Shown here: piece after piece, positions 1 through 64,000 of the stretch
Layout of the letters: every line of letters begins with the position of its first letter
Position numbering within the stretch: position 1 is the stretch's first letter
Assembly: GCA_004431415.1 (NCBI GenBank)
Contig: QPMI01000036.1
Coordinates: 519,163-583,162, forward strand
Direction of reading: 5' to 3'
Length of the DNA: 64,000 bases
Origin: Cyanophora paradoxa CCMP329
Lineage: Eukaryota > Plantae > Glaucophyta
Position numbers and translations under genes: made by a program
The notes under the pieces: model-generated
What the model was told of the DNA's origin: nothing
What the model saw: only the letters and a program-made list of their open reading frames with translations
Database searches by the model: none

Positions 1-791
1 GAGGAGACGGACCGGGGCCGCGATGCGAGTGTGGGCCTCCCACCGGTGGCACCCTCCGAAGCTGTAGTAGAGCCCGGGGTAGCCTTCGACCTCCTGCGGC
101 CGACGTACGCGTAGGTGAGCACGCGGCCGAGATCTCTCCCAGCTGCCTGGGAGCTAGCGTGTACGCGCACGAGAACGTCGATCGGCGGCACGTCCTCCGG
201 CTTAGATTGCAGGGTTTCCATGAGACTGCAGACCTGCGAGCGCAGATCGATGGCGGTTCAACGAACGAGCGCTGCGTGCGCTCATCATTACGCGCGGCGC
301 ACCTTCTTCTCGTCGAGTATCGGGATGAGGGGGCGACGGATCTGGCCCATGGGAATCTCGACTACCGGCACATCCAGGAGCTCGCTGTTAGCCGGCATGG
401 CTGGGCGCGCGTCGCCTGCGCAGCACGCGTCGCGCTAATGAGGCTGGAGCTGCAGCGCTTTACGAGCGCTGTAGGTCACAGCGCTATAGCTGATGCTGCG
501 CGCAGCGAAGCTGCGCTGAGTGCGTAAATGACGTCCAAGGCGTGCGCGTGCCAGGCGCTGTCCGGCCGCTGCGTCGACGAGTTGGAGCGGTGAGCGGCGA
601 TTCAGACACAGTTGCGCTGTTGAGCGCGCTGCACGCGCACGCTAGCTGGGCCGCGGCTCTCGGTGTCTGAGCAGAAGCGATTCGCGTACCCGGGAAAGCC
701 AGGCGAACTGGAAAGCAGCGGCATCCAAAGCAGCGCCGAACCGCGATCCACATTCCTCTGAACGCAGAAGAACCGCCCGTACGCCCCCGAG

Positions 792-1624
792 ATGGGGGCC
801 TCGACGTCCGGCCTCCTGCCTCAGGACGTCGAGGAGCTCAGCGAGATGTCAGCACCACCCGCAGAGCCTCGCTCACCTGTGCTGATGTCGGCGCCGCAGC
901 TACGGCCTCGAGCACGGAGAGATCAGGCGCTTGTACAAGCGGTTTCGCCGCCTAGATAAGAAGTGCCCTGCCCCGCGCGCGCGCGCCTGTGCGAGCTTCG
1001 CCTTATTCAGCGTCGCAGCGGCTTCGGCTCGCTCTCGAGTGAATGCTTCCTGTCCATCCCTGAGCTCGCCATCAACCCGCTCGTGACGCGGTTCATGGAG
1101 GTGCGCATACTCCAGTTGGGCGGCGCGAGGGCGCCTCTTAGCGCTCACTTTGCGGTTCAGCTTCTGGATGAGGTGAATTTCCGGGACTTTGTGAAGCTGG
1201 TGTGGGTTTTCAGCCAGAAGGGAACGCGAGAAGAGAAGGTCAAATGTGAGCCTCGCCTGAACGCGTCCAGCGCATGTGCACGGGGGCGCTTCTCACGCTC
1301 GCATGCAGTCGCGTTCCAGTTGTACGACGTCGACCAGGACGGCTCGATATCGGAGCAGGACGTATTCCACGTTTTGAGGCTCATGACTGGAAAGTTCCTG
1401 TCGGTGCGCCGCGCTCGCGGCTCGCTGCCGGCGAGCTCGAGTGCGCTCCCGTGACGCGCTCGCGCCCGCCGCAGGACGAGCAGCTGCGGGCGATCGCGAA
1501 GCAGACGGTGGAGCGGGCCGACTCGGACGGCGACGGCGTCCTCAGCAAAGAGGAGTTCGCGAAGAGCCTCGCGGCCGAGGAGGATGACCGGTTCATGAAG
1601 ATGATGACGATCGACTCGTTCTAG
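792..1624 (+). CDS. Calcineurin B / CHP-like EF-hand Ca2+-binding protein (multi-exon)
   Basis: Spliced reading MGASTSGLLPQDVEEL..EIRRLYKRFRRLDK..FLSIPELAINPL..VNFRDFVK..FQLYDVDQDGSIS..ADSDGDGVLSKEEF. N-terminal MGxxxS myristoylation motif; EF-hand loops; short GT-AG introns. Confidence 0.9.
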
Positions 1625-1767
1625 ATCTGTCCGGCCTAGCTAGGCTCCCTCGGGCGTGGCCTGGCCAGCCCCGCCCTCCTACGCCCGCTAGTGTGCAGCG
1701 AGTGGCCTGGCGACGTCCTGTAAACTCTGCGACAAGGTGCTGCTGCTATCTGCTGTGCGCGACGGGA

Positions 1768-3759
1768 TCATGTCTCCATGGGGTCTCCAGCGGGCGTTGG
1801 CCGTATCCCCGAGCGGGCAAGGGCGGCGGGGGCGGAGAGGGCGGGGGCGAGGCCGCCGGACTCGTGGTGGGAGTGGGAGCGGGGCGTGGTCTGCGGCGAG
1901 GGCGCGTGGGGCGCCGCGAACATGGCCGCCCCCTCCTCCAGCACTGTGTCGTAGATGAACCTGGCCCGCCGCCGTCAGCGGGGCGCGCGCGCGGCGGGGG
2001 CGGCCGGGGCGGAGGAAGGGGCGGGGGTCGGCGCACTTGTACTGCTCGCGCTGCTGGACCATGCCGGGGCGTGACTCACGCATGGCGCTGACCGTCTTGT
2101 AGATGGTAAAGAGGGCGCCGCTGCCGGCCGGCGGGAGGGAGGAGGCGGAGGGCGGGCGGGCGGAGGCGGCGGAGGCGGAGGCGGCGGAGAGGAGGGGGGC
2201 GTTGGAGTGGTTGGCGAGGCTGCGCTGGCGGTGGAGATCCAAGTACTGCCGCAGCTGCACCCCGCCCCGCCCCGTCGGCCCCCGCCGCATAGGGCGCGGA
2301 GCGGCGGCCGGGCACCTTGCGGAGTTCGTGGTGGATCGCGATGAAGGCCCCGGTGCGACCGACGCCGGCGCTGCCGCCCCGCGATCGGCCCGTGCCGCGG
2401 CGGCCCTGCCGGGCAGTGGCGCACCTGCAGTGCACGGTGATGGGCGCGGATGCGTCCTCGGCTCGCGAGGCGTTGAGGCGAGCCACATCCACGCCGGCCC
2501 GCCACGCTTCGTCCACGAGCCTGCTGCCGGCGTCAGCGCGGCGGGCGCGCCGCGGGCGGGGCGGGCCAGCGCACCGGACGAGCTGGCGGATGGCCTGCGT
2601 CCCCGTGGGCCCGCTGGGCACCGAGTGGTCCGGCCAGCCGATGAACTGCGCGCGGGGCGCCCGTCTGGGGTCGACCGGTGGCCCGCGGGGCGGGGGGGCG
2701 GGGGCGGACCTGGTACTGGACCACTTCACGCTCCGCCTCGTCCCTGTCGTTCATCATCTCCGGGCGCGGCGTGCTAACCTGTCGCGCGCGAGCCGGCCGA
2801 ACGTCAGCCGCGGGAGCGGGCGCGAGCCGGCGGCGCCGGGCGGCGGTACCTTGGAGCGCGAGATCTTGAACACGCGCTTGTGCAGGCCCGGCACGTTCGC
2901 CATCACACCGCTCTCGATGCAGCGTACTACAATTGTGCCGTACGTGTGCGGAGGCTGGTTCGGCTCGGGCCAGTACCGATCACACTTGGTCTGCGCACGG
3001 CATCAGCTCCGGACTCAGCGGCCGGAGGTGCGCTCCGAGTCGCACCCGATCGTTCTCCGTTTCGCGCGTTAGCATAACGATCACACGGGTGTGTCTGATC
3101 ACGTGCTGGTTAGCCATTGCAGCGTGGCGCAGGCTGGCATTGACGTCTTTGACGCACTGCTCCCATATCATGCGCCAAAACTGCGGGAAAGTGGAGGGAA
3201 GGGGTGCCTGAGTGGCGATATACGTTTTCTCGTTGTTGGAGAGCTGTGCTGCGGAGTCAGCGATGGCCAGTGCCCGACTTGCAACTGGGCAGTCGGACCT
3301 TGATGTAGTTAGCGTTGATGTAATCTGTGCCCTCCTCGTCGCCAATAACCTTCAGTTTGACCCGCGTGTGCTCATCTGCTCGGCCAGGGCAGCAACCGCG
3401 GAATGCGGATGGTAAGCCAAGCTCCGATGAGGGCTTCAAAGGCTGGGGTGCTGTGCTAGCCGGGCGAATACACGCACAGGGCAAGATGTTGGCATATCTG
3501 TTCGCCGAAGTCTGCTGCCGTGCGTACTGCAAGTCGCCCTTCTTCTCCTCCCTTTGCAGTCGCTGCGAGGGGAGGGCCCGTGTCAGTTCCACGTGTATAG
3601 CTATAGCGGGCTGAGATCAGCAAGCGGGCTTGCATCGAACTCGTCGTCGAACCCATCGCCTCGCCGGCTAGGAAGAACTTGCCGGAGGGAGGCGACGTGG
3701 TTTTGGAATTCGTGCAGCGGGTCTGTGATTGAAACCGCCGAGCCGGCGGCGGGCCTCAT
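1768..3759 (-). CDS. Classical protein-tyrosine phosphatase (multi-exon)
   Basis: Motifs in order across exons: NRYANILP, DYINANYIK, YIATQAPL, FWRMIWEQ, VIVMLT, KCDRYWP, WPDH, VHCSAGVGRTG, MVQQREQY. The start codon is tentative. Confidence 0.92.
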
Positions 3760-3955
3760 CCCCAAACCACCGCGCAGCGAAACCAGGGTCTGAATGGGGG
3801 GTACGCGTGTCTTCCACCCTTCCGCAACTCGAATTCGAGCTTGCAGCAGGGCACGGGTGTCTCTACATTCATCTCAGGGGACACTGAGGCTGAGTCTTCC
3901 TACAGGGTGCCACGGTGCAGCTGGGTGCACATACAACAACGGCCGAGACCGCGCT

Positions 3956-6947
3956 TCAGGGGCGAAGGCCGCGCATCATCTTCGCCGTCGCGCGGTCCTG
4001 AGGCGAGGGAGAGTCGGTCGAACGCAGGCGCAGGGGACCGCGTCGAAGGGGCCCGGCACCTTGCGGTGGTGGTTCGCGACTGCCGCCTTGTTGCGGTCCT
4101 TCCAGGCCCGCTCCCGCAGCGACGGTTCCGCCTTCTGCTCCCCCTCGCCCCCCTCGCCGCCGCCGCCGCCCCCTGCCCCGCGCCCCGCGCCGCCGCTTCC
4201 CCCCCGGCCGCCGCCCCCCGGCCCCGCGGCCCGCGCCCCGCGGCGGCCTCCTCCCCCGCTCCGGCTCCGCGGCCGCCCCTGCCCGGGCCGCTCGGGCGCC
4301 GGCGGGGCCGCCGCGCCCCGCCTGCGCCCCCGCCGGACCGGCGCCGGCGGCCCCCGAAGCGGGGCCCGGGGCGCCCTCGCCGCCCTCCTCGCCCTCCCCC
4401 TCCTCCTCCTCCTCCTCGTACTCCCAGGCAGGCCTCCTCCGCGCCTCGGGCTTGGCGTTCAGCCTCCGCACATCCCCGCGGACTGCGCCCGCCCCAGGCC
4501 CCGGGCCGTCCGTCAGGCCCCCGCAGCCGCCCCAGACTCGCACGCGCGCGGGGGGGTACGGACTCTTGAACGGGTCCTCTTCCTCCTCCTCCTCCTCGCC
4601 GGGGACGCCCGGCCTGGCGCCCGGCTTGGAGCCGCCGGGCTTGGCCGGCTTCACGATCTTGGCCGTGTCCTCCGTGACCTCGCCCGCGTCCAGCACCGCG
4701 ACGCCGTACCCGTCCATCGTGTCGTCGTACTCGTCCTGCGGGGCGCGGAGGGCTCAGCGGGGCCCTGTACCCCCCTCCAACCTTCCCAGGCCGCGCGCCT
4801 CGTACTCGTCGGCCTCGATGCGGGAGGCGGCGGCGATGACGAGGGCCTTGGGCGCAGGCTCGTCCCGCGCCGCGCGGTTGTCCCCGCCCCTGCGTAGAAT
4901 CCTCGGACCCGGCGGGGCCAGCCAAGAGCAGAGCCGAGCAGGGGAAGCGGAGGGGCGCACCACTTGCCCGTGTGGACGCGGGCGGCGTCCACACTGTCGC
5001 GCGAGAAGACGTCGAACTCGTCCCCCGCAAACACGTTCCGCCGGCTCTCCAGCAGGCTCCCGCCCCCGCTCCCACTCCCGCTCCCGCTCCCGCCGGCGCT
5101 CGGGCCAGCCTGGAAAATGATGAGGGACGGGGCGGGATGGGGGCGGAAGCGTGCTTCGCGCACCGAGGGCTGGGCGGGGGCGGAGGAGGGCCCAGAAGGG
5201 CCGCCCACCAGGCGGGACACCGCGGCGCGCTGCAGAGGGGGGGGGGATGAGAGGCGGCGGGGGTACGCGAAAGAGCGCAGCAGCGGAGGCGGGCCTCGGG
5301 CCCCGTGAGGCAGTCGAAGGTGGCGATGGCGTCAGCGGCGCGGAGTCCGAACTCGGAGGCTATGGCGGGGGACGCCTCGTGGAGGGCCCCCACCGCCTCC
5401 GCGAAGGCCTGCGGGGGGTACCGGAGGTTAGGGGCGGGGGATGGAGCGGTGGGGGGTACGTGCGCGCGCGCGCGCGCGCCTCGCCGAGGAGCTCGCGTGG
5501 CACGCTGAGGCAGGGGCTGCACTCGGGGATGGCGCCGGGGGCGAGTGCCCCCCGCTCGAAGAACGCGTGCCGGCACGCTGCGCGGCGGGCGTGGCGCGCG
5601 TGAGCGCCGGACGGGATCGGCGCGGCTCGGGCCGGGTCGGATCGCACCGGCGACGGCGGCGCGGACGACGGCGCGGCGGAGCGGGGCGGAGGCGGGCGAG
5701 GAGGGGGGGAAGAGGGCGTCGGCGCAGGCGGCGAGGGGGGGGAGCGAGGCGAGGAGCGCGTGTGCGGCCGGCGGGTGCGCCTTCGTCAGCTGCTGCAGGC
5801 TGAAGGCGATGTCCGCGACGTACGCGCGCGCCTCGGCCAGCTCGCCGGCCGGCAGGCCCGCGCCGCCCCCGCAGCGCCGCCTCAGCTCGCCCAGGACGCC
5901 CGCGACGCAGCCGGCGGCCTCCTCCAGGTCCGACTCGTACGCCGGCTGCTGCTTGAAGAGCCGGCGGCAGAAGTCGGCGACCAGGGCCGGCCGCCCCGGG
6001 CCGTACAGGGCGCAGACGTCCAGGACCTTCGGAATGTCCTGCGAGAGCGAGAGGCTCGCCCGAAGCAACGGAGGAAGCAGAGGCCGGGCTGGGGAAGGGG
6101 CGCGGGGCGCACGAGGGCCCACGAGTCGTAGACGGCGGCGGCCCAGAATTTCGGTGCCAGGAAGGCCCCCGGTCCCTCCTCCGTGCGCGACATGCGGAGC
6201 AGCACGCGCAGGACGCGGTCCTGAAGCGTGTACTCCAGCGCCTCCGTCCGGTCGTCCTCCGCAGCGGCGCCGTCTGCCCCGTCCTCCCCGTCGAATGGCC
6301 GCCGGCGGTACCGAAGGTACGTGTCCAGGAAGGCCGCGCAGGATTTGTTGAAGAGCACTGCGCGGCGCCTCAGGCGGCGCGATCGCTCTCCTCCCGCAGG
6401 GCCCCGCGGACCGTGCGACCAGAAGACAGAGTGGGAGCAGCGGAGGAGCTTGCTGACGTCCTCGATGTGCAGCTCGAGCACGTCGGCACGGCTCACGCCG
6501 GTCGGAAGCTGACCCTTTCCTCCTGCCGCGAGAGTTAGCCGCGCGCCGGCGGTCATGTGGGGCGGCTCAGAAGGCGCGGACCCTGGTCGGGCAGGTACGG
6601 GGCGAAGGCGATCTCCACCTCGCGCGTCCAGTGCTGCGCAAGCGCGCGCGAACGTGAGCGTTCTGAAACCGCGCCACCGCGTCCCCGGACTGCGGTGTGA
6701 ACGCGCTCACCGGGTCAATCGCCTTCACCTCCCGCTGCCCGATGACGACCGTGCGCTGGTCGGCTGGCAATGATGCCGAAGCGGCATCCTTCCGCGCTCG
6801 CTCCTGCGCGACTTGCTCGGCTCTGAGGGCGTCCTGGCCGGCTTGGATGTCTCTCCGCGAAGGACCGGGCGGAGCGGGCGCTCCGCCTCGGCCGCCCCGT
6901 CCACCACGGAATCCTCCGCCGCGCTGCTGCCTCTCGCCGGGCGGCAT
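3956..6947 (-). CDS. ASCC2: Activating signal cointegrator 1 complex subunit 2-like (ASCC2/Cue3), multi-exon
   Basis: FLDTYLRY, DIPKVLDVCALYG, RRNVFAGDEFDVF, DEYDDTMD and C-terminal NHHRKDRATAKMMRGL are characteristic ASCC2 blocks. Confidence 0.82.
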
Positions 6948-7079
6948 CGCCAGAGGCCCAGGGGCCAGAGCGCTTGCTGGGGTACAGTGAGAACCTCGCG
7001 CTTAGTCCGTCGCTCGAGCTCGTCTTCGCCGCCGAGCCCTGCGGGCCCCGAGATCGCTCCGATCATTCGATATCGCAAA

Positions 7080-10000
7080 ATGGCTTGCGGAGGCTGCTTC
7101 CCATGCCTGCCGAACGGTTTCACTGTTGACTCGCCTCCCGTGCGCTCTCGGCTCGCCGAGATCTACGAGCCGAACGTGGCCGATGCTCGGTGCGGCCCTT
7201 TCCCGCGCGTACGTGTATCGGCACGCCGTGGACGCCCGCCCGCAGGTACGGCGGCCTCATCCTCAAGTTTCAGGAGGAGTTCGGCAAGCGGCCGACGTAC
7301 TTTGTCCGGGCGCCGGGCCGCGTCAACCTGATCGGCGAGCACGTCGACTACAGCGGCTACTCCGTCCTGCCGTGCGCCATCTCGCAGGACGTCGTCATGG
7401 CCTGCAGCGTCGAGCCGGACGAGCGCCTCGTCCTCACGAACGTCGACGACGCGTACCCGACGAAGCAGATCGAGCTGACGGAGGACATCGTGATCGACAG
7501 CAAGGCGCACCACTGGACGAACTACTTCCTTTGCGGCTACAAGGCGAGCCGGCCCGGCCTCGCCGCCCCCGCGCCCCCTCGTCGACGCGACGCGGCCGCC
7601 GGCAGGGCATCCTGGAGCACGTGAAGGAGGGCCCGAAGCCGGCCGTCTTCGGCATGCGCGTCGCAGTCGACGGGACCGTCCCCGCCGTGCGTCCCCGCGC
7701 GCTCCCCGCCGCCCCGCCCCGCACGCGTTCGCGGGCTCGAGCCGCCGCTTTCGAATACAGGGCTCCGGCCTCTCGAGCTCTTCGGCGATGGTGTGCGCCT
7801 CGGCGCTCGCTGCGCTGCACGGCGCCAAGAAGCAGCTCGACAAGGTCACCCCCTCCCGCCCCCTCCCGCCCCGCCCGCCCGGCCGCCCGACGCGGGCGAC
7901 CGGCGCAGAGCAAGATCGCGACGATCGCCGCGAAGAGCGAGCAGTACATGGGCGTCATGAGCGGCGGGTGCGCGCGCCCCAGCCAGCCGGCCGGCAAGCT
8001 AGCTCGCTGTCGCCTGCGCCGCTCTAGCTCCCCTGCAGGATGGACCAGGCGATCTCTAGCTAGCCGGCTAACTCGCTCCCGTCCGCGCCGCCGCTCTGAC
8101 GCCCCCGCCATCGCCCAGGATGGACCAGGCCATCTCGATGACGGCGCGCGCCGGCTTCGCGAAGCACATCCACTTCGACCCGCTGACGACGGAGGACGTG
8201 AAGCTCCCCGCCGGCTGCTCCATCGTCGTCGCCAACACCCTCGTCGAGGCCAACAAGTGCGCGCGCGCCCGCCCGCCGCCCCCCGGAAACGAGAGCAGAA
8301 GATGAAAATCCGCACCCGTCTCCGACCCGACTCTCTTAGAAATCCGCCCCCTCCTCCGACCCGCCCCGCTTCGAACATAGAACCGGAGACGAAGATGTTA
8401 AATCCAGCCCGCGCTCGGCCCTCCGCCCCCTTTCCTGACACGCCCCGCCCCGCCTCTTTCCTGACCGGCCGCTCCGAGCATCGAACCGCCCCCTTTCCTG
8501 ACCGGCCCTCCGCTCCGAGTGTAGAGCCGCCCCTTTCTGACGGGCGCCGCCCCGCCCGAAGGTACGCGACGGCGGACACGTGCTACAACCGGCGCGTCGT
8601 CGAGTGCATCCTGGCGGCGAAGCTCCTGGCGAGCAAGCTCGGCCTCGACTGGCGCTCCGTCCGCCGCCTCCGCGACGTCGAGGAGAAGTCCGAGAAGGTA
8701 GTGCCCTCTTCAGGTTTCTTAGGTCTCGGCTAGAAGATTCTAGCGGTTTCTCTCTTAGGTTATCTTAGGTCTAGGTTAGCCGTCGCGACCTCCAGGAGAA
8801 GTCCGAGAAGGTGCTAGCACTCTTGGCCCCGCGGTTCCTCAGGTCTAGGTTAGAAGATTCTAGCCTCAGGAGAGAAGGTCCCAGCCGCCGCGCGACCTAT
8901 CTCCCGCCCCGCCACCCCTCCACTTGCCCCTCCATCCATCCATTCCGCGCCGCGCCGGCCTGACGTCCCTCCAGGGCGTGGCGGCGCTGGCGGAGGCGGT
9001 GGATGCGCACCTGCAGCGCGCCCCCTACTCCATCGAGGAGGTCGCCCAGGCCCTCGGCGTCCCCGTGCGTCCGCGCCCCAGGCTGAGGAAAGTGCTTTAG
9101 ACGGTTGAAAGCTCAAAGAGTAAAGTGAAGCTTGAGCTCAAAGCTTAAAGACTTAGCTCGACATCGAGAGCTCAACTTAGAATCTAGAAATCTAATGGCG
9201 TAAGATGGTATAGCTTAGGCCCTCGGCGTCCCCGTGCGGCCGCCCCTCCCCCTAGATACTTGTTAGATTCTAGAAAATAAAGAATCTAGAGCGCTCGAAA
9301 CCGCATAAGCTCAAAGATTGAACGTAAGCGTAAGATGGTATAGCTTAGGCCCTCGGCGTCCCCGTGCGGCCCCTCCCTCCCCCTAGATATCCAAAATTCT
9401 AAGCTAGCATCTAGGAATGCAACCTAGGAATCTGATCTTCGGGGCGGGCGGGCGGGGCCGCAGGCGTCGGAGCTGCAGGCGAGCTGCGTGGCGGGGCAGC
9501 CAAACGCGCGGTTCGAGTTCCCCGCCGGCAAGGTCCTCCACCTCCACGCCCGGTCCGCCCCGGCCCCGACCCCGCCCCTCTAGCTAAGGATAACTATCAA
9601 CTATCTAGATCTGAGTTAACTGTAGTCATCTGTAGTCATCTACGCTTTAGCTAGCCCGGTCCGCCCCTGTGCCCTCCCCGGCCGCCGCCGTCCCCGCCCG
9701 CCGCTTTCCTAGCAGCGTCTTCCCGCTCCTCCCCCCTCCTCCTCCCCCTCCCCCCCCTCTGACGCCCGCGGGGCGGGGGCAGGGCGTACCACGTGTACAC
9801 GGAGGCCGGCCGCGTCGCCGCCTTCGACGCCACCTGCCGCCGCTCGCCCTTCCCCGACCAGGTCCGCGCGCCGGGGCGGGGCGGGGCGGGCCGGGCCGGG
9901 CCAGTCTAGGAGTAGCAGACGCGCTGGATGGGGGAATAGTTGCTTCGCGTGGCGGGGCGGGCTGGATGATAGCGGAGCAGGGGCCGGGAACGCGGAGAGG

Positions 10001-10701
10001 GGGCCTGGTCTAGGAATAGCAGACGCGCCGCGCCCTGCGCTGCCGCGCACCAGGCGCAGGGCGGGGGGCGGGATGCTTCAGGGGGGAACTAGACTTCACG
10101 CTGAGCGCTGTCTTAGCCCCCGCGCCCTCCGAGCCTCACGCCCGTCCCTGCAGCTGGCCGAGCTGGGGCGCCTGATGGACGGGAGCCACGCCTCGTGCCG
10201 CGACTACTTCGACTGCTCCTGCCCCGAGCTCGACCAGGTCCGATGCGATTCTTATTTTAAGAACCTATCTAACTAGAGTAGTCTGCATTAGTAAGCAGTC
10301 TACAAGAGTGGTGAGAACTTATCCAACAAGAGTACACAAGCACCTTATTCTAAGAACCTATCTAACGAGAGTAGTCTTCGTGATGCTAAAGCTAACCGGA
10401 GTCATCTGAACAGCTGACGGCCATCTGCCGCGAGGCCGGCGCACTCGGCTCCCGCCTCACCGGCGCCGGCTGGGGCGGCTGCACCGTCTCCCTCGTCCCC
10501 GACGCCAAGCTCGCCTCCTTCCTCTCCGACGCACGTACCCCCGCCCCGCTCCTCCCCCCCCGGACTCCTCTCTGAACCGGTACCCCGGCCGTGCAGGTGA
10601 CGGGCAAGTACTTCCGGGGGGCGCGGAGGTACAACGGCGAGATCTCCAAGGTCCTGTTCGCATGCAAGCCCGGCAACGGCGCGGCCGTCTACATCCCCTA
10701 G
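7080..10701 (+). CDS. Galactokinase / GalNAc kinase (GHMP family), multi-exon
   Basis: [52 protein letters not shown] and [12 protein letters not shown]. Head-to-head with ASCC2 across ~130 bp. Confidence 0.93.
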
Positions 10702-11020
10702 GCCCAGCCGCTACGTATACAGCTAGTAGCCGCCGGTCTCGAACCTCTTCCAGTTTTCGCCTGCAGGCTGCACGCTCTATCTCTCTCTCTCTCTCTCTCC
10801 CGCTGTCGATCCCGGTCGCTTGGCATTTTCTTGTATTGTCATCGTCAAAACACTCCTACAAAGTTGTTTACTGATCACAGAGCACTGCGTTTTCCTGCCA
10901 GTAGATGGGTACTGTACAACGGGCACACTGCTTATGGTACACGGAAAGCTTAAGCTTGAGTCGCCGGGTCCTCGCTCCGCTCCGCGGGGTGAAAATTAAA
11001 AGAAACGGAACGGAACGAGA

Positions 11021-12789
11021 TCAGTCCCGCCGGCCGTCGATCTGCGCTATGATCTTCCGGACCGTCTCCGCGTCCTCCGCGAGCGGCAGCCTGAACGCAA
11101 AGAAAGGCCTGAGCGGGGGGGAAGAACCGGGGGGGGCCATCCGAGGGGGGGTACCGCTCCAGGTACGCCGCGAGGTCGGCGCGGGCGTCGGGGAGTCGGC
11201 CTTCGAAGAAGTGGCAGAAGCCGCGGTCGCGGATCTCCGCGGGGGCCCCCGGCGTCACGCACAGGATCATCTGGCGGCCATTTTCAGGGCCCGGGGGGTA
11301 CAGGGGAGGAGCGCGGGGCGGGGGAGCGGGTGGGGGTCACGGGGGTACCTGGACGGCCGAGAAGGTGTGCGCCACGTTGGACTGCTCGAGGTACGCCGTC
11401 TTGAGCGTCTGGAGGAGCCTGCGAACGAAGAAGGTTAGAATAAACGGGCCGGGGGTACGATGCAGGAAATCGGGGTACGGGGCGCACCGGCCGACGAAGC
11501 GGCGGCGCCAGGGGACCTGCCCCCTGCTCTTCAGCGCCTCCCCAAGCTTGAGCTTGTACCCGTACGCCTCGCTCAGGCGCTCTTCGCAGTCCTGCTGGAA
11601 GATGACGTCACCCCGGCCTGCCGGACGCGTGACGTCACGTCAGCGCGCCGCGTCGTACCCCCCGAAGCCGCTGAGCGGCGAGCACGCACGGAAGGGATCG
11701 ATGAAGAAGTCGAGCTCGGGGTCCACTGGGCGCAGAAGGCCGGTCACAACGAGCCCTGCCGGCCGGCCGGCCAGGTCAGGGGGATACAGGAGCAGACGCG
11801 GGGCGAGGCGGGGGAGGGGTACGCACCCGGGAGGTTCAGCGCCTCGAGCTCGAGGCCGAGCCGGGAGGCGACGGCGTAGTACAGCAGTGAGAGGGAGATG
11901 GGAATGCCCGCGCGGCGATCCATGACGCGGTGCATGAGCGAGTTGCGCCTGCGCGGGAGGAGCTTCGGGGTGAGCGCAGGGGAGACGGCGGAGGGCGGAA
12001 GGAGAGTCGGGCGGTGCCGTACGGGTCGAGGATGTTGATGTCGCCGGTGAATCCCTCCTCGTCGAAGAGAACCTTGTTGATCGCCTGCGCGGCCGGGCGG
12101 GCGTCACGCAGCGCACAGTGAACGGGGCCGCGGCCGTCCAGTCACTGAGCTGGCATTCTGGTTTGGGGTCGCTCCGCGCGGCCCGCCGGCTCTCTTTGCT
12201 CAGTTCTAGAGCGGCGAACCTTTATCCGCTTGAGAACGGGCGCGTCGGCGTTGCCGTCGAGTTCGGCGAGGGCCCGCAGCGCGTACGCCTCGACGCGGCC
12301 GAGGTACTCGTCGACGTCCACCTGCGGCCGCGTTCGAATTCGCGCTTTGCAAAGCGCGAATTGCGTGCTGGCGGGGCTCGTACGTCGGCGTCCGCGTCCA
12401 GAAGCTGCGCCACGACGAACGCCGCCCTGCAGACCAACCGACTCGGCGGCCGAAGGCCGCGCAGGCTGGAGATAGTCATACCGGACAAGGTCAATCTGAG
12501 AGTCTTCGGAAACCGACAGGAGCCCCTGGAAGGCCGCGGTGTTGAGCGGCGCCGGGACCCGCTCCTTGCCAGCCGTATCCGCCGCGGCCCGCGGCGGCGT
12601 CCAGACGGACGGCACGGATCTCGAATGGAAGCGACGAGTCTGGACCGGCTGCGCGGCGGCCCATCGCGAACGGCCGAGGGCCGTCGGGTGCGAATTCGTC
12701 TGCGGCGCCTGTACGCAGACGCGCTGCGGCGCCGGCTGGACGACGGATGCGCCGGGCCGGCTGGAGAGCGGCGCGAGCCCCACGAACAT
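11021..12789 (-). CDS. SirB1/YchA-like transglutaminase-core + TPR protein with predicted plastid transit peptide
   Basis: AINKVLFDEEGFTG, NSLMHRVMDRRAGIPISLSLLY..ASRLGL..LNLPG, FFIDPF and C-terminal EIRDRG..ARADLAAYLE. The N-terminus MFVGLAPLSSR.. is Ser/Ala/Pro/Arg-rich and lacks acidic residues. Confidence 0.8.
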
Positions 12790-13229
12790 GTTGCTACTGC
12801 CCAAAAAAGGCTGGGGGCCGCGGGAAGCAGAAAAAGCAAACGCTGTACGCCCCCCACGGGGGAAGGAGCGCGGGGGGAAGGAGCGCGTTGGGGGGGAAAG
12901 AGCGGGGCGTACGCCGGCGTGCGCGCCTCTCCAGTTCGCGGTCCAGTTCGTTCAGTCGGCGGCACCGCTCCCTCGCGCTCCCTCGCGCTCCGCACGTCCG
13001 TCACACACCAATGTTCGGTGCGTCAGCCGCGGATTCTCTCTGCGCGCGTACCGATTCGCGACCTGACGTCCGGTCCGAAGCCGGTTCAGCGCTCAGCGCG
13101 GCCTCGAGCGCTCCTGCAAGGCTTGAGCATCCTCGGTGAGCGATTTAGCATGCAATGACGCGCCCGCGCGCGAAGCGCGGGGCGGGGAGAGCAAGATTCC
13201 TTCGACTCTGACCGGTTCACACGGACAGA

Positions 13230-13942
13230 ATGTCGGGGGAGACGCGCGGGGCGCTCGGTAACCTCATCAACGTCGCGTACAAGCACAATCCCACGTCAGG
13301 ACCCGCGGATCGCACCTGCAACGGTGACCGCTCCGCCTGCGGATGTCCTGAGCTCCCTGGCACCAGTCCGCTTCCGGAAGCGTTCGCAGAAGGTTCGCGC
13401 GCTCGCAGCGCACATGCGTCATCCGCTTGACACGCATTCCCTCGCGCGCAGACTGCATCCTCTTCGACCTGGAGCTCGAATCGTTTTCCCTGGAATCGAC
13501 CACCGCTGACTGGTCTGAGTGCATGCTGACGCCGCGCAAGCACGGTGCGGGCTCTGCGATGCTCCAGCACGTGCTTATCTCACGCCGCTCGCTCGCTCGC
13601 GCAGGGTCCGGCACCGCCGGAGACCAGAAGGCGCCAGGGGAGGGCGGGCGGTCATCGGCCGCAGGCGCGGGCGCGCTCAAGGCTAGACCGACGCGTGCGG
13701 CGCCGCTGGGAGACCGCGAGCGACAGCTGATGGAGAGCCCGCTGGCGGACGACGACCGCGACTCCGACTGCTCGGACTTGGACCGCTCGGCCGGCGCCTT
13801 CGACTGGGCGCCCTTGGGGCCTGGGCCCCTCGCGCTCGCGCCCCACGGCCACGTCCGCCGCTCGCGCCCGATTCCCATCCCCAGGAACCCGATCCGCCCC
13901 GCCGTTTGGCGCGCGCGCTCCAGTTTTACGCCTTCCGGATGA
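13230..13942 (+). CDS. Hypothetical protein (probably spliced)
   Basis: ATG at 13230 divergent from the SirB1-like gene, GT/AG-bounded segments, and a T-rich 3' UTR after 13942. No recognisable domain. Confidence 0.4.
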
Positions 13943-15444
13943 TCGTTCCCTCCCGCGAGGGTTTTTCTCCCCAAGACTGGGGCCTTTTTTGCCAGTCTGG
14001 TTTCTTTTTCAATGGCCAGGTTCTCGTTGATAGTGATCAAGAGTTGTGTGCCTGGGTTTTCTTTGCTTTCCTTGCGTGTTGCGATTCTGATCGTGATGCT
14101 AGTGACAGATACAGTGTGGCCCGTTTAGTGAGCAGTAACTTATGCAGTTTACTTATGTAGCAACTTCAGTATCGGGGCTTGATGTAGGATTTTTCCCGTC
14201 CGATGGTCGGCACTGTATAGGAGCCTTGACAGTCTATATGATCAGCTGCCTTGACAATCACTCAATCACTTCAATTTTTCGAAAGGCTGGCCAGCGGCCT
14301 CTTCGCCTCATTTGCAAATGTGATTCGACCATCATCTGGCATATTGGCTTGCTTGTTTCAAACTCCATGATTTTGATCATGGCCCGTGGGCCTCCGCCGG
14401 GCCGAAGTGTGGAGTCGAAGCTTTTTCGTTCGACTCGGCAACTTTCGTTCGAATGATCTGCAGCTGTAACCCATATGCATATCTTAACTTGTACTTGAGC
14501 TTAGTCTAGTCGTGTTTGAAAACACGGATCTGAATCCAGTCATCATGCATATGGCATCGTATGATCAATTATCCTAACACTTAAGCTTCACCAAGTACTA
14601 GTCAAGGCTGTACTGGTCAGTACTGGTGGGCCGGTGCCGCAGTGCCCGCCCCTGGCCATGGGGCCCATATGCATATATATGCATGCGGCTCGCACTTAAG
14701 CATGCCGCAGTGCGCATATGGCACTCAGTGACTGCAGCACCGTGGCACTGCAGCCCCTGGGATCATCATGCATGCGCAAATGGCACCATGGCACTGCGGC
14801 ATGATCCGATGACCATGATCCCGAGTCCCATGGCCAGGATCGATATCGGCTTAAATTTAAAAGCTTGGAACTTCGGAATCCCACTGGCCACGCCTTCAAC
14901 AGCAGACCCCCGGGCCCGCTCCCCCGGCCCGGCGTCCCCGAGAACCGGTACTACGGTACGACGGTACCGGTATGTAGAGATTTCCACAGGTATGAATAGA
15001 ATCGAAGTATCTAGATCTAAGCTAACAGCTATATGGTAGATCGGTTCATGTGAAGGTAAACAAGCAGCCGGACGACTAACGGCTGGCGGACTCGGGAACG
15101 AGACAACACTGTTTGCAAGCAGCCGAAACACTACGGCTAGCTATAGCCATCTGATCATACTCTGCAGTTGAAAACATGCAAAAGAAACACAAGCATATGC
15201 AGTTGAAACGCCATTGAGATCGCGGAAATTGAAAGGAAGACTGCGCTGTGTACGTGAAACGCTGTACACATGAAAGCCCGAGGCTCACAGAACATATAGA
15301 ACTGCACATCGATATCTAGTGATTCAGTACCCGCCGGAGCTGAAGCTGCTGTACGCGAAAGAAACGAGAACTACTGTGCGAAAAGACAAGTCTGCTGCTG
15401 CGAAAACTGATGTGAAGGGAGGGTTGGGGCGGGGGCCGGCCGCC

Positions 15445-18400
15445 TCACTCCGCCGAGGCGGCGGGCGCATTCGCAACCGACTCCGAGCGGGGCTGGAGGG
15501 GGCCCACGGCCGAGCGCGAGGCCGGGGCGGGACCGCCGCCCTTGGAGGAGGCCGCGGCGGGTGCGGCGGGTGCGGCCGGCCCGGCGTTCTCCTTGTCGAG
15601 CGAGGGTCCGAGCGGCTGTCGGCGGGGCGGCGGGCGCCCGCGCTTCGATGGCGCCGGCGCGGCGGCGGAGTCCCCGGCCTTGCGCTTCATGGGCACGTCC
15701 TTGAGCCCCTTGAGTGCACCGGTGACGGCGGCGTTGGTAGCGGCGCGCTTGTTGACGGTTGCAAGCCGTTCGTTGGCTTCGGCCTTGGCGATGGCGGCGG
15801 CGGAGTCCTGCTCGTTGGCTGCGGCGGCGGCGGCAGCGGCGGCGGCCTTGGCAGCAGCGGTGGCGGAGGCCCGCTCGGCGGCGGCGGCCGCAGCGGCGGC
15901 GGCGGCGCTCTGCTCGGAGGCGATGGCCTTGCCCTCCTCGTCCACGGCGGCGAGCCTCCCCGCCAGGGCCTCCCGCAGCGCGCCCACTTCCTCCTCCGCC
16001 TCGGCGACGCGGGCCTGCAGCAGCGCGGCCCTCTCCTGCGGGGCGGTCACGGGCCGTGGCGAGGGGGCCGGGCGCCGCCCCGCCCGCCCGCACCTTCTCG
16101 GCGGCGCCGGCCGCCTCGAGCTTGGCGAGCTCCTGCTTCTTGCTCTCGAGGGTGGAGCAGGCGGCGAGGATGACGGCCTCCAGCCCGAGGTCCGCCGCGG
16201 CACCGTCGCCGCCGACGCTGGCGGCCAGCTCCCCCATCAGGCCGCGCAGGCGCCCCATCAGGTGGTCGAAGCGAGCAACGCTGTCGCCCTGCGGGACCCG
16301 TGAGGCGCGCGTCAAGCCCGCGGCCTGCGCGCCGGCGGCAGCGCACCGCCGAGCTCGAGCTCGACGGGGCCGCGCCCGCGTCGCCGCCGGTCGCGCTTGC
16401 GCCGGGCTGCTGCTTCTCGATAAGCTCTGAGATCTACCGCGCGAGGCCGCGTGGGCGGAGGAAACGGCGGGCGGGGAGAGGCGGCGCGCGGCGCACCGCC
16501 AGGAGGTAGCTGATGGACTGCCGCTCGAGCTGGTCGATGCGAGCGCTGGCGACCTGGTCGGACTGGACTTGCTGCTCCTGCGCGCCACGTCATGCGCGAA
16601 AAAGGCGCCGCGGCGGCTCCCGGGGCTCACCTCGAGCTCCTTGACGCGAGCGCTGAGGACCCCGATCTCCTCCTGCAGAGGCGGAGGCGTCGAACGCAAC
16701 CTCGAAGGGCACGGGGCGGGCCGCGGCATACCCGCAGAGAGGCGGCAGCCTCGGCCTCGGCGGTCGCTCGCGCGAGCTGCTCCCCCACGTGAGCAAAGCA
16801 CTAAAGGCTGCTGCGCGAGGCGCCTGGCCACGCACCTCGGCTTCGAGAGCGGTGAGCTTGGCTCCGAGAGGGCGTGTCAACGTCTGAAACGGTTCCGCCG
16901 CACGCGCGCCCCCGTACCGTGTGTGCCTGCTGCAGAGCCGAGACCTGCGGAGGGGAGCCGTCAGCAGCGTCCGGAGCCGGGCCGCCGGCGCGAGCGGGCG
17001 GACCTGGGCGACGAGAGCGGGGCGGCGCGGGCCGGCGCAAGCGTCCGTGGGCGGCGAGACGGCGGGGAGCCCGAGGCGCTGAATCTCTTCCATCTGTGCG
17101 CCGCGCGGGGCCGCGTGGGCGGGCGGAGGGGGCGCGGCGGCCCGCCGGCGGGGCGCGGCGGGGCGGCGCGCACGGTGACGCGGTGCGCGTCGAGCTCGCC
17201 GTCGGCGGTCGTGAGCTCGGCCTGAAGCCCGGCGATCTTCTCGTTGGCGGTTTTGAGCTCCTCCACCCCGGCCTCGAGCTGGGCGATGCGGGCATTGGAC
17301 TCGGCGACACCGGCCACCTGGCCGTCACGCTCGCGCTTGAAGTCGTCGCGCTCGCGCTGCGGCGCCGTCAGACGCCCACGTGAGTGCAGAGCCGCGGCGG
17401 GGCGGGAACCGCACCTCGGCCTCCGCGAGGCGAGCGGCGAGGTCCCCCTTCTCCCTCTGCAAAAGTCGAGGCGTGAGAGGGCGCGGACGCGGTGGGGCGG
17501 ACCGCAGACCTCGAGCTCGGCCACGCGGGCCGCCGGGGCGCCAGCTGCAGCGGCCGGCTGGGCGGAAGGGTGAGGCGCGAGAGAGCTAGCGCGGATCCGG
17601 AGAGGGCGGCGGCCTCACCCCCTCCGCCTCCGCCTCTGCGGGCTGGACCGACGCGGCGGGCGCGCTGGGTGCCGGCGACTGGGGTGCGGAGAGGGTCGCC
17701 GGGGCGCGGGGGCCGTTGTCCTCGGGCGTGCGCGGCTGGGGCGCGACGGGCGAAGCGGAGGAGCCACCGGAGGAGCCGGGGCCGCGGAAGGGGGTCCCGG
17801 GGAGGCCGCCCGCCGAGCTGCCCGCAGCCGCCGCAGCCCCGGCAGCCGCCTGTGCGCGGCATGATGCCGCGTGGGCGGCGGCCCGCTGCCCCGCGCGGCG
17901 GGGCGGCGCGCACGGTAACGCGGTACGCGACGAGGTCGGCCTTGGCGGTCTTGAGCTCGGCCTCGAGCTCGTTGATCTTGTCGTTGGCGGTTGTGAGCTG
18001 GGCCGACTTGATGCTTCCGATCTTAAGCGCGCGCTTGCGCTTGAGCTCGTCGCGCTCGCGCTGCGGCGCGGTCAGGCGCTCGCACGGGCGGGGGCGGGGG
18101 CCGCGGCGGGGCGGAAACCGCACCTCGACCTTCACGAGGCGATCGGCGAGGTCCACGTTCTCCTTCTGCAGAAGGCGGGGCGTCAGCCGGCGCGGAAGCG
18201 ACGGGGCGGACCGCGGACCTCGAGCTGGGTCACGCGGGCCGACAGGGCGCCGGCTGCAGCGGCCGGCTGGGCGGAAGGGTGAGGCGCGAGAGCTAGCGCG
18301 GATCAGAGGAGGGTGGCGGCCGCACCACCTCCGCCTCCGCCTCCGCGGGCTGGACCGACGCGGCGGGCGCGCTGGATGCCGGCGACTGGGGTGCGGAGAG

Positions 18401-19340
18401 GGTCGCCGGGGCGCGGGGACCGTCGCCCTCGGAGGTGCGCGGCTGGGGCGCGGCGGGCGAAGCGGAGGAGCCGCCGGAGGAGCCGGCGCCCGAGCTGCCC
18501 GCAGCCGCCGCAGCCCCGGCAGCCGCCATGTTGTCCACGGACGACGAGGCGGCGGGGAGCCCGGGCGGCGAGGCGGCGGGGAGCTCGAGGAGGCGAACGT
18601 TGTCGCGCTCGCGCTGCGGTGCCGTCAGGCGCGTGCGCAGCCGCGTACTCAAAGGGGCGGCGGCGAGGTCGGAAGCACACCTCGAACTCCGCGACGCGCT
18701 TGCAAAGGGTCCCCTTCTCGCTCTGAGGAAAGCGGGCGCTTGAGGCGTGGCCGCTGCGCGCGGGCCGGAGGCCGCGGCGGGGTGGGTACCGCACCTCGAG
18801 CTCCGCGACGCGCATGTCGAGCGCCACCTTCTCGCTCTGCGGGAGCGGGGGCGTCAGGCGCGGCCGCAGCGCAGCGCGGGCCGGGGCTCGTGGCAGAGCC
18901 GGGCGTACCTGGAACTGAGCCTGGCGCTCGCGCAAGGTCCCGCAAACCTCCTGCGGAAACCGTGGAGTCAGGCGCGGCCGCTATCGCGCAGAGGAGAGCG
19001 CCGCCGCGGGGCACACATGGAGCTCCGCCAGCTGCTTGTCGCGGATCCGGATGACTTCCTGCGGGAGCGGCCGGGGGTGAGGTTCGACCGTGAAGCCGCG
19101 ACCGGCGGCGCAGCGGACCTTGGGGTCGGGAAGCCGGCCGGCGCCGGGACGGGCGGAGCCGGTTGAGCTGGAGCTTGGATAGACTTGCAGGGCTTGGACC
19201 GCGGCCTGATATCGAGGTCTCAAGCTGGCGATACTGAGGGGGCGGCAAGACACGAACCGCCACAGGAGGGTGGCCTCCGATCGCTGTGGCTATGGGAGGC
19301 GAGCTGGCCGCGGGCACGACAGTGCTGGGCAGCTGCAAGG
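15445..19340 (-). CDS. Repetitive coiled-coil protein (multi-exon, internally duplicated exon-intron modules)
   Basis: Heptad exons (QRERDDFKRERD..RIAQLEAGVEELKTANEKIAGLQAEL; QRERDELKRK..KINELEAELKTAK) and an Ala-rich C-terminus with KRK and DKEN motifs. The start is uncertain. Confidence 0.55.
17343..18530. repeat. Near-tandem ~705-bp duplication inside the coiled-coil gene
   Basis: The block starting tcgtcgcgctcgcgctgcggcgc at ~17343 recurs at ~18048 with long shared stretches, including introns; a partial third start at ~18603. Confidence 0.8.
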
Positions 19341-19559
19341 CGTGCTGCTGCGCCAGGGCGTGCTGCCCCGCCGGGGACCCAGCCTGCCTCTGATGTCAAC
19401 GTCTGGATTCAGCACACTCTAAGCGGCGCACCGGTTTGCCAGTGCAATACACGGAGACGATTCGCCTCACGTCAAGGGCGCAAATCACATTGAAGCTCTG
19501 CAAGGAGTGAGGAAGTAGAGGGCACGGAGGCGTGACCGTCGGACTTACAAGGGAAGCTG

Positions 19560-21400
19560 TCAGGCACTCGACTGGGGCGCAGTTGCTGCGGTCGATCGTG
19601 TGAATCGAGTTTCCGACTCCCGCAAAGTTTGTATCCCTGAGACGCCTGTGCACGGGCATGAAGCGTACTGACGACTCGCCCCCGAACGTGAAAATGAGGC
19701 CGCCACCTCGCTGAAGGAAAGGATCAAGGAGTTCGCGAGAAATGAAAAATGAAATAGGAGGCTTACCGGGGGGAGATACAGGGACGTGATGTTCTTTCCG
19801 GGCCCTTTCAAGTTGGCGGCTGTGAGGATGTGAGTCTCCGGTTTCGTGCGTGCCACTCCCTTCTCCGAGTAGTAAAGCTTGAGCCGGCGGTCTGCCAGCG
19901 CGATGGCGACAAGGGCGTCACTCTGGAGGAGAGTCAGAGTGTGGGTGGTATGGGGATCATGGTCATCGCTTGGGAAGGTGAACTCGCGATTGCGAAATCG
20001 TTGACCGAGACGCCCTGACAGACGACTTCTTTCTTGTCTTCGTCCACGAGCACAACTGTGTCCTCAGACTCGTAGGCGAAGCGATAGTGTCCCTAAACAA
20101 TTGACTTGAACATCAATGATGAAACAGATGAAGGAAACAAGAAAGAAAGAAAAAAAGAACCTTCTCGCCTCCGGAGCCCTGCATCATGACGAGCTTCTTG
20201 GCATTCAGAGCGTCGGATGCGAATTCGGAGGGCAACGTCGACAGTTGCCGTACGTCCTCGTGAACAGCCTTGGGCTCAATGCGGTACTTGTTCTCTTTTT
20301 TATCTAACTTGATTATGAGGGAGAATTCATGGCCGCTGCCGGTCCAGATTCTGACTTCGTTGTGGTCGATGGACCTGCATGCATGGCATGATCATATGGG
20401 CAAGCGAGAACCACGTCTCGCGGCGCCTGGGCAAACCAAAGCGTCTTGATGTTGACGAACTCGCGAGAGAGCTCATAAGTGGTCATTATCATGGCCATGG
20501 CGCCTTCAAAGGGAACGAAGTAGACGGTGTTTTCTGTCCAACAGACAAAGTAATGCATTTTCTGCCCGGAGGTCGTCAAGAAGCAAGAACCGTTCTAAGC
20601 AAAACCCGTATACGTAGCGTACATTCGTGAAGCACGTGCCCCGCACATCTCCACGAATCGGCAGACACTGTTCGAAATCAGCAGGCGCACCGCCGTCGTG
20701 GCAATTCCAGGTCTCAGCGGTCCCAGTCTGAGGAAGGCTAGCATGATTCCACATCACTGTCAGCCGCCGAGAGGCGTGGACGAAGCCGCCTGCAGAACAA
20801 CAACAGATCAAATCAGCACGAAAAAGGCAGCATTGACCTCTTGGAGCGACGAAAGTTAAAGGAGATGCTCCGGAGTGCGTGTGGCACGCACAGACGCGCA
20901 GAGCAGCGCTCTTGCGATCAAAAACGTCTTCGAAGATCTGCGGTGCTTCAAAGACCAAGAACTGCGCGACTATTCGCAATAAAAATAACGACGGAGGCCG
21001 TTCTTCTCGCGTACGCACCGTCGCTTCGATTCCGCGCTTCCCAGAGTCTCCTCGAGCGCGTTCCTCACACCCGCTTCCTCGAGCGCGAGCGCAGGCACTG
21101 CGAATCCGGCGATCGCCTGCTTCCTCCGGCAGCTGCAGGCACTGCGACTCCGCTGGTCGCCTGCTTGTGCCGCCGATCAGCCGGTCGAAGTCTACCCCTG
21201 GGTGCAGCGGGGGGGGGGGGGGTGAGCGCTGGTAGGCGCGAGCGCCCGGATCGTACATTCGCTGGTAGACGCCGCGGATGCGGCGGATCGGAGCGCTGCG
21301 GATGTGCGCCGTGCCGCGCCGCGCTGCGATGGCGGCACTGAACGGCGTCGTGGCAACAAGCACTTTCGGCGAACCAGGTATGTGAAGCTTCCGATCTTGC
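19560..21400 (-). pseudogene. Degenerate coding relic of unknown family (lower GC)
   Basis: Protein-like fragments in shifting frames with in-frame stops (RGTCFTNVRYVYGFCLERF; YFVCWTENTVYFVPFEG; GHYRFAYESEDTVVLVDED). Confidence 0.3.
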
Positions 21401-22236
21401 AATTGCAGGCGTTTTAATTGACGATTAATATTGACGAGCGGTGCACGTGCGCGCGCTGGGAAGGGGTCTCTGGGAAGGGGTTCGACTCGGTCCAGTGAAC
21501 CAGGTATATACGTAGCTTGCCATGCGCTGATGCTGATGCTAGCGCGCGCAGCTTCGATCGAGTTGAGTGGAATCCGATTCTGGTGTGCAAGCGCTTTTTT
21601 CCATTAGTGCAATGGTTAGCCATACTATGCTATATGTTAGAAGCAATGGTGTTCAGGGTTTACGGGGAGGGGGTTTAGGGACCTTCACCGACTCTGTCCA
21701 GTGAAATGCACATCATGGCATAGCATGCGATCGCGATGCACGCACTTGATTGGCAGTGATGCTGATACTGATAGCTGATTCTTAGATGCAGCACGATCAT
21801 GAGTCCAATTTTCATTAAATAAATATTCGTATACATATCATCATGGCATATGCATGTGCTATAGGATCTCTGATATATGTGAGAGGCTGCAGCTGTGCAT
21901 GCGCATGGGATCCGGAGGGCCCGGGGGGATATGGGCCGCCGAGCCGATCTGATGTACACTGTGACATGTACATGTTCGAATTCATTCAGAGCTCGATCGC
22001 GATCGCGAGCTCGAGATGCCATGATCATGACCCATAAATAAATGATCCCCATATGCATCCCATCCTCCGGCCGCGGCGCCCACTGGGCCAGTCACTGAGT
22101 GCTCATCAGTTGAACACGAATAGTCACTGAGTTCCAATTGCAATAAAAATCATGTCACTCCAAAATTAAATGTCACGACAGGTCAATGTCACGACAGGTT
22201 CTGATCATGAGGCTCCAAAAAAGGACTAAAATGAAA

Positions 22237-23348
22237 ACCGGCCTGTTCGAGCCACCCTCCAAAGAAGGGACCCCCAGCGGCCGAAAAGCTTCATAAAAAT
22301 TATTATGCATGCATGCTGTGGGCAAAGTATGCTCGTCAGCTCCTGCCGGGCGAGACAAGCCCGGAGGGCGGCCTTCACACGTGGAAATCTGACTTGCACT
22401 GCATGCGTGCAGGCTGTGGGCATGCGGGAAACCGGCCTGTTCGAGCCACCCTCAAAAGAAGGGACCCCCAGCGGCCGAGAACATGCATGCATGCTGTGGG
22501 CAAAGTATGCTCGTCAGCTCCTGCCGCGCAAGGCCAGCCGGGAAGGCGGCCTCACGTGCGGAAATCTGACTTGCACTGCATGCGTGCAGGCTGTGGGCAT
22601 GCGGGAAACCGGCCTGTTCGAGTCACCCTCAAAAGAAGGGACCCCCAGCGGCCGAGAACATGCATGCATGCTGTGGGCAAAGTATGCTCGTCAGCTCCTG
22701 CCGCGCAAGGCCAGCCGAGAAGGCGGCCTCACGTGCGGAAATCTGACTTGCACTGCATGCGTGCAGGCTGTGGGCATGCGGGAAACCGGCCTGTTCGAGC
22801 CACCCTCCAAAGAAGGGACCCCCAGCGGCCGAAAAGCTTCAATTAAAATTATGATAGGCTCCAAGGCTCCAAAAAAAGACTGAAATGAAAATCGGCCTGT
22901 TCGAGCCACCCTCCAAAGAAGGGACCCCCAGCGGCCGAAAAGCTTCAATTAAAATTATGATAGGCTCCAAGGCTCCAAAAAAAGACTGAAATGAAAATCG
23001 GCCTGTTCGAGCCACCCTCCAAAGAAGGGACCCCCAGCGGCCGAAAAGCTTCAATTAAAATTATGATAGGCTCCAAGGCTCCAAAAAAAGACTGAAATGA
23101 AAATCGGCCTGTTCGAGCCACCCTCCAAAGAAGGGACCCCCAGCGGCCGAAAAGCTTCAATTAAAATTATGATAGGCTCCAAGGCTCCAAAAAAAGACTG
23201 AAATGAAAATCGGCCTGTTCGAGCCACCCTCCAAAGAAGGGACCCCCAGCGGCCGAAAAGCTTCAATGATGGGCGCCCCAAAGAAAGTTGAAAATGAAAA
23301 CCGGCCTGTTCGAGCCACACTTCGAAAAGGGGGCGCCCAGCGGCCGAA
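22237..23348. repeat. Composite tandem satellite: 177-bp and 106-bp units sharing one ~50-bp core
   Basis: Core a(c/t)cggcctgttcgagccaccctccaaagaagggacccccagcggccga starts at 22237, 22431, 22608, 22785, 22891, 22997, 23103, 23209 and 23300 (periods 194, 177, 177, 106, 106, 106, 106, 91). Confidence 0.93.
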
Positions 23349-23563
23349 CACACCTCGTCCTCATCCCCGTCCTGGAAGGCACTTCAGGCAGAGCGGCAAG
23401 GCGGCGGGACGGCGAGGCGGACAACAGGAGGAGAGAAAGCGCCGTACCTCAGAGACGCAGCCATCCTCGTCCTCTCCAAGGATTGTGATCTGTGCTCGAA
23501 AACCGTGAAGTAGTCACACGCGCGCGCGCAAGTGGGGGCTTCCTGGTTCCCGGGGGAGCAGCT

Positions 23564-24805
23564 TCACCCGCCCCGCGCCATCATCAGGGCCGCGGCGATG
23601 CACGCGAGCTGCTCCGCCAGCTTGCCCCCGCCGAAGACGAAGCCCCTCGCCTCGGCCGCCTCCCGCGAGGCCGGCTTCGGGAGCTTCTTGGGGCTCGTCC
23701 GGCGCCAGGACAGAGGCGCGTTGCTCTGTCCCGGGGACATCAGGCCGTAGAGGACGATCTTCTCCTCCTCCGCCGCCACCGGAGCCGGAGCCGCCGCAGT
23801 CGCCGCCTCCTCCACAGACGACGCTTCCGCCGGAGCCGCTGACGTCTCCTCCGCCACGACAGGAGCAGGAGCCGGGGTCGCCGCCTCCTCCGCCGAGACA
23901 GACGCCGGAGCCCGAGACGAGACCACCGAGGTCTTCTCGCAGGTCTTCTCGAACGCCGTCCTCAAGCTGGCGACGCGCGTCATTGCCGTCTTCTCCCCAT
24001 TCTTCTCCTCCGTGACGGCGACGACAACGGCAACGGCGGGCTCCGCCTCGGCGTCCTTGGTCTGCCACATCACGGTCTTCTCGGCCGCCGACATGGTCCC
24101 GAGGGCCTGCGGGAGCGAACGGGCACGGATCAGCGGCTACGCAAAGGAAGGAGCGCGCGTGCGCGAGGCCACGAACCTTCACGTCGGTGGTGCGGAAGGG
24201 GCAGACCTCGAACGCAGTCTCGGTGGCAGTCGCCTCGCTCGCCGGCGTAGACAAAGCCGTGTAGAACGAGTCGTTGGAGCGCGCCGCGTGGAACGGAGCC
24301 AGCTCCGTCGCCCGGTACAGGTCGTCGAGGTCAACCGAAGGAGTGAAGTGCGTCGGGGTCTCCTCCGAGCAGTCCGAGCACATGTCCTCCTGAGAGGAAG
24401 CCCGCGTCAGCGCGGAGCGCGCGGGCGCCAGCGAGGCGCGGCGCGGCGCAGCGGCGCAACGGACCTCGTACGCCGTCTCTGCATCCTCGAAGCTCTCCGC
24501 GCCCTCAAAGCTCTCGGACGAATCCTGCGAACGAGGCGGCAGGCCGGCGTCAGCGCATACAGAGGGGAAAGAGAAACGACGAAAGCAAACCTGGCTCTCG
24601 AGGGTGGGGACAGAGGATGCGGAGTCTTCAAGAGACGGCACCTCGACGACGGGCTTGCGCGCCTCCTCCGACGAGACGACGGCGACGGCTACGATCGACG
24701 AGGCCTTCGACAGGGCGATCGGCCGGCGGGGCATCGGCAGCGGCGCCGCGCTGGCGGCAGCGGCGCGCTGGACCCAAAGCTGAAGCACATTCTGGAACGA
24801 CGACA
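23564..24805 (-). CDS. Low-complexity Ser/Glu/Ala-rich hypothetical protein (multi-exon)
   Basis: MSSFQNVLQLWVQRAAA.. continues through GT-AG-bounded exons with host-like codon bias. No domain recognised. Confidence 0.5.
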
Positions 24806-25250
24806 TGTTGCAGGGTGTCTGGAGCAGGTGGTAGCTGTAAGATCGCTTTCGTAACTCGGTAAAGAGTGAGGCTCGTGCGGGCTGCAGCTGCTGTGCTGGG
24901 GCGCTCCAAGCTCGAAGGAGCCGCGGGCTATTTCTGGCGCATACGTCATGTCGATTTCGCTTAGCGCTCGCGCGCGAGCGCAAACGAGAGCCGATCGTTA
25001 CGAGTGAAGGGGCCTCCGCATGCTAGCCTTTTTTTTTGCGGTTGGTGCGTACCCCCCAACTTCCTCTTCCCCACTAAAAAAAGACACTCTTCCCCCCCAC
25101 TCGGCCCCAAGCCGCACACGCTCGAGCTCAGCCCTGTTTCGAGCCGTCGGAAGAGCGCCGCTGGAATCGGTCTAGACAAGGCTGCGAGTTCCCCGCAGCG
25201 CCTGGCTCGGGATCAGGCAGCCCAGGGAACTTGCCTTCCACGTTCCAAAC

Positions 25251-27351
25251 ATGGCGCTCACGGGGGACATGCAAGGCGGCCTCGAGAAGCAGCTCGTCGA
25301 AGCGCTCGCCCGCGCCGAGTCCGCGAACCCGGCCGCGCTGGTGCGACGTCGGCAGGCGAACGCGCACCCTGCGCGGCCGGATCGCGCGTGCTTCTAATCG
25401 GTCGCGGTTGCGCTACGCTCGCGCAGGTGGATGCTTCGGGGAGCCGCCTGTCGCCGGCGGCGCTGGCTCGCGCGCTGAAGATCCCCGCCCTCGTCGAGCT
25501 CGCCGTCTTCGTTGCGGACGGGCGGGTGCGCGCTAAGGCGGGAAGAGCTCACGCTGGCCACGCCTAAGGGCTGGCCACGCTGGTGCGCTGCGGTTGCGCG
25601 AGCTAAGGCCGCCTCCGCCGCCGACTCCTGGCCCAGGCGTGGGACGTGGCCGAGCCTTTCGAGCCGGTGTGGTACATGAGGAAGAGCCCGCACGACGCGG
25701 CGTACGCGATGGAATACGAGGACGAGGAGGAGATGCAGTCGGACGCTTTCTTCCGCGAAGTGAACGCGCTGCTAAACGGAGGTGCGCCCCGGCCGCGGCG
25801 GGCCCCGGAATTCGAATTCGTGCGCGGCGCCCGCCGACCGCCCACGGCCGCAGGCGCCCTCGGAGCCGTGGCGGACGTGGTGGAGAAGGAGGAGGCGCCG
25901 GCGGAGGTCCGGAGCATGGCGGGCGCGTGCCTCGCCCGCATCGCGGCCTCGCGCGCGCCCGGACTGCTCTCCCGCCTCCTCGCCGGCCGCCAGCTCTTCG
26001 CGCCCCTGCTCCGCCTGCTGGACCACCTCTTCCGCGACCGGCCGGGGCGGCCCGCCGGCGCCGGCAAGATGGGGGTACGCCGCGCCGCCCTCCTGGTCGC
26101 GCCGCGCGCTCGAGCCTCGGGCTTCGTGCGCAGCGGCACCTCGCTGAGCTCATGGAGGCCGTGGTGCTCTACGGGGAGGACGGGCAGGCGCTTTCCGATC
26201 CAATTCGATCAATTTGCAATTCGATCTGATTGTGACGGCCGCCCGCCGCCGCATGCAGGCCGAGCGAGCGACCGCCGAGCCCGCAGCGCTGGCCCCTTCG
26301 TCTCCGCCCTCCGCTGCTTCTGCACGGACCCAGTGTGAGCGCGTAACTTTATGTACCCGTGCGTTGGTTGACGCTGACCCGCCGGCCCAGCGCCGACGTC
26401 GTGTACCCCGGCCCTTCCCTCCCGAACACGAGCGGCGTGCGCGCGTCGCGAATCCTGTAACCCCCTCCTTTTCGATGCCTGTACCCAGTGCGGTTGGCGG
26501 CGAGCCTGGCGAAGCTCTCGGAGCTCTTCCTGTGGGCGACTCCAACGGGTGGGGGGTACGCGCCCTCCCGCCCCGTACCCCTGACGGGAACCGACCCGTA
26601 CCCCAGGGGAGCTGCCGACCGAGGAAGGCGTAGCCAGGCAGGCGAGGGCCCTCGAGGCGTCCGGCGCCCTGCAGGCCATGGGCGGTGCGCGTGCCCCTCT
26701 CCGACGGCTTTGTACCCCCTGAAGCGAAGCTGTACCCCCAGAGGTCGTGGTGGAGATCGCCAAATCGATCCCGCGTATCGCGGAGCGCGTGAGCTACCCC
26801 CCGCCCTGCCCTTCTCCGCCCCGCCTCGCCCCCCTCCCTCCGCCGACCCGAGGGGGTACAGGACATTCACTACGCTTCTCGGGCCCTCTCCGACCTGCTG
26901 AAGACCCTGGAGAAGGCTCTCGTCCGCTGCGGGAGCCCCGCCGCCGTGCGCGCGCGCTGCTGGAACTAGCGAAGACCCTTTCGTCCACTCTCTGAACATG
27001 AGCGGCCGCTCGCGTGCAGGCGCGGCGCGCCGCGGACTAGTGCGCGTCGGCCCTCGCCGCCGCCGAGCGGCACGACCGGCACAACGCGCGCCTCGCCCTC
27101 TCAAACCTCCGCCGCTCGCGATCGCTCGCGCCGCCCTCTGACTCGGGCCGGGCCCACGCAGGCCTTCGGCGGGCTGCGCAACTACAAGAAGACGTTCGAC
27201 GGCATGGTCGAGGAGCTCCGGCCCTGGCCCGCGGCGCCGGCCGCCACTCCGTCCCAGCCGCCCGCAGCGAACGGCCTGGCACCAAGGGCCCCCACGGCCG
27301 CCCAGGGCGCTGGTGGCTGCCGGTCCGGCCTTGTCCGTGGATTCTTCAACA
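25251..27351 (+). pseudogene. Degenerate duplicate of the 31388-33521 gene
   Basis: Near-identical to 31246-33516 from 25109 onward, but with deletions, a replaced segment (~25553-25630), a TAG at ~27038 and an insertion at its 3' end. Confidence 0.7.
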
Positions 27352-28181
27352 ATTCCCACCGTGTCGGTGCGCAGCTGGCTGCAGCCCGTCCATGGCGCCG
27401 CCGCTGTCGCTCAGCGTGACCAGCGTGAGGTAGGCGGCTGGCGCGCCGAGCGGCGGCACAAAATGGGCGTCGAGTTGGCGCCTCGGCAACCGGCCTTGTC
27501 GCCGGCCATTCCGCAGGAGATTCAGGAGCGTGCGCGTCAGGGGTTAGCTTCTATGATGTCTCCGGCTCGGCGAGGAGTGCCGCGGGAGCGGCCGCGGCGA
27601 CGTCGGCTGGCCGCAATGTCGGCCGGCTTGCGTGCAAAGCCCAGCGCAGCGATGTGTTCCGTCGACACGCGGGCGGCGCCCGGCCCCAGCTCCCTTGCTT
27701 GGCAGCTGGGGCTCATCGGCGCTCTCTCATTTCGTTCCGCTCATCATCTCCTTGCAGTCGAGTCGCTAGATGGCGGTTCTTTTCCACATGCAGGGAAGTT
27801 CAGGTCTTTCGGTCGACTTTTGCTTGTCAGGCGTAGTGCCTTTCCTGCCCTCCGCTACGCGTGGGTCTTCCCTAGGGTGGACTTCCACGTCTGGAGGGTG
27901 TTTGCACGCTCTGTTTGCCTTCATCCGTCTGCGTAGGGCGCTGGGCTTTTTCTGCAGGTGTATCTTTCGGCCTCTCGCCTCGTTTGTTGATATAGGACAT
28001 AGATAGAACTTCGGAATTTCCCACCACTTAGACAGAGCACAGCACTTGACGGTCCTCAGTGTTATCTAGTCGGAGAGATAAATTGGGCAATGTGTGTGCT
28101 AATGCAGTAGTTGACTAAATTGGGCAGATAGAGACTAGTAGTTGTTGTTGTGTGCTAATGCAAATCCAGCCCCTCCGAGGC
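27352..28181. mobile_element. ~830-bp insertion flanked by a 9-bp target-site duplication TCTTCAACA
   Basis: TCTTCAACA at 27343-27351 and 28182-28190. The paralog shows the empty site ggcttcttcaacaggtagcga (~33504-33523), and ggtagcga resumes at 28191. Confidence 0.8.
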
Positions 28182-28299
28182 TCTTCAACAGGTAGCGAAC
28201 AAACCTTTTCAACGTTAACAGGCCAAGACTTCTACCACCCGGTGACCACCTCAGACGTCCCCATCCACATCCATAAGCCACGAATCAACAATCATGAAG

Positions 28300-30880
28300 C
28301 CACAAATTAAAGTCAATATACAATCATGGCAAAATCATTGAATTATAATAAAGTAGTAAAGCTAAAGCTCAAGAGTGGTCTTTACATCCTCCAGAAAAGG
28401 CATCCAATCCTGCTTTCTATCACACAGCTTTTGGAATCCCTGCTCAAAATGGACTCTATACAACTCCATACTCACATTATCGGTCTTTGGTTGCAAAAGA
28501 AAGAGATAATATTTGCTGATACGCTCAGAAATACTTCTTTCAGAAATGATTTTCTGCTGCAACGCTGTGTTCTTTCGAAGGACAGCAGCCTGAAAAAGGA
28601 TTTGCGCGAAATAGCTCATTTGTTTCTGACTGGAAGATGTTGTTTTCATCTCTATAAGACAAATACAGCCCTCATCATCAATTGCTAAGAAATCAGGCGT
28701 GCATGCATAGTTCTCTGCTCATGCCAACATCAAGTCAAGTCAAAGAAATGACAAGAAAAACACACTTGTTTCGGGCTCTTGCTCATGTTTGAATCGGAAT
28801 TCAGCCCAAAGCCTTGAGTGTTCAGAGAACCAGGCACGGTGCAGTGATGTCTTGCCAGGCTGACAAAAAAATACATAGAGACCAGCTTCAAGGAGAAAGT
28901 TTACACAACGTAGCCCGACTGCAAGCTGCCACAATTCCAGATGAATTCTTGCATGAATCGATGCCTCCATTCTTTTTGAAAAGACATTCATCGAGCACCC
29001 CCAAACTATTCCACCGACCTTCTGCACCACAGTACGAAGCAGCTGCAAGGGCCAGGCCAGTCTCACAGAAAATCCCTTGAACTTGGCTTCCTGTGTATTT
29101 TTTCTCTCCAAAGCAAAATCGTTCAGCACTCTCCAGTTGAGTAAAATGCTTGTAAACAGCTTCAAACACCTTTGTAAAATGAGCAGCTGTAGTTGGGATT
29201 GCTGTTTCATTTTGAGATGCATCCCAATGCTGAATCAGCTCAAAAGCTTCAGCAATGTCCAGATTCTTCTCAACTTCGCCTATAAATCGATTTTTCCCAG
29301 TTGGAGTGATCATTGTCTTGCAGTCGTTGGACATGTTTTCGTCTGAATCCGAAAACTCCTTCAAGAAAACCTATAAAGGATCAGAGCATTCGCTTCATCC
29401 CTGAAAACAAATTCACAGTACCTTCAACTCAGAGCATAAGTGCCTTAAAGTCTCTCTGGGGAAATTATCACCTTGCAGCTTCTGGTCCAGACTCTGAGAA
29501 AAAATCATAAGAATCTTCATTGTGTAGATGATTATGATTGTGCACCTGTAACTCATGGCCCAACCTGTCAGCCAAAGATACACATGAGCCCAACACGGTA
29601 TGAAATAAGTCGTTTGAAGGGTGCATATTTGATACGAACCAGGAAGTCACAGCTTGAATAAAGTCAAGAACATTGAACTTAATTTCGTCAATCTGGAATT
29701 CCTCACCAATCGAATTTCGGAATGCAGAAATGAGAAGCCTGCAAACGTTGAATTTCGGAATGCAGAGATAAAAATCATGACTGGTAAACGATAGGATCAT
29801 GATTGGTACACTGCACCTGCATTTTTCAAAGTATGTGCAGTTTCCTGCTTCAATTTATCTGCATGCACCAAGCCGTCTGCATGTATAATGAATGCTTCCG
29901 ATTGATTATTGCAACTGATCTGGTGCACCTTTTATCAGTAGTCTCTCGACATAGCAGGTTCTTTCCCAGCAGACTGACATCATAAGCCGGGTTAAACTCA
30001 TAGGTCGATTGCAGCTGCTCTGCAATTGAGAAAACTCACCTCACAAACAGTTCGCAAATCCACTGCTGGAGCTTTTTTCGACTTTCTGTTGTGAACGACT
30101 CTACAAACATGTTCTGCATGCATCTGTTCACAACGTCAAGTAAAATTGTCAATGACAACATGTGCATACAGCTGCAGACGTGTAATGGTCCTACCCTTCA
30201 ATTGTGGAAGTGCTTGTGCAACCAGAGATGATGTAATCGATTGTTGAAAAACCTGAGATATTTTTCTCACAAGATATTTTCATACTGGGGTCTCTTACAT
30301 ATAGGGAGCGAACCATTGTTATCACAAGCGTCAAAACAATTCAAGAAATGATCCCTTCCATGATTTGATGTGATATCGGTCTGGCACATCTTGATGGCAC
30401 TTTCCACTGCCTCTCTTATGGCCAACCTGTTGCCAATCTTTGATAAGCGACTGCGAGAGCATTTGAAAATTTGGGGGGAAAGTCTGAAAGCATACTTTTT
30501 GATACGTAAAGCAAGCTCTTTGTTTGCTTCACACATGTGCATGAGGAGATTTTTACCATCCTTGTCTTGATACTGGATGACAATTCTCCCGCATTCGGAG
30601 CAGAAACCCCCAAAAATGCAACCGATGGTCTTCAAGATCGAATCACTGCGTGTGAATGATCATTGCATGTACTGAATGATCGGATTGGATCAGTGAGAAT
30701 GATGTACACACCTTTTCGCAATCGCTGCTTCGACGAGATCCATATATTTGACAACCACACAAATTGGAGTGCTGGCGCCATCTTCAGTTTTAGCGCTCTT
30801 TATGAAAGTCTTAATGTCAACCCATGGCCCGTCGCCGAATGACTGCTTTAACATTTCCCATAGTCCGTCCACCCATCTGC
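28300..30880 (-). pseudogene. AT-richer degenerate ORF, possible DNA-transposase relic
   Basis: Sharp GC drop, CpG-poor, with fragmented minus-strand frames. GRWNSLG is reminiscent of the hAT-type RWNS motif, but no full DDE triad is traceable. Confidence 0.35.
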
Positions 30881-31387
30881 GTGTGCACAGAATGCATTAG
30901 CTTATGCTTATGCGCCCCGCAAGGCGACGGCGGCGGACTTGCCCTTGCTCCTGCGCTGACAAAGTTGAACCGGGCTCCAATGCCGGCGCCTGGATCATTT
31001 CATCGCGCAGCTGGTTCCAGAATGCGATGACAGGTGCGCCTGCACGCGCAGACATGCTGCCGCAGTGCAGCTGGCTGCCAGAGTGCTCCTCCGATCCGCA
31101 CCCAAACCAACCCCCCCCTCCCCCCCCCCCCCCCCCCCCCCCCCCCGCCCGCCCACCTAGGCCTCAGGGTCCCGACTCCCCGCGGCCGAGTCCGCGCGTG
31201 ACACGTAAAATCCGTAAAGCGCCGGCGGTAAATCGTCCGGCTTTGAAGCCGCACACGCTCGAGCTCAGCCCTGTTTCGAGCCGTCGGAAGAGCGCCGCTG
31301 GAATCGGTCTAGACAAGGCTGCGAGTTCCCCGCAGCGCCTGGCTCGGGATCAGGCAGCCCAGGGAACTTGCCTTCCACGTTCCAAAC

Positions 31388-33521
31388 ATGGCGTTCACGG
31401 GGGACATGCAAGGCGGCCTCGAGAAGCAGCTCGTCGAAGCGCTCGCCCGCGCCGAGTCCGCGAACCCGGCCTCGCTGGTGCGAGTCCGTGCGACGTCCAC
31501 AGGCGAACGCGCACCCTGCGCGGCCGGATCGCGCGTGCGTCTAATCGGTCGCGGTTGCGCTACGCTCGCGCAGGTGGATGCTTCGGGGAGCCGCCTGTCG
31601 CCGGCGGCGCTGGCTCGCGCGCTGAAGATCCCCGCCCTCGTGGAGCTCGCGGTCTTCGTTGCGGACGGGCGGGTGCGTGCTTTGGCCGCGCGAGCTAATG
31701 CAGGTCCCGCCGCTGACGTCGACCGCGCGTCCTGGGCCCAGGTGTGGGATGTGGCCGAGCCTTTCGAGCCGGTGTGGTACATGAGGAAGAGCCCGCACGA
31801 CGCGGCGTACGCGATGGAATACGAGGACGACGAGGAGATGCAGTCGGACGCTTTCTTCCGCGAAGTGAACGCGCTGCTAAACGGAGGTGCGCCCCGGCCG
31901 CGGCGGGCCCCGGAATTCGAATTCGTGCGCGGCGCCCGCCGACCGCCCACGGCCGCAGGCGCCCTCGGGGCCGTGGCGGACGTGGTGGAGAAGGAGGAGG
32001 CGCCGGAGGAGGTCCGGAGCACGGCGGGGGCGTGCCTCGCCCGCATCGCGGCCTCGCGCGCGCCCGGACTGCTCTCCCGCCTCCTCGCCGGCCGCCAGCT
32101 CTTCGCGCCCCTGCTCCGCCTGCTGGACCACCTCTTCCGCGACCGGCCGGGGCGGCCCGCCGGCGCCGGCAAGATGGGGGTACGCCGCGCCGCCCTCCTG
32201 GTCGCGCCGCGCGCTCGAGCCTCGGGCTTCGTGCGCAGCGGCACCTCGCTGAGCTCATGGAGGCCGTGGTGCTCTACGGGGAGGACGGGCAGGCGCTTTC
32301 CGATCCAATTCGATCAATTTGCAATTCGATCTGATTGTGACGGCCGCCCGCCGCCGCATGCAGGCCGAGCGAGCGACCGCCGAGCCCGCAGCGCTGGCCC
32401 CCTTCGTCTCCGCCCTCCGCTGCTTCTGCACGGACCCAGTGTGAGCGCGTAACTTTATGTACCCGTGCGTTGGTTGACGCTGACCCGCCGGCCCCAGCGC
32501 CGACGTCGTGTACCCCGGCCCCTTCCCTCCCGAACACGAGCGGCGTGCGCGCGTCGCGAATCCTGTAACCCCCTCCTTTTCCGATGCCTGTACCCCAGTG
32601 CGGTTGGCGGCGAGCCTGGCGAAGCTCTCGGAGCTCTTCCTGTGGGGCGACTCCAACCGGGTGGGGGGTACGCGCCCTCCCGCCCCGTACCCCTGACGGG
32701 AACCGACCCCGTACCCCCAGGGGAGCTGCCGACCGAGGAAGGCGTAGCCAGGCAGGCGAGGGCCCTCGAGGCGTCCGGCGCCCTGCAGGCCATGGGCGGT
32801 GCGCGTGCCCCTCTCCGACGGCTTTGTACCCCCTGAAGCGAAGCTGTACCCCCAGAGGTCGTGGTGGAGATTGCCAAATCGATCCCACGTATCGCGGAGC
32901 GCGTGAGCTACTCCCCGCCCTGCCCTTCTCCGCCCCGCTCCGCCCCCCTCCCTCCGCTCACCCGAGGGGGTACAGGACATTCACTACGCTTCTCGGGCCC
33001 TCTTCGACCTGCTGAAGACCCTGGAGAAGGCTCTCGTCCGCTGCGGGAGCCCCGCCGCCGTGCGCGCGCGCTGCTGAAACTAGCGAAGACCCTTTCGTCC
33101 ATTCTCTGAACATGAGCGGTCGCTCGCGTGCAGGCGCGGCGCGCCGCGGACCACTGCGCAGCGGCCCTCGCCGCCGCCCAGCGGCACGACCGGCACAACG
33201 CGCGCCGCGCCCTCTCAAACCTCCGCCGCTCGCGATCGCTCGCGCCGCCCTCTGACTCGGGCCGGGCCCACGCAGGCCTTCGGCGGGCTGCGCAACTACA
33301 AGATGACGTTCGACGGCATGGTCGCGGAGCTCCGGCCCCGGCCCGCGGCCCCCGCCGCCGCTCCGTCCCAGCCGCCCGCAGCGAACGGCCCGGCAAGGCC
33401 CAGGCCTCCGCCGGCGGAGGGGCAGGCTCCGGCGCCGGTGCCGGCGCCGAGGGCCCCCATGGCCGCCCAGGGCGCCGGCGGCCGCGGCTCCGGCCTCGTC
33501 CGCGGCTTCTTCAACAGGTAG
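31388..33521 (+). CDS. Hypothetical helical/TPR-like protein (multi-exon), the more intact copy of a local duplication
   Basis: MAFTGDMQGGLEKQLVEALARAES.. with TPR-like C-terminal exons (LAKTLSSILN..ADHCAAALAAAQRHD) and a GGRGSGLVRGFFNR* tail. Confidence 0.55.
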
Positions 33522-34199
33522 CGAGCGAAGCTTCTCAATTTCTCCTCTGCCTTGCAGTCGCCATCTGCATCCGTCTTTCCTGCCTTTTCCAAATTTCTGA
33601 ATTGCAATGCCGCAGTGCGGCATGATGATGATATGTCTGCCAGTTCGATTCTCAGAGAGTGATCGCATTGTTCTGCGGCAAAAACTTGAAATTTGATGAT
33701 TCATGCCGTGCCGGTGATGTGGTCCTGAACATGCCGCAGAGCCGCAGTGCAAGCTAGCATGCGCACTGCGGCAGTCTCCGCGAGGCCGCGTTCTAGGGCC
33801 CCCCCCCGCGGCGGGGGCAGCAAACCGTTGTATGCTCCAGGCTTAGCTATAGTACAGTCCTAGCATGCGCAGCCGCCGCCGCTCACTCTCTAGAGACCGC
33901 CGGACCCGATCGCGAGCTCAGCTGCAGCGCTCAGCAGCTAGCGGCTGCGCTGCGGACGCACGCTGGGGACTGTGACACGGTACCGGTGGCCCAGTGGCCC
34001 CGGCCCGGCGGCCCGGCGGGGCCTCTGCGGGCACTCGGGGCGGGGGCGGGCACTTAAGCTTGAGTGCCGTCTTAAGCTTAGAAGTGCTTGCAATTGCACT
34101 TGCCGCCAAGTACTAATAATCAACATGACTGCTTAATTACATGATTACAGCTACAAGCTTTGAAGCTCAGTGAGAATCAGCCACGACATGCTCTCGAAA

Positions 34200-36227
34200 A
34201 AGTAGAATTGAAGGCCCGCATGGGGCAGGGGCCTTGCCGGCCCCGCCCCCTGGGCAAAGACGAAAAAATTGAAAAAGAAGTAGAAGAGAGGCTACCAGGC
34301 CTAGGTCGAGAGGGCCTGGGCCTAGGTCTAGAGGCGGACGGGGCGGGGCCGGCGGGAGCGGCGGACGACGATGTACCCCTGCTGGGCGACCGCCAGCTCC
34401 TCCAGGGGCCGGGCCCTGTCCAGCACGCGCGCCAGCGACGCCTCCGAGGGGCCCGCCTCCCGCTGGCCCCGCGCCTGCACTCCCCGCGTAAGACGTAAAA
34501 AATGCAGCTTTTAGGCTAGCTGGTCGGCTACATGCTGGCTGGGGGATCGTCTAAAGTCAAGGAGCGGCAATAAAATCGTTTCTAAGACAACCGATTCCTT
34601 CAAAAACGTGGGCTCCGCACCTGCTGGACGAACTCGTTGAGGGAATCCATGCTGGCCTTCAGGCGCTCCTCCGCCCTGCGCTCCTCCCCGCGCCCGTCCG
34701 TGTCCTCCTGCGGCGGGAGCGCGTGAGCTCGCCGGGCTCGAGGGGCGGCGCAGACGACGGCGCCCGCTATATATATTATGAGAATCGAAGCTGGCTCTCC
34801 GGGACCGGGTGCCTGTGTACCCCTGTACCCCGGGGCGGGGCGGGAGGGGGTACGGCGCACGTGCTCGACGACGAGGATGTCCTCCACGCACTTCTTCCCG
34901 CTGCGAGGGGCGAGGTCATGGGACGGTGGGAGGAGAAGGGAGGAGGAGGAAGGGGGGGAGGGGGGCAGGGGCAAGGGCGGGCAGGGGCAAGCTTTGATTC
35001 TCAAAATATTTATAGCGGGCGGCGGGGGCACCTTGCGACGCCGAGGAGCTCGAGCTCGAGGGAGTTGGCCCCCGGCGTGATCAGCCGCAGCACTAGCACG
35101 GGCTTCGTCTGATGGGGGAGGGGGGGGAGGTGAGGGGGTACAGGGGAGGGGAGCTGAGGGGGTAGTGCACGCCTGGCCGATGCGGTGGGCCCGGTCCATC
35201 GCCTGGAGGTCGTTCTGCGGGTTCTGCGGCCGAAAGTGAGGCGAAGAAGAAGCCGGGGGGGAGGAGGGGGGGGGGGGTGGATAAGGGGAGGCAGGGAGGG
35301 GTAGGCACACGTAGTCCGAGTCGAAGAGGATGACCGTGTCCGCCTGTAGGCGCGCCGAGGGGATGAGACTTAAGAGGGGGAGGGGGGGGAGAAGGGAGGG
35401 GGGTACGGCACCTGGACGAGGTTGAGGCCGAGGCCGCCGGTCTTGGTCGTCGAGAGGAGCGCGAAGACGTCGTCACGCTCCTGAAAGTCCTTGATCTGGG
35501 GGGGGGAGGGGGGGGGAGGGGAGGGGGTACGTCAGTCAGGCGTTCGGTCAGCCTGGCAGATAACTCGGGCTTCGAGGGGCCTGGGGCTGGCTCGCTGGCT
35601 GCTGGCTAAGGGGCCGCCCGCCCGGCTAGGAAGACGAGAGGATGAGGGCCCCGGGACAGGCGGGCGGACCTGCTCGTCCTTCTCGCCCATGTTCATGCTC
35701 CCGTCGATGTGGCGGAACTCGTACCCCCGGCCCCTCAGGTACTCCTGCGAAGGGGCGTGAGGCGGGGCGGCCGACTGGGCTCCGTTCTGCTACAGCGCGG
35801 ACGAGGGGGCGGGGCGGGCGGGGGCTTCTTGCGCGGGCCGGCGGCCGGCCGGCACGGCGATGCCTAGTCGCTGGGCGCCTCTCGCGGCGGGGTCGGAGGG
35901 CCGCCAGGCCTCTAGCTTTTGAACGTGCCCTAAACGCGGGGCCGGAGGCGTGCCCTCTGCTTCTAGATGGATGCGGCGGGGCGGGACGGGGGGGGGCGGG
36001 GCGGGGCGGGGCGCACGGCGAGGACGCCGAGGACCTTCTAACAGGCTTCTAACAGGCTTCTAGCATGCTCTAATAGCCTCTTAAGCTTCTATTCGTGAAC
36101 TTCTAGCTTCTAAACAAATTCGGGCGCACGGCGAGGACGCCGAGGACCTCGACGTAGCGGGAGAAGAGGAGGACGCGGTGGCCCCGCGCCCGCAGCGCCG
36201 GCAGCACCCGCTCCAGCATCGCAAACT

Positions 36228-36268
<41 letters not shown>

Positions 36269-39200
36269 GGTGAGCAGAGCAGGTGGAGAGGGCCCAGGCC
36301 CGGGCGGGGCGGGGCGGGAGGGGATGGGAGGGGTCAGCAAGGGGGGGGGGGGAGGGCTCTTCGAGGCCAGGGGAGCGGGTCGGTCAAGAGCGTGGATGGA
36401 GAGTGCGGGCAGGGAGAGGCCCGGGCCCCGCGGGGCGGGGCGGCGAGTCGGGGGGAGGCGGGGGAGCGCGGCGAGGGAGAACGGCATCGGCGAGCAGAGC
36501 GGGTGGAGAGGGGATGAGAGAGTAGCAGAAGCTTAGAAATTCTCAGCAAAGCTCATATAAGTCGCTCGCCTTGCCGGAGAGGGAGACCATCTCGTCGGGG
36601 GTCGGGTCCTCGCCGCGCCGGATGTGGCCCTCCCACTGCCCGTCCAGCGCCAGCGGCGTGTCCATCGCCACCTGCCGGGGGGCGGATCAGATCAGACCGG
36701 ATCGGAGGGGGCCGAATTAGATCCGAGGGGTAGGCGGTGCCCGACAGGACAGGACAGGGCTAAAGGCTACAGGGCGATGAGCGGCCCTGGCCCTTCCCCG
36801 GCCCCGCAGCCCACGAGACGGTGCGGGGGAGGGAAGCGGGCACCTGCAGCTGCACGTGCCACGCCCGCTGCATCTTCGCCACCACTGCACGCGGCTGAGC
36901 GGCGGGGCGGCGGCGCAGAAAGGGGAAAAAGAAAGAAGGGTGGCCGCCGGCGCACGCTTGGTGGGGACGTGGGCGGAGTAGCCGTCGGGGGCAGAAACCT
37001 CCATACCCGCCTCCTCCGGCGACTGCGCCTGCGCGCCGCCGCTCAGACGCTCGGCTAGTTTCGCTAGTCTGCTAGTCTCGCAGGTTCGCTTAGCTTTCTT
37101 TTGCTAGTCTCACAACTGCCGCAGACCCCTGCGCTTTGGACGCCATATACTGCGCTGCTGGCTCGACTTTGCCGCTTTGCACGGCTCTTCCGAACAACCC
37201 GTTCGCTATCTCTCGCTTCGCTAGGCACGCTAAGCTCGGCAGAGCCTCGACGGGGGGCGGCAGGCTGCGCGGCCGCGCGGCCGCGCGGCTTGATAGCTTC
37301 GCTTGTTTCGCGTTCTTTCGCTAGTTTCGCTTTCTTAGTTTCCTAGAGCGAATTCGAAGGGCGCGGACCTCGGGGGGCGGGAGGCCGGCGTCGGAGCGCT
37401 CGCGGGCGCGGGCGGCGCGCGTCCGCGTCCCCTCCTCCCGCACGTCCACCCTGGCGGGTCGGGGCGGGTCAGATTCCCTATTAGACTCAACGAGATTGAA
37501 GGAACGAATAAAGGTTTATGTCAGAGAGGCTAGACTTCCGAGAGTGGTCAGAGGGGCGAGGATCAAACGCATCGCTCTAGATCCTTTATTAGATTGAATG
37601 AATGAATTGAATGGGCGGAGATGCTTGATTCTCTTTGATCCGTTTAGAATCTTTCCACTCAGTTTAGATAGATGGGCGGCGGGCGGGCGGGTGGGACGCA
37701 GAGGTGATTGGATTCTACTAGGTTGATTCTTCTAGCTTAGGTTCGGATGGTTAGAAAAGAGATTGGATTGGATTGGATTGGATTCTACTGGCGATCGCTG
37801 AGAAGCGAGCGGGCGGGCGGGGCGCACCCGAGGCGGCTCGCGCGGAACGCCTCCCGCTGCTCCTCAGTCGCCTGCGCCGCCAGCCGCGCCCCGTAGCGCG
37901 CCCGCTTCCCCGGCCGCTCTTCCTCCCCCTCCTCGCCCTCCTCCTCCCCCTCCTCCGCCTTGTGTTGTTGCCGGGCGGGGGGCCGGCCCCGGCCCTTCCC
38001 CTTCCCCTTCGCCTTCTGCCGCTCCATCGGCGTGCTCTCCAGGTCGTGCTTCTGCTCAGATCAGATCAGATCACATCAGATCAAATCACATCGGATCGGA
38101 TCGGATTTGATCTGACCATGTGCTCGTGGAGGACGGCCTGAGCGATGGCGGCGAACCAGGCGGCCTGGCGCTCGGTGGGGGGGGCGAGGAGCACGACCTC
38201 GCGCCTCTCGGGCAGGTTCAGGTCCGGCACTTGCTCCTAGGAGCCGGGCGTGAGCGAGGGAATGAGGAGGGGGGGTACGAAAATATCGCCCGCTCGCCTT
38301 GAGGCGCCGCAGCATGACGAACTCGCAGAGGCGGTGGAGCTTCGTAATCACGCCGTCCGAGCGCTCCGCCCTGCGCTCGGATTGACGGGGGCGGGGGGTA
38401 CAGAGGAGCGGCGGGAAGGGGGGTACGGGCGCACGCGACGAGCTCGTCGCGGCCCTGCTTCGAGTGGAGCTGGTCGTGCTTCAGGCTGCGCGGGCGTGCG
38501 CGGGGGGCGGCGAGCGTCAGAAAAGGCCAGGAGGCGGCCAGGAAGAGCCTCCCTCCCGGCGCGCGCACATCTCGGCGAGGGGCGTGGAGCGGGGGAAGAG
38601 CTCGGCGTTGACGAAGTTGAGGAGCGTGAAGAGCTCGTCCACGCTGCTCGAGGGGGAGCGGGCGCCGATAATGTGAGTGAGAGGTAGATAGATGGATAGG
38701 TAGATAGATAGATAGATAGATAGATAGACAGGGGATGGCGCACTTGTTGGAGAGGGGCGTGCCCGTGAGGAGGATGCGCCAGGCGCCCCGCCCCACCACG
38801 TTCATGTTCGCGAAGCTGCGCCGGCATGGGAGAGTGAGCGCGGCAGAGGGCGGGCGGCGATGGAAGGGCGCTGGAGCGCTCGGAGCGCCTCCTTTGGGAT
38901 CTCTAAGACCTCCTCTAGGATGGTCCGCCGGGGGCGGGCGTGGCGGACGGGCAGGCGGGCGGCGTCCCTGCGGGCTGCCGGGCGCTGGCTAGAGCGCGGC
39001 TGGCGCGGCGCCGCATTCTTCTTCTTCTAGACCCCTCGTCCATCAGTATTTGCCATAAAGACTCCTTACTGAAGAAATTTCCCCAGAATAGGGAAGTACG
39101 GTTTAATTCAACATAGAAATAGTTGTATTATTAGAAGTAGATTGAATATGTGCGCCTCTCCGCCTCTCGGGACCTCCGGGTCCCCTCTAGCACGGTGTAC

Positions 39201-41078
39201 ACGCTAGCCCCTCCCAGGCCCCGCCTGCCCCGCCCCCTCCAGAACACCCTCCCCGGCGTACCTGACCTAGGCCTAAACCTAGGCCTTTGCCCCTTCCTGC
39301 CTGCCCTGCCCTTTGCCCCTCCCCGCCTGCCTGCCCTGCCCCTCGAGAAGCCTCTTGGGCGCACCTGACCGACTCTGCGTTTTTCATCGAGTGCGCCTCG
39401 TCGTTGACGACCGTCGAGGGGGCCAGCGAGTGCAGGAACCACGCCTCGTGCGCGATCTTCACCTGTTCGTTAGATTAGCGGCGGTCAGTTGAGTAGTAGT
39501 CGCGTGGGCAGGCAGCTGAGATGAGGAGCGGGCGGCGGCCGGGCGGGCGGGTGGGCAGGGTAGCAATCGCTTGCCATGGACTGGGTGGTGACGACGAAGA
39601 GCGGGCGCGCCGGGCGGTGCGCGAAGCCCGCCTCCCGGAGCAGCGCTTTCTTCCCCTGAGGACATAAGAGGCGCGGGATCAGATGACATAAGACAGACAC
39701 CGCAAGGATCGGCGGTTCCCCGCCGCCCCTTTGCTGGCGCCCACCCACGCACCTCGCCGTCGGCCTTGATGTAGGCGTCCGTGGTCTTGACCGCGTCGCG
39801 CGCCCGCTTGGCCGCGTCGAAGGCCCGCCTGCGCTCCTCCGCCTTCGCCCGCAGCTCCCGCTGCAGCTCCGGCCGCTCGTCCTTGTACCCGTGGTACACG
39901 AAGAGCTCCGCCTTGTCGCCGAGCCACCTGCGCGGCGGCGGCCGCCGTCAAGGGACGACCGATCCCGGCGGGGAGCTCGAGTGCGCACTTCTCGATCTCC
40001 TTCTGCCAGTTGCTCTTGAGGGGGCATGGGCACACGATGAGGTAGACTCCGTTGGAGACGCCGTTGATGCCCCAGCAGACGTGGTGCAGCCTGCGGCCGC
40101 GCCCGCCCGCACGCACGCCCGCTCGGCGGGGCGGCGCGTGCGGGGCGCGCGGGCGGGCTGCGCACAGCGCGATGGTGGAGATGATCTGCAGGGTCTTGCC
40201 CAGACCCATCTCGTCGGCCAAGAGGACGCCGTTGCCGCTCAGGGAGCGCAGGACCATGAACTGCGCGAGCGGCGGTCGGCGGGGCCGGCGCGCGGGCGGC
40301 GCTGCGCGGGGCCGAGCGCGCCTGGATTCCGTCGAGCTGGTAGCCGCGCACGAGATCGGCGCTCTCAGGCGTCCCGAGGACGCGGCGCAGGGCGAGGCGG
40401 AGGAGGTAAGGGAATTGATCCTGCAGCGAGGGAGTCGGCGGGCGCGGCGCGCGGGGATCGAGAACGTCGCACCTCCTCCTTTAGGCGCTTGAGCTCGGCG
40501 TCGAGCTTCGCTTGCGTCAAATCCTGCTTCTTGTTCCCGGTGCGCTCCAGGAGGAAGCGCCGCAGGGCGTCCATGAAGTAGACCTTCTGCTTCAGTAGCT
40601 TGTCCTCGAGCTTGCTCATAATGCCAATGAGCGTGATCAGCGCGTCGGTGGCCGCCTTGAACTTCTCCTCGTGAGTCCGAGGCCGCCGCACGACTTTCCC
40701 GCCAGGAGTCTTGCCGGCCTTCGCCGCGGTCCGGGGCGTCGACCCGAGCTCCGCATCGTCTTCGATCGCGGCCCCCCAGAGCTCCTTATGCTCGGCGGTG
40801 ATCTCGTCGTCCGGAGCGGCCACGGGGCCGCCGCAGGCGGCCGCCTCGGCCTCAACCTTCTCCTCGATGTCGTAGGCCGAAGCCGGGTCGATATTTGCGG
40901 GCGTTTCCGGTCGAGAAGAGTCCGCGGGCGAAGCGGGGCCGCTCAGCGCGGCCCGGATCCTCGAGAAGATCGACAGCGGGGACAGCGACGGGGCGGGCTC
41001 CTCAGCCTGGGCCGCCGAGCGCTTCCGCGTGGTCGCCGCTGTCGAGAGGCCCTGCACAGGGCTCGCGGACTTCGCCAT
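34200..41078 (-). CDS. SNF2-family chromatin remodelling ATPase (DDM1/Lsh-like), multi-exon
   Basis: [108 protein letters not shown]. The subfamily and 3' end are tentative. Confidence 0.9.
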
Positions 41079-41215
41079 CTCTCGTTTGGCGGGCTGCGGG
41101 GGGGATGGGCTGAAACCGGGGTAGAGCTGCAATATCGCATCAACGCTTGAGAGCAACTTCGGCCACAGATTATGGCCGAGCCCGCGGTTGGGACTACAAC
41201 CGAGAGGGAGGTGAG

Positions 41216-43958
41216 ATGATGGAGAAGCCACTGCAGCAAGCGAACGGCCCGCCGTCGGATTGTGTTGGAGGAAGTGCCGACGGCGGGGATGCGGCGAGGC
41301 GCTCGGCATTTATTCTGGTCGACCCCGTGGTACGCCCTTCTGTTGCTGCGTCGCCCGCCCCGGCGCGGGAGCCGCGCTCTCCTCCCAATCGTTGGATGAA
41401 TACTGGCTCACCCCGTGGCATTCCGAAGGTCCAGTACACCGAGTTTCTCGACAGATGTGCTACGGCGCATCTTGTGAGCGTATGCGTGTTGATCAACAGG
41501 TGCGCCTGACCGCACCGTGGCACGTCGCGAGCGTCCCTTTCCCGCCGCGGCGCTGGCCGCAATCCAGCGTTTAGCTGCTCTCTGTGGTCGTCGTTATCGC
41601 ATCTGAGGCATTGCGCCGCACGGCAGCGTCGAGAAGTGCCGGGACGAAGCCAGCGAGGTCGGCCCGCCGGATGCCGCGTTCTGCCGCCGTGCTGAGCCGT
41701 GCGCCCCGCAGGAGCGCGTCGTCGCGTCGTTCCGGCGGCGGGAGACGCGCTTCGACCACGTGGTCGGCGCGCCGAACGTTGTGGCCGCTCTCGACCGCCT
41801 GCAGTACCTGGCCGAGCGCGCCGGTACCCGCGCCGCCCGCCCTTCCGCCCTCACAGCGGTCCCCGACGGATGTCTCCAGGCCTGCGGTACGTCGGCGCGG
41901 CCGCCATTGACTCGGAGACTGGACAGGACAGCGTCGACATCCTCGCCTCGTGCCTCGGTGAGCCCGCGACCCGCGCCCCTTCGCCCCTGCGCCCCTGCGC
42001 CCCGCGCGCCCGCTCACGAAGCCTCAGGGCTCCCTCACAATGATCTTGCGACCCTCCGCGCGCGCCGGTGCGCCTCCCCGCCCCGCCCCGCCCCGCCCCG
42101 CCCCGCCCCGCCCAGTCCCGCCCCCCCATCCCTCCCAACCCAGGGGGGTACAGGGACAAGGTGCAGATGAAGCGCGCGGTCCGGGCGGCCGGCCTCCGGT
42201 GCGCGCAGTGGACGACCTGCGATCGCCTCTCGGCCCTGCCCGCCGCCCTCGCCCCGCACCGCTTCCCCGGTCCGCGCCCGGCCGCCCCCTCAGCCACGCC
42301 ACGCCAATCCGAGCCGCGCCGCCGCGCAGTCGTTGTGAAGGCGCCGCAAGGGACGGGTAGCATCCAGGTGTGGATCTGCGGTACCCCCGAGGAGGCCCGC
42401 CGGGCCGTGGAGACCATCCTCTCCAAGCGCGACTTCTTCGGGCGGCACTCCCTCTTCGCCCTGATCGAGGAGTACCTCCCGGGAACGGAGTACGCCGCGA
42501 ACCTCTTCGCGGCCGGCGGGGAGGTCCACATCGAGTCCATCTGGCGCTACGACAAGGGCCGCTCGGCCTCGGGGTGCCCCGTCTACCGCCGCGCCGAGCT
42601 TCTGGACTGCACGGCGCCGCACCTGGAGCCGCTGGCCCGCTACGCGCGGGCCGTGGCGCGCGCCGTGGGGCTCCGCATCGGCCCGGGGCACCTCGAGCTC
42701 AAGTGGGAGGAGGGGGCGTCCGGGGGGGACGGAGGCCCCTGCATGGTCGAGATCGCCTCGCGCGTCTCCGGCGGCTGGAAGTCCTCCATGACCGCCCTCG
42801 TCGTACCCGACTGGGACCCCTTCCAGGTCCGTCCGCGCCCGCGCCCCCCCGCTAGCTAGCCAGTCTACTCTAGCTAGTCTAGTCTACTTGCTCGCCCTTA
42901 TCCCGTACCCCCCGCCCTCAGGCGGCGCTGGACGTGTACAGGGGCGTCCCGCCCGCCCTGCCGCCCTCCTTCCGGCCCCAGGGCGCCGTCCTGCACGTCT
43001 TCCTGCGCGCCCCGCGCCCGGGCACCGTCCGCCGCGTCCGCGGCCTGGCCCAGGTGCTTCCCCCCCCCCCCTCCCCCTCTCCGCGGCTTCCGAGCCTAAT
43101 CGGCGCGACGTCTAATCTAATGTCTAATCTAATAAGCGACTAACCTCTGACCTCTCCTTAAGATCTACTTAATATCAAACCTCGGAACGTCCAACCCAAT
43201 CTAACTCGCATCCCCGCTCAGATCCGGGCGCTGCCGACGTACTTCTGGGACCTGCTGTACGTGGCCGAGGGCGCCCGCGTGCGCGCCACGGCGGACCTCT
43301 TCTCCCACCCCGCCTCCGTCTTCCTCGTCCAGGTACCCCCCCATCCCCCTCCCCCCCCCCCCCCCCCCCTCCCGGCCCCCCGCCTGTCCGAGCCCACGGG
43401 ATTTAGAACTTTACGATAGGAACGCAGCGATTTAGCAGCTTTCACGGTGATTATATGAATAGCGCAGCGATCTAGCAATCCGCGATTCTGCGTTCTCTCT
43501 CTTTCTTACTCTCTCTTTCTTACTCGTTCCGTGCCGCGGCAGACGCCGGGGGTGCCGCGGGCGCGCCTCGACGAGGACGAGCGGGCGGTCCACGAGCTAT
43601 TCCAGCTGGACCTCGAGGAGGGGGGGCGGGGGGGCGACGAGGGGGGGGGGAGGGCGAGGAGGGGGAGGGGGAGGAGGGGGGCGGGGCCCACTCCTCCTCC
43701 TCTTCTCCCCCTTCCTCCTCGGCAGAGGAGGCGGGGGAGGAGGAGGCCGGGCCCTGGCAGCCGACCCGCCGGGCGGCGGCGGGGGCCGGGGCCGGGGGGG
43801 AGGAGGCCTCGGGCCACCCCAACAAGCGGCGGGAGCCGCCCACCTCCTCCTCCTCCTCGTCGGACCCCTCCCCTACGCCCTCGTCCCCGCCCGGCTCCCC
43901 CACTTCCTCCCCCTCCGTGGCCTGCCCGGCGCCCCTGCCGCCCCCGCCCCTCGCGTGA
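41216..43958 (+). CDS. ATP-grasp ligase (L-amino-acid ligase-like), multi-exon
   Basis: ILVDP, LPHNDLATLRARRDKVQMKRAVRAAGL, VVVKAPQGTGS, IEEYLPGTEY, GPGHLE and MVEIASRVSGG. Confidence 0.82.
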
Positions 43959-44704
43959 GCAGAGCAGGCCAGGGCCGAGCAGGGCCCCATGCCGGCCTAT
44001 CATGACTTTCTTCGTTTGTTTATCTACTTTCGACCGGATTTCTTTGCTTTTTCGTTTCCTTGCCAGCTTTCGTTTTTGCTCCTGCGACCCTGTGCCATTT
44101 GTACATTCTCTAGATCAGCTCAAGGGTATGTATGGTATTTCCCTCAGTCGTTGGATGGACATCTGTATCCGTACTTGCAGATTGGTTGCGTTGCTCATGA
44201 GCATTGCGAGCGCATCCCGACAGGCAGTGTGGAACATTAGTGGTAGGCAGTGCCAGTGACCATTCGATACGTTGTAACTGTACGTACGCGTAAGTTCTTG
44301 TCAATCGATCCCATTCTAGGTAATTATAACGCGCGCCACATGCACATGTACACCCGCGCGCCGGGCCCAGCTGCATGCGCAGCGGCTGCAGCTGCGCATG
44401 CGCATGCTGCCCGCGGCCGCATCGATATCGCGGGTCACCGCGGGTTTATTTTATAGTAGCGCGCAGCGTGGCATGCACATGCACAGTGCGTATACTATAC
44501 GCGTATCGCGTACGTATGCAAAGGAACGTTAACACAGATGGATTTGTCGTTAAGCTCGAGACACGGCCTGATGCCGCAAACAACGAGATGGAATACGGAT
44601 GGAAGGGTGAGCTTGGGAAAGCGGGGCGGGACGGAGACGGGGCGCAGGGGGGGGGGAAGCTGGACTTGGGCGGGGCAGGGCAGGGCCGGGCCGGGCCCCG
44701 GGGC

Positions 44705-46297
44705 TCAGTGGGAGGCCAGGGCACGCCCCTCGTCTTCCCTCTCGTACTCGATCTCGACGGACCCGCCCCGCCGCTTCTTCTGCGGCCGGCCCTTCGCCGG
44801 CGGCGGCTGCTTCGCGGCCGCCTTCCCCTTCGCCGGAGCCGCCGCCGGGGCCTTGCCCTTGCCCTTCGCCGCCGCTCTCCGCTTCCCCGGCCGCTCGCCC
44901 TCCTCCTCCTCCTCCTCGTCTTCCTCGTCCTCGTCGTCCTCGTCCGGCTTCCTCCGCTTCCCAGAGGTCGAGCTGCCCGCCCTGCTGCTGCTCCCTTCGT
45001 CTTCGCTCCAGCCGGCGCCTGCCGATCCGAGGAGAGCGGTCGGGCGCGCCCCAAGTTTAAGCGCCCCCGGTCCCCAGTCCCAGGAAAGCGTACCCCCAAA
45101 GTCCTCCATGTCCTCCAGGTCCTCGTCCTCGTCCTCCCCCACCTCGAAATCCTCGACGAACTCGCGCTCCATCTCGCCCTCCTCCTCTGCGCCCCGCGTG
45201 GGCGCCGGAAAAGGAAGCAAAAGGAGCGGCGGCGCGCACCCTCCTCGTCCTCCTCCTCCTCCTCCTCCTCCTCCGCCTCCGCGCCGCCCTGCTCCTCCGC
45301 TTCGGCCTCTGCCTCGTCGAGTGCTGCGCAGGCGACTCCGTCGGCGACGCGAAGGCGAGAGCGGGCCCGCGGCCCGGCGCGGCGGCCGTCCCAGGCGGCG
45401 CACCCTTCTCGTACGCCTGCATCGGGAAGTTGTAGATGTCTCCGTACGTTCCCGCCTGCGAGCGACGCTCAGCGAGTGCGCCTCGGCGAGGAACGAAACA
45501 GCGGAAGCGGAGGGCGAGCCTTGAGGCGCTCCAGGAGCTCCTTCTCGATCGACTTCTCCAGGTTCGCGGCGACCTCCGCCTTGCGCTCGCGGTTCGCCTC
45601 GCGCTGCTCCACCTTCTTGTGGATGCCCACGAGCTTCTTCTTCTGCTCGGCGCGCACGCGGCCGCGTTACGCGCGGATCCGGGCGGAAGGCACGTCGCAC
45701 GGGAGCTAGCGCTCGCGCACCGGCTTGAGCATTAGCTTGCGCATGCGGATAAGCATCTGGGTCATCTTCGTGAGCCGTTGCTTCGCCTTGTGCACGAGGT
45801 ACTTTGGCCAGTACTGCAGGTTCGCGTCGATCTGCTCCAGCGCCTTGGCATAGTTCTTCGAGAGCTTCACGCGCTCCCAGAGCTTCGCGGGCATATGCGC
45901 GCGCTCGATGGTCTTCATGTACAGGTACAGCACGCCCTCCTGCGGCGTGGCGCCCTTGATCAGCGGCGATCGCGATCCGGGAGCGCGGGGCGCGGCCGGA
46001 GGGCGCCCGGCAGCAGGTTTTGAGCCCTCTAGCGCTGGCGCCCGTCATTCCGCGCCCCTGCGGCTGCGGCGCCTCCAAGCCGACCGCGCGGCGCCCTACG
46101 AGGGCGGGGCGGCGAAAGAGGGGGCGCACCTGCTCCCGAATGGTCGCGTATCGCGAGTTGGCGAGCGGGCACGACTGCCGGTTGCACAGGCCGGTGATGT
46201 TGTACTCATTGCGGCAGAAGGTCTGCGTCAGAGTCTTCGCCTTGAAGCTGCAGTGGCCTCGATTAACCAGCTGCCAGATTACTTCGTCAGTCTGCAT
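44705..46297 (-). CDS. MAK16: MAK16 ribosome biogenesis protein (multi-exon)
   Basis: [68 protein letters not shown], an acidic tail and VEIEYE. Confidence 0.96.
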
Positions 46298-47823
46298 GGC
46301 TGGATCGGCTTCTGGCTGCGCAGCTAGCGCTGGGTCCGGGTACAGGGGCGAAAAGACTTCGACGTGGCCTGGACGTTGCGCTCGGACGTCGACCTGATCA
46401 TGAGCCTGCGCCGAGCGCGAGCTCGAGGCCTTTACCAAGCTAGCTAGGCCACCGCAGAACTCTCCCCGATATCCGAAGCTCGTTAGGTTTCCAGCAAAAT
46501 TCGATTCACAAATCAAAGCTTGCCAGCCTGCAGCGCTCTGGTTGCTATCATGGATACGGTTAAGTCTAATTATAAAGGACCTACCTCGCGTGAAATCTAC
46601 ACTCCAAAAGGGCAATCAATGCTGTGCAGAAAACGCAGAAGAAAAGAAAGAGGAATGCAGATACAACGTACAAGGTGAAAATACTTGTGGCAATGTACAG
46701 CCAGGTCCGGAAACGAGACGAAGTAGTTGTCGCCTATACAAGGTACACTGACAGTACGATCTTGAGTACTAGGTTAAACAGTGAAGCCCCGCTGGGGCGT
46801 AAAAGCCACGAGTCCGAAGTCTGAACAAAACTACGCTCTCCTACGAGAGTCATCCCACACTACAACCACTAAATGAAAGATGCGTCTCTACTCGAGACGA
46901 GAAAAACTACGGGCGACGGTGAGGCGGCCTGCGCCGGCCCCAACGGTCTTCATCTCGTGCGCAAAGCTGCGCCGCCCTCCGAACGGCTCGTTCACTTCGT
47001 GATCCCACTCGGCTCGAGGTCTTCCGCCCTCCAGATGCGACGGACCTGCGAAGCGGAAGGTCGAAAGCGGAAGCGGGTGGCCGGGCCGCAAAAGCAGACA
47101 TTGTACTGGATTACTTGCGGAGGCGAAGCAGGCTGCACGGCTGCAGTGCTCTTCTTTTTGTCAGGTGATGCTGCGCGCTCACTGAGAATGGTGGAAACGG
47201 GCGGACGGGCGGGCGGAGCTGCAGACCTGCGTTGTTGATGCCTCCGACGGCCGCTAGCGCGGCGAGGGCTGTTGCAAGCTGCACAAAATAGACGGACGTC
47301 GGTCAGCGAAAAAACCTTTCTCAGCGCGACGGGTCGGGAGGCGCAAGGATCTCGGCATTCTTAGGGTGGAGCGCCCGGTCGAGCCTCGCACGCGCGAGGG
47401 CATCGATTCTCCTCTCTTTGAACCTCTCTAGAACGCCGGTGACCGACTCTCGCACATCTAAGAGAGTGGGGGGAAGGTGATTCGAGAGTCCGCAGGATAA
47501 CGCACCTTCTGCTTCTCGCTCAGCGAGGCCAGCATATACAGCGCGCGCTCGCTCATCAGAATGCGGGGTCGAGATGCTTTCTTACTAACTGCGCCGATAT
47601 CCTTCACTGCCGAAGCGGGGCAATGCTGGTGCCGAAACGGAGCGCTGAAGCTGCTCCGAGCGCGTCGCTTGCTCGGCGTCCTCGGCGATCTGCTGGCTCC
47701 CGCGGATCTCGCTTTGTGTGGAGCGGTTTTCTTGTGGTGGACGGGTACAGAAGACAATAACTCGTCGACATTGGTGTTCTTCCGCTTCGACGCTTATTTT
47801 GCAGCATTCCTGTGGCTAGCTTA

Positions 47824-48292
47824 ATGGAGGGCGCGGAGCCTCCAGGGCTGCCGCTTGCCCTCGAACAGATCGGCGCCGACGCCACACGGCTCGCGCATTC
47901 CGTCGAGTCGACCATGGCGTCCCTGCGCGGCGCCCTCGCGCAGGTGGGCGGCACCGGTCCGCTCGTGCTCTAGAGCCCAGCGTGATCCGGCCCGCAGATG
48001 ACGAGCGCGACGGGGCAACACATCGTTGTGCACGCGGAGAGCGTCGACGAACTTGCTGCGGTGGTCGACGAAGCTGCAGCGAAGCAGGAGGCGTTCGCGC
48101 ACAGGGTGAAGGAGCTGGAGAACACGTTCGCGGACGTCGAGCGCATGGGCCTTCAGGTCTGTGCGGCGTCGCTCGCCGGGCTGCGGGCGGCCTCCTATCT
48201 CTCCTGAGCGCGTGAACCTGCAGGTCAAACAGATCCGGCGGGAAGTGGACCTTTTCGAGGAGCTGCTCCAGCGGCCCCGCATCCCCCGCTGA
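47824..48292 (+). CDS. BORCS6-like (BLOC-1-related complex) coiled-coil protein, 3 exons
   Basis: Spliced product ..LAHSVESTMASLRGALAQMTSATGQHIVVHAESVDELAAVVD..KELENTFADVERMGLQVKQIRREVDLFE matches the BORCS6 C-terminal helix pattern as I recall it. Confidence 0.6.
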
Positions 48293-49326
48293 CCGGAGAC
48301 GGCGGGCGCTGCAGCTCTCAGCTCGCGTACTGCAGTTTTCGTAGGACCCCTCGCACCCGTCGCCATCGGCGCATGTCCGCACCAGCGCGCCCGCCGTGCA
48401 GGCCCATGCCAACCCACGGAGCCGGCGGGCGATAGCTCAGCGGCTGCAGCTGCAATGCAGCTTGCCCGGCGCCGACCGACGCGGGCCGCGACGGCGGCAG
48501 CTTTTCGGCTCTATGTTGTCTCTTGAGCGGACAGACCGGCGCACCACGTTCCCTGCTCCCTGCATGCGATCCCCCCTTCGAATTTGAATGGACAGTCGCT
48601 GGCCATGGCCGCCCCGCCGGCCGGGAGCTCCACCGCGGGCGGGCGACGCGGACGGCGCTCCGGATCGGAGGCGCTGGCGCCGGTCCGACGGTCGCCGACG
48701 GCACGCGCGCGCGCGGGATCCCGGAGGGCGCTGGTGCCCCGGCCCCGGGAGCCCTCGAGCCTCAGATATCAATCTGCGTTTGGATTCCCCCGCGGTCGCG
48801 GCCGATCGTCCTTGGCCGCCGGCCCGGCGGGCCTCCCGCGCCTCTCATGATCATGATCAGTGCGGTACGACGTATACGGTAGACACCGAAAGGATGTATA
48901 TATATATCAATACGATACTATGATAGAAATAATAAGACTAGTTATACTATGATAGCTGGTTTCGTAGTACAAGCACTACTAGGCTAGCTAGCTCTATATA
49001 GGTGGGCTCTTGCCAAGGGTCGAGCTCTCGAGCTTGCCCCTTCGCTGTCAATGCATTGTTAACCCTCGGAGGTTGATGAGTCACGCGTTGCGGAGGTTGC
49101 ATTGTTATATTGCATTCGGGGAGGCAGGGGGACTAACACGTCCAATGTACCCCCCGGGGGCCTCCCGGCCTCTAACTAGGCTCGGACTCTAACTGAATGC
49201 TGTACCCCCTGCGGTTACTGCCCGAGCCTAGCGAACTTGCGTAACTCGGCCTCGCCCTGTACCCAGTGACTGGTGTCGTCCATCCATTCGCGTACCTCCC
49301 TCTGACGCTTGAGTGACTCACGCTGC

Positions 49327-50705
49327 TCAGGTGAGGGGAGGGGGGCCGTAGAGGAGGGGCCGCGGCGGGGGTACCATGCCAAAGTTTGCCCACTCGGGGG
49401 GTATACCGAATTCACCGTGATCGATTCTCTGAGGCGTGAAGTACTGGCCGTCGCTCAGCGCCAGGTGGTAGAAGGCGTTTCGCAGTCGTCTGAGGAAGCG
49501 GGGCTGCACAGTCTGCGGGTCAAGGCTCTCGAAGCGCCACGGTGCCACAAAGTCAATGATACGCTCCTGCACCCGCGCGGGCAGAGCGAGGATCTGGCTC
49601 TTGCGGTTCGCAAAGGCCATCCACAGTGCTTGTAGGTCCGCCCAATCGCCGTTCAGATCCCTGCGTTCTCGCCTGCCATGATTGCGTGGATTGATCGTCA
49701 TACCCATGAAACGTGCTGCGCCGATGGTGTTTTGATCTGGAAACTCTTGATCGTCGTTAAACTTATCTCGTATCCAGCGCACGAGGTACAGCACGCGTTC
49801 CATAAAGTTCTCCCCGGGCGATCCGCTCCCCGAATCGGGGCCCATCGCCCATCGCCGCCGGTGCAGATCGGATTGTGCGTCGTCCAAGTCCACGGTCCGC
49901 TGTAGGATCTCACCGATGATGGGGCCGTTGTTGTACAGCACGTCGGACTCGCGTGTCCGCGCCATGCTCGCGGCTCGCTGAGAATATCTACCCGTACCCC
50001 CTATCACGTCCACCTCCACGTCAGGCGATTGTTCTCGAAAACGGGGTACGCCTCCTCCTCTGGGGTATAGTGCCGACCTTTGCCTCACCCGGCAGACGGT
50101 TTCGATCGTCCTGCAGCCAGTCGCGCAGTCGCTTGCGCTCGTTGATGGGGGGCCTCGAGTCAAAGGGGGATACGTAGGCGGGGGGCGGGGGTGGGGCGGG
50201 CGGAAGCTCTTGCCAGCTCCGGGGTACGAGCTCGCGTGGAATCTCGAGCTCTGTGTACCGTGAGCCGTCGTACTGTCGGACACCGCCTTCGCCTGTACGC
50301 ATGTACCACTGTATCTCATTTCGAAGCCCATTGATCACATCGCCTTCGCGCCCGTCTCTACCTGCGAGTAAGAAGTTCATGATCTTCAATCTGGCCTCGT
50401 TCGGCAGACGGGCCACGCGGCTTCTAGGCGACATCAGCGCCACGTACAGGGACGTAAGCACACTGCTGAAGTCCCAGTTCCGATCATAGGATGGGGGGCG
50501 AGCCTCACGGTATCCCGCAGCCCCTGGGCTGCAACAGGGCTAGCCCCTCAGCGGAAAGGACGACGTTCCTATCCGATTTCGCATCCCCTCCTTGAACTTA
50601 TCTCGTATCCAATGGGCCAGGCCCCTAACGCGAGTCAGGAACTCTTCGGGGCTCGAATCTTCGTCCATCTGCGGGACCGGGCTCGAATCTTCGTCATCCG
50701 ACATT
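49327..50705 (-). CDS. Orphan protein with two copies of an unknown domain (frameshifted into three ORFs)
   Basis: EEFLTRVRGLAHWIRDKF..IGTSSF..LYVALMSPRSRVARLPNEARLKIMNF parallels ENFMERVLYLVRWIRDKF..IGAARF..LWMAFANRKSQILALPARVQERIIDF. Confidence 0.6.
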
Positions 50706-50756
50706 TGCAATTGCACACAACGAGAAATTCTAAACGCTACTGCGAGGCTACGAGCT

Positions 50757-51392
50757 ATGGACCTACAACAGGGGAGCGCGGCGTGGCACGCTGCGCGCCG
50801 CGAAAAGCTAACCGCCTCGAACTTTGCCGCCGCGTGCGGCATCAACCCGTGGAAATCCAGGGCCCGCCTCTGGGCGGAGCTGAGCGGGATCGCGGAGGAA
50901 AACAACTTTGACAACCCTGCCCTAACCTACGGGCACGACTACGAGCCCCTCGCGGTCTCTATCTACAAGGCACTGAACGATAACGTGGACATTCAACACA
51001 CTGGACTGCACGAACACAAAGAAATGCCGTTCCTCGCCGGGAGCCCCGACGGACTGATAGGAAATGATAGGATTTTAGAGGTGAAATGCCCTTACAAGGG
51101 CGAACTTTACGATAGCGTTCCTACCTATTACATGACTCAACTTCAGGGCCTGCTGGACATAACGGGCCGCGACTGGGCCGAACTTTTCTGTTTCACGCCT
51201 CTGCGCGTGCAAACGTGGTACGTCAGACGGGACGAGAGGTACATCGAGCTCATGCGGCGGTGCTTACATCTATTTTGGATGCACGTGAAGGCTGGAACTC
51301 CGCCCGAGCCCTACAGCGATCGAATGAAGTCAGAGAACCTCAGCGAGGAGCAGGCGGCGCTGCGCGAGTTTAAGTCGTACGCCCTCCTCTAG
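50757..51392 (+). CDS. YqaJ-like viral recombinase / lambda-type 5'-3' exonuclease
   Basis: Intact and intronless: QGSAAWHAARREKLTASNF, YGHDYEP, LAGSPDGL, LEVKCP (PD-(D/E)xK) and YYMTQLQG. Confidence 0.93.
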   Translation: MDLQQGSAAWHAARREKLTASNFAAACGINPWKSRARLWAELSGIAEENNFDNPALTYGHDYEPLAVSIYKALNDNVDIQHTGLHEHKEMPFLAGSPDGLIGNDRILEVKCPYKGELYDSVPTYYMTQLQGLLDITGRDWAELFCFTPLRVQTWYVRRDERYIELMRRCLHLFWMHVKAGTPPEPYSDRMKSENLSEEQAALREFKSYALL

Positions 51393-51730
51393 TGTCCCGA
51401 CCCTCTCAGATATTAATTTAAAGATCTGGAGGGTCGGGACACGTCTCTTGGTCAGACTACTTATGTACGCCCTCCTCTAGTGTCTCGACCCTCTCAGATA
51501 TTAATTTAAAGATCTGGGAGGGTCGGGACACGTCTCTTGGTCAGACTACTTATGTACGCCCTCCTCTAGTGTCTCGACCCTCTCAGATATTAATTTAAAG
51601 ATCTGGGAGGGTCGGGACACGTCTCTTGGTCAGACTACTTATGTACGCCCTCCCTCCTCTAGTGTCCGGACCTTTCCAATAATCTATAAAGAAAGTAGGG
51701 AGGGTCCGGACACGTCTCTTGGTCGGACTC
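51377..51730. repeat. Four tandem 88-89-bp units, each containing a ~50-bp palindrome with an AT-rich centre
   Basis: Units start at 51377, 51465, 51554 and 51643. Core tgtc(c/t)cgaccctc-tcagatattaatttaaagatctg-gagggtcgggaca; unit 4 is diverged. Confidence 0.93.
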
Positions 51731-52008
51731 ACCGTAGCTTGGTGTAGCTCAGGCCCAGGCGGGGAAGGCGAGTCTGCAATGAATCAGACCCCACAGGATT
51801 TGGTTGAGCTGCTCTTTGCAGGGGGGCAGGAAGGCGGCCGCAGAGGGCTAGGGAGACTAGATCTAATTAGTAATCCCACACCGCGCATGTGCAAGCGACA
51901 GAGAACGAAGTGAGTAAATGCAGATCGATGATACGGCAATCATGAGTTGTTCAGAAAAGGTCGGGACACATAGAGAGTGCATGCCCTCACTCTCGTCCGC
52001 CCTCGCAA

Positions 52009-52058
52009 TGTCCCGACCCTCCCAGATCTTTAAATTAATATCTCAAAAGGTCGAGACA
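52009..52058 (-). promoter_or_regulatory. Palindromic origin-like element (inverted copy) downstream of the helicase
   Basis: tgtcccgaccctcccagatctttaaattaatatctcaaaaggtcgagaca is the reverse complement of 55368-55417 with one mismatch. Confidence 0.75.
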
Positions 52059-52159
52059 TTCATTGATCATATGCATGACGTCACTTGAATTCGCACGTTC
52101 GTATTTACACACTGGCACGCGCATCCCGTTCGCGAAGTCCACACTGTGACATCCGACAA

Positions 52160-55100
52160 TCACACGCGCCTGTGAATGAGAGCATAGCAGTCGGAGAAAA
52201 CGTTGTAAACCTCTGGGAAGCTTGGCGCCATGCCTGCCCTTGCCTGCTTAGCCTGGCGCTCTACTGCGTCGTCGAGCATGTCTTCCTCCCACGTGATGTA
52301 GCGTCGCTTTCGGCTGCCCATTTGCCCTCCGTCCGCGTCGGAGAAAGCGCGTCTCACTCCGAGGTACTTCTCCAGCAGGTACTTGATGACTTGCCAAGAC
52401 TGCTGCGAGAGCCGCTTCTTCTCACCGTCCGCTGCATCGAAGCGGGGCGCGCGCTCGTCCAGACTCTGCAGAGCCGCGTACGCCTCCCGACCCTCCGGCG
52501 ACGCCAGGGCCGCGTAGGCTTCGTCCGACCACAGAGCACGCCCCGCGAGCTTTCCATACCCCCGCCAGCCGAAGAGTTTCTTGAACAGCGCGACGACCTT
52601 CGATACCTTGAGGCGCTCAGCAGTAGGCACGATCTCGGCAACGTCCGCGCCATGCTTCAGCACCAGCGTGACCACGGCAGTGAGCGGGATGGAGTAGAAC
52701 GAATCCCACATCCAGGCGACGTCTCCTTCGGTCAGCTCGCTCGGATCCTTGGCCAGGAACGCGGCGATCGACGTGCGAGCAAGCGAAGCAACCTTCTCGA
52801 TGTCCAGCTTAGCGAGAGACTCGCGGGACTGCCTCCAGGCCAGCACCGTGCTCCACAGATCGACGGGCTCCAGCGCGCCCGCCTCCAGCACGCTCCTGAT
52901 CTCGCGCAGCCGCTGCTCCTTCTCCTGCTTCGGTCCGCTCGGGTTTTGATCCTCCGTGACTTGCACGTTCATCAGCGCGCAGGTCGACATCAGCCGCAGG
53001 CGCGCTGCCACTGCGAGGCGCCGAGTGGGCATGCCGGCGCGGCGGCTCCCGCGGTGGCTAGCCTTCAGGTCCAGGTAGCGCTGCATGTCGTCCGAGCTCT
53101 CGTCGTCGTCGCTCTCACGCCAGTGCGCAGCCGCCGCGCCGACCGCAACCGAGGGCGTCCGGTTCTTGCGCACGGCGACGAGCAGGTGCTCTCCGTCGGG
53201 CGTGCTGCGTTTGCGCAGCCTTCTGACTCGAAACAGCAGCTGCACGATGTCGTCCGCCTCCAGCTGCGCGGGCTCTGCCTGGAACACGCCGTAGACCTTG
53301 TCAAAGTGCGCGTCCGAAAAGTCCACGCCTGCCCCGAGCGCGGAAGTTGCGATGAGCACGTCGCAGGCCTTGTACGCGCCCTCCTCAGACACATCGATCG
53401 ACACGATGCGCACTGGGCCGTCGTTCGTGAAGCGCACGCTCTTCTCCTTGGCCTGCCCAACGATGAGCCCGATCGTGAACGGTGCGCCGCTGCCGTCCTC
53501 GGGCCCTGCCTCGAGCTGAGTCACGTACTGAGCGCCGCCCAGGCTGAGCTGCTCCAGCGCCTGCTTCGCAATCTTCTCCTGCATCTCGATCGCCTTGGCC
53601 GGCGTCTCTGCAATGATCATCGCCCGGCAGCGCCCCGGTCTGCACAGCGCCATGATGTCCGCCTCGACGTGCGCCGGGCTGTCTGACACGCGCATCTTCC
53701 AGTCGCAGGTGCGATGCGAGTTGTACAGGAGCCCCAGGCGCGCCCCGACCTCCTGCGCCGACTCTGCCAGGTACGCGAGATCGACCGACCGAACGAAGCC
53801 GTCCATCGCCACGATGCGCGATGCCTTCATCACGCCGCGCCATAGGCCCACGCAGCGCGCGTTTCGAGGCACTGACCGCATACCTAGGTGCAGGCCGGTG
53901 GGCTCGAGGGTGCCGCTCGAGGTGAGGTGCTTCGTGAGGGAGGAGAGCTCGTCCAGCACGACCAGTAGCGGCGCCGTCGACCAGCCCTCCCAGTCCTCGA
54001 GCACCTTGTGCAGCGAGTCCCATGTGATGACGACGCACCTGCACTCCTCATGGCGGAAGCCCCACTTGCCATGCGATCCCTTTGAGCTCTCCGGTGGCTT
54101 CTTGATGTCCATGTAAAGCACGGCGTCCTTTGACAACTCCGCAGCATCAATGCGACGCTTGAGGTCGCGGGAGAAGGCCCGGCGGCAAGTCACGAGGATC
54201 ACTCGCCAGCCGCCTGCAAGGGCCGGGTCCAGGTACGCATCGATCAGCGCCTGCGTCTTCCCCGTGTTGAGTCCCGAGCAGATGACGTCGACCTGCGGCT
54301 GAGCGGATCTCGGGTTCTGCTCCAGCGCCCCGAATGCGGAGGTAAGGATCTTGCACGAGAGGTGGCGTTCATCCACTGCATTGACGCAAGCCTCCAGGCC
54401 CGTCGACTCGAGCGCGATCAGGAGGGAGGGAGGGCAATGTCGAAGGCGACAGGCTGCGAGGGATCGGTCACATAGCGGGTCTGTGCCACGCTGCCCGACT
54501 CCCCTCCGGTCCCCTCCCCCTCGAGCTCGACTTCAATACCGTGCGCCTGGATGGAGATTCGAGCCGCCGGCGCCCCCGGCTGACTCCCGCCCAGGACGAG
54601 GGTGATGGACCCGTCGGGCTCGACTCCAAGGTGCTGAACGCGGCGGGCGTCGTGCAGGCCAAGGTCCGCGCGCAGCTCTGCCCCGCCTTCCAGATCTCGT
54701 CCCTCACCGCCTTGTTCTTGCGCAGGCGGTCCAGGAGCCGCTCCAAGGCCGGCAGGCTTGGGCTCGAATCCAGGAGAGCGCCCGGCTCCGGGATGGGCTT
54801 AGCGCGGGGCGCCGAGCTTCTGGATGGAGTGGGAGGAGCTCCGCTCGCGGCCCGGGCGCCGGCCCCCGCAGAACGTAGCCCCCGTGCCATCCACACCGAG
54901 CTCCAGGCCGCTCGAGCTCCCAAAGAACCATGCCATGAGATCGCAAGCCTCCGGGCTCTGTAGGACGTAGGCAGCCTTGAATCCATTATCCAAGGGGCGA
55001 GAGAAAGTGAAGCCTCCGAACTTGGTTGCAAAGGCGCAGGCTGCCGCGGTGCTCGTCTCATCCTCGGCACCCGAGAAGTGGCTGGGGTGATGCAGGGCGG

Positions 55101-55277
55101 GTGGAAGACGCAGAAAGCCGTCCCCAGGGTCGGGCTGCAGGCCTTCTGGACTTCGACGAGAGGGAATCGAACGAAAAAGCTGCACTCCTGCTCGCTCAGA
55201 TCTATCTGCTGTACCCCGGGCCCGGGCATACGGGCCAGGAAGGCGTCGACGTCGAGAGACACGCGTCCGGTTGCCAT
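52160..55277 (-). CDS. Origin-binding-protein (herpes UL9-like) SF2 helicase with a frameshifted N-terminal extension
   Basis: Open 52160-54376: SGLNTGKT (motif I), VTCRRAFS (Ia), ITWDSLHKV, VVLDELSS (II), VAMDG (III), TSALGAGVDF..HFD (V), QLLFRVRRL (VI). Upstream frames from ATG 55277 appear to continue the same gene through indels. Confidence 0.85.
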
Positions 55278-55367
55278 GGTCGTCTCTCTATAGCTAGGCT
55301 TGGAAAATTCTAGATCTACTAGGCTAGTCAACGTCTGTTGGCTAGCTATAGTCGACGTCTGGACTGC

Positions 55368-55417
55368 TGTCTCGACCTTCTGAGATATTAATTTAAAGAT
55401 CTGGGAGGGTCGGGACA
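55368..55417 (+). promoter_or_regulatory. Palindromic origin-like element upstream of the helicase start
   Basis: tgtctcgaccttctgagatattaatttaaagatctgggagggtcgggaca, ~90 bp before ATG 55277. Confidence 0.75.
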
Positions 55418-56560
55418 GGCTTTGGTCCGACCTTAAGCGCTCAACTAGACCCGGTTGACACCGTCTTGATCTCTCCTTCTTGGCGCAGCGGACGATGTGA
55501 CGCGCAGACCGTCGGCCCGGCGGACGGGGAGGCGCGCGCGTAGAACTTCGGAAGCGCTAGCCCCTTGCTTGACCGAAGCTTAGAAAGTTTTGAGCGCACG
55601 TGAATGCGACACGTGTAGAGAGAAGGCAGAGCGCGCCGGAGCTAGCTTGCGCGGCCGAGCGCTCGACCGCCTTTGCTCCTAAGCTCAGAAAGTTTTGGGC
55701 TCACGCGGTTGCTCCACGTGTTTCGACTCAAAACACAGTACCCCAACCCGAAAAAAAGCGCCCGGGCAGCGCATCTCGCAGCGCCCGGGCCCAGCGCTCC
55801 TTGCAGCACTTGCCAGAGGCACTAGCTTGCATTCCGCTCAGCCCGGAGAGCCGCCGCCTCGCTCCTTTCGATTCGGAGGTGCGCCTCACTTCGCAACCTC
55901 TTTCTCCGCACCACGGCTAGCTCCGGACCTCAGATTTTGGGCGCTGGAAAGCTCTCTCGACGCCGCACTCACGCCGCCACGCGCAGGGTCGCTCGCGCCG
56001 GCCGCGGACCTTCGAAAGCTCGATGGCGCCCGAGCCGGAGCACTCCGCCGCATCCCGCAGGTGCCAGCTCGCTCTCTTGCCGCTCTATCCCTTGCATTTA
56101 GCACCTAGAACATGCCCGCAACCTCGCGCTCGATTCGCCCGCGTCCGCTGACATTTGGTCTCTGAGCAGGTGCCGAGATTGGCCGCCGCGCCTTCCGCAA
56201 CTCGAGCCGACGTTCGCGGCGACTTGCGCACGCTTCTAGATCTCGTTCTCAAGCCCGCGCATCGATTCGGCGGCTCCGGCTCGCCTCCCCGCGCCTCCAG
56301 CCCCGCGCCCCACACCCGTTCTTGTCCTAGCTAAGCCCTCCCTTGTCCGCGGCCAGTCGCGGGCTACGCGCATCGCGGATAGCATCAGTGGAGCTACGTT
56401 TCAGCGCTGGACGCAGGCCCGCCCGCCCAATCCCTCCCACCTCCCGCTCGCAGCACGCTCACTGGGCCGCAGGCAGCTTCGCGGGGAGCCGCTGGATTCG
56501 AAGCCGCGCACCTTCCCCGCCCGTCCCGACGTCGTACGCGCTAACGTCGCCCGCGCCGCA

Positions 56561-57716
56561 GGTGGCCGCCAGGCCTCCTGCATCCAGCCTTCGAGCCGGT
56601 GTGGCTGCGGGAGAAGCGCCTCGCCTTCTGGCAGGAGACGGCCTCCTGCCCCCTCACCCGCTTCATCATCACCCACTGCGTCGTCGACCCCACCACCTTC
56701 CTCGTCGGCTCGGAGACGGAGGGCTGGATGACGAGCGTCGCGGGCATCGTCGAGTACATCGCGCGCACGGAGGGCCCGGACACCTCCGCCGCCGTCGCCG
56801 CCGACGTCGAGAACGGCGAGCTGGACGAGACCATCGCCGCCTTCGGCCCCAGGTGCCGCCTCTTCTCCTACAGGGCCGGCGGCATCTGGCAGACCTACAT
56901 CCGCGGCATCGTCCCCAAGGCCCCCCTCTCCCTCGGCGAGAGCCAGCCGGCGCTGGAGGCGATCGCGATCCCCGTCGCCCAGTTCAAGGACCCGGCGCCC
57001 GACGTCGGGCCCTTCCTCGTCAAGCCCCACACCAAGGGCAAGGGCAAGCGCACCCGCAACTCGGCGCCGGCCTTCCTCCCGCCCCAGCCCCCCGCCACGG
57101 CCCCCCAGCAGCGCCCCGGCCAGCAGCGCATCGACGAGATGCTGCCGCGCCAGGTCCGGCCCCGCGTACCCCCCGCCTTCCCTCCCGTACCCCCCCTCCC
57201 CCGCCCCCTCCTGATCCAAGGGCAGGGTACCCCGACGAACGGCGGCGCGGGCCCGAGCGGCTACGGGAGCTCGGCCTCCTCCGCGAGCGCCGACGGCCCA
57301 GCCCCCTCCCCGGCCCCGGCGCCGTCCTCACCGCGATCCAGGGCTTCGGGGCCCAGCAGGAGGCCGAGCGGCGGGCGCTGGCGGCGCGCCAGGCGCGCGA
57401 GGCGGAGGAGCGGCGCCAGGCCCTCTGGGCCCAGCGCCTGCAGGCCACCATCGCCTTCCGCGCCGAGCTGGACTCCGGCTTCCGCGCCGGCCAGATCGCC
57501 GGGGCGGAGGCCTCGGAGCGCTGGCGGGCGTTCGAGGCGGAGTCGGCGGGGCTGGCGAAGGGCCTCGGCTACAGCTACCGGCGCGTGCCCGTGCTCAAGG
57601 ACTACGCGTCGGCCGCGGCGCGGGAGGCCTCGCGGGCGGAGATCGACGCGGCGGAGGAGCAGGCGGCGCGCGAGGAGGCCGAGGACAACGCGCGCTTCCG
57701 GCACCTGCACCACTGA
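56561..57716 (+). CDS. Orphan protein (frameshifted); start resembles a D5/P4-primase C-terminal region
   Basis: Strong coding bias. EPVWLREKRLAFWQETASCPLTRFIITHCVVDP.., then a Pro-rich linker and a helical tail. Preceded by ctaac..cag, a branch point/acceptor-like signal. Confidence 0.45.
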
Positions 57717-57765
57717 GGCCCCGAGGCGGTATTTTTTCTCAACCCTCCCTCAATTCGGTCCCGCG

Positions 57766-57954
57766 ATGGCCTTCGAAGCTTATCCTGCCCACTACTCGCT
57801 AGGAGCGCTGGCCGCGACCCTCACCTGGCTCCTCGGCGGCACCCCCACGGCCTCGGCGGTCATAGGCGTGGGCTTCGGCTACGCCGCCAAGTCCCTCTAC
57901 GCCCCCGGCGGCGCCTCGCAGGCGGCGGCCGGCATGCGCCCCGCCGGGCGCTAA
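57766..57954 (+). CDS. Small hydrophobic orphan protein
   Basis: MAFEAYPAHYSLGALAATLTWLLGG..AVIGVGFGYAAK has two short hydrophobic segments and T-rich flanks. Confidence 0.55.
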   Translation: MAFEAYPAHYSLGALAATLTWLLGGTPTASAVIGVGFGYAAKSLYAPGGASQAAAGMRPAGR

Positions 57955-58049
57955 CTTTTCAAAGTTCATTCTCCCCTCCCCCTTTTCCGAGTTCCGAGTC
58001 CGTTGGCGTTCCCTTTTAAATTTTCTTCATTCTCGTTACACGTTCGAAG

Positions 58050-58529
58050 ATGTCGAGCGCGGTAGAGAAGCTGCTGTGCACCGTGTTCAAATCGGATTCG
58101 CGATGCAGCAAGATCGGCGAGGCGGCGAGGGCTAAGGGCGGGGCGGCGGCGGAGGGGCCCAGGGTGAAGGCGGCGGATCCCGCGCCGCCGTCGCTGAAAA
58201 CGATCAAGGGGGCGGGCAAGGGCAGGAGCGTGGGGGCGCTGCCCCTCGTGGCGATCGCGCCGGGGCAGAGGGAGGCGGCGCACGCGGCGACGGCGGCGCT
58301 GGCCGCGCGGCGGCAGGCGGAGGCCTACCCGTGCCTGGGCCGGGGGCTGCACCCGCCGGCCGGCCGCCCCTACGCCGTGAGCGCCTACTTCGACGAGGCC
58401 AACCGGCTGAGCTGCCAGGAGCTGTGCGACAACCGCATGCGGCGCGCCGTGGACGGGCACCTGCCGCTGCTGGTGGCGCTGGGCGGCTCGCTCCTGATGG
58501 TCTGGTACCTGCGCGGCCTGGTCATTTAG
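58050..58529 (+). CDS. Orphan protein with Cys residues and a C-terminal transmembrane anchor
   Basis: Intronless 159-aa ORF ending LPLLVALGGSLLMVWYLRGLVI. Confidence 0.6.
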   Translation: MSSAVEKLLCTVFKSDSRCSKIGEAARAKGGAAAEGPRVKAADPAPPSLKTIKGAGKGRSVGALPLVAIAPGQREAAHAATAALAARRQAEAYPCLGRGLHPPAGRPYAVSAYFDEANRLSCQELCDNRMRRAVDGHLPLLVALGGSLLMVWYLRGLVI

Positions 58530-58555
58530 ATAGTTTTTCGAAGTCTAGGTCAAAG

Positions 58556-58957
58556 ATGGGCTGGGTGGACGCCGTGCTGACCAAGGTCTTCGGACCGAAG
58601 AGCGCGCAGCCGCCGCCGAGCTTCAACCTGGCCGCGGCGATCAGCACGACGATCGAGCGCAAGAACAACGAGCTCATCCTAAAGAACGACGGCAAGCTTC
58701 CCTGGGCCGACGTGGCCGCGGGCGCACTCGGCAGCACGCTGACGGGAATCGATCGGACGGGCGCCGCGGGCGTGAAGGTCGGGCAGGCGGTTGCGGCCGT
58801 GCCGGAGCTTGCGATGAAGGGCTGGCACTACGCCAAGATCGCCGCCGGCGTCGCCGCGGTGCTCCTTGCGATCTGGCTCGCGTGGCAGCTGCGCGGCGCC
58901 TACCAGGGCGCGCGCCTGCAGAGCGCCCAGCTCGACTATTTTCTAAAGGCTAGGTAA
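58556..58957 (+). CDS. Orphan membrane protein
   Basis: MGWVDAVLTKVFG..IAAGVAAVLLAIWLAWQLR, starting 27 bp after the previous stop. Confidence 0.6.
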   Translation: MGWVDAVLTKVFGPKSAQPPPSFNLAAAISTTIERKNNELILKNDGKLPWADVAAGALGSTLTGIDRTGAAGVKVGQAVAAVPELAMKGWHYAKIAAGVAAVLLAIWLAWQLRGAYQGARLQSAQLDYFLKAR

Positions 58958-58969
58958 AGCGAGCGAACC

Positions 58970-59341
58970 ATGCGCGGCGGCTCTTCCCCCGTGTTTCCTT
59001 CGCTGAGAACCCGGTGGCGAACGCAGTCGCCCCTACCCCCTGGAGCCCGGAGTGAAGCTGGAGCGTGCGAACGCAGTCTCCGTCAAGAAGGCCAAGCGCA
59101 CGCTGGCGCTGGAGTCCCGGTCGCGGAGGATACGGAGAAGGTTGCATTCAACAAGCGCAAGACGTACAAGGCGATACGCGAGGGACAGCTGCTGCCACCG
59201 GACTCGGTTCCCGGGCTGCCGGGCACCACGGCCGGCGAGCTCCTAGTGCGCAACCTGCGCCTGCAGTACGTCTCCCGCCTCCGCCGCTCCAAGGCCAAGA
59301 AGGCGCGCCTGGACTCGGGCGATAGCAGCTCTAGCTCGTAG
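58970..59341 (+). CDS. Basic orphan protein (probably frameshifted)
   Basis: K/R-rich (NKRKTYKAIR; RLRRSKAKKARL); tightly packed after the previous ORF. Confidence 0.5.
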   Translation: MRGGSSPVFPSLRTRWRTQSPLPPGARSEAGACERSLRQEGQAHAGAGVPVAEDTEKVAFNKRKTYKAIREGQLLPPDSVPGLPGTTAGELLVRNLRLQYVSRLRRSKAKKARLDSGDSSSSS

Positions 59342-59368
59342 GGCTCTGTACTGTTGTATTCAATGCCT

Positions 59369-59653
59369 TTACCAGTTCCTGTTCCTATCCCAGAGCACGA
59401 CTCGGGTGAAGGGCACGGTCATAGCGAACATGAACTCGGCGAACTTTGCAAAGTTCATCAGGGTTCCCAGGCGGGGATCCTCCCAGTAGATCGCCTCGCG
59501 CAGCGCCTCGTAGACGCGCATGAGGGAGCGCTCGTTCTCCGTCGCGAAGGCGTCGCCGGGCTCGTCGGGGTCGGGATCCGTGAGCTCGGAGTACTCGTCC
59601 GAGCTGCCCGCGCTCTCGGCACCTGCGGCGGGGTCGGGCGAGGGGTCGGGCAT
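59369..59653 (-). CDS. Small orphan protein with an acidic N-terminus
   Basis: MPDPS..DAFATENERSLMRVYEALREAIYWEDPRLGTLMNFAKFAEFMF, an intact 94-aa ORF. Confidence 0.6.
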   Translation of the reverse strand: MPDPSPDPAAGAESAGSSDEYSELTDPDPDEPGDAFATENERSLMRVYEALREAIYWEDPRLGTLMNFAKFAEFMFAMTVPFTRVVLWDRNRNW

Positions 59654-59689
59654 TCTCTACTAGTAGAAGGGCTAGAAAATCACTAGCAA

Positions 59690-60027
59690 TCACGGGCGCC
59701 GGAACTCCATCGAGTCGCCGCGCCAGTACTTGTTGCCGGAGGCGAGCAGCTTCATCGGCTCGCCCGTCGAATCGTGCTTCCAGGCCTCGCCGTCCCAGAG
59801 GGCCGTGCCGCCGTCCTCTAGCTTGAGGCGGTGGCCCGGCTCGAGCCGGTTGCCGTCGAGCATGCGGCCGGCCATGAGCGCCAGGTCCACTCGGTGAGGT
59901 TGCGCTGCTCTGCGGGGTGAGGCCGCGCTCGACGCGCTCGGGCTGGCGCGCCTCGCGCTCCATGCGGCTGAGGCCACCAGGAAGAAGATGGGCACGCAAA
60001 GGCCATGAGATCTAGCAGGGCCTCCAT
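59690..60027 (-). CDS. Small orphan protein (frameshifted 5' part)
   Basis: Hydrophobic start (MEALLDLMAF / PIFFLVAS) and C-terminal LKLEDGGTALWDGEAWKHDSTGEP. Confidence 0.45.
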
Positions 60028-60391
60028 TGGGAGGACTTAGAAAAGGTTCCGGACCAGGCCCGAGAGCTGCGGGCCCAGGCGCCGGGCGGCGTAGTAGAGC
60101 GCGGCCGCCGCCGCCGCAAGGATCAGAAGGCGCGGCGGGCCGCGCGCCGGCTCCTCCAGGGTCAGGTCCACGGTCTCCGGCCCGCGCGCCGGAGCCGCCA
60201 GGATCTCGGGCTCGGAGCAGAGGGACTTGGGCCGCGGCGGCGGCGCTGCTTGGGCGCCGAGGCGGCGGCGGTGAGAAGGTCCTCAGGCTCCTGCTTGATA
60301 CCTGCGCAATCGGTGAAGTCCATGCTTGCTGGGTACCTTGGAAAATTGTGGGAGGCGTCCGGAGTGTGCGAACGTAGCTCCAATGGGATTT

Positions 60392-61052
60392 GCGTCATTT
60401 ACGTCCGCGTCATTTACGTCACGGAGTTTGCCGGCGACTCGGGACTCGGGCCCAACTTCTCCGGTAAGTTCGAGACTTGAACTCGGCGGGGGTACCCCCG
60501 GTGTCCTAGTGTCCTAGTGTCCTAGTGCTACTAGCTAGGTGGTATCGATATCTAGCTAGCTAGCGCTAGCGCTTGCTTAATTAATTAACCTGAAGGGTCG
60601 CGTCATTTACGTCAGCGTCATTTACGTCACGGAGTTTGCCGGCGACTCGGGACTCGGGCCAACTTCTCCCGGTAAGTTCGTCACGACCAGTAGCTACTAG
60701 TACCGCTAGTACTACGTAGTACTACTTAGTACTACTTGGTACTACTTAGTACTACTAGCTTAGTACTAGTAGCCACCGATACTGGTACAGCTTTTATAGA
60801 TTTAAGCATTCATTCAATGTGAATAACGATAATAGTAATAATAATAACGATAAGTAATAGGGATACCTATTTTTCCAAGTCTCGAACTTACCGGGAGAAG
60901 TTGGGCCCGAGTCCCGAGTCGCCGGCAAACTCCGTGACGTAAATGACGCTGACGTAAATGACGCGACCCTTCGGTAACCTCCGCAACCCTTCAGGTAAAT
61001 GTCAGGTAACTTCAGTTGAGTTAATTAAGCAAGCGCTAGCTAGCTAGATATC
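60392..61052. repeat. Iteron-containing direct and inverted repeat complex
   Basis: An ~85-bp unit (gcgtcatttacgtc)x2-acggagtttgccggcgactcgggactcgggcc..ggtaagttcg lies at 60392 (+), 60600 (+) and 60876-60965 (-). Arms 60547-60680 and 60883-61052 are inverted around an AT-rich spacer. Confidence 0.92.
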
Positions 61053-61082
61053 ACAGCTCTACCTTGCCCAAGTTGATGGTAT

Positions 61083-61469
61083 CTAGCAGGCCTGCTCCTC
61101 CAAGTCTGCACCGCCGCCGCCGCCAGCGCTAGCGCTAGCTCGATACCGCCTCCGGACTTGATCTCCCTTGGCTCCAGCCACCTGAGGGCTCAGGCCACTC
61201 CTCCTGGTGAAGCCGGTATCGTTGCTCTTGTCCAGCTTGAGGTAGCGGTAGGGCGCCGGCGCCGGCCAGTCCGGCCTGTGGCCGCTTGCCTCCTTGGCTA
61301 TGTCCTTGGGCCTACGCGGTCGCAGGTCCGCCTTGGCCTTCGCCCTCTGCAAGGGGCCCAGCGCCTTGAACTTCGGTGCCTTGGTCGCCGCAGGGCCTTC
61401 GGCTGGGGCTTCACCGCCTTCGGCTGCTGAGGCCTTAGCTGCTTCGATTTCGGCATACTTCTTGCTCAT
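61083..61469 (-). CDS. Basic Lys/Ala-rich orphan protein
   Basis: MSKKYAEIEAAKAS.., an intronless 128-aa ORF. Confidence 0.5.
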   Translation of the reverse strand: MSKKYAEIEAAKASAAEGGEAPAEGPAATKAPKFKALGPLQRAKAKADLRPRRPKDIAKEASGHRPDWPAPAPYRYLKLDKSNDTGFTRRSGLSPQVAGAKGDQVRRRYRASASAGGGGGADLEEQAC

Positions 61470-61944
61470 AAATGAGAAAGCGCCTCGAAGTCGGCCTTTA
61501 TCTCCTCCTTGGTCCAGGATGTCACCTGATCCGGGTCACCTGAGAACGCGCATCGAACGCCACGTGGAGCGATTTGCAGCCTGAGCTATCATTGGCTCGG
61601 CCAGGCCAGCTCGATCAGCTGAAGGTAGATGTTCAGGCCTTGTCGAGCTTGGCGCCCTGAGAGACTAGCTGGGAGATAGCGGGCTCCATGGTACAGCAGA
61701 GCTTTAGAAAATGGCGCCAAGTCCAAGTCCTTTTTTACGGGCGAGGCCTGGGCCGGGGCCAGGGCCGAGTCCAACTCCGTGACGTAAATGACGCTGACGT
61801 AAATGACGCGGACGTAAATGACGCCGAATTTTCAAGTTGCCTCACCTGAAACTCAGCTGAGCGCTCACCTGACCCTCACCTGAACGCCTCAAAACGCAGC
61901 CCGCCGCGCCTCTCCTCACACTTCAAAGCCAAGAGAAATCAAGA

Positions 61945-62168
61945 ATGTGCATCCCACGTACTTCACCTGCTGTCTCACCTTCGGCATCTTCGCATACGTC
62001 ATATACGACGATGAGTTCGACCGAAACACGTTCTACTTCTGCAAGCTCCTTCGCGACATTTCGTCGGAGCACCGCAAGGGCGATGAGTATGATTGGATTC
62101 AACTGCTCCCCTCAAGAACGAGATCGTACTGTGAGAGAGAAGTGCATTGTAGGCAGGTTCAAGATTAG
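61945..62168 (+). CDS. Small Cys/aromatic-rich orphan ORF (frameshift near start)
   Basis: HPTYFTCCLTFGIFAYVIYDDEFDRNTFYFCK.. downstream of repeated tcacctga motifs. Confidence 0.4.
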
Positions 62169-62324
62169 CTCGATTCGTGTAGCCGTCGTAGAGGATCTGA
62201 TGGTGAATTGAACACGTGTTTTACCTGAATCACCTGAGCGCTCACCCGAGGTCAGCTGAAGTCGGTGGGGCGCCTTAAATATTTTCTAGCGCTAGGCTGA
62301 AGCACACTCTAAGCTAACGCAAAC

Positions 62325-63044
62325 ATGGCCACCGTCCGCAACGCCAACGAGATCGACCCCGCCAAGCTCGCCTTCGAGATCGACGCCACGGCCGCATCAA
62401 GGCCAAGTACGACGGCCTGCAGGGCCTCATGATGTACGCGCCGCCATGGTCACGATCAACCCGTGCATCAACACAGAGCAAGGCAGGCGTGGAGCGACGA
62501 GAGAAGCCTTCGTCATGGAAGAAAACGGCGGATTTACACGCTGGACCTCACCGATCTCAGCGCGTCGACGGCCAGACGAACCCAGCCGCGGACGAGTTCC
62601 TCAACTGCTGGAGCCTGACGCGAAATTCTGCGAGTTCGTGCAGCAGAACCAGGCCAAGCTCAAGGTCTCGCCCGGCCGCTCCCTCTCCAAGATCAGATCT
62701 CGGTGCTGCAGACGCCCAGCGTGCGCATCAAGTCGACAAGGAGTCGGGCCAGGCTTCTACAAGTACCTCACATGCGCATCCGCACCCAGACGATGGCGGC
62801 AAGCGCAGACCGTGCCCGTCGTCGACATGTCCAACTACCTCATCACCGAGCGCGCCACATCGCACCGGAACCTGGTGGGGCGCTCATTAAAATCGACACC
62901 GCTACGCCATCCCGAGGGCAAGTTCGGCCTCAAGTGGTCCTTCTCGCCGTGCAGCAGTGCAAGGTCGGCGCCTTCGCTTCGCCGGCGCGCCCCGAGCTGG
63001 CCTTCAAGCCCTACGACAACGAGGCGATTTCGAGCCCTACCTAA
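62325..63044 (+). pseudogene. Probable viral OB-fold ssDNA-binding protein, multiply frameshifted
   Basis: Reconstructed MATVRNANEIDPAKLAFE..DAKFCEFVQQNQAKL..TPSVRIK..VPVVDM..LVGALIKID..GKFGLKWSF. The layout and terminal GKFGxxW strand resemble SSBs of large eukaryotic DNA viruses. Confidence 0.55.
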
Positions 63045-63116
63045 ACCCCGAGTCTATGTACGCAGCCCCCATGCAGTAGCTCGGACGAATAAATTGTGAA
63101 TTTTTGGTGCAATTGA

Positions 63117-63892
63117 TTACACGCGTTTACACTCAAGGCCGTTGAACTTGCGCCCACCGCCTGGGCTCCGCCGCCGTCGAGGCCGCCGCCTCCGTACCTC
63201 CTTCATTACCTCCGGGTTCGCGTTCGCCGCGTGCACCGCCAGCACCGTCTGCACCAGGCCATCCCCAGCGCGCCTCGGGCCCAGGGTCACGTAGCGCGAG
63301 TACTTGATCACCAGCTCCTCTAAGATCGCTGCACTGGTCCATCGAAGAGAGCGTCGCTGCCCGAGCCGTCGAGCTTCAGGCCGATCGGATCGTACGCCTT
63401 GTTCAGGTGCTCAGCGAGTGCATGCCGCATCAGAAGAGGCGCGCCGCCTCAGCGAACCCGCGTGCTCAGCTCGCGCTGAATCTCCTCTACTCTTCCTTCA
63501 GCTCGTCCAGCGGCGTGGCCGCTCAGCTTCTTCGTGGACGTAGCTCGCCCCGAACGAGCGCGGTACTGCGCGATCTGTCGCAGGACCTGCTTCTTCTGTC
63601 CACGTCCACCTGCGCCTCGTCCCGCGGCCGCTCCTGCAGGTCGATTCCAGCGCCTTTTCACGCTCTGCTCCTTCTTCTTCGTCATTTCGATGTGCTTGCA
63701 CGCTGAAGCCGCGCCCTTGCTCGGCGCCGTCGGCGGCACCGCGGGCCGTCGCCCAGCGCCATCTTCGCCTTCGGCGCCTTCTCCCCCTTTTCCTTGCCCT
63801 CCTTCGCGGGCGGCCTTCTTCCGGGCTGCGGATCCCACGGGTTCGGCCGTCCACGGCCAGCGCCTCGAAGCCAAGCATCGCGAGGGGTCCAT
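63117..63892 (-). pseudogene. Frameshifted orphan ORF
   Basis: Coding-like fragments in alternating frames (KHIEMTKKKEQSVKR; LVIKYSRYVTLGP..GLVQTVLAVHAANANPEVMKE). Confidence 0.35.
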
Positions 63893-64000
63893 CCTTTACG
63901 CCTGCCCCTTAGAAATATTTTTCACTCCGAGGTCAGCTCGACGAGAGCTCGATGTAAAGCCAGAGCTTCTCGCGCAGCTCGGGCCCGCTGCCGTAGAAGA

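Follow-up and report, generated by a model that had tools for sequence, protein, structure and literature searches.

The window analysed here, a stretch of 64,000 nucleotides from contig QPMI01000036.1 of the glaucophyte Cyanophora paradoxa CCMP329, ends in the visible part of an endogenous virus, and a large inverted repeat lies among the genes of this element (Table 1). Five of seven window ORFs that were compared with protein clusters are exact entries there, and every named member of those clusters is a C. paradoxa gene model, in keeping with this alga as the host. The left boundary of the element was placed near 48994 on the strength of a jump in depth and of the contig of the single-copy flank, which ends at 49023. 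Across this boundary, the depth of contigs, taken in bins, climbs from 22 to values of mostly 500–2000 in run X1 and from 91 to mostly 2000–8000 in run X2. At the helicase gene, contig depth divided by flank depth gives an estimate of ~45 copies (X1) or ~33 copies (X2), depth not being an exact copy number; the ratios are similar in the two runs, which resembles stable integrated copies. The boundary lies ~330 bp beyond the last ORF, directly after CTAG-rich host DNA, with no coding break there, and many copies lack 49076–49155 and 49675–49923. The stretch 48994–49330 may be a fixed attachment end.

The host DNA to the left has features of its own. Just left of the virus is a gene (44705–46297) with a Ribosomal_L28e-family domain, which we take to be Mak16-like. 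Direct repeats of 2.2 kb (25109–27351 and 31246–33516) are 95% identical and have an LTR-like layout around an AT-rich stretch at 28–31 kb; no Pfam match was found for the ORFs tested in this repeat region. Tandem arrays of 177 bp (three units) and 106 bp (4.6 units) occupy 22235–23348.

Table 1. Features of the endogenous virus and of its repeat region, with positions counted from the first letter of the window
Feature	Position	Strand	Remarks
Visible part of the multi-copy endogenous virus	48994–64000	.	Right end beyond the window
YqaJ-like viral nuclease/recombinase gene	50757–51392	+	Pfam PF09588, E 2.7e-28
50-bp palindromes	51393–51712, 52009–52058, 55368–55417		Copies in inverted orientation on either side of the helicase gene
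UL9-like (origin-binding-protein-like) SF2 helicase gene	52160–55277	−	Frameshifted near its start in the assembly
Copy A	60392–60479	+	~85-bp module: two 15-mers and a GC-rich tail
Linker	60480–60546	.	14-bp GC palindrome (60487–60500) and GTGTCCTA ×3.4
Left arm, copy B	60547–60680	+	Low-complexity CTAG/TTAA outer part (60547–60591), core (60592–60680)
Spacer, left half	60681–60785	.	10-bp TAGTACTACT array ×5, 18-bp perfect palindrome (60707–60724), predicted ~100-nt hairpin
Spacer, right half	60786–60875	.	20–24% GC, candidate unwinding element
Right arm, copy C	60876–61052	−	~36-bp insertion relative to B
Copy D	61773–61824	−	Three 15-mers; divergent promoter between genes starting near 61689 (−) and 61945 (+)
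Nucleocytovirus-type single-stranded-DNA-binding-like (SSB-like) gene	62326–63044	+	Frameshifted in the assembly

Genes and repeats of the carrier element

A preliminary description of this DNA, made from its letters alone, had set the repeat in the middle of viral ORFs, and the nuclease, helicase and SSB-like genes of the element fit such a setting. The helicase ORF of the window itself has no Pfam hit and reaches only E 0.16 against solved origin-binding proteins; its paralog P0007 passes the cut-off of PF02399 (Herpes_ori_bp) with E 6.3e-5. The SSB-like paralog P0064 falls nearest to the Nucleocytoviricota clusters DUF5871/DUF2738 (score 0.92–0.97), families that we take to be single-stranded-DNA-binding proteins, and the clusters nearest to the SSB-like protein are 89–100% viral, mostly Nucleocytoviricota. 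Two relatives of this protein are 88% and 69% identical to it, indicating that related viruses exist elsewhere. Searches of IMG/VR by motif, helicase or SSB-like protein returned no related virus DNA, nor did JGI metagenomes by SSB alignment or tandem 15-mer. In the visible 15 kb, Pfam and PHROGs identified no capsid, packaging ATPase, VLTF, HUH, integrase or protelomerase gene and left most ORFs of the element without a name. Matches to conotoxin, spanin and GRP on frameshifted ORFs were sub-threshold and were dismissed as noise, and no Rfam family was found in 48000–64000. Within the element, the window shows many one-base deletions relative to the short-read contigs, and these deletions in the assembly account for several broken reading frames.

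Some yaraviruses (Yaraviridae, Mriyaviricetes) carry an SF2 helicase related to UL9 (PMC11253617). The element resembles Mriyaviricetes in its UL9-like helicase, its PD-(D/E)XK-type nuclease and its SSB-like gene, a gene set that is not exclusive to this class. The hallmarks of Mriyaviricetes are HUH, capsid, packaging ATPase and VLTF3 genes in a genome of 35–45 kb, and none of those genes is seen in the visible 15 kb. Giant-virus inserts (giant endogenous viral elements) are reported in C. paradoxa (PMC12344493), and a Cyanophora PLV is mentioned in PMC12220804. In the papers searched on Cyanophora viruses, supplements aside, the present element appears to be undescribed.

A second repeat family lies beside the helicase gene, at 51377–51729, 52009–52058 and 55368–55431. 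Within its 89-bp unit, repeated 3.9 times, lies an imperfect palindrome of 50 bp whose arms are GC-rich and whose centre is AT-rich. A tandem joint from 55429 to 55366 is present in three of three DNA runs, so other copies of the element hold arrays there too. These palindromes are a strong candidate for an origin or a recombination site, and arguably a better candidate origin than the B–spacer–C region considered below.

Run X15, whose RNA type is only a guess and whose low depth over the inverted repeat was left out of the evidence, contains contigs of depth ~1200–2600 over the helicase (window 52009–55757). Eleven GT..AG skips listed on the plus strand correspond to an RNA that is spliced and runs antisense to the helicase ORF. 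An X15 contig with its end at 55757, beside a TTTTC motif at 55755 (−), links 52009 (−) to 55418 (+). This contig fits a helicase cassette that is inverted between the 50-bp inverted repeats and read antisense from the upstream promoter; alternatively, the assembler may have merged two RNAs through the repeat. In contigs tig00000140 and tig00021332, two helicase gene models occur, or a helicase is fused to a left-end-type gene, which suggests tandem duplications inside some proviruses.

The inverted repeat, its spacer and the neighbouring promoters

In the alignment, the 134-bp left arm (60547–60680) and the 170-bp right arm (60883–61052) pair end to end, with ~36 extra bases in the right arm (copy C) and 6 in the left arm (copy B). 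The 81-bp cores of B and C differ solely by a single inserted base; in those of A and C, the differences are a mismatch and one base. Exact inverted matching extends over up to 69 bp, compared with at most 24 bp in 100 shuffles of 58000–64000, and the inverted-repeat fold has a z of −31. The 69-bp exact match and the near-identical 81-bp cores bear out both the inverted arms and the additional direct copy at 60392 that had been reported before. Copy A pairs with C further inward (60461–60479 with 60876–60894) than B does, so that A and C also form an inverted pair. Between the flanking genes lie 759 bp of non-coding DNA, as had been stated earlier for the repeat, and no ATG ORF longer than 52 aa lies wholly within 60380–61080.

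Each module carries the 15-mer TGACGTAAATGACGC, which occurs nine times at up to two mismatches, against 0.05 expected: two are found in each of copies A, B and C, and the other three in a further, partial copy (D) that the preliminary description did not contain. All nine 15-mers are confined to two intergenic regions. The core unit of the repeat is not itself a palindrome, and its four copies occupy two loci within the visible 15 kb. Duplication within one virus subfamily is the probable source of the three near-identical copies, which recombination may keep alike.

Arms B and C are separated by a spacer of 195–202 bp. The AT-richness previously ascribed to the whole spacer holds for its AAT-rich part (24% GC); the other half is an array of TAGTACTAC at 43% GC. 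The AT-richest 60-bp and 90-bp windows of 48994–64000 fall in the spacer, whose right half ends in a TTTTC motif like that at gene starts (60870, +), with no ORF behind it. The predicted hairpin of the left half has a z of −4.6, which is partly owed to the self-complementary unit of the array. At the B–C centre (60781/60782) there is no palindrome of at least 8 bp, nor is any visible in the centre sequence; 31 of 101 positions pair across the centre, as well as is achieved by 38 of 300 shuffles. The spacer is nearly invariant, with two substitutions and one one-base insertion as the minor variants of 60681–60875 in short-read contigs.

The TTTTC motif stands 15–50 nt upstream of 8 of 14 chosen gene starts and of 6 of 280 other ATGs, and the first figure is inflated because we picked the starts ourselves, not blind and in some cases after the motif had been seen. 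Array A lies ~45 nt upstream of the TTTTC of the gene starting at 60323 (−), and array D ends 3 nt upstream of the TTTTC at 61828; in both, TGACG is on the sense strand. Array B is 208 bp further upstream of the leftward genes than A, and copy C faces no gene start. Clusters of CACCTG/CAGCTG, presumably E-box-like, occur at 61520–61545, 61841–61887 and 62225–62260, upstream of genes to the right of the repeat; CACCTG has a density of 1.5 per kb in the element and 0.65 per kb in host DNA.

TGA-type bZIP factors bind the motif TGACG (PMC3645718). The sense orientation of arrays A and D before TTTTC, together with their TGACG content, indicates that the 15-mer is likely to be an upstream activating element and not an iteron. 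The earlier term 'iterons' is unsupported, since the 15-mer has more resemblance to an array of host bZIP sites and also stands in an ordinary promoter (copy D). In the plant as-1/ocs elements, two TGACGTCA-like 8-bp palindromes are placed 4 nt apart (PMC3645718). The Cyanophora repeat is like these elements in having tandem TGACG upstream of a transcription start region, but its TGACG starts are spaced 9 and 6 nt apart, and bZIP binding in a glaucophyte is putative.

Position of the repeat among the copies of the element

To compare gene order among copies, consecutive accession numbers of C. paradoxa gene models were used as a proxy. Accessions near tig00000194 and tig00020851 were assigned by contig name, and two SSB models on the same contig were counted as one. 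In 19 of the 25 loci with an accession-numbered SSB-like gene, a gene from the left of the repeat lies at most 21 accessions away, on one side and in the order of the window; one of the counted loci may be the window's own. The remaining six could not be placed, and none of the placed loci is permuted or out of order. In nine of the 19, the series extends to the leftmost gene of the element, 10–20 accessions from the SSB-like gene, and two further contigs (tig00020938 and tig00000443) concur by gene name. The circular permutation that had been proposed as a sign of joined ends is thus absent from the 19 placeable loci. There is also no copy of the repeat at the visible left end near 48994. A 12-bp match between the right-arm insertion (60976) and the left end (49087–49098) and a 13-bp match between 60484 and 49363 were considered and not accepted as terminal homology. 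Because the flanking genes are adjacent and colinear in 19 of 25 loci and the left end lacks the repeat, the integrated copies do not end in these arms.

In all four DNA runs, the DNA on both sides of A, the spacer and the DNA adjoining C are represented by short-read contigs at multi-copy depth, and in run X6 a single contig crosses the whole spacer (60659–60905). No joint at the repeat region is listed in any of the four DNA runs, a type of data in which contigs cannot reveal molecule ends. Contig depth over the spacer is ~20–26 times that of single-copy DNA in X1 and X2, and the spacer is therefore shared viral sequence and not host DNA caught at one locus. The depth of the arm core relative to the spacer is 2.6–3.3 in X1 and 3.1 in X6, close to the threefold excess that three copies per element predict.

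Loose contig ends point to variation at this site. Of 56 loose ends, 24 were viewed; 17 match by eye copy D, the arms or nearby window sequence, and 7 match nothing found in the window. These seven lie after 60377 (four runs), after 60920 (two) and before 60976 (one). Over 60976–61039, a variant contig has depths of 296, 1208, 105 and 2379 in the four DNA runs, and bin depth at 60357–60383 far exceeds the depth of the window-type contig. The departures after 60377 and the variant over 60976–61039 suggest that a large minority of copies carry another version of the region, in which case the exact spacer of the window is not universal.

Proposed roles: enhancer, origin or virion ends

The combination of factor sites, AT-rich DNA and a promoter, as in the oriLyt of KSHV, and the double role of baculovirus hrs lead us to favour, tentatively and as the foremost of several readings, an internal enhancer that is bound by host bZIP-type factors and is probably also a replication origin. 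A replication or packaging signal was one of the proposals of the preliminary description, and a role in replication or regulation fits the evidence. The KSHV oriLyt is made up of factor sites, an AT-rich region and a promoter (PMC4306831). The likeness is one of anatomy only: a non-coding region of a latent DNA virus with a cluster of factor sites, an AT-rich region and an adjacent promoter. The virus and the sequence are unrelated, the Cyanophora sites form inverted-repeat arms, and no viral activator was identified. Baculovirus hrs act as both origin and enhancer (PMC4535591). By analogy, the Cyanophora repeat is a module repeated at more than one intergenic site with a proposed double role as enhancer and origin; hr units carry an imperfect palindrome and occur at many loci, while the core here is non-palindromic and, in the 15 kb that are visible, present at two loci. 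Of the repeats of the element, the 50-bp palindromes next to the helicase gene are the more hr-like.

The favoured reading can be put as a sequence of steps. On motif content, we infer that bZIP proteins may bind the TGACG arrays. Arrays A and B would then activate the leftward gene block, and array D the divergent gene pair that adjoins the SSB-like gene. Once the provirus is activated, the outward-facing arrays B and C would help to open the AT-rich DNA between them, and the opened spacer could serve the helicase and SSB of the virus. Against this reading stand the TGACG spacing unlike that of as-1, the separate palindromic origin candidate and the second version of the region.

Some of the same observations would suit a simpler account, in which the region is promoter and enhancer DNA only: in one subfamily of the virus, duplication would have yielded tandem and inverted copies of a TGACG promoter module, and neither spacer nor inversion would have a replication role. 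The array of copy D stands in an ordinary divergent promoter without arms or spacer, the variant contigs after 60377 and over 60976–61039, present in all four runs, speak for another version of the region, and a different candidate origin lies next to the helicase gene. This account leaves unexplained why copy C faces no gene start and why the spacer is both the AT extreme of the element and nearly invariant; we regard it as possible, if somewhat unlikely.

The preliminary description had raised the alternative that the repeat represents joined terminal inverted repeats. In hairpin-end concatemer junctions of the poxvirus type, the DNA is near-palindromic about the centre of the repeat; in joined terminal inverted repeats of the Polinton/adenovirus type, the repeats abut or nearly so, and they are terminal in integrated copies. 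The spacer of the Cyanophora repeat is not self-complementary, so hairpin-end, telRL and abutting terminal-repeat junctions fail as models, and, in contrast to a Polinton/adenovirus circle junction, its arms are 195–202 bp apart and internal. The internal position in 19 of 25 loci, the left end without a repeat and the lack of central symmetry in the spacer thus weaken the original proposal. It survives in one form, because a circularising virus with one fixed integration site elsewhere would keep its joined ends internal.

In this form, linear virion DNA would circularise and integrate through a fixed attachment site elsewhere, the repeat being the joined or linearisable ends. Gene order does not vary among the 19 loci that could be placed, which suits a single integration site, and the two halves of the spacer are unlike, a hairpin being predicted in one of them, which might be expected of two different ends. 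A precedent is found in Ectocarpus, where phaeovirus proviruses use attP for integration and are linearised within themselves at an inverted repeat, a telRL-like site with a 6-bp palindrome centred in it, and where a telomere resolvase is encoded (PMC13236599). The Cyanophora element is like these phaeovirus EVEs in that an inverted repeat is internal to an integrated algal nucleocytovirus and the proviruses are colinear; it differs from the telRL of phaeovirus and N15 in its asymmetric centre, in arms ~200 bp apart and in the absence of a visible resolvase gene in 15 kb. The B–C centre has no palindrome and pairs no better than many shuffles, and the arms do not abut. Contigs, which cannot reveal molecule ends, show no joint in four of four runs. 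The visible 15 kb yielded no protelomerase, integrase or capsid gene, and the depth ratios, similar in X1 and X2, resemble stable integrated copies. We therefore consider virion ends unlikely.

A more elaborate combination of these elements seems less likely again. The ~33–45 colinear copies would represent a latent, small and so far undescribed nucleocytovirus of a glaucophyte that integrates through one fixed site; its repeat would open or join virion DNA under host bZIP control by a mechanism of neither the telRL, the hairpin nor the abutting terminal-repeat type, and a spliced antisense helicase RNA from the inverted cassette would aid latency.

It is highly improbable that the repeat is an invertible switch, in which arms B and C (or A and C) would recombine and the spacer, with its TTTTC at 60870, would come to face toward or away from the leftward block. 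The arms are near identical, and the RNA-type contig in which the helicase cassette is turned round between its own inverted repeats hints at inversions. However, the motif would sit ~500 bp from the next start codon, compared with 15–50 nt elsewhere, and no site-specific recombinase was seen; no isomer was seen either, but contigs cannot span 80-bp identical arms.

A host-wide MITE, which had been named at the outset as the competing origin of the repeat, or a captured host target site is largely refuted. At their outer ends the arms are rich in CTAG, as host intergenic DNA is, and CTAGCTAG occurs at six host positions; against this, the 15-mer is absent from 49 kb of host DNA, no target-site duplication was seen, the flanks of 60547 and 61052 differing by eye, and the roughly threefold depth of the arm core over a spacer that is itself multi-copy leaves no room for copies throughout the host. 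Finally, a fold-back chimera of the long-read assembly, for which the many one-base deletions might speak, is refuted for the junctions by the multi-copy short-read coverage in all four runs.

The reading of the repeat as an enhancer and candidate origin, if correct, concerns a group of viruses in which little of this kind is charted. The architecture of the repeat is itself well known from other DNA viruses, and the origins and promoters of nucleus-replicating relatives of giant viruses are barely mapped. A defined enhancer/origin candidate, present in dozens of colinear copies in a cultured alga, would make reactivation, host-factor dependence and genome-end structure testable.
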